From Prorocentrum cordatum (Eukaryota), in contig CAUYUJ010000102.1 of NCBI GenBank assembly GCA_963575745.1, forward strand, positions 1 through 64,000: 64,000 nt of DNA, written 5' to 3'. Below the pieces are notes generated by a model, which made no database searches, was not told the DNA's origin, and saw only the letters and a program-made list of their open reading frames with translations. Below, piece after piece: positions 1 to 64,000 of this stretch (positions within the stretch are counted from its first letter, which is position 1; the number at the start of each line of letters is the position of its first letter). The position numbers and the translations under genes were made by a program.

Positions 1-13292: not shown

Positions 13293-13656
13293 TCTCCTCT
13301 TTTCTGCCTGCCCGTGTGTACGTGTGGCTCCGCGTCCACGGTGTCAGGGCGTGGGGGCGGGGGGTGCCCCGTCACTGCGCGCCGCTTAGCGGCCAAGCGC
13401 CCAACTGGCGGTCCGCCAAGCCGCCTAGCCACGTGCCAGCACGTCGCCTTTCTTGTGGGGGCCTTTTACCTCACGCGGTCTGTCAGGTGAGATCTTCATC
13501 GTCTGTCCGCCGTCTGTAGCGTCAGTCGCACTGCGCCGGGGGAGGGGGTTTTGTAGCCCGCCCTCGTCTCTTAAGGCTGCACCGCCGCAAATAGTGCTTG
13601 CGAGTTGTCGCACCGCAGTGCGCCTCGCGGACGGACCCTGGTCCGCCTACTTGTCC

Positions 13657-13658
<2 letters not shown>

Positions 13659-13699
<41 letters not shown>
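13659..13699 (+). repeat. (TC)20 spacer between the two retrotransposon copies
   Basis: Pure TC dinucleotide run at the junction. Confidence 0.97.
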
Positions 13700-13700
<1 letters not shown>

Positions 13701-13859
13701 GTCTCGGCTCGAGAGTGCCCTGCACTCAGACCGCAGCCGCGACGCGAAGCGCCCCGCCTCGGAGTCAGTCTCCCAGGCCTCGCGAGACCGGAGGGGTCCC
13801 AGCAGGACCTTACTGATTCGCGTCACCATTCTCCCCCCCCCACCAGAGCGCCCGCCGCA

Positions 13860-16427
13860 ATGGCCCCCGCCAAGCCGGAGCGCCGTCGCTCTTCCAAGCA
13901 GCCGCCGAGCTCACGTCCTGCAGCTGAAGGGTCTCTCCTCCAACGCAAACAGGACTGCATTGCAGCTTTCAAGCAAGCGGGGTCTGACCGCCCCACGGCC
14001 GCATGCAACGGGCTCGCCGAGCTGAACGCGGACGAGCTGCAGGCCACGTACGACATGCACAAGACCAACACCAAGAAGCTCGGCAGTGCCTTGATCCGCA
14101 TGTGTGCCGCCAACCAGATCAGCTACACGCTGGATCACCACCAGCGCAGCAAGCCTAAGCGCATCGGTGGTGACACATCACACCCACCAGCTGCGTCCGC
14201 ACGTCTTCAGGCTGCGGACGCCCAATTCATTGCCTTGGACCCGGCCTTCTGGAAGGTCCCAGTCCTGGCCGAACCCACATCACTTGATGACGGCAAGACG
14301 TGCAAGCCCAGCATCAGCCTCCACGACTACGAGAGCGGTGAACGGCTGCTGCAGCACCACCTCGAGCAGGGTAAGCGTACCACGGGTCAGCTTGCGATTG
14401 CTGTCATGGGCCCAAAAAACGATAACTACGTCGGTACCGAGCTCGCCGTCCCCGTGCTGAAGCGTCACCCCAAGGAGCCCAAAGTGGTCCACTCGCACGT
14501 CCCCGTGACCGTGTACCAGCTGGGCACCAAGGAAGTCGCCTGCACGGAAAAAGTTGCCGTCGCCACCATCGATCCTGCCGACCACGTATGCTGGATTCGG
14601 GTGACCATGCATGAAACCGAAGCCATCGCCGCAGTCCCCTCCATGCATCAGGCCTTCGAGGATCAGTTCTCGGGAGGGTCCCCCGTGAACGGTGGTCCAC
14701 GCGCCAAGGGTCCTTTCCGAAGGGACTCCGCTCCACAGGACAAGGCGCGCCAAAACCAAAAGCACAGGGAGTCCAAGAAAGACGCTCGCCGCAGGAGCTC
14801 GATAGTCAGCTCCAGGACACCTTCAAGGCCCTCTTCCACGGCAACTTTAAAGCCGTCACCATCCTCGAACCCTGCAAAAGCCTAGGCAGGTATGGATCGG
14901 GCGTCGGAAAGAGGTCCCTGGCTGCCACCTTCGGCGTCAGTCTTCAAGCGGTTGACAAGTTCTTGGCGGGTTCAGGGCAACTCGGCGCCACCTACGACCT
15001 CAGCAACGTAGGTGCAGACGAGCCCACTGCAGACAAGTACCAGACCGTGTGGTTCCCTGAGGACCAGCCCATCACGATGGCAGATGCTTTCCAGAAGTCG
15101 GTGGACTTCAAGGCCCTAGGAGTCGTCAGGCACGGCAAGTCAGGCTTATTGGGGATCCGTGTTGCACGAGGGTCAGACGCCGCCAAGGCTGCTGCCGTCA
15201 GCATCCGTGGCTGTGAAGCCACCCTCGCCAAGACGCGATACCGCATTACTGGCAGTGCGGCACGCCACGCCACGCTGACCCAGCTTGCTAAGACTCTCAC
15301 GGGCCCGTCCGTCAAATGGGACTGTGAGGTCTACCACACCGCCTGGGACCCAGCCACTTCGGCTCAGTTTGCCTTAGTGCGCGCTCATCGCCCCCCACCC
15401 ACATATACGGTACAGGTCGCAGGGTGCCCCATCCCGTGGAGCATCACCGAGGCCCCGTTGGCTGAGGTGGTGCCGAAGAGGGACAACATTACCATTGTCA
15501 CCCCTACCACTATCACAGAGCCTGTGACGCCGCCAGCCCGTGGTGGCGGCTTCAGCCCCGCCACGGGCACACTCCTAACCAAAGCGGCCCAAAGCCCTTA
15601 CCTCCACGACCTCATGACTGCCACGCCCAAAGGCAAGGGCGTCGCACCGCTCCCGATCCCCAAGGAGGAGCCTCTAGCCAAGCGCCACCGATCCTCCAGT
15701 GGGAAACGCGACGCCACGCCGCACGCAAGATCACACGGCGCCCCAGGCCGCAGCTCCTCTGCACCCCCGCACGGCACGGATGGAGCTGCCGAGCAGACGG
15801 CCGTCCAAGGACCTGGTGGTCATGACCCGCAACTTGGCACGGTGGCGGCTGAAGGCGGGGGCCACACGGAAGGGGACGTTGCCACAGCCGCCGAGGTACC
15901 AGGCGACGATGACGACGTCGAGATCCTCTCATCAGGGGACGAATTCAGCGTGGCATCTCGCGAACTGAACACCCTCGGCGAACGCTTCGCTACGGCCCCT
16001 AAACTGTCAGATGCCGCCACGACCCGCATCCAACACATGGAACAACAGCACGAGCTGCTTGCCACCACGGTGGATAACATGCAGGTCCAGCTTGCGGGCG
16101 TTCTCTCATCCCAGGCCACACTCACGGAGCACGTTTCAGGTTTGGAACGAGGGCTTGCCACCGTCGTCACCAGCAACAGACGGCAACCACCGAAGCTGCT
16201 GCACTGCGTGGCGACATCCAGGCCCTCCTCGGGCACCTCACGGGGGGCACCATCCACCTGCCACAGGTGGCCACCCTCGAAACCAAAAAGGAGGAAGCTG
16301 CATCAGTTGCCGATCCCGTGGCTGTCTGCGGGTGGATTGATCAGCCAGGCCAGGTCACCCCAGGGACGGGGCCCCAGGGGCTGACAAAGGCAAAGACAAG
16401 GGTCGGGTCACTCAGGAACCCTATTGA
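13860..16427 (+). CDS. ORF1 (~856 aa reconstructed), putative nucleic-acid-binding/chaperone protein with coiled coil; -1 frameshifts at ~14790, ~16170, ~16376
   Basis: ATG at 13860 (MAPAKPERRR). ORF-track pieces 13605-14885, 14963-16384 and 16267-16608 join by single-base corrections. Globular middle (YQTVWFP...LGIRV...YRITG...RAHRPPP) and C-terminal coiled coil. Confidence 0.7.
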
Positions 16428-16604
16428 AGGTGCCTCAGAGAGCCTGCCTCAGCCCTCCGAGGAAGCGCCTTCAGAGGCATCCCTTCTCTCTTCGCGTCGT
16501 ATCTCTTTCTTGTCATATCATGTCAGTTTTGGCAGCAGCACGAGCAAGCTATCTGGTGTAGGGACACCTGTCATCTTGCTGTGGGTGTGTTTGTTGCAAC
16601 GTAC

Positions 16605-19600
16605 ATGAGCATGCAGGGGTATCTAAGGATGCGTGCTGACATGCAGCTTTTGGCTCATCGCTCGCGCCGCCCGCCAGGCCTCGCCATCATGTGGCGCCTT
16701 GCCTGCAGCCTGGCCCTCCCCTCGCTCGCTGGAGCACACCCGTCTTCAGGCGGTGCGCCCCAGCATGGAGGTGAGGTTCTCCTGCGACACGCTGAACGTG
16801 GGACCCTTTTCTTCCTCTACGATGACAGCATCTACAAGTACGATCACTGCACCATTTTGGACCCGATCGTGAACGGCACCGTTGCCGCGGGTCCGTGCGG
16901 CATAGGCCAGGCACACAGTGGCGGCTTCAGCCCCGCTGTTGTGCCCCGCTATCGCCCTACGGGTCTCACCACTCCCCTGTGCGATAGGGGCGAACCCGAG
17001 GAGGACCCTGCTTTCTGGCACCTGATGATGATCCGCGCCCGGCTCATACCGCGTGCTGCGGCGTGGGCACCAGGTGAGGACAACCAGGACATGTTCTGGG
17101 CATGGCTCGAGGACTGCGTCCCGTACATCCTGGCGACGCTTCATCTGCCACAGTACGATCACCTCTTTCAGGAGGAGTCTGAGGACACAACCGACGCCCT
17201 GCGACAGCGCACCGCGGTCGACATGCGCGAGGACATCTGGCACAGAGCGGGCCCCGACAGGCAGCGCATCAACCGCAACCTCACTCGTATCCAGAGCAGC
17301 CGCGAGTACGCCACCCGCTATTTTGGCCTCCTTCTGGAATACCAGGGCGCTCGTGCCACTCTCGTCGGCCCTGAGGCTTTCACGGCACCTTTGCCGCCAT
17401 ACCTCTCACGGGCCCATGCTCTGCTGCCAAGAGGCCTCCCTCCACCCGACCAAGACTCCATGGCGTACCTCGCCGACGTGATCCTGCACCAACCGCCAGA
17501 CATGCTGCCGCTCGTCGAGGCGGAGCTCGCCGCGGCGCCGATGGACGGCACCGATCAGGCCGCAGATGACCCTGTATCATGGCTGCTTCAGCACATCGCG
17601 GCCAGCGACATCGGCAACACATCCATGGACTCGTTCCACGCGTCGGAAGATAGCCAGGACGGCATCGATACCCAGGATCGAGACGGCACGATACCACCAG
17701 GCGACTCGGCCCAGCGTGACCGCGACAGTGAACCCTACTTTGGGCACACCTCGTTGCAAAGCAGTCCGCCCCACACCTCAGCTCAGGCCGACCCCAGCGC
17801 ACGGCCCAACGACGCTGAAGGCGTCACTGCCGCTGACGTGCCAAGCCATCCCACTGCATCGCCAGCTCATGCCAGCCCGTGCAGTGGCGGCTTCAGCCCC
17901 GCTGCACCACTGGCTAGACCTGGACATCCCCAGACCGCAGGTGGCAGCACCACGCCCTTCACCTCCGTGCACCGTGACAGCGTGACTGACTCCAACCCCA
18001 GTGCCATTGACCACGGGCAGGCCGACATCGACAACGATCCCATCGATGATGAGTACCCAGATGCCAGCGGTCCCCACGAGCCCCAGCACAGTGCAGCGGC
18101 ATCACGACACTGTGGCTGCCTCATCTGCCTCTTGGTGGCCACGTACGTCATCGCGATAGCAATGCCGTACAAGGACCAGATCGATGGGTACTTGCCGACA
18201 CCGAGCCGAGACCCCAGCTACCGACAACGACGACGACGCCAAGCGACGGCACCAGGCCCATCGGTGTCCACCACACCCCGACGCAAAACGACATACAATG
18301 TCACGTCCACATTGAGGGCCACTCTCAAATGGACCAGCGTCAAACTCAGAGATAGCGTCTCGGGCGGAGCCACTGCAGTCGGGGTCGGCCTCGGGGGTGT
18401 CCTTAAATGGGCCAGCGGCAAGCTAGGGGCTATTGCCACGGGTGGAGTCGTGTGTGGTCTTCTACTCGTCGGTGCCAAACTTCTTGCCCAGGGAGCTGTC
18501 GGACACGTTGGAGCCCGCATCTGTGCGCGGGCCCTGGACTCATCCACTGCCCAGTGGTGCCTCCGCTGTTGCCAACCGAGCAGGAGGCCGAGGGACGAGG
18601 TCACATACAAAATGCCGTGCACGCTCGCCGACGAACACGACGACCAGCATGTGCACGCACTCCGACATCCGCTGCTACAGGAACACTACGCCGCAGCAGT
18701 TGCCGCCGCAGTCGCCGACGTCACCACCGCCACCACCGCCGCCATCGTCGAAGTCACTGCCGCCGTATCGCGAGCCTCGTCTGTCACACCAAGATCGACC
18801 AGCCCGACTCCACGAGACGGCTCCAAGAGCGGCGCAACATTCGGTAACCTACCGACTAACGAGGATGCCACAGCACACGGCAGCGACACCGAGGCAAGGG
18901 AAACGCGTGAGCGCACCCATGATAGCCCGTGGTCTATCTTCCGACACGCTGACGCTCGCGGTTCCTCCCCCGACGCGGACACCCAACCACCACGACGGCG
19001 AGCACGCTATGCATCCCCCGACAGGCCCCAGGCGCCTTCAGGCCCTGGTATGCCTTACACTGCCCTCAAGCCACCGACACGCAACTTACGCAACACCATC
19101 CAGCGCGACCCAGCGGTCCCCGAGCCGCCGAAGAGCATACTTAACGCCCTGTATCAAAACGGCTTTGCGCTAGGGAACAGTGGCGTGTCTACAGAGGACA
19201 TCAAAGACGCTCTACGACTCCACGACCATCCTCGATTCACTCATGATCCAACACTCCAAGCGCTGGGGCCGTGGACGGACATCATGCAGAGGCCACCGAA
19301 CCGCCTCACTTGGGTGCTGGAAGACTCGGGCGGGAACTCGGGCGAGACAATCTTCCCATACCTCACGTGGGACCTCCGCCAACCCATCACCGACGCGCCC
19401 ACTGTCTTCTGGCATGGGACCCGCGGCGACCTTGCGGCCCGTCTTGCTGCCAGTGGAGGGCACCTCTTGCCAGGCCCCCGCCGTGAAGCGAAGGGCCGAA
19501 CTGGCACCAACGTTGGCCGCACGTACGCGAGCGTGCACCCTTCGCTGGCCGCGTGGTACGCAATGCCGCCCCACCCGCCCTACAGTCTTGAAGACGACAC

Positions 19601-22600
19601 CCTCGCGTGGGGACCCATCGCACTCTGGATGTGCGAGGCCACCCAACCACCGCGCGGGGAAAACAGGCACAACTACGTGAAAGGGGAGGCCCACGGAGCG
19701 CGCCTCATTTACCCTCGGGTCCTGAGCCTCCTCATCCGCATGGACTGGTGCGCCCCCACAGAAGCTGCTTCCAGGTGCCGTGCCCTTCCACACGCCTATG
19801 GCATGGGCGACTGCGCGCACGCCCTCCACATCGCTGGCTACGACCATCCAGATCTCCGTGAGGCGGCTGAAGCTCACGACCAGGAAGCTAGCACCAGGCG
19901 CAGAACAGCCATCGCGGCAGCATGGCCACCGCCGCAGGCGCTATACTCGCCAGAGGCAGCGCGAGCATGGGCCAAACAGCACTACGACACGGAAGCAGCC
20001 ACCAGGGATGACCCTAACCAGCCCCGCCCACGCGTCTCGCTTCACATGCTCCAGCTGGACCCGAAACCACTCATCGACCTGGTGTACACTGGCTTGCAAG
20101 CTGTCCCCGTGCGGGGGCACCCTGACGCACGCGGGTCGCGCCCCAGCGGCTCCAGCCCTGGGGCCGCGTCGGGCCCACCTCGCACGTACAAGTCAGGCAC
20201 AGCCTTAGCGTACAGTCCAGACCGCTCATCGACGTCATCTGGAGTCGACGAACGCCGTACGCCTTCCCTCATCAGCGCGGCCGCCGCCCTCGCCCGAGGC
20301 CGTGCCCGTCCACGACGATCTGCCTCTCGCTCGTCACGACAGAGTGACGGGAACTCCACCTCAGACAACAGCGGCATCGAGACGTGGGAGCACATTGTGA
20401 CGGAGGAGGAGCCGACTGCCTACCACGTCCTCGCCTACCACGTTCGTGATGTGCGGTCCCGTGTCAATGCCCCTGGCATCGAGGTCTGGCTCGACCCTGG
20501 TGATCACCACGATGGTGCCTACTTACCGTGGGGGACGACAGTCATGGGCCACCGCGTTACTGACCCTGCGGTGGACGGGCGTGACGGCTGGGTCATCCTC
20601 CACCACGACCACGGCGACACCACTACTAAGCTCTGGGCACCGACCCAAGTCCACGTCAAAGCGGACGACTCCTGGCGCACCGTCATGGTACCAGCGGACA
20701 TGGGGCCCCAGTGGATCAGGTGCCATGCCGAGGACGCACGCCTTCCCGCCGAGGTTGTCCGCACTACAGGCCAATCCTGGTTTGCTGACGTCTGGCCCTT
20801 GTGGGACCGCCCGAGACCCCATCCAGACGACCCAGGCACAAATGAGCATGCGCTCCCGCCTTTACCAGGACGCTGGTCTTGCCTACAGTGTCGATTCCAA
20901 TGCTGTCAGTACTGCGCGGCTCGCCGCAACACGCAGCTCGGCACCTCGGGCCAACCAACGTGCCCAGACTGCGCCCGCAGCGGACTGCGTACACTCATGG
21001 ACTGGTCCACGGACTACTCGTGCAACAGTTGGACGTGTGCATACAGCACCAACAACAGGGACTCCGACACATGCTGCCTGTCCAGCAGGTGCCCCCACCC
21101 CCCCAGGCCACACAACCTGCTCGACGTCCGTGCCACAGGGATGCCGCCGCACATCCTTGCCCGCCAATTCGGCAACGCGCCAGCCCTTCACGACCTCAAG
21201 GAACCCCCCCGAGCGCCTTCAGGCCCCGGGGGGGAACCTCCACAACCAGGGCAAGCAGGCTACCAGGGTCAATGGTACCTCCCACCGCAGCCGCGGCGCG
21301 TCCCCAGGCAGGGACTGCCTGACGGCACAAGGCGGCCACCTGGATTCACAGGAACGGGGATGCCCGAAGAACCTTCCCCCGACCAACCGCTTTGGAGGGA
21401 AGGCTACGTGCTCTTCAGTCCCCACCAGGCCCTCAAGGAGGAATTCACCTTCAACAAGACGGTCCGCCGACCCTACTCCCTAGCCATTACCAACATGTAC
21501 AGGGATCGTGTCACGGTCAGGACCGTCTGCGAGTCGATCGCCGAGCGCATCCACACTACCCGCACCCGCTGGCGAGATGTGGTACTGTACTGGGACGCCG
21601 AGGGTGGTCCTGGGCCTCAAGCCCTCGACTACGACATGCGACTCTGCGACGCCATGGTGAGCCGTGCCACGACCGAAGCCGAGCTAAACCACGACCGCAG
21701 CAACCGTGGTAGTTTCTGCCTCTATGGACCAGCGCACCAGCGAGCCGTCAACATCACGGCGATCGCAGAGCCGCAGAACATCGACTACATGGAGCATGTG
21801 CGGCGATACTCACCCGTAGGGAGGACCTACCCTGACCACGCCTTCGAGCACGTCTATCGGGGCTGGCAGCGGCCCGACGTGCCCACCATCCTCCCCGACA
21901 CCCGTCCCCTCTCGAGAGCCGACTGGCAGCGTCACCAACAGCACCAGCAGCGCATCCAGCAGCGGGACCAACGTGACGCAGGACAGCACGGCACGCCACG
22001 CTACCGCTCCCCTGCGCGAGTCCCGACAGGCGGCAACACGGCCTACGACGGGGTTGCCGCCTACTACCGTGGCCCCATAGGCGCCAGGCCAGCGGCTGCT
22101 GGAGCAGCCGCCTCCAGCTACGGCCACGCCCCCCACGCCAGGGTACACCCAGCGGTCATCGGCTACCCGCGTGCACCCGTGCAAGCCCTAAGGGCCACCT
22201 CGCCAGTGCCAGGGTCCACGCGCGCCTGGGGCCTTTACTCAGGCCGACATGATGGCTCCTCCAGCAACCAGCCCGCAGTGATAACCCCTGCGGCTTCAGC
22301 CCAGGGGGCTGCAACAAACCGTGGCAGGGCTGGGCGCCCCGAAGGATGGCGTGATGCGAACGTGCGCGCTTGGCAACCTCGCCAGCACACGCCCCCGCCA
22401 AACGCAGCTGCAGCACTGCGCCCTGCCCAGGCAAAACCTGCCCCACCTGAGCGGGAGAGGCAGCCGCTTACCCCGCTCGTCCTCACGCACATCCAGGCGC
22501 ATCACAGCGCCTCCCCGCGGCACAGCGAGGGAAGCGCCCACCACGTCAGCCCCCGCCCCGACGCTGTCGACCCGACCAGGCCACAGCCACGGCGGAGGGC

Positions 22601-25600
22601 GGCACAAGCGCCTCTCGCCAGCCCAGCCCATCACCCTGCGCGGCGCCGATCCGATCCCCGAGCAGGGCGGATTCCGAGCGTGCTAATGCCCAGGCGACCT
22701 CGCCACGCGACCGCCACACGGGCGGGCGCGTCCCGCGCAGCAGGACCTGCAGCCGCCACAGTTCACGCAAGGCCCCAGGGAGCTCCACGAGCTCGCCGCC
22801 TCGCGAGACTCAGGCCGATGGCCGAGCCCCCGAAGTGGTGCCACGCTTCGGAGCCAGCGTCATTGATCCTGGCCAGGTCGACCTCTCGCCGACGCCGTCC
22901 ACGGACCACGAGCCGCCGCTGCCCACCCGCGTGATCGTCCCCATCGACGAGGCGCCAACCTTCGACCCGTTCAAGAACAAGTACCGTGTCAAGAACCTTG
23001 TGGCGGGTTTCGGCGGGGGCTCACCGCTCTCACCTCAGAGTCGGGGCGGAGCCCCCGCCACCTCGGCTGCTGCGGCAGCGGCGGCCCCGCGGGGAATCAG
23101 CCCTGTCCGCAACGTGGGCCTCACGGCAGCGGGCATGGACGAGGCCCAGCGCCAGGCCTCCGACCGTGCTGCTGGAGCTGTTCCACCAGATGCTGCTCAT
23201 CAAGATACTGACGGGGCGGGCGCGCCACCGCAGGAGGGACCAGCGGTGTCGCGTGCGCAGTACATGCGCGTGCGTTGTGCCGCCGCCGCGCCTAGCCGCC
23301 GCCGCTGGTTCGCTTTTGTTTTTGTGCTCGGCAGGACGGATCGAGGAGTCGCCTCCCTCTCCCTCTGCTGCCGTCTCACCTCTCCTCCCCTCGTCCCCTA
23401 CGGTACTGGAGTGAGGAGGAATTTTCGTAACATTTTTACTGACATTTATGAACCCCCCCTGGCGCAGTGCCGACCGTGTCCCGCCTATATTTCTGGCCTG
23501 ACGGCGGCTTCAGCCCCGGTCAAGCTAATCCATAGGAACGCCATGAGCTCCTACTGTGGCCAAGCCTCCTACCTGGGCGAGGGTCAAGCTGACCTTCACC
23601 GCGCGGGGCGTGCAAACCCCAGTTCCACCGATGGAGACGGGCCAGGTCGCTCCATACACCTCGTCAGCCTTAACATCACCAGTCTCTCAGCGAATTGGCC
23701 AACCATCACCGCCCTTGGTGTCGACCACAACGCCGCAGTCATAGCACTGCAGGAGACCCGACATGCCAAGCCGACTAGGCAAGCCATCGCTACCAGCGCC
23801 GCCAATCCACTCCACGGAGGATACCACGCCAGTCTTGGACCTGACCTTGATCTGGCGCGAGCCCAGCGCAGAGCTGCCCACGGCGGCACAGACCACACCG
23901 TTGTGGGCACACTGGCGCCTCGGGAGGGGTCGCCATCCTCTCTAAGGATGCCATTGTCGACTCCACTGTCGACGACAATGCGCCCTGTATCGTCGCCCTC
24001 AAGGCCAAGAAAAGATGGCACGAGGTCTTTCTCCCGCTCTGCACTCAACACCGCCGCAGGCGGCGACGAAACAACCACGGGCCCGCGGGGATCTACATAG
24101 CGAGCCTCTACGGGATTGCTGGAGGAGACAGCACAGCTCTTTTTCGGCTCGCTGACTGCGCCGCCGCTAGGGTCGGCTCAGCCCCCTACTTCATCTGCAT
24201 GGACGCCAATACGAACATCGACGACAATCCACACCTTCTGCACATGTTGCAGCACGGATGGTTCAACGTTGCTGAGGGCACACCAGACCACACCATGCAC
24301 ACATACGGCAATATCCCTGACTGGGACCGCGTCACCAAGTGCCCCCGCACTTCGCGCATCGATTATATCATTGCCAACCAAGCGGCGCGATCCCTTGTCA
24401 CCGACTTCTGCTACCTTCGCGACCTGCCTGCGAAGTCTCACGTTGGCCTGCAGGTCACGCTTGACCTCAGTCGCCTCGACCATACGGCCCGACGTCTTCT
24501 TGCCCCCACGCCCTATCCGCCCGACGATGGAGCTCATGAGGGTCACGAGCTGCAGGCACTAGGGACCCTCATCGCTGAGCGATATCAGGACCGCATGGAG
24601 CAGGCCGACACACGAGACGACGTGGAGCGCATGTTCGCCCTGGCTAACGAGGCCAGTCATGAGTACCATCTCACCCGTCTGCGCGACCTGCCACCTCCAC
24701 CGCCCGACCACCCAAAAAAGAAGCCCCCCACCATGCACGGGCTCACGCCCACGTTCGAAGATCGACCAGTTGTCCCCCGCGCCTTCCCACCTACGGAGCT
24801 TCCACGATACACATGAACCGACTGCGCAAGCTCCATCGGCAACTCTGCGAGCTCCGTTTCATCGGACAGCACCATCATTTGGATTGCCGTGCCATCCCGC
24901 CGTACCTCGCGCAGCGCATCGACTGCACGTGGGCCGCGGCCCGCCTCTTATGCCACAAGCTGCGCCCCACGGTTCTCCTAGACTTCCCCGAGGCCTGGTC
25001 CCCCGACGAGCCAGTGCCGCACGGAGAGCACCTTGACGTTTTGATCCAACACCTCGACTTGGAGCTGGCGCGACGTGCGAACCGTGCCAAAGCTGAACGC
25101 ATCAAGATATGGGCTGAGGGCGTCCGCGAGCCAAGCGGGCGAAAGGCGGCCATATACGCACGGGCTGCTGACAGCTCGCCCACGGCGTATCTCCGCACGC
25201 CTACCACTCCTGACGATACGCAACTCCACTGCGACACCAACGCCTTTAAACCTGACGAAGCTTGCACGGACGACAGCGACGCTGACACCGAAGCTGGCGG
25301 CTTCAGCCCCAGCGACGGTAGTTCGCCCGACACGGACAGCGACGAAGACCACACTCGTGAACCACCACCTGCGCAAGTCCCCGACATCCTCCCTGCCAAC
25401 GCCATTGTTGCTAACACCAAGGACATGCTGAAGCTCATGGTCGACACCTGGGAGCCCATCTTGGGCAGGTACCGTGCACGTGCGGGACATGACGCCGAAG
25501 CCATGCCGACGTGGGCCGACTTCTACGACGAGTACCGACAGGAGCTGCCTACTCCATCACCAGCTACCCCTTTCCACCTCACCGACGACCAACTCATCCA

Positions 25601-28600
25601 CTTCATTCGCACCCGTTCACCGCGCCGCGCGGGGGGACTGGACGGCTGGACTACTAAGGAGGCTAAGGAGTTACCCGACGACATTCTTCGCCTCTTCGCC
25701 AGCGTCCTACGCGCTATGCAACGCACTGGCACCATCCCAGAACCCCTCCTCCACGTGCCAAACCCGTGCCTCCGAAAAGGCCGAGGCGAACTCCCAACGG
25801 ACCAACGACTTCTCTCGGTGCTTTCCGTTTGGATGTATGCGTGGGAAGCGCCAGCTTACCGCAGCCTCACGGACTGGCGGAAAGGATGGACCCACGCCAC
25901 GAGTTTTGGCGCTGTCCCCAAAGCTACCATTGGGGACGTCAGCACTTCTCTCGCCCTTCGCATCGAACACGCCAGAGCCCTTCTCCTTCCCTTGGCTGGA
26001 GCTGCCCTGGACCGTCAGAAGTGTTTCGACTATCTCATCACGGACATATGCCTTAACCTCGCGCTTCACGCGGGGTGTCCCCAAGACATCGTTACTGTCC
26101 GCAGAAACTTCTACAGTCGCCACAAACGCTACATCCGCATGAACGGTGCGTACTCTAAGGAACTGGCCAGGACAAACGGTCACCTCCAGGGAAGCTCTTG
26201 GTCCCTGGACGACATTAAGCTGCTCATGTGTGTATGGACCAAGAGACAGCATCGATACGTTCCGCGATCACTCAGCACTACCTTTGTTGACGACAGCAAC
26301 TCCACTACCCACACCGCACCCGAGTTGCAGAAATCTCTTGATGAAACCGCCAAGTTTGATCGATTTTCTGGTCAACGCATTCATCCTGGAAAAGTGGCGG
26401 GGTGGGCGCTCACTGACGAGCTTCACACCGCCGTTACCCAGCTCACTTTGGCGGAACGGCCCTTACGCGTGGTCGACTCCTTTAAGCTCGTCGGAAGTTA
26501 CATCAACGCCGAGGCAGCGCCGGCTCCAGCCGCGCTTAACCTCACGGCCACCGCTGACGCCCGTGTTCGCAGGGCGACTAGTCGCCTGCCGCGCATTGGC
26601 AAGCTCCCATCACCGATGCTTATTAAGGCGCGGCACGCCCGTTCCCTTGCTGCCAGCGTCTGTACCACGGGCACCGACATTCAAGCCCCATCAGGCCCCG
26701 TCAAAACTGCCTACAACCATGCCCTTAAGGCGGCTATCCGCCCCAAGGGAAACAGGTGGGTCGAGTTTTGGACTCTCATGGCCGTGTGCGTCCCAGGACA
26801 CGCCCTGGAGATTGACGCCATTATGCAGCGTGAAGTCTTCCTGTGTCTGCGGCGACAGGTCAACCGCGACGCTACTCTCTGCGGTCTCGTCAGGGATCTC
26901 CAACACCATGTCCAGACCCTTTTCGGGGGAGGACCTGTTGGACGACTTGTCCAGACGCTTCAGCAGCTCCGTTGGACCTGGCCCACATTTGGCATCATGT
27001 ACGACGACTGGGGCTGTCAGATCAGTTGGCTGAACCTTCCCCAAAACGCCTTCCTTCACATGCTGCGCGCCTCACAACGCAGAGCCTTTCTGAGAAAAAT
27101 CAAGCCACGGCGTCATGACCTTGGACACCTGGCTTCTGTCAGACAGGGCCTCGACCTTTTCGCCAGCACGTGGCTCGCCCGCACGAAAGGAGCAGCCAAA
27201 TGCAACGCATGGCAGCTGGCGCTCCTCCTCAACTACCTGTCGGGCGGGGACCACACCCAACAGCGACGATCTCGATCAAACACGTCCGCTGACCCCAGCC
27301 CCATCTGCCGTTACTGCGACGAGGAAGAGGAAACTCAGGAGCACACTGTTCGCGACTGCAAGTGCTGGGCCCGCGAAAGAGTCCCTCTTACCACCCTCAT
27401 CAGTGACGAGCAGTGGGCCCGTCTTCCACCGCACACAAGACACTGCGGGCTCTTCGATGAAGACCCAGCCCTCCTCGATCTGCAGGCCGACCTCGCGAGG
27501 GACCCGCTACCTCAGCCCATACCGCGGCCCCCACCTGAGGGAGATCCTGCGGCTTCAGCCCAGGACTCCTACACCACCTACCTTGACCATGACACTGGTT
27601 GGACATGGGTCTACGCTGCCACGGACGGTGCATGCACCAACCAAGCCATCCCATTGCTTGCAAGAGCGGGCTACGGCGTCTACTACGGCATCGACCACCG
27701 CATGAACTACAGTGCGCGCGTTCACGGCATCACGCAGAACGCACAGCTTGCGGAGACCCTCGCCATTGTCCACCTCACGGCATGTGCCGAACGGCCCGTA
27801 CACGTCTTCGTGGACAACCAGGCGGTGGTTGACGGTTTCCAAAGGATCATCGACGGACACTCACCACCGCAGGGCACGCACGTGGAGCTCTGGGAAAAGG
27901 TCCACCGATGTGTCATGGCCAAGCCAAACATGTTCCGCGTCGAGAAAGTCGCTAGCCACCAGGGCGACATGGGCATCGACCTCGGGCTCATCGGGCCCAT
28001 CGCGGAGGAGTTCAATCGTCAGGCTGACGCCCTCGCCACAGCGGCGGCACGTACTCATAACCTTCCAGACGACATCGTCGAAGCTGCCAAATCACGACAT
28101 CGCCAAGCGACCGTGCTTCATGGAGTCGCTGTCGCCATCTACGAGCGTAGACATCGTACACTCCCCCTCCCACACCGCAGGGCTGGGTTCACAGCTGCGG
28201 AACTAAACAAAATGGAACCAAATCCCCTGCTGTCTGACCAGGCACCACCCGCGGCTGGACCAGACATCCCACAAAACCCCGACGAGCTCTGGGCCGAGGC
28301 CCAACGGGTGTTATTCGACGAACAGGAGGACGACCCGTTCGGCTTTGGTGGAGGCCTGGACTTCCTGGGCGACGGGCCAGCCAGCGCCAACCCTGCCCCG
28401 TCGGGTACCCGCACGGCGCCCCCGACTCCGCCATTGAGAGCGGCAGCGCACCCACATGACAACGCCGTTCCTTTTCAAGACGCTGACGAGCAGGACGATG
28501 ACCTGTTCAGCTTCGGTGGGGGATCGGACGCTTTGGACGACGGACCAGCCAGCGAAAACCCCGCCCCGTCGGGAAACCTCTCGACCCCTACTGCGACTCC

Positions 28601-29372
28601 GTCCCCAAGAGCGATAACGCCCACATACGATGATATCGGCCACCGCCAAGACGCCGACCATGACCTGGGCGACCCCCGAGGACTGAGTGGCATTGAGGAC
28701 GCACCGCCGATACCACACGCTGCCGACCATGCCGCCCCACCGAGACGCCAACCTTCTACGCGACCGACCTCAGCGGCCTTGCACGGCATCACGACTGGTC
28801 CCACCGCGCAAACCACTCCGCCTCCCCACCGCCGGCAGCCCGCGGGGGCGGCTTCAGCCCCCCCGCAGGGTACTAAACCAGACAGGCCCTCGTGCCCCAT
28901 CCACGCTTCCTTCGTTGCTGAGCGAGAGGAAGCGGCTCCCCTGACCTCTCGGAGCGTGGCCCTAGCGGCTCCAGCCCTGGGGTCGCGCCGGCCCCTCCAG
29001 TCACCCTTCAAGGGTGACGGACGTCAGCGTACAGGGTCCCGCACTACGCTAGTCCACCATTTGGACAGGCGTACCGAGGACCTCGCCTCTGTCTCGAGGC
29101 CCTCGGCTGCTGGCACTGAGCAGCCACCCCTCACCGACCGCGAAACCGAGCTGTCACAGGCTATGGCTGCCCTCCAGCAGAGGTGCTTAGCTCTCGCCGC
29201 GGACCTCGCCGCCGCCCAAGCTCGTCAAGGCCCTCTACTCCAGCGCCTCCACAGCGCTGGGCGAGCCTTTGCCGAGCTGCTCACGGCCTCGCCCGATGGT
29301 GCCGTGCCGTCACTCACCATCCAAGCTATGCTGTCATCGTTCCGCGGCGCTCCACCTGGTGCCCCGCGCTAA
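16605..29372 (+). CDS. ORF2 polyprotein, copy 2 (~4,250 aa reconstructed); -1 frameshifts at ~22572, ~23909, ~24787; RT motif FVDD intact
   Basis: Pieces 16581-22934, 22835-24100, 24199-24816 and 24813-29372 join where copy 1 has one more base. The cargo region reads in frame into APE (TDIYEPPLAQ...IHLVSLNITSL). Confidence 0.8.
19401..19742 (+). other. ART/PARP-like domain in ORF2, copy 2
   Basis: TVFWHGT...GRTYASVHPSLAAWYA...HNYV, with key residues identical to copy 1. Confidence 0.65.
25623..26500 (+). other. Reverse transcriptase domain, non-LTR type (copy 1: ~9550-10425)
   Basis: RAGGLDGW, LRKG..DQRLLSV, LDRQKCFD, GHLQGSSWS, FVDDS (26283-26297), SGQRIHPGK, FKLVG. Confidence 0.95.
27303..27360 (+). 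other. CCHC zinc knuckle downstream of RT (copy 1: 11227-11283)
   Basis: ICRYCDEEEETQEHTVRDC = C-x2-C-x8-H-x4-C. Confidence 0.85.
27609..28050 (+). other. RNase H domain (copy 1: ~11533-11975)
   Basis: ATDGAC, GYGVYYG, QNAQLAETLA, FVDNQAV, KVASH, NRQADALA: D-E-D-H-D catalytic set present. Confidence 0.93.
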
Positions 29373-29740
29373 TCTCCTCCTTTCTGCCTGCCCGTGTGTA
29401 CGCGTGGCTCCGCGTCCACGGTGTCAGGGCGTGGGGGCGGGGGGTGCCCCGTCACTGCGCGCCGCTTAGCGGCCAAGCGCCCAACAGGCGGTCTGCCAAG
29501 CCGCCTAGCCACGTGCCAGCACGTCGCCTTTCTTGTTGGGGCCTTTTTCCTCACGCGGTCTGACAGGTGAGATCATCATCGTCTGTCCGCCGTCTGTAGC
29601 GTCTGTCGCACTGCGCCGGGGGAGGGGGTTTTTGTTGCCCGCCCTCGTATCTAAAGGCTGCACCGCCGCAAATAGTGCATGCGAGTTGTCGCACCGCAGT
29701 GCGCCTCGCGGACGGACCCTGGTCCGCCTACTTGTCCGAT

Positions 29741-30915
<1,175 letters not shown>

Positions 30916-31320
30916 CCCTTTCTCCATGTCTCTGCCGTTTGCTCACGTTCTCGGTTCATGTCGAATGTTTTTTGGCCGCGGCATCACCTAGAGGCGCGCT
31001 TTCATTGGGAAGTCGAACAACTGGCAAGCAGAAAAAGATCAGCCAACACATTCGTTGAATGTTTCGCACGGCAATCTCGGCATTAGAACCAGATATGCGC
31101 CCATTAGTTTGCAAGTTCGAAATTAGAGCGTTCCCAAATTCGAGCACGCGGGCTAGACTTCGACCATCCAAGCGCCATTTATCTTGTTTGCGGACGAGCG
31201 ATAGTTTGAGCAGCGCCGTCGTTAGTTATTCGATTATAAAAATTATGCTAACGGCGTTCCCCACATAAAGAGATTAACGGTTTCGTGGGACCCATTTTCT
31301 TGATGCCCTCCTCGCGACGC

Positions 31321-32692
31321 TGGAGGGGTGGGAGGGGCACGAAACCATGTAAATAGTATGGTATTCCGGTACCATCCTCGCTCAGGCGGGGCCTCCCTGG
31401 AGGGGTGGGAGGGGCACGAAACCATGTAAATAGTATGGTTTGCGGATACCCTCCTCGCTCAGGCGGGGCCTCCCTGGAGGGGTGGGAGGGGCACGAAACC
31501 ATGTAAATAGTATGGTTTCCGATACCCTCCTCGCTCAGGCGGGGCCTCCCTGGAGGGGTGGGAGGGGCACGAAACCATGTAAATAGTATGGTATTCCGAT
31601 ACCCTCCTCGCTCAGGCGGGGCCTCCCTGGAGGGGTGGGAGGGGCACGAAACCATGTAAATAGTATGGTATTCCGATACCCTCCTCGCTCAGGCGGGGCC
31701 TCCCTGGAGGGGTGGGAGGGGCACGAAACCATGTAAATAGTATGGTATTCCGATACCCTCCTCGCTCAGGCGGGGCCTCCCTGGAGGGGTGGGAGGGGCA
31801 CGAAACCATGTAAATAGTATGGTATTCCGATACCCTCCTCGCTCAGGCGGGGCCTCCCTGGAGGGGTGGGAGGGGCACGAAACCATGTAAATAGTATGGT
31901 ATTCCGATACCCTCCTCGCTCAGGCGGGGCCTCCCTGGAGGGGTGGGAGGGGCACGAAACCATGTAAATAGTATGGTATTCCGATACCCTCCTCGCTCAG
32001 GCGGGGCCTCCCTGGAGGGGTGGGAGGGGCACGAAACCATGGAGGCGGGGCCTCCCTGGAGGGGTGGGAGGGGCACGAAACCATGTAAATAGTATGGTAT
32101 TCCGATACCCTCCTCGCTCAGGCGGGGCCTCCCTGGAGGGGTGGGAGGGGCACGAAACCATGTAAATAGTATGGTATTCCGATACCCTCCTCGCTCAGGC
32201 GGGGCCTCCCTGGAGGGGTGGGAGGGGCACGAAACCATGTAAATAGTATGGTATTCCGATACCCTCCTCGCTCAGGCGGGGCCTCCCTGGAGGGGTGGGA
32301 GGGGCACGAAACCATGTAAATAGTATGGGTTTCCGATACCCTCCTCGCTCAGGCGGGGCCTCCCTGGAGGGGTGGGAGGGGCACGAAACCATGTAAATAG
32401 TATGGTTTTCCGATACCCTCCTCGCTCAGGCGGGGCCTCCCTGGAGGGGTGGGAGGGGCACGAAACCATGTAAATAGTATGGTATTCCGATACCCTCCTC
32501 GCTCAGGCGGGGCCTCCCTGGAGGGGTGGGAGGGGCACGAAACCATGTAAATAGTATGGTATTCCGATACCCTCCTCGCTCAGGCGGGGCCTCCCTGGAG
32601 GGGTGGGAGGGGCACGAAACCATGTAAATAGTATGGTATTCCGATACCCTCCTCGCTCAGGCGGGGCCTCCCTGGAGGGGTGGGAGGGGCAC
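31321..32692. repeat. 77-bp tandem satellite, ~17 units plus one deleted unit near 32040
   Basis: Unit ggaggggtgggaggggcacgaaaccatgtaaatagtatggtattccgataccctcctcgctcaggcggggcctccct; ORF-track repeats are offset by 77. Confidence 0.97.
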
Positions 32693-32698
32693 GCACGC

Positions 32699-32800
32699 CA
32701 TGGTATGGTATGGTACGGTATGGTACGTATGGTGGTATGGTATGGTATGGTATGGTATGGTATGGTATGTGTGGTAGGAACTATGGTATGGTATGGTGTG
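32699..32800. repeat. (TATGG)n pentanucleotide repeat
   Basis: Directly visible. Confidence 0.9.
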
Positions 32801-34757
32801 TGTGGTAGGAATAATATTGTGCTGTATGGAAGATGGAGCGGGAGGTGGGTGGGAAGGAGAGGGTGTTCTGGGAAAACAAGAACCCCACTCAGGATGTGGG
32901 GAAATATGTTGTGCATTACCTTCATGTCATCATTTACAGTTGTTGCATGTTGCATTGCATTCAACAGAGTTAAATTTGAAAGTGGAACAGCTTTCCGATT
33001 GTGCACTGTGTGGTTCGTGGTCACACAGCTGGAAGCAGGTGTGGAATCAGGTTGCAGCTCAAGGGCGTTGGCTCTAGAGCAACTCCGGTTGTTCTGGGAT
33101 TTCATTTCTGTCGCGCATGGCCCACCCCAAGTGTCAGCCTGCCTCTGGGTCGGCCCCAGGCGAGCAGAGTCGCCCCATTGCGCCGCCCCTCGCCTCCTCG
33201 ACGTCCGGAGCCGCGGCAACGCCCCCAGGCGAGTCGACGGAGACGCCGCGGAGCTGGACCCGCGAGGGCGCCGAGAAGGACAATATTTGGGGGCGCCTGT
33301 CCGAGCGGATTCAGGCCGCCGCCAGCAAATCTCCGCAGCGCAAGAAGGGCGCAGACAACGCCGACGCAATGGCGACCATCCGCGGAGGTTCTGAAGCTGA
33401 ACAGTTTTCCCAGGAGTCGGGTCGACCGCCGGCCCCCTCGGGCGTCGGTTCCGAGCCAGGCGCGGACTCCGCCCCCCCGACAGCGCCGGGCGCCAGTCAG
33501 AACGCCCGCCCTTTCACGCACGGCTCCGGACGGCGGTTACTTCAACCACATGATCCAGAACATGGGCACGAAGGTGTCGATCGCGAATCTGCGGATTCAG
33601 ATGACGACGCCATTTACAGCCTTGGCTTCTGTCCGAAAGCGCGATCTGCAGTGAGATGGAGACGACTTGGCCAATGCATTTTCCCGTTTGTCTTCCGTCG
33701 AATCGCGCCCATCCGGCATGAGTTCGCAGAAACCTATGGCTTCCGTGTTGCTGGACGCGTCTCATCCCCAGGTGGCAGCGTTTGATTTCAAGGCGCCGGA
33801 TTGAGATTATCGTTTGGTTGGGTTCGAGCGTCTGGCGAACATGATCATCGATCAGCGCGCAAAGCCAGAGCCCCCCTGTCATCTTCAGTCGCGCGAAGAC
33901 CAATCGCCTGACAAGTTCCGCTTCATTCTCCCAGTTGGCTAATTGCGAATTTGCACGAGCGTTTCTCGACGCGGCAGGTGGAAGGGGGGCGAAGTTCATC
34001 TGGTCCGACAATCCTCTGCCGCGTCAATGCCGGCCACGCGCAAGATACATTCGAGTCGAAACTGGGCGTCAATGATGGTCAAAAAGCTCGCCGAGCAGGC
34101 GGCCAGAGGCCGCAACGACCGCGCCGAATTGAAGGCGCGCGTCGCTTCCTTCGAAGGCGCCCCGGCTTTCGAGCAGAGCCGCGGTGATCTGGCGGGGAGA
34201 TCTTTCGCGCCATTCGCCCAATTGAAGTTCCCGGCCTAGTGGCGGCGGGGGGCCGCTCCTTTGCTTCCTTCCTCGCCCTCGCCCCCCTCTTCGCACCCTG
34301 CCCTCCACGGAGAGGACGGCGCGCGGTCGCACCCCCGCCCCCAGACGGTCGCGCGGGCGCGGCCCTAGATCGATCGCAGCCGCGCGTCGCCGCAGCCCCT
34401 ATCAGCCAACGCACGCGCATCGTGGTCGCGATTTCGTTTCAGTTTAATGTTTCGCGTTTTTCCATTCAAAGTCATTCGAAAAAGCCCAGTCCGGCCACGG
34501 GATTTTCGAGGGGGTTTGCCCCGGAGACATGGTCAAAGCTAATGTTTGAATCGCGGGGGCGGGCCCCTCGCCTGGCCGAGTCGGTTCGACCCGGCCCTCC
34601 GCTTCTTCGGCCGCCGCCTTCGCCTCGCTTTTCTTTCTCGCAGCGATCTTTGCATGAGCTCTCTCGATCTCGGGAGCCAGCACCCGCGAACCCCCCTCGC
34701 GCGGGCGGCCCGCGCAAATCTGGGCCCGAGCCCACGTTCGTTTCAGCTGATCTCGCA

Positions 34758-36530
34758 GTTCTCAAAGCTAACATCCATAATGCACTGTCAACGCGATCCG
34801 AACAAGGAGCGTCTTCATCCCTTTCCCCCCCCCCTCTTTCTCTTATTTGTCTCACGGAAATTCATTTAGACGGTCCCCGTGCACGTCTTGACCTCGGCGC
34901 GCACAGGCCGACTGCTCACCCGGGCCGCGACGCCAACGGCGGCGGCGCGGCATTCTGCGGCAGACGCGGCCACAGACATTGCAACTTCACGTCATCACAT
35001 TGTCGACCCCGGGCTCGCCTGGATCGCGCACGCGCCGCGCGCGGTTAGACATTGCCAGGCCACGTCTACACGCGCCCACATTACAGCGAGGTTGCCCTCG
35101 TCGAGCGCCCCGGCGTCGAGCGCGCCCGGCCGGGAGCCGACCACGTTCAATCAGTCATAGTGGGAGACACGATTGCCCACGCCACTTCGCGGGCCCAGTT
35201 CTCTCCCCACACCTCCCCCGCCGGCGATTCTCTCAGAGATTGGGTCCGCGACCATGGCTCGGCGCAGCGCGTTCGGTCGCCCACGAGATAACCGCGCTAG
35301 CTTGATTTAGTTCGATCATCCAGATATTTGCAACGGAGTTTGGGACGAGTTGCCCGAGCGCTGCCTCTTTCTCCCTCAGCCCCCCTGCCTTCTTTGCATT
35401 TGCGTTTGCTGCGGCAGCGCTGATTCGGCGCGCGCGGGTCGGAAGTAACGCCCGCGCGTTTGGTCTCGGGGCCGACACCGCTCCCCCAGACGACATCGCG
35501 GAGAGAATTGGTTGGCCGTTGTCTGGGCTAACGGCCGAGTGCATTCCTTCATCTCAGGCGCGCTCTCATTCGCCCCATCCGCGGCTAAGAGAGCGCCGCT
35601 TAAAAAACTAGCGCAAGCTAAATGCGACGCAGCGAGAACACCCTGCCCCCGCCATCCGCTCGCGCCATTTGAAGAACATTTTTGACGAAATTGCACGAGG
35701 AGGTCGGTGCTGGGCCAGACATCACCTCCACCCGAGTGCTAGAAGCTCGTTCTAATCGTCGGCCAGTCCGCTGGCCAAACTCGCCCGGCGCAATGTCTCG
35801 ACAGAAGCGCGGCCGCTCGCTTGGAGAATTAATTGGACAATGTCGGCGCACAAGACAGGATCGTTGAGCGATCTTAGACAGCACATTGGAATGCAGCTTA
35901 GGGCGCAGCTCTCGAAAGTCACGGAGAGAGTCATTGCCAGGACGTCTGCCCCACGCTTGGAGCGCGTAGGTTCCTTCGGCGCCAACCAGATCGCGCGCGG
36001 ACCTGGGCGGGGAGCTCGCGACGCCGTTCAGCATCCTGCGTTCCGCTGGCTGTCTGCCACTGCGCAGGGCAGAAGATTTGTTTTGCATTGCGCTGACGCC
36101 TCTGGCGCTTCCGACAGATCGACAGCAGTGCGCTCTTCACTGAGCTTCGTAGTTTTCGCTTCGATCCGCGGATCTGCGCCGCGGTAACAAGCTGGCCGAC
36201 CCCGCGCAGATATCGGGCCATCGTTCTTGGCCATGCCTCCAGAGAGCTCGAGAAGGAGAACATGGCGCACAGATGCACCGTCTTGGCCCCACCCTTTTGG
36301 CTCGTTTTCTTCTTCGTCTCGCGCCTGGCCATCAGGCGTCGGGCCATCATCGCGCTCCAGGCGATACCGCGCGGATTCCGAGTTGTCGGGGGGTTCGAGG
36401 CGCATGTTTGGAGTGTCTTTGAATCTAGAACACCAGCTATAGCCCGCGTTTCTTCCTCCGGCAGTTTCTCTCTCGATGCCGTTTTAATCAGGTTCTTCCG
36501 CGTTGTGAACACTCAGCCCTGGGATGTCTA
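34758..36530 (+). pseudogene. Decayed APE+RT remnant of a second, unrelated LINE family
   Basis: APE-like: VLKANIH, LICLTEIHLD, GGGAAF, IVGDTIAH. RT-like: GAGPDITSTRVLE, FGANQIARGPGRGARDA, CADASGASDR, CTVLAPPFWLVFF. Spread over several frames with stops. Confidence 0.75.
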
Positions 36531-37156
36531 GCTGTTCTTAACCTTGCAACCTTGGCTGTCCGGAGAGGCATATCCACGCTTGGTGTTATCCACAGGACAG
36601 CGCTGGGTGTCGGACCTTCCGTCTTCCCCCGTTTTTTCCACCTCCTCTTCGCCCCCCCCCCCCCCCCCCCGCACTCGCCGCCGCCGCCCCCGCCATTTGG
36701 CAGAGCCTAGATGTCGCCGGGCTATATTTAATTTTTGGCAGTCGGCATGGCTCGAATTTACACCTTGCTCCTGCACTTTATTGCAATGGCGGGGTCTGAT
36801 TGCGATTTTCAATCGCTGTAAACGACATCGCCGAAAGACGCCGCGCCGCGTTCGCCCGGCTGGCCTTTTTGTTTGTTCCCCCGGGCCCCGTTCGCGCACC
36901 ACTTTTAAAAACGTTGCCGGGGCTGGTGCGGTTGATCCCCTTTTCTTCCTCCTTCTCCCCCCCCCTCTTCTGCTCTCCTTGCTCTCGCTCCGTCGTTGGA
37001 TGTGGTCGTGCCCCACCGTCGTCGTCGCTCGCCCGTCGTCGTCGAGCCCTCTTTCCTCCGCCCCTTGCCCCCTCCCCCCCTGGCCGCCGCGCATGGAATG
37101 CACGTTGCGCGTTTGCGCGTTGCCACCGTTGGGGCTTGGCCCTCCCCGCTCGCCTC

Positions 37157-37500
<344 letters not shown>

Positions 37501-38189
37501 CCTCGTCGTCCGTCGCATGCTGCCGCGGCCTCCCTCCTCCTTCCCCCTCCCCCCCCCACCCTCCCTTCCCCGCCCGCACCGCTCTCGTCCTCTTCCGCGG
37601 GCGGCGCGCGGTTCCCGCATTCTCCAGAGCCGGGTGCCGGCCCGCGCCTTGCTATTTTTAACAGCCCCGCCCAGGATTTTCAAGGCCCATAGTTTGTCGT
37701 TTGCCTTTTTGCGTTTTGAGGTTTCAGCCACGAAGTTCTGTCCATTTTCGTCGTTTTCTTCATACATCCTCCCTCCTCTTTCCTCGCATGGTCTTTACGG
37801 TTCGCTGAATGGCTTTCCTGTCTCATGTTGCCTCGTCGCCGTGGCATTGCCAGGCGTCTTGCGCGGCATATTGGATGTTGTGTTTTTGTTGTATGACGAT
37901 ATCCTTGGGGGACGGTCTTGCCTGGCTTCCATCGACTCCCACTGCATTTGTAAAGGTGCATCAATGCACAGATGCACATGGAAAAATAGGCTGGGATTGT
38001 TTGGCGAGCACAGCCCAAGCAGGCCCGAAGTGGCCGAGCAGCCTCGGCTCAAGCACGCGCGCACAGGCCAAGAAAGGCTCCCACGCAAAAGCACGGTCGA
38101 GCAGGCCCGAGCAGATCCGAGCCTTGGACAGACTCGCTCGGGCCCGAGCGGACCCGAAGAGCGCCGACCAGGCTTGGAGCGCTCGTTGG

Positions 38190-38560
38190 CGTTTTTGGGG
38201 CCGTTTTGGGGCCCTCTTGGGGCTTTGGAGCTCTCTTGGGGCCCTGTTGGGTCTTTCTGGGGAACCCTGGAGGCCCTCTTGGGTCATCTTGGAGGCGATC
38301 GATCAAAAAAGGTTTTAAAAAAAAATCTCCAGACCGTCTCTCGGGGCGCTTTTGGAGCCCTCTGGAGGCGTTTTTGGGCGCTCTCGGGGCCGTTTGGGGG
38401 AGCCTCTTGGGCCATCTTGGGGCCATCAGAAGCGCGCATCGAGAAGACAAAAATCGCTGATTTTCTTTATGGCGTTTCATGGATTTGGGCTTCTCGGGGG
38501 GGTCTTGAGGAGTACCGAGGGCCCGCTTGGAGCCAGTTTGGGCCATCTTGGACGCCCCAA
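38190..38560. repeat. Degenerate ~11-bp repeats (ttggggccctc / ttgggccatc-like)
   Basis: Recurring ttgggg/ttggag-ccc/cat-ct motifs. Confidence 0.6.
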
Positions 38561-38693
38561 ACCCTCGCGGGGCCCCCCGTCCAGGTCCAAAGGAGCGGGT
38601 AGGGGGAGGGGTATTTCCCGAAGAGGAAGAAGGGGTTGTGGAAGAGGAAGATCTCGTTAGGCCACTTGTCGCCCAGAGGGTTGGTGGGAATGG

Positions 38694-39960
<1,267 letters not shown>

Positions 39961-40085
39961 CCGTCGGTGACGCGCCTCGGATTTACAAGTCGAGTCAGAT
40001 TTGGACGTCCCGCTGGAACCAGCAAACATTATGCGCAATTTCTTGCCGCCCGTTCGGGAGCACACACACACACATACACACACAG

Positions 40086-40117
<32 letters not shown>

Positions 40118-40131
40118 AGGTATATATACAC

Positions 40132-40136
<5 letters not shown>

Positions 40137-40226
<90 letters not shown>
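40137..40226. repeat. 90-nt poly(A) run flanked by (TA)n/(CA)n
   Basis: Directly visible. Confidence 0.95.
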
Positions 40227-40227
<1 letters not shown>

Positions 40228-40464
40228 ACACACATACACATACACACAAATTCATAGAACCTAGGGCACACCGATGTGAAGTACATTATAGATGGCGCAA
40301 CAACATTAAGCATACACATATACATATACACCTATATATATGGAAGAGACTGGAAACACGAGTTCGAAATTATTAATTCGCGAGTGAATAATTTCCCCAC
40401 ATCCAAAGTGGGGTTCTTGTTTTCTCTGCACACGCTGCGCAGGATCGCACACACACCCTTTCCT

Positions 40465-40465
<1 letters not shown>

Positions 40466-40506
<41 letters not shown>

Positions 40507-40925
40507 ACTCACCATCATCGCCATAGACATCACCATCAACCACCATCATCGTCATCACACGCACACACTCATCATCATTACCATCATCATCACCATCAAC
40601 CACCATCACCGTCATCACTAGTCATCATCATCATCCTCATCATCATCGTCACCATCATCACCACTCGATCACCCACTCACTCACTCAATTACTCACTCAT
40701 TCTCAGTAGGCTTCGGAGGCAGTGGTCCTCCGACGGTAGGACCGCCGCCAATCTCAACATCATCGTCACCATCTCCATCATAATCTCTCGATCACCCACT
40801 CAGTGGCCATCATCATCATCATCCTCATCATCACCATCATCGTCATCATCCTCATCATCATCATCATCATCACTCATTCATCACACACTCACCATCATCA
40901 TTCGCTCACTCGTCATTCGTCATCA
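40466..40925. repeat. (CT)n then degenerate (CAT)n/(CACT)n
   Basis: Directly visible. Confidence 0.9.
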
Positions 40926-42190
40926 GGCGGGAGCCTCTGAGTGAATTGCGAGGAAGTCTCAGGCGGGAGCCCCCTCCCTATGGGGCCCGCAGATCATGTT
41001 ACTAATCCGAGCGGGTCATCGGAACCCTGTAACTGTCGTCACTTTTGGGCCTCTGAGGCTTGAATACGCAGGAAAGTATCAGGCGGGAGCCTCGTCTGTG
41101 AGTGAATTGCGAGGAAGTCTCAGACGGGAGCCCCCTCCCTATGGGGCCCGCAGATCATGTTATAATCCGAGCGGGTCATCGGAACCTTGTAACTGTCGTC
41201 ATTTTTGGGCTCTTGAGGCCTGAATATGGAGGAAGTATCAGGCGGGAGCCTCGTCTCTGAGTGAATTGCGAGGACGTCTCAGGCTGGAGCGCCCTCCTTA
41301 TGGGGCCCGCCGATCATGTAACTAATCCGAGCGGGTCATCGGAACCTTGTAACTGTCGTCACTTTTGGGCTCTTGAGGCTTGAATATGAAGGAAGTCTCG
41401 AGCGGGAGCCTCGTCTGTGAGTGAATTGCGAGGAAGTCTCAGGCGGGAGCCCCTTCCCTATGGGGCCCGCAGATCATGTTATTAATCCGAGCGGGTCATC
41501 GGAACCCTGTAACTGTCGTCACTTTTGGGCTCTTGAGGCCTGAATATGGAGGAAGTATCAGGCGGGAGCCTCGTCTGTGAGTGAATTGCGAGGAAGTCTC
41601 AGGCGGGAGCCCCCTCCCTATGGGGCCCGCAGATCATGTTGATTAATCCGAGCGGGTCATCGGAACCTTGTAACTGTCGTCACTTTTGGGCTCTTGAGGC
41701 CTGAATATGGAGGAAGTATCAGGCGGGAGCCTCGTCTCTGAGTGAATTGCGAGGACGTCTCAGGCTGGAGCGCCCTCCTTATGGGGCCCGCCGATCATGT
41801 TACTAATCCGAGCGGGTCATCGGAACCCTTGTAACTGTCGTCACTTTTGGGCTCTTGAGGCTTGAATATGAAGGAAGTCTCGAGCGGGAGCCTCGTCTGT
41901 GAGTGAATTGCGAGGAAGTCTCAGGCGGGAGCCCCCTCCCTATGGGGCACGCACTTCATGTTCGAACCCGAGCGGGTCATCCGAGCGAGCTTTTTGGGCT
42001 CCTCAGCTCCTGCGGCCTGAACACGGGGGAAATATCAAGGGGGAACTTTGTCTGTGGGCGGTGCGGGTAGCCCCGTCAGAGGACCGTCTCCTGTCGTCAC
42101 TTGGAGGTCTGAGGACGGATTTTAGAACTCGCTCCTGCGGCCTGAATACCGGGGAGTTACCAAGCGGGAGTCTCGTCTGTCTGAACTGGT
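40922..42190. repeat. ~160-bp tandem satellite, ~7 units plus a degenerate tail
   Basis: gtgaattgcgagg recurs at ~40941, 41102, 41261, 41421, 41581, 41742, 41903. Confidence 0.95.
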
Positions 42191-42407
42191 CGCGGGCACA
42201 ATTGCTGTTGTCATGGGCCTGCGCGCCCGAAAGGGCGATTGAGAAGTCCGGGTAGCATCTTCCGAGCTGGTCGTCGGCAAACTAGTTGTAGTCATGCGAC
42301 AGCGCGGAGGTCCGAGAGGCTCCGCCGCCCCACGGCCGCGGCGTCCGAGAGGGCGACTGTTGAGCTGACGACGACGACGACGAGACAGCGGCCAAGCGCC
42401 CCCGCGC

Positions 42408-44513
42408 GTGTCCGAGGCGGCCCGCGAGGGCGCGGGCGCGCCCGAGCCGACGGAGGCCGCGACCGCTCCCGCGCCCGCGGCCGGGCACCGACCGCCGGTG
42501 ACCGCAGCGCGCGAGGAGAGAGACGCCTGGGGGAACATGCATGACGAACGCCTCCAGGGCAATCGCGACGAGGATGACGCGGGCGCCGACGACGGCGAGG
42601 GCGAGAGCGCTGGCGGCCTGGGCACCGACCCCGCCGCGGCCAGTTCTGCCCGCAGCGCGCACTCAACGCCCAGCGCGCACATCGCCGCCCTGGTCGCCGG
42701 GTTGCCGGAGAACGAGAGACTCACGCGGGGCCAGACGCTCTTCGTCGCAAAGTTCGCCAAGGCCTGCGACGACGCCTGGGAGGACGACGTGCAGAAGAAG
42801 CCCTGGAGCGAGAGAAAAGTGACGCACTTGCTCCTGCTGGGCCAGGGTGGCTCGGGGAAGACGCACGCGGTGCAGAAGATCGTCCTCCCCGTGGCGGAGC
42901 ATTTGTGGCCCCCGTCGTCGACGGACAAGGGCGCCATGATGGTCGTGGCCTCCTCGAACGCGCAGGCGAAGAACATCTCCACGGAGACTGTGAGGGCTAG
43001 AACGCTGCACAACGCCTGTGCCCTGCGAGTCCAGAAGTACATCAACGCGAAGATGAGACCGGGGGGCATGCAGAAGAGGTTGAAATTGCTGTGGGAGCAC
43101 GTCCGCGCTCTGGTCATCGAGGAGGTCAGCATGGCGGCGGCAGCTCTGCACAACGCGCTGGACCTTCGCGCCTGCCACGGACGCAGTGACACGCACGACG
43201 CGCAGGAGTCCACCTACAAGCGGCCGCACCACCACTTCGGACGCGCCCCCATCGTGCTGCACCTCGGCGATTTCCTGCAGCTGAAGCCCACCGGCAGCAT
43301 CGGGCTCCTGACGGACGTGAACGAGCGCCTGGACGACGGAAAAGGGTCGCACAAGTACGCGGAGCCGCCGACGGTGGAGATCCAGCACGCCATCAGGGTC
43401 TTCTCTCAGATCCCCTGCGTCTTCGAGCTGAAGGGCACGAAGCGCTTCGAGCCGGGGGGCCCTCTGACCGCGTTCTTGGGCTGCATGCGCGAGGGCAAGC
43501 GCTTCCCACCAGAGGTCTGGTCTGCCTGGGAGAAGACGTTGGCCTCGGACAACCACGGCGTCCTGGACCCACGGCACCAGCACGAGAATGTCCGGCTCGG
43601 CTACGGCATGGGCATCTACTGGGAGACGCTGGCGAGGTGGATCAACACGCGCGCTCGTCGCGACGCGCGGCGCCTCGGCGCCCCCCTCGTTTTCCTGCAG
43701 GCCGTAGACGAGTGCGGCACGGTTCAAGGCGACCCAGACGCAGGCCGGCGCCTCCTGAACGTCCCGAACACGCACAAGACGGGAGACATCCACGGCGTCT
43801 TACCAGCACACGTCGGCATGGAGGTCCGGTTCACGGCCGTGCAGGAGGAGCTGAAGAAGTTGGGGCTCGTGCAGGAGCAACGGGCCACCGTCGCGTCCTT
43901 CGAGTTCCACGCGGACGACGAGCGGGGCTACGAGGAGCGCGCGCCGGGCCAGCTCTTCCGCCCCCGCTTCCTACCGCAGGAAATCTGGCTGCAGGTGCAC
44001 GGCTTCCAGGAGTCCCCGATCTACAAGGAGGTCGCCGAGGTGCTGCTGCAGGGCGCCGATGGCGCTGCCGACGACGGCGAGGCCGAATCGCGGGCGAGGA
44101 GCTTGCTCATGTTCAGGCCCAGCGAGCAGGAGCTCACGCGGCAAAGCTCGGGGGCGCAAACTGCGCGCCGCTCGGGGTTCACCCTGACGCATGCGCCCTA
44201 CCTGACCTCCACGCTGTCGCAGGGCCAGACGCTGCGCATGGGCGTCACCATCGACTGCGCCAGGGATGAGGACGCTGGCCGCACGGGCATGTCCGACGAG
44301 ATGCGGCGGCTGCACCTCTACGTCACGTTCCCCCGCGCCACGCGCATGCGGAACACGCTGATCCTGCGGCCGCCCGCGCGAGAGTTCCTGGAGCGCGGGC
44401 CGCCGGCGCCACTGCGGAAGGCGCTCCAGGAGATCGGCAAGAGAGCGGTGGATTACAGGGCTGAGGCGGAACAGCTCGCGGCAGAGCTGGGCTTCGCGCC
44501 GCCGCCCGCCTGA
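42408..44513 (+). CDS. PIF1-family (SF1B) DNA helicase, Helitron/Helentron-like, no Rep domain; start uncertain, possibly a 5'-truncated remnant
   Basis: GQGGSGKT (Walker A), VASSNAQAKNI, TLH, VIEEVSM (Walker B, DE>EE), FG..IVLHLGDFLQLKP, VGMEVRFT, TSTLSQGQTL, LYVTFPRAT. Confidence 0.85.
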   Translation: MSEAAREGAGAPEPTEAATAPAPAAGHRPPVTAAREERDAWGNMHDERLQGNRDEDDAGADDGEGESAGGLGTDPAAASSARSAHSTPSAHIAALVAGLPENERLTRGQTLFVAKFAKACDDAWEDDVQKKPWSERKVTHLLLLGQGGSGKTHAVQKIVLPVAEHLWPPSSTDKGAMMVVASSNAQAKNISTETVRARTLHNACALRVQKYINAKMRPGGMQKRLKLLWEHVRALVIEEVSMAAAALHNALDLRACHGRSDTHDAQESTYKRPHHHFGRAPIVLHLGDFLQLKPTGSIGLLTDVNERLDDGKGSHKYAEPPTVEIQHAIRVFSQIPCVFELKGTKRFEPGGPLTAFLGCMREGKRFPPEVWSAWEKTLASDNHGVLDPRHQHENVRLGYGMGIYWETLARWINTRARRDARRLGAPLVFLQAVDECGTVQGDPDAGRRLLNVPNTHKTGDIHGVLPAHVGMEVRFTAVQEELKKLGLVQEQRATVASFEFHADDERGYEERAPGQLFRPRFLPQEIWLQVHGFQESPIYKEVAEVLLQGADGAADDGEAESRARSLLMFRPSEQELTRQSSGAQTARRSGFTLTHAPYLTSTLSQGQTLRMGVTIDCARDEDAGRTGMSDEMRRLHLYVTFPRATRMRNTLILRPPAREFLERGPPAPLRKALQEIGKRAVDYRAEAEQLAAELGFAPPPA

Positions 44514-44773
44514 GCGCCGCGGCGCGCGCCTAGAGGCCCACGGGGCTGTCCCAACGGCTGGCCCCCGCGCCCCCGCGGCCTGCGAGGTTGCCCCAACGGC
44601 CTGGCCCGAAGGGTTGCCCCGACGGCTTCGCGATCTAGCCGTCGGCAAACGCGCGCGCGCTGGCCGACGCGGCGACGGCGCCGAGGAAAATCGAGTTGCT
44701 TGCCACGACCAGGGGGAACGGGAGGTGCACATGGAAAAGAAGCAGGAGGATGAGGAGGGAAGGGGCGCGGGGG

Positions 44774-44940
44774 AGGGCGACGACGAGGAGGAGGTGGCGC
44801 GAGAGGAGGAGGAGGAGGAGGAGGAGGAGGAGGAAGAGGAGGAGGAGGAGGAGTAGGAGAAGTAGGAAGAGGAATAGAATGAGGAATAGAGCGCAGTGCA
44901 AAGGGCGAGAGGAGAGGGTGTCCGCCAGGAGGAGGAGGAA
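44774..44940. repeat. (GAG)n purine-rich repeat
   Basis: Directly visible. Confidence 0.9.
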
Positions 44941-46089
44941 AGGGCAAAGGTTAAGCTAAACAGATTCTCGTGCGGGGTCCTACCGTCGGAGTAATTTATC
45001 GTGGATATACGTATACCACCGGTAGGAGAGTATTAATTTGCGAGTTAATATTTGTTGTTCGTGCATATACATATACTACCTTTTAGAAACGTATTAAGTC
45101 GCGGAATATTTCTTTATGAATAGATCAAAAGACTACGATTCTTAGAAAATGAAGTATGTATTATATGTGTTCGTGTCTTTTCGAGGAAGAGAACGCATGT
45201 TTCAAAGGCAACAATATTTTAATCAGACATACATTGCTCCCTTCCTCGAGGATTTGGTTTCCAGGTTTCAGAATTAGTTGTTCAATGCATCGAATTACCA
45301 GACAGGTTCTTCGAATTTCATGTTGTCGGCTGGCTTTCTGGAAGCATTTTCAGGCGATCGGCCTCCCAAAGCTTATTGTCTGTGTGTTACAGAGGATCTG
45401 CTCGTAACAGGCCTCCGCGTAGGGGTCCGGTCGCCGGATCCTCTCGCAGCCGCAGAGAAGCCCACAGAAGGAGCAAGGAAGGCGGAGAGAAGGGGAGGAG
45501 GGGGGACGGGGGGACAGGCGCGGAAGAAGGAAGGGAGAAAGGAAAGCAGCAGCAGATTACACACGACGAGAAGAGAGAGAGAGAGAGAGAGGAACTGGAG
45601 GCGAGCTGGGAGGGTCAAGCCCCGAAAGAGGCGATGCGCGAAGCGCGTACCTGGCACTTCATGCCAGGGGGCCGGGGGGAAAGAGAAAGGCGAAGAGTCG
45701 AAAAGGACACGGCGGCGGACAGCGACACGAACAACGGCAGCAGGAAGAGGACGGAAGGGAGAGAGGGGAGGCGAGGGGAACGAGAAAGGGAGAGAGAAAT
45801 GGGGGGAAAAAACAGGAGGGAGGAAGGAGGGAACATGAAACCAAAGACTTCATTTGTTGGATTCTATAATGTAGGGAAGTACACATCTGATATGATGAAC
45901 AACACTAGTATTGATCATTGAAACGATCTTGTCTATCGAATATGAAATTATTTAAAAATGGAAAGAAAAAACACACATTAAATAATGGACCTATCACAAG
46001 TTAGTGTCATCTAGCGGCTGAATATATTTCATTTTCCAAACATGGATTGAATTGCCTACCTTGCATGACGCGAAATGCACAAACTTTTT

Positions 46090-46131
<42 letters not shown>

Positions 46132-47777
46132 ATGAACGACCGTACTAAGTTACGCAACCTAAAATATTCAAATGCGAATGAAGCCGAAAAAATCGAACAT
46201 GTAATGTTCAAGACAAACCATATACGGAAGAACACGATAAACCAATAAATATGTGAGCACGAATAAGTACGAACAACCTGAGGCGAAACATTGCTCATAT
46301 ATATAACAAAACACACACACACACACACACACATACACACACACACACGCACACACAAAAAAAAAAAAAACGTATTTGCTTGTATAAAGAGAGAGAGAGA
46401 GAGAGAGATGAAATCCCAATCTGACAACGAGAAAATAATGACATACAATTAGCTATAACGATCTCACATATAAACAACTAACACTGCCGTTGAACACACT
46501 GTTCTCGGTATTCCCGGGGGAAAAACTAAGAAAACTAATGTTTTATAGAAACTGAACATACGCACCTGGAATTATGTTAGATAACTAACACATCGAATAA
46601 TAAAAACTTATTCTGTGAAAAGCAACTTCAAGTTTTTCGTTGATAGTGAAAACATGAGTGGGCCATATGAAAACAGCTAAATATGAGACTTCAGAGATCA
46701 TGAGCCAGCACAAAGATTACAACAATAAATATGATTGAGGAGTGTTTTTTATGAAAACACATATGTCGTTTGTCATTCGACCTGCTAAAAAGAGCATTTC
46801 GTTTTTTATTGTGAAATATATACTGTGTTTTGATAAAACCAAGAGAATTATGGCACTAAATATCTGAAATTATAAATTACACAAAACCAAAGTATATGTT
46901 TTAGGCCTGATTCTACAGAACGGATCAATTCGATTAGCGCAACAGATGATTCCAACATTTTCATGTTACATGACATCAGAAACGCCACCATGAGGGAATA
47001 CGTGAAAATTAATGCAGAATTCAATAAATTGAATCTCGCGTTGTTGCGTCTGCGCTTCTGCAATACAAGAAAAATGTACTTATACGAAGTAGCGCGCCAC
47101 ACACGCAGAATTTGCCAATGTTTCGGCAAACATTAGAGCACGTTCATCGGGACTGGTTGACTCCTCTAATACATGTTGATTGACGAGGTTTGCAACATTC
47201 ACCCTATATTAAACGTTCAAGAATGCTTTTGAAATCTTTCTGGCCTATTCTGTCCGCAGTTGAGAGAGAGCGCGCACCCCCCCCTCCCCCCCTTTCGTGC
47301 AAAAGGGGGGGGTGGCTTGGAAGCTACCCACCTCCCCCCCCCTTTGGCCGCCCCGGAAGCTACCCCCCCCTACCCCCCTTTCCAAAGGGAGGGGGGTGCT
47401 TAAGCTACCCCCCCCCTCCCTTGGAGCCGCCCTGCTGGAAGCTCCCCCCCCCTCCCCCCCTTTGTGCCAAAGGGGGGGGGGGCTTGGAAGCTTGCCCCCC
47501 CCCCTTGCCCCCTTTGGCCGCCCAGCCCCCGGAGCCTCCGCCCTCCCTTTCGCCGACGATCCAAAATGAACAATCCACGATCGAGGATGGACGATCGACG
47601 ATCAACGATCGACGATCGAAAATCCCAATCGAATCGCTTGCAATCGATTGCACTCCATTCCACTGCAATCCCCCTCCCCACCTCCCTCCGCTCCCTCCCC
47701 TCCCTCCACACCCTTCGTTCCATCTCCTCCCTCCCCTCCCTCTCCTCCCCTCCCTCCCTTCCGTCCTGTCCCTCCCC

Positions 47778-47890
47778 TGCAATCCAATCGATTGAATCGA
47801 TTGCAATTCAACCGATTGCAATCCAATCGATTGCAATCCAATGGATTGCAATCGAATCGTTTGCAATCCAATGGATTGCAATCGATTGCA
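47778..47890. repeat. ~15-bp self-complementary repeats (gattgcaatccaatc); related ATCG repeats at 47575-47650
   Basis: Directly visible. Confidence 0.85.
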
Positions 47891-48147
47891 ACGCAAGTGT
47901 ATCATTCAACTCGTCCCGTGCCAACGCCCGGGAACGAAAAATTATCCTGGCGACGTACCCAACCCCTGCGCAAACGAGGGAATAGTTTAGGACACTTTAT
48001 AAGGGGGGCGATGACGGAGCGAGGGTTACATACGTCTGCAGACGGAATTCGGGAGACTCGCAGGAAATTGGCTTCAGGACAAAAACTAGATAAAGCTGAT
48101 TAGTTGCAATCCCTGAGCAACCCTAGCCACTTCGAAAGCGGGGATCT

Positions 48148-49170
48148 CAGATCGCAGCCCCCCAGGGATGGCGAGGTCTAATTTGGGTCCGCGCGTGGCG
48201 TCACTGTGCTGGGCCCCCCAGCAGGCCTCGAAAGTGGCGACAGTTTCACAGATCGCAGCCCCCCAGGGATGGCGAGGTCTAATTTGGGTCCGCGCGTGGC
48301 GTCACTGTGCTGGGCCCCCCAGCAGGCCTCGAAAGTGGCGACAGTTTCACAGATCGCAGCCCCCCAGGGATGGCGAGGTCTAATTTGGGTCCGCCCGTGG
48401 CGTCACTGTGCTGGGCCCCCCAGCAGGCCTCGAAAGTGGCGACAGTTTCACAGATCGCAGCCCCCCAGGGATGGCGAGGTCTAACTTGGGTCCGCGCGTG
48501 GCGTCACTGTGCTGGGCCCCCCGGCAGGCCTCGAAAGTGGCGACAGTTTCACAGATCGCAGCCCCCCAGGGATGGCGAGGTCTAATTTGGGTCCGCCGTG
48601 GCGTCACTGTGCTGGGCCCCCCAGCAGGCCTCGAAAGTGGCGACAGTTTCACAGATCGCAGCCCCCCAGGGATGGCGAGGTCTAATTTGGTCCGCCCGTG
48701 GCGTCACTGTGCTGGGCCCCCAGCAGGCCTCGAAAGTGGCGACAGTTTCACAGATCGCAGCCCCCCAGGGATGGCGAGGTCTAATCTGAATCCCCGTAGG
48801 GCGTCACTCCGCTGGGCCCCCCAGCAGGCCTCGAAAGTGGCGACAGTTTCACAGATCGCAGCCCCCCAGGGATGGCGAGGTCTAATTTGGAATCCCCGTG
48901 GCGTCACTGTGCTGGGCCCCCCAGCAGGCCTCGAAAGTGGCGACAGTTTCACAGATCGCAGCCCCCCAGGGATGGCGAGGTCTAATTTGAGTCCGCGGTG
49001 CGTACCCACTGTGCTGGGCCCCCCAGCAGGCCTCGAAAGTGGCGACAGTTTCACAGATCGCAGCCCCCCAGGGATGGCGAGGTCTAATTTGGGTCCGCCC
49101 GTGGCGTCACTGTGCTGGGCCCCCCAGCAAGCCTCGAAAGTGGCGACAGTTTCACAGATCGCAGCCCCCC
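48148..49170. repeat. 101-bp tandem satellite, ~10 units
   Basis: Unit cagatcgcagccccccagggatggcgaggtctaatttgggtccgcgcgtggcgtcactgtgctgggccccccagcaggcctcgaaagtggcgacagtttca. Confidence 0.97.
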
Positions 49171-49370
49171 GCAAGCAAGACAGGAGGAGGCAAGAGGGAG
49201 ACGGGACGGGAAGGAGGAAGTGGAGACCACACTGCTCTATTCAAAACGAATACCCAACCAAGGAGGGTTGGGAAAAATACTATCCCCCCCCCCGAAAGTT
49301 GCACGAAGTGTAATTAGGAAAACGCCAGCCCGTCGGGTTTGGCAGTGTTCGTGTAAGACGGCGGCCAGCT

Positions 49371-49594
49371 GGGGGAGGAGGAGGCGGAGGATGGGAGAGG
49401 CCGAGGGGGAGGAGGAGGAGGAGGAGGAGGAGGAGGAGGAGGAGGAGGAGGAGGAGGAGGAGGAGGAGGAGGAGGAGGAGAGGGATGAGGAGGAGGAGGA
49501 AGGAGGAGGAGGAGGAAGGAGGAGGCAGGAGGATGGGAAAACGAGGGATGAGGATCACGAGGAGGAGGAGAAGAGATGATGATGATGATGAGAT

Positions 49595-49626
<32 letters not shown>

Positions 49627-49830
49627 GATTGATGAGATGATATGATGATGGATGATGATGATGATGGATAATGATATTAATGATGAATTGATGATGAATG
49701 TGATGATGATGATGATGAAATGCTGATGATGAGGAGGAGGAGGAGGAGGAGGGAAAAATTGAAGAGGAGGAGAAAACCGAGGAGGAGGAGGAGGAGGAGG
49801 AACGGAACGGAAGGACCCGCGGGGGAGTAC

Positions 49831-49902
<72 letters not shown>

Positions 49903-49923
49903 GGTGGTGGTGATGATGATGAA

Positions 49924-49988
<65 letters not shown>

Positions 49989-50100
49989 GGATGATGAGGA
50001 TGATGAGGATGATGAGGATGATGATGATGATGATGACGATGATGACTATGAGGAGGATGTGGAGGACGAGGAAGAGGAGGAGGCAAAAGGAAGAAGAGGA
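49371..50100. repeat. (GAG)n and (GAT)n microsatellites
   Basis: Directly visible. Confidence 0.95.
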
Positions 50101-51241
50101 GGGAGAGGGGCGGGAATAAATGGAAGCGACAGGGAGGGCGATGGCTCCGGGAGCTGGCGGCCAAAAGGGGGGAAAGGTGGGGGGCTTCAGCCCCCCCCTT
50201 TTTTGCACAAGGAGGGAGGGCGGGGAGGGGCTTTCCAAAGCCCCCCCCCCTTTCAAAGGGGGGGGTGAAATACCCCAGCTCCATTAAAGAGGGATGGGTG
50301 GTATCTTGACCCCCCCCCCTTTCCGGCCAAGAAAAAGTGAGGGGGGGGGAGGGGTAAGCTCCGAATAAAGGGAGGGAGGGGGGGGTAGCTTGGAAGCCCC
50401 CCCCCCTTTTCCCGGACCGCGAAAAAGGGGGGGAGGGGGGGGGGCTTCCGAAGCCCCCCCCCTTTAGCAAGGAAGGGGGGAGGGGGGTAGCTTCAAGCTG
50501 GGGCCCCCCTTTTAGTCTATGGGGCCCCACGCGCGCGCTCTATCGCAGTTGAGCCTGCGTAATGCCTTTCGCCTGAATAAATAAAAAAACGCGTGGTCCC
50601 CACAATTCTTTTACAATCAGGCGTGATCGATGTGAATCTCCAAATTGGTTTCATTCTCCGCTAAAAACACACACGTAAAGTTAAATGTGCAAGGGTAGTT
50701 GAAGTTATCTCGTGAACTAACGAACCAGGTTGCCTCCCATTTCGAAGATAATCATCAAAACGATTGAAGCTTCCTTCAAAAGTTCAAAAACCGGAAAAAA
50801 TGTTCTGGATAATTGCACGTTTCCAGCGGACAGAGCACAGAAATGGAAATGTAATAATCACAAAAAATTGCTGACTTGTCTCAAACTTAATTTCTACTGA
50901 TCAATTAATTTTACCCGGTGTGGAATATTACAAATATATTGATATCTGAGGATAATAGGGATGGATGATAGATATAGACATCCTTTTCCTCCGCCCGTGC
51001 CCTTTTCTGACGCTCCGTCGAATTTCGTAACTTTAAAAGTTCCCGTAAAGGTTTACAGATTTAGAGGGGAGTAATTCAGTAATCTTAGCAATCTTCCATC
51101 CCTTGCTGGCAATGCTGCCCCAAAGCCTGCCGGAACTTGAGCACTTTGATTATTTAGCGATCTCTGTTTTTTTCATTTGGTTTGCGCATCTGTGGTGGAG
51201 CCGATGCTTCGCCGAGGCGGATTTGTTGTTGTTTTTATTAC

Positions 51242-51290
<49 letters not shown>

Positions 51291-51789
51291 CATACATACA
51301 TACATAAACATACATATATATATATATAAGAGACAAAAAAAAGGCTTACATAATATGTTCTCTTGGGTTTCTGGATTTGCGAGTTCGAAATATTCTCAGT
51401 TGCTTTCTTTTGAACATTTGATTGTTACACATGCACCAACACAGTTGTTTTGATTAATTCCCCGTAGATTTCCAGTGACTTCAAAAAGAGTTGTAGAGTA
51501 GAAACAGTTTGTTCACCAGTTCGAGAATAACACGTCCGATGTATGTTGTCACACATGTTTTATGTATGGATGTCGCTATTCGAAACTGCTGTGTAGTACC
51601 AAGTCAGAGTATGATGGTGATTCGGAGGATTGTAGCACCAGAGCAAGCAGGGATTGGGGGCGAGAATGCGGAATCGCGGCAGAAGAGCAGGGAGCGCAGC
51701 GAGAGCAGAGGGAGGAGGTCGACGGCACGACAGCGAGGACAGTTCAGGGATAGATGGAAGTGGTTACGATTTTTGATTACTCCTATACT

Positions 51790-53830
<2,041 letters not shown>

Positions 53831-53979
53831 GGGTATATATATATTATCGGAGGTGAGGGGGTGAGATCGAAGTGGAACGGAGAGCCCCCCTACCGGAAAA
53901 TCGATTTCGGTTTCGTGTTCGTGCGTGCCGTGCGTGCGGGCGAGGCGAAGCTGCGTGGGCGGGCGAGAAGAAAGTCTCC

Positions 53980-54203
53980 TGTGGCTGAGGCGCGGCCGGA
54001 CCAAATGTCTCCCTTCCGGGCGGCCGGGGGCCCGCGGTGTCCCGCCGGTGTCCCGCTGGTGTCCCGTGTGGCTGAGGCGCGGCCGGACCAAATGATCCCT
54101 TCCGGGCGGCCGGTGGCCCGCGGTGTCCCGCCGGTGTCCCGCGGTGTCCCGCGGTGTCCCGCGGTGCCCCGCGGTGTCCCGCCGGTGTCCCGCGGTGCCC
54201 CGC

Positions 54204-54250
<47 letters not shown>

Positions 54251-54254
54251 GATG

Positions 54255-54286
<32 letters not shown>

Positions 54287-64000: not shown

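What the first reader, a model, noticed from the sequence alone, without database searches (positions are those of the whole stretch)
14193..28990. Regularly spaced bulged-C / UYCA-loop hairpins with co-varying stems along the whole retrotransposon
Seen in sequence: copy 2 carries 15 sense-strand hairpins of the form [stem]-C(bulge)-GNC-U(U/C)CA-GNC-[stem']. Loops start at 14206, 15551, 16745, 16926, 17892, 19037, 20151, 21218, 22295, 23509, 25302, 26525, 27554, 28853 and 28970. A UCA-loop variant at 24178 falls in the only large gap. Apart from two close pairs, gaps are mostly 0.97-1.35 kb. The lower stems differ in sequence yet pair: gcgtccgca/tgcggacgc, gcccgtggtgg/ccgccacgggc, cccctg/cagggg, ccagg/cctgg, gcggggg/cccccgc, tcctg/cagga, agcgc/gcgct. 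The upper 3 bp also co-vary (ggc/gcc, gcc/ggc, gtc/ggc). The motif is translated in different frames (GGFSP, AASAP, APSGP, RLQ), lies in both ORFs, and occurs next to the RT and RNase H domains, so it is a nucleic-acid signal rather than a peptide repeat. Copy 1 has the equivalent set (loops at 696, 877, 1843, 2958, 4072, 5138, 6215, 7432, 9227, 10449, 11478, 12776, 12893). Inference: periodic protein-binding sites, analogous to dispersed packaging signals of ssRNA viruses or bulged-C protein-binding hairpins such as the IRE. They may nucleate ORF1p/ORF2p RNP assembly, compact or export the 16-kb RNA, or aid RT processivity. I know of no LINE described with this feature.
Basis: partly seen in the sequence, partly recalled or inferred. 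Interest (0 to 1): 0.93.

Follow-up and report, generated by a model that had tools for sequence, protein, structure and literature searches.

The report
Evenly spaced conserved hairpins in a LINE
A 16-kb retrotransposon carries fifteen copies of one small, selection-maintained stem-loop, all in the same orientation and about 1.1 kb apart inside its protein-coding sequence, which looks like an array of protein-binding sites on its RNA and has no described counterpart in such elements.

Summary
Copy 2 (window 13701-29739 plus a (CT)n tail) has 15 hairpins of the form lower stem, bulged C, GNC-UYCA-GN'C. Copy 1 has the 13 equivalent ones. A covariance model finds these 28 on the + strand at 24.6-38.4 bits; the next best hit scores 17.8 and the best minus-strand hit 14.8. 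Dinucleotide and synonymous-codon shuffles give 0.007 and 0.05 full motifs against 13 observed. Eleven of 14 gaps are 950-1350 nt (0 of 200,000 random placements). Stems covary. Between the two copies, which diverged under purifying selection (dN/dS 0.08-0.27), third codon positions inside the hairpins changed 0 of 91 times against a 9.5% background. One orthologous pair runs U-A, U.G, C-G across three copies. The motif is read in all three frames. The 24178 'variant' is not a member. Relatives keep the hairpin peptides in ORF1 and at two ORF2 sites, but three RT-region sites are missing in relatives, two as gaps in locus L001. The best reading is a multi-site protein-binding signal on the sense RNA. 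The binding partner, the acting strand and the function are inferred, not shown. No Rfam family and no paper found matches it.

The parts
13701..29739 (+). Copy 2 of the retrotransposon, about 16.04 kb before its tail. The 5' end starts directly after the (CT)n tail of copy 1.
   Evidence: blastn aligns 1-13699 with 16051-29780 at 94.7%; junction sequence read
1..13699 (+). Copy 1, with its 5' part cut off by the window start. It ends in (CT)n at about 13660-13700.
29740..30860 (+). Degenerate (TC)n array that forms or extends the 3' tail of copy 2
   Evidence: TRF: period 2, 592 copies, 77% matches
13860..16384 (+). ORF1, about 850 aa in intact relatives. Copy 2 changes frame near 14791. Holds hairpins 14206 and 15551.
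   Evidence: Alignment to P0006/P0007/P0008 of 847-853 aa; a 1-nt 'put in' variant at 14791 in other copies
15224..15478 (+). Possible RRM-like fold in ORF1p (moderate-confidence model)
   Evidence: AF2 domain model, pLDDT 66-81 over residues 81-220. Most of the 50 best VIA-align rows are RRM or quasi-RRM domains, Z 5.4-6.7, below the level of 8 that the tool calls clear. Foldseek best hit E 0.06.
16428..29372 (+). Giant ORF2 region. An N-terminal part of unknown function is followed by an AP-endonuclease-like part (23851-24813), an RT with an FVDD motif, a zinc knuckle and an RNase H-like part. Copy 2 has frame changes near 22573, 23908 and 24783.
14194..14220 (+). hairpin, loop 14206 (GUC UUCA GGC), ORF1, read as RLQ
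   Evidence: 31.5 bits; fold
15539..15565 (+). hairpin, loop 15551, ORF1, read as GGFSP
   Evidence: 38.0 bits
16733..16759 (+). hairpin, loop 16745 (GUC/GGC)
   Evidence: 29.1 bits
16914..16940 (+). hairpin, loop 16926
   Evidence: 35.6 bits
17880..17906 (+). hairpin, loop 17892
   Evidence: 38.4 bits
19025..19051 (+). hairpin, loop 19037 (GCC/GGC)
   Evidence: 31.6 bits
20139..20165 (+). hairpin, loop 20151 (UCCA)
   Evidence: 33.9 bits
21206..21232 (+). hairpin, loop 21218 (GCC/GGC)
   Evidence: 33.8 bits
22283..22309 (+). hairpin, loop 22295
   Evidence: 35.8 bits
23497..23523 (+). hairpin, loop 23509
   Evidence: 30.3 bits
25290..25316 (+). hairpin, loop 25302; one pair runs U-A / U.G / C-G across three copies
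   Evidence: 34.1 bits
26513..26539 (+). hairpin, loop 26525 (UCCA)
   Evidence: 29.3 bits
27542..27568 (+). hairpin, loop 27554, just upstream of the RNase H-like part
   Evidence: 31.6 bits
28841..28867 (+). hairpin, loop 28853
   Evidence: 37.8 bits
28958..28984 (+). hairpin, loop 28970 (UCCA)
   Evidence: 34.0 bits
684..12907 (+). The 13 equivalent hairpins of copy 1: 684-710, 865-891, 1831-1857, 2946-2972, 4060-4086, 5126-5152, 6203-6229, 7420-7446, 9215-9241, 10437-10463, 11466-11492, 12764-12790, 12881-12907
   Evidence: 24.6-37.8 bits. The weakest, 10437, has GAC in place of GGC.

Best explanation
The hairpins are cis-acting structured signals on the element's sense transcript. Each is a short helix with an invariant bulged C, invariant G-C and C-G pairs flanking a free middle pair, and a UYCA tetraloop. 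A sequence- and shape-specific protein recognises each one. Fifteen of them, spread evenly at about 1.1-1.2 kb in flexible linker-coding stretches of both ORFs, let many copies of that protein load along the whole 16-kb RNA. The protein is most likely element-encoded, for example ORF1p, which may contain an RRM-like fold and a long C-terminal helix. Loading would nucleate or hold together the ribonucleoprotein that is reverse-transcribed, in the manner of the dispersed packaging signals of ssRNA viruses. Shown here: the motif, its single orientation, covariation, regular spacing and purifying selection at the nucleotide level. Inferred: that RNA is the acting molecule, that a protein binds, which protein, and the role in RNP assembly.
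For: The motif is far above chance and has one orientation: 28 model hits on + at 24.6 bits or more, best minus hit 14.8. Shuffles give 0.007 (dinucleotide) and 0.05 (synonymous codon) against 13 observed. The pattern of invariant and free positions is what a protein-recognised hairpin would show: bulge C, the outer upper pairs and loop positions 1, 3 and 4 are invariant in 22 of 22 sequences, while the lower stem and the middle upper pair covary. Selection acts on nucleotides. The two copies diverged as active lineages (dN/dS 0.27, 0.175 and 0.078; dS about 0.13). Even so, the 21-nt hairpin cores show 3 changes in 273 nt against 13.96 expected (P 5e-4), and 0 of 91 third codon positions changed against a 9.5% background. 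The flanks differ at 5.6%. One orthologous pair runs U-A (copy 2), U.G (copy 1), C-G (L006). Spacing is regular. All three frames are used. The peptides encoded at the hairpins persist in variable linkers of relatives: 'SARLQxAD' and 'GGG(F/S)SP' in 3 of 3 ORF1 homologues at 84, 69 and 55% identity, where the F/S change equals U/C at loop position 2; 'EPSGPG' at sites 19037 and 21218 in relatives of 62 and 58% identity. A possible RNA-binding fold lies in ORF1p.
Against: No binding, RNA structure or expression data exist. Sense and antisense folds are equally stable and the G.U excess is weak (7:2), so the minus-strand cDNA could be the acting molecule. The RRM-like assignment rests on a moderate model and Z values below 8. 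The full-length ORF1 model was poor (mean pLDDT 37.5). Close relatives do without several sites. L001 (56-65% aa identity, 4.4 kb) has no hit above 12.3 bits and has 11-aa and 5-aa gaps at the 25302 and 27554 sites. P0002 has a 6-aa gap at 26525. P0035 has an 11-aa gap at 22295. Individual hairpins are therefore dispensable for this type of element. One 96% copy (L009) has a degraded hairpin.
Confidence: 0.55

Rival explanations
1. The same hairpins act on the sense RNA but are bound by a host factor rather than an element protein. They might recruit export, elongation/antitermination or anti-silencing machinery repeatedly along an unusually long, GC-rich transcript.
For: Everything that supports a protein-recognised RNA hairpin fits equally. 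Even spacing suits a factor that must be re-recruited along the transcript. No element protein has a confidently identified sequence-specific RNA-binding domain.
Against: The motif is absent from the other 33 kb of the window and from the relatives L001-L005. A general host signal might be expected more widely. No host genes were available to test.
Confidence: 0.15
2. The hairpins act as single-stranded DNA in the minus-strand cDNA (reading GGC-TGAA-GCC with a 3' bulged G) during target-primed reverse transcription. They might serve as pause, RNase H or second-strand initiation points at regular intervals.
For: The antisense strand folds as stably as the sense strand (mean difference 0.08 kcal/mol, 8 of 15 favour sense). 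The element encodes an RNase H-like part. Regular spacing would suit discontinuous second-strand synthesis.
Against: In the inner 8 pairs of 15 sites, G.U pairs on the sense strand outnumber A.C by 7 to 2; on the cDNA these 7 would be C.A mismatches. The U-A to U.G to C-G path passes through a sense-strand wobble. From general knowledge, no such priming mechanism is known for non-LTR elements.
Confidence: 0.13
3. The hairpins are translational punctuation. Stable stems in linker-coding stretches slow ribosomes so that successive parts of the giant polyprotein fold in turn. No specific binding partner is involved.
For: They lie in Pro/Gly/Ser/Ala-rich linker-like peptides and at indel-prone positions of the alignments. 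They are stable, dG -16 to -30 kcal/mol. The spacing of about 370 codons is domain-sized.
Against: Pausing needs stability only. It does not explain an invariant bulged C, invariant loop positions and invariant closing pairs across 22 sequences, nor the frozen loop nucleotides (0 of 52 changed).
Confidence: 0.08
4. The hairpins are neutral by-products: small palindromic insertions or template-switch products that accumulated in tolerant linkers.
For: Several sites are absent as gaps in relatives, so hairpins were gained or lost as short indels.
Against: There is one orientation only, 28 to 0, regular spacing, nucleotide-level conservation below the synonymous rate, a compensatory change, stems that differ in sequence between sites and none elsewhere in the window.
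Confidence: 0.04

Closest known systems
Dispersed packaging signals of ssRNA viruses (MS2 and other RNA phages, STNV and others), as I recall the literature; no paper on them was read here
   Same: Many short stem-loops share a loop or bulge recognition motif but have differing stems. They are scattered through coding sequence on one strand and are independent of reading frame.
   Different: The host molecule here is a non-LTR retrotransposon with no capsid gene detected. The copies are near-identical in the recognition core rather than degenerate. The spacing is much more regular (CV 0.17). Binding is untested.
MS2 / PP7 / Q-beta coat-protein operator hairpins (recalled)
   Same: Same architecture: a lower stem, one bulged nucleotide on the 5' side, a 2-4 bp upper stem and a small loop with fixed positions.
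   Different: The bulge here is C (possibly A in relatives, inferred from an A-to-E replacement), not the purine of the phage operators. The loop is UYCA. No coat-protein homologue was found.
3'-UTR stem-loops recognised by the RT of 'stringent' LINEs, and the L1/Alu 3' stem-loop (PMC5135761 and PMC10830416, seen only as search listings and abstract starts)
   Same: A cis-acting hairpin on the LINE RNA recognised by the element's own machinery.
   Different: Those are single elements at the 3' end. Here there are 15 copies inside the ORFs and none in the 3' UTR; the last lies about 770 nt before the tail.
Iron-responsive element
   Same: A hairpin with a bulged C on the 5' side below a small upper stem.
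   Different: As I recall it, the IRE has a 5-bp upper stem and a CAGUGN hexaloop. Here the upper stem is 3 bp and the loop is UYCA. No Rfam IRE hit at E<=5.
Palindromic insertion elements inside genes (for example Rickettsia palindromic elements; recalled)
   Same: Short hairpin-forming stretches that sit in frame in tolerant parts of proteins and appear as indels relative to homologues.
   Different: Those share the whole sequence and insert in either orientation in many genes. Here only the 11-nt core is shared, stems differ, there is one orientation, and the motif is confined to one element.

Membership tests
Non-LTR (LINE) retrotransposon with AP endonuclease, RT and RNase H | Reverse transcriptase domain | tested here: inconclusive
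   An FVDD motif is read in the translation. Pfam RVT_1 scores only E 0.15, below its cut-off. The homologue P0003 (E 6e-25) carries precomputed PF00078, PF00075 and PF03372.
Non-LTR (LINE) retrotransposon with AP endonuclease, RT and RNase H | AP-type endonuclease upstream of the RT | tested here: inconclusive
   Exo_endo_phos E 0.0038, 17.5 bits against a cut-off of 24.5. dN/dS in that stretch is 0.117.
Non-LTR (LINE) retrotransposon with AP endonuclease, RT and RNase H | No terminal repeats; 3' end is a simple-repeat tail | tested here: met
   Both copies and an independent contig (L007) end in (CT)n. The self-comparison shows no terminal direct or inverted repeats within the element.
Dispersed packaging-signal array (ssRNA viruses) | Multiple stem-loops with a shared recognition motif along one strand of the genome | tested here: met
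   15 per copy, + strand only
Dispersed packaging-signal array (ssRNA viruses) | Specific binding by the particle-forming protein and a role in assembly | not testable with these tools
Only a tentative RRM-like fold was found in ORF1p.
Iron-responsive element | CAGUGN hexaloop on a 5-bp upper stem above the bulged C (definition recalled) | tested here: not met
   The loop is UYCA and the upper stem is 3 bp in 22 of 22 sequences. No Rfam hit.
Any curated Rfam family | Match to a covariance model | tested here: not met
   The only 3 matches at E<=5 are all on the minus strand and far below gathering scores; none is a match to the hairpin motif.
LINE 3'-UTR RT-recognition stem-loop | Located in the 3' UTR next to the tail | tested here: not met
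   No model hit between the ORF2 stop (29372) and the tail (29740).
Mobile palindromic mini-insertions (RPE/MITE-like) | Copies share the whole sequence, occur in both orientations and occur in unrelated loci | tested here: not met
   Stems differ between sites. Orientation is 28:0. There are 0 strict hits in the other 33 kb. The host genome was not available.

The most novel reading that the evidence does not exclude
This retrotransposon has evolved its own operator-and-coat style system. A high-affinity hairpin is repeated at even intervals so that its RRM-type ORF1 protein (or ORF2p) loads sequence-specifically along its own 16-kb RNA. That would give strict cis-preference and a measured RNP architecture. 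Array size varies between related lineages, and the bulge identity (C versus A) may co-evolve with the protein. If so, it would be the first packaging-signal-like array in a non-LTR element and a natural orthogonal RNA-protein tethering pair.
Probability: 0.35. Interest if true: 0.88.

Novelty: new variant of a known kind. Interest (0 to 1): 0.8.

Why it matters
How long non-LTR elements keep their proteins on their own RNA (cis-preference), and how they reverse-transcribe very long templates, is largely unresolved. The known cis signals are single 3'-end structures. This element offers an array of 15 near-identical hairpins under nucleotide-level selection, evenly spaced through the ORFs. That gives a directly testable handle: one small RNA motif, a short list of candidate binding proteins, and natural relatives with fewer or no sites for comparison. 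The family occurs in many aquatic metagenomes (parts of it in 20 of 24 listed runs from 14 studies), so material and sequence diversity for covariation tests exist. If binding is specific, the pair could also serve as a tethering tool.

Tried and rejected
- **24178 'UCA variant':** rejected as a member.
- **Peptide repeat:** rejected (three frames; protein-preserving shuffles).
- **Internal duplication as the cause of periodicity:** the self-blastn shows no internal DNA repeats inside the element. A protein-level self-comparison was not run.
- **Thermodynamic strand test:** no difference between sense and antisense.
- **Hairpins in relatives' DNA:** none in L001-L005. A shared CGG-CCAA-CCG hairpin in L001 and L003 is a single homologous site, not an array.
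- **Whole genome:** not held, so genome-wide occurrence could not be tested.
- **Viral contig scans:** nothing found.
- **Earlier-findings look-ups:** nothing found.
- **Sequencing runs:** no RNA holder listed.
- **Read laying:** used contigs only and printed 40 of 1,638 variable places, so per-site variation in hairpins could not be tallied. None of the 40 falls in a 21-nt core. Six of 10 'joints' begin at the 3' edge of a hairpin, with short sides of 21-38 nt. I take these as cross-matching of the repeated motif, not as biology.
- **Protein annotation:** Pfam on ORF1 and the N-terminal ORF2 part gave no family. PDB sequence search gave none. The atlas search gave nothing at 0.9 or more.
- **Structure:** the full-length ORF1 model was too poor to search. 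Foldseek on the domain model gave no match at E<=0.001.
Full report
**What is there**

The window starts inside one copy of a long element (copy 1, 1-13699). A second, complete copy follows directly. blastn aligns 1-13699 with 16051-29780 at 94.7% identity. Copy 1 ends in a short (CT)n run at about 13660-13700, and copy 2 begins at 13701. Copy 2 ends at about 29739 in a (TC)n array that runs, degenerate, to 30860.

The element encodes:
- An ORF1 of about 850 aa (13860-16384). Intact homologues are P0006-P0008, 847-853 aa.
- A giant second coding region (16428-29372). It has a weak AP-endonuclease match (Exo_endo_phos E 0.0038), an RT-like part with an FVDD motif (RVT_1 only E 0.15), a zinc knuckle and an RNase H-like part.
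- A distant homologue, P0003, carries precomputed PF03372, PF00078 and PF00075.

I therefore read it as an APE/RT/RNase H non-LTR retrotransposon, with the domain assignments resting mainly on homology.

Copy 2 changes frame several times. At those places (14791, 16169-16170/16371, 22573, 23908, 24783/24785), other copies in public runs carry 1-nt insertions. These are lesions of this copy.

**The observation**

- **Fold:** RNAfold gives the same fold for the 15 canonical sites of copy 2: a lower helix, one unpaired C on the 5' side, three pairs, and a four-base loop. The dG is -16 to -30 kcal/mol.
- **Core count:** the core GNCTYCAGNC occurs 29 times on the + strand and once on the - strand of the whole window.
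- **Strict descriptor:** it finds 13 (+) and 0 (-) in copy 2, 10 and 0 in copy 1, and none in the remaining 33 kb.
- **Shuffles:** 1000 dinucleotide shuffles give a mean of 0.007, both strands together. 1000 shuffles of synonymous codons, which keep the protein and the codon usage, give 0.05.
- **Covariance model:** a model built from 22 hairpin sequences was run without filters. It recovers exactly 28 + strand sites at 24.6-38.4 bits. A clear gap separates them from the next hit (17.8 bits, an unrelated G-run/C-run hairpin at 50176) and from the best minus-strand hit (14.8 bits).
- **24178 'variant':** the model does not recover it and it does not fold canonically. In a third copy two changes break its stem, while the core, which encodes endonuclease residues, is unchanged. 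I drop it. The 1793-nt gap it was meant to fill spans the endonuclease-coding stretch.

**Structure and covariation**

Across the 22 sequences the following are invariant: the bulged C, the first and third upper pairs (G-C and C-G), and loop positions 1, 3 and 4. Loop position 2 is U or C. The middle upper pair is G-C 16, C-G 3, U-G 2, other 1. The five inner lower pairs use up to five pair types each. Overall 84.7% of cells pair against 59.4% in shuffles. The covariation score is 0.576 against 0.135 (0 of 500 shuffles reach it), and versions with the partner slid by one to three columns score 0.04-0.20.

Most of these rows are different sites of one element, so the test shows that each site pairs with its own partner. 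It does not show evolutionary compensation at one site. For that there is one clean case at the 25302 hairpin: copy 2 has U-A, copy 1 has U.G, and a third copy at 88.8% DNA identity (L006) has C-G.

**Spacing**

The gaps are 1345, 1194, 181, 966, 1145, 1114, 1067, 1077, 1214, 1793, 1223, 1029, 1299 and 117 nt. Eleven of the 14 lie in 950-1350 nt, and none of 200,000 random placements of 15 points reached that. After merging the two close pairs, the coefficient of variation is 0.17. The two doublets sit near the start and the end of the second coding region.

**Selection**

The two copies are not simply decaying. Their differences show dN/dS of 0.27 (16428-22931), 0.175 (24663-29369) and 0.078 (RT core), with dS about 0.13. 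Out-of-frame controls give 1.0-1.8. They therefore diverged mostly as active lineages.

Against that background:
- The loops changed at 0 of 52 positions, the bulges at 0 of 13 and the upper stems at 1 of 78.
- The 21-nt cores show 3 changes in 273 nt against 13.96 expected from codon-position rates (Poisson P 5e-4).
- 0 of 91 third codon positions changed, where the background is 9.5%.
- Flanks 40 nt either side differ at 5.6%.

The motif is read in all three frames (GGFSP; A/P-S-A/G; RLQ). Together with the codon-shuffle control, this shows that the constraint is on the nucleic acid.

**Relatives**

Nothing matches in Rfam. The evidence from relatives is mixed.

Where hairpin peptides are kept:
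- All three ORF1 homologues (84, 69 and 55% identity) keep 'SARLQxAD' and 'GGG(F/S)SP' inside otherwise variable linkers. The F/S alternative is what U/C at loop position 2 would encode.
- In the N-terminal part of ORF2, relatives of 62% and 58% identity keep 'EPSGPG' at sites 19037 and 21218. The A-to-E replacement before it would make the bulged base A instead of C.

These are inferences from protein only. The DNA could not be fetched.

Where hairpins are missing:
- A 4.4-kb metagenome contig (L001) covers the RT region at 56-65% identity. It has no hairpin (best model hit 12.3 bits), and it has 11-aa and 5-aa gaps at the 25302 and 27554 sites.
- P0002 (46% identity) has a 6-aa gap at 26525.
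- P0035 has an 11-aa gap at 22295.

The hairpins thus sit in indel-prone linkers, the array differs in size between lineages, and no single site is indispensable to this kind of element. One 96% copy has a degraded hairpin with a GUCA loop and a broken stem, as expected for dead copies.

**How it most likely works**

Three features point to an array of recognition sites for a structure- and sequence-specific binding protein on a single-stranded form of the element:
- invariant single-stranded bases on a frame of covarying helices;
- a single orientation;
- conservation stronger than that of the encoded protein.

The sense transcript is the most economical candidate. It is the long-lived single strand of a LINE. 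In the inner pairs, sense-strand G.U outnumbers A.C by 7 to 2, and the compensatory path passes through a sense-strand wobble. The matter is not settled, because antisense folds are just as stable.

Even spacing along 16 kb suggests that coverage of the whole RNA is what matters. Possibilities are nucleation or anchoring of the RNP along its length, or keeping the proteins on their own RNA.

An element-encoded partner is plausible but unproven. A domain model of ORF1p (pLDDT 66-81 over residues 81-220) has a beta-alpha-beta-beta-alpha-beta stretch whose best structural neighbours are mostly RRM or quasi-RRM domains. Their Z values are only 5.4-6.7. The low-confidence full-length model shows a long C-terminal helix.

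The rivals are a host factor binding the same RNA sites, action in the minus-strand cDNA, translational punctuation, and neutral palindromic insertions. Each is listed separately with what speaks for and against it. Orientation, spacing and nucleotide-level conservation argue clearly against the neutral-insertion rival.

**Comparison and novelty**

In architecture, the hairpin resembles the phage coat-protein operators, and the array resembles the dispersed packaging signals of ssRNA viruses. Both comparisons are from recall. It is not an IRE, not any Rfam family, and not the single 3'-UTR stem-loop known for LINEs.

Five full-text searches found no description of repeated or regularly spaced hairpins in a non-LTR element. 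Of the papers I cite, I saw only search listings and abstract starts. I rate it a new variant of a known kind of signal, found in a class of element where it has not been described.

**Limits**

- No host genome was available.
- There is no RNA evidence.
- Only contigs could be laid, and most variable places were not printed.
- DNA for the informative protein relatives could not be fetched.
- The organism was not determined.

Noticed in passing
window 13640-13720; L007 120-230: Head-to-tail arrangement. The 3' end of one copy, a (CT)n run (about 40 nt in the window, about 90 nt in L007) and the 5' end of the next copy are joined in the same way in the window and in an independent contig. This suggests insertion into (CT)n, possibly the element's own tail, or tandem amplification.
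   Followed up: partly
window 14791, 16169-16170, 16371, 22573, 23908, 24783-24785: Copy 2 changes reading frame at these places. Many contigs of other copies carry 1-nt insertions exactly there, so intact family members probably have an ORF1 of about 850 aa followed by one very long ORF2.
   Followed up: partly
window 18080-18500 (residues about 555-690 of the 16428-22934 translation): Hydrophobic, transmembrane-like stretches lie in the N-terminal part of ORF2 and are conserved at 63% in P0011. No Pfam family matches the roughly 2,400 aa upstream of the endonuclease, which are nevertheless under purifying selection (dN/dS 0.27).
   Followed up: no
window 47450-47530, 50150-50290, 50410-50490: A different kind of hairpin: long G-runs pairing with C-runs around small loops (GGGGC-TTCA-GCCCC, GC-TTCCGAA-GC, CTTTCAAAG), dG down to -79 kcal/mol over 140 nt. 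They lie next to a 101-bp tandem repeat (48148-49170). These are the best non-family hits of the hairpin model (15-18 bits).
   Followed up: partly
window 31320-32693; 40938-41981; 38693-39954; 51818-53613; 63341-64000: Repeat-rich surroundings: a 77-bp satellite (two blocks, 98-99% matches), a 160-bp repeat (6.5 copies), long GTA/AGTAGT microsatellite arrays with GC down to 30%, and a 175-bp repeat at the window end. A second (TC)n block at 37177-37501 resembles the element's tail.
   Followed up: no
P0011 residues about 150-170: This relative's alignment to ORF2 begins just after the 17892 hairpin. Directly upstream it reads 'APGRLQTPGG', which could be the same hairpin read in the third frame (RLQ). 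It could not be checked without its DNA.
   Followed up: no
L006-L010 (contigs of genome handle G001): At least four short contigs binned into a bacterial metagenome-assembled genome are pieces of this eukaryote-type retrotransposon (89-97% identity). They are most likely binning contamination.
   Followed up: partly
window 13701-29730, read-laying table 5: Six of the 10 listed contig 'joints' start at the 3' edge of a hairpin (15562, 16762, 16941/16946, 22313, 25315). I read this as short contig ends cross-matching the repeated motif. Variable sequence just downstream of hairpins is not excluded.
   Followed up: no
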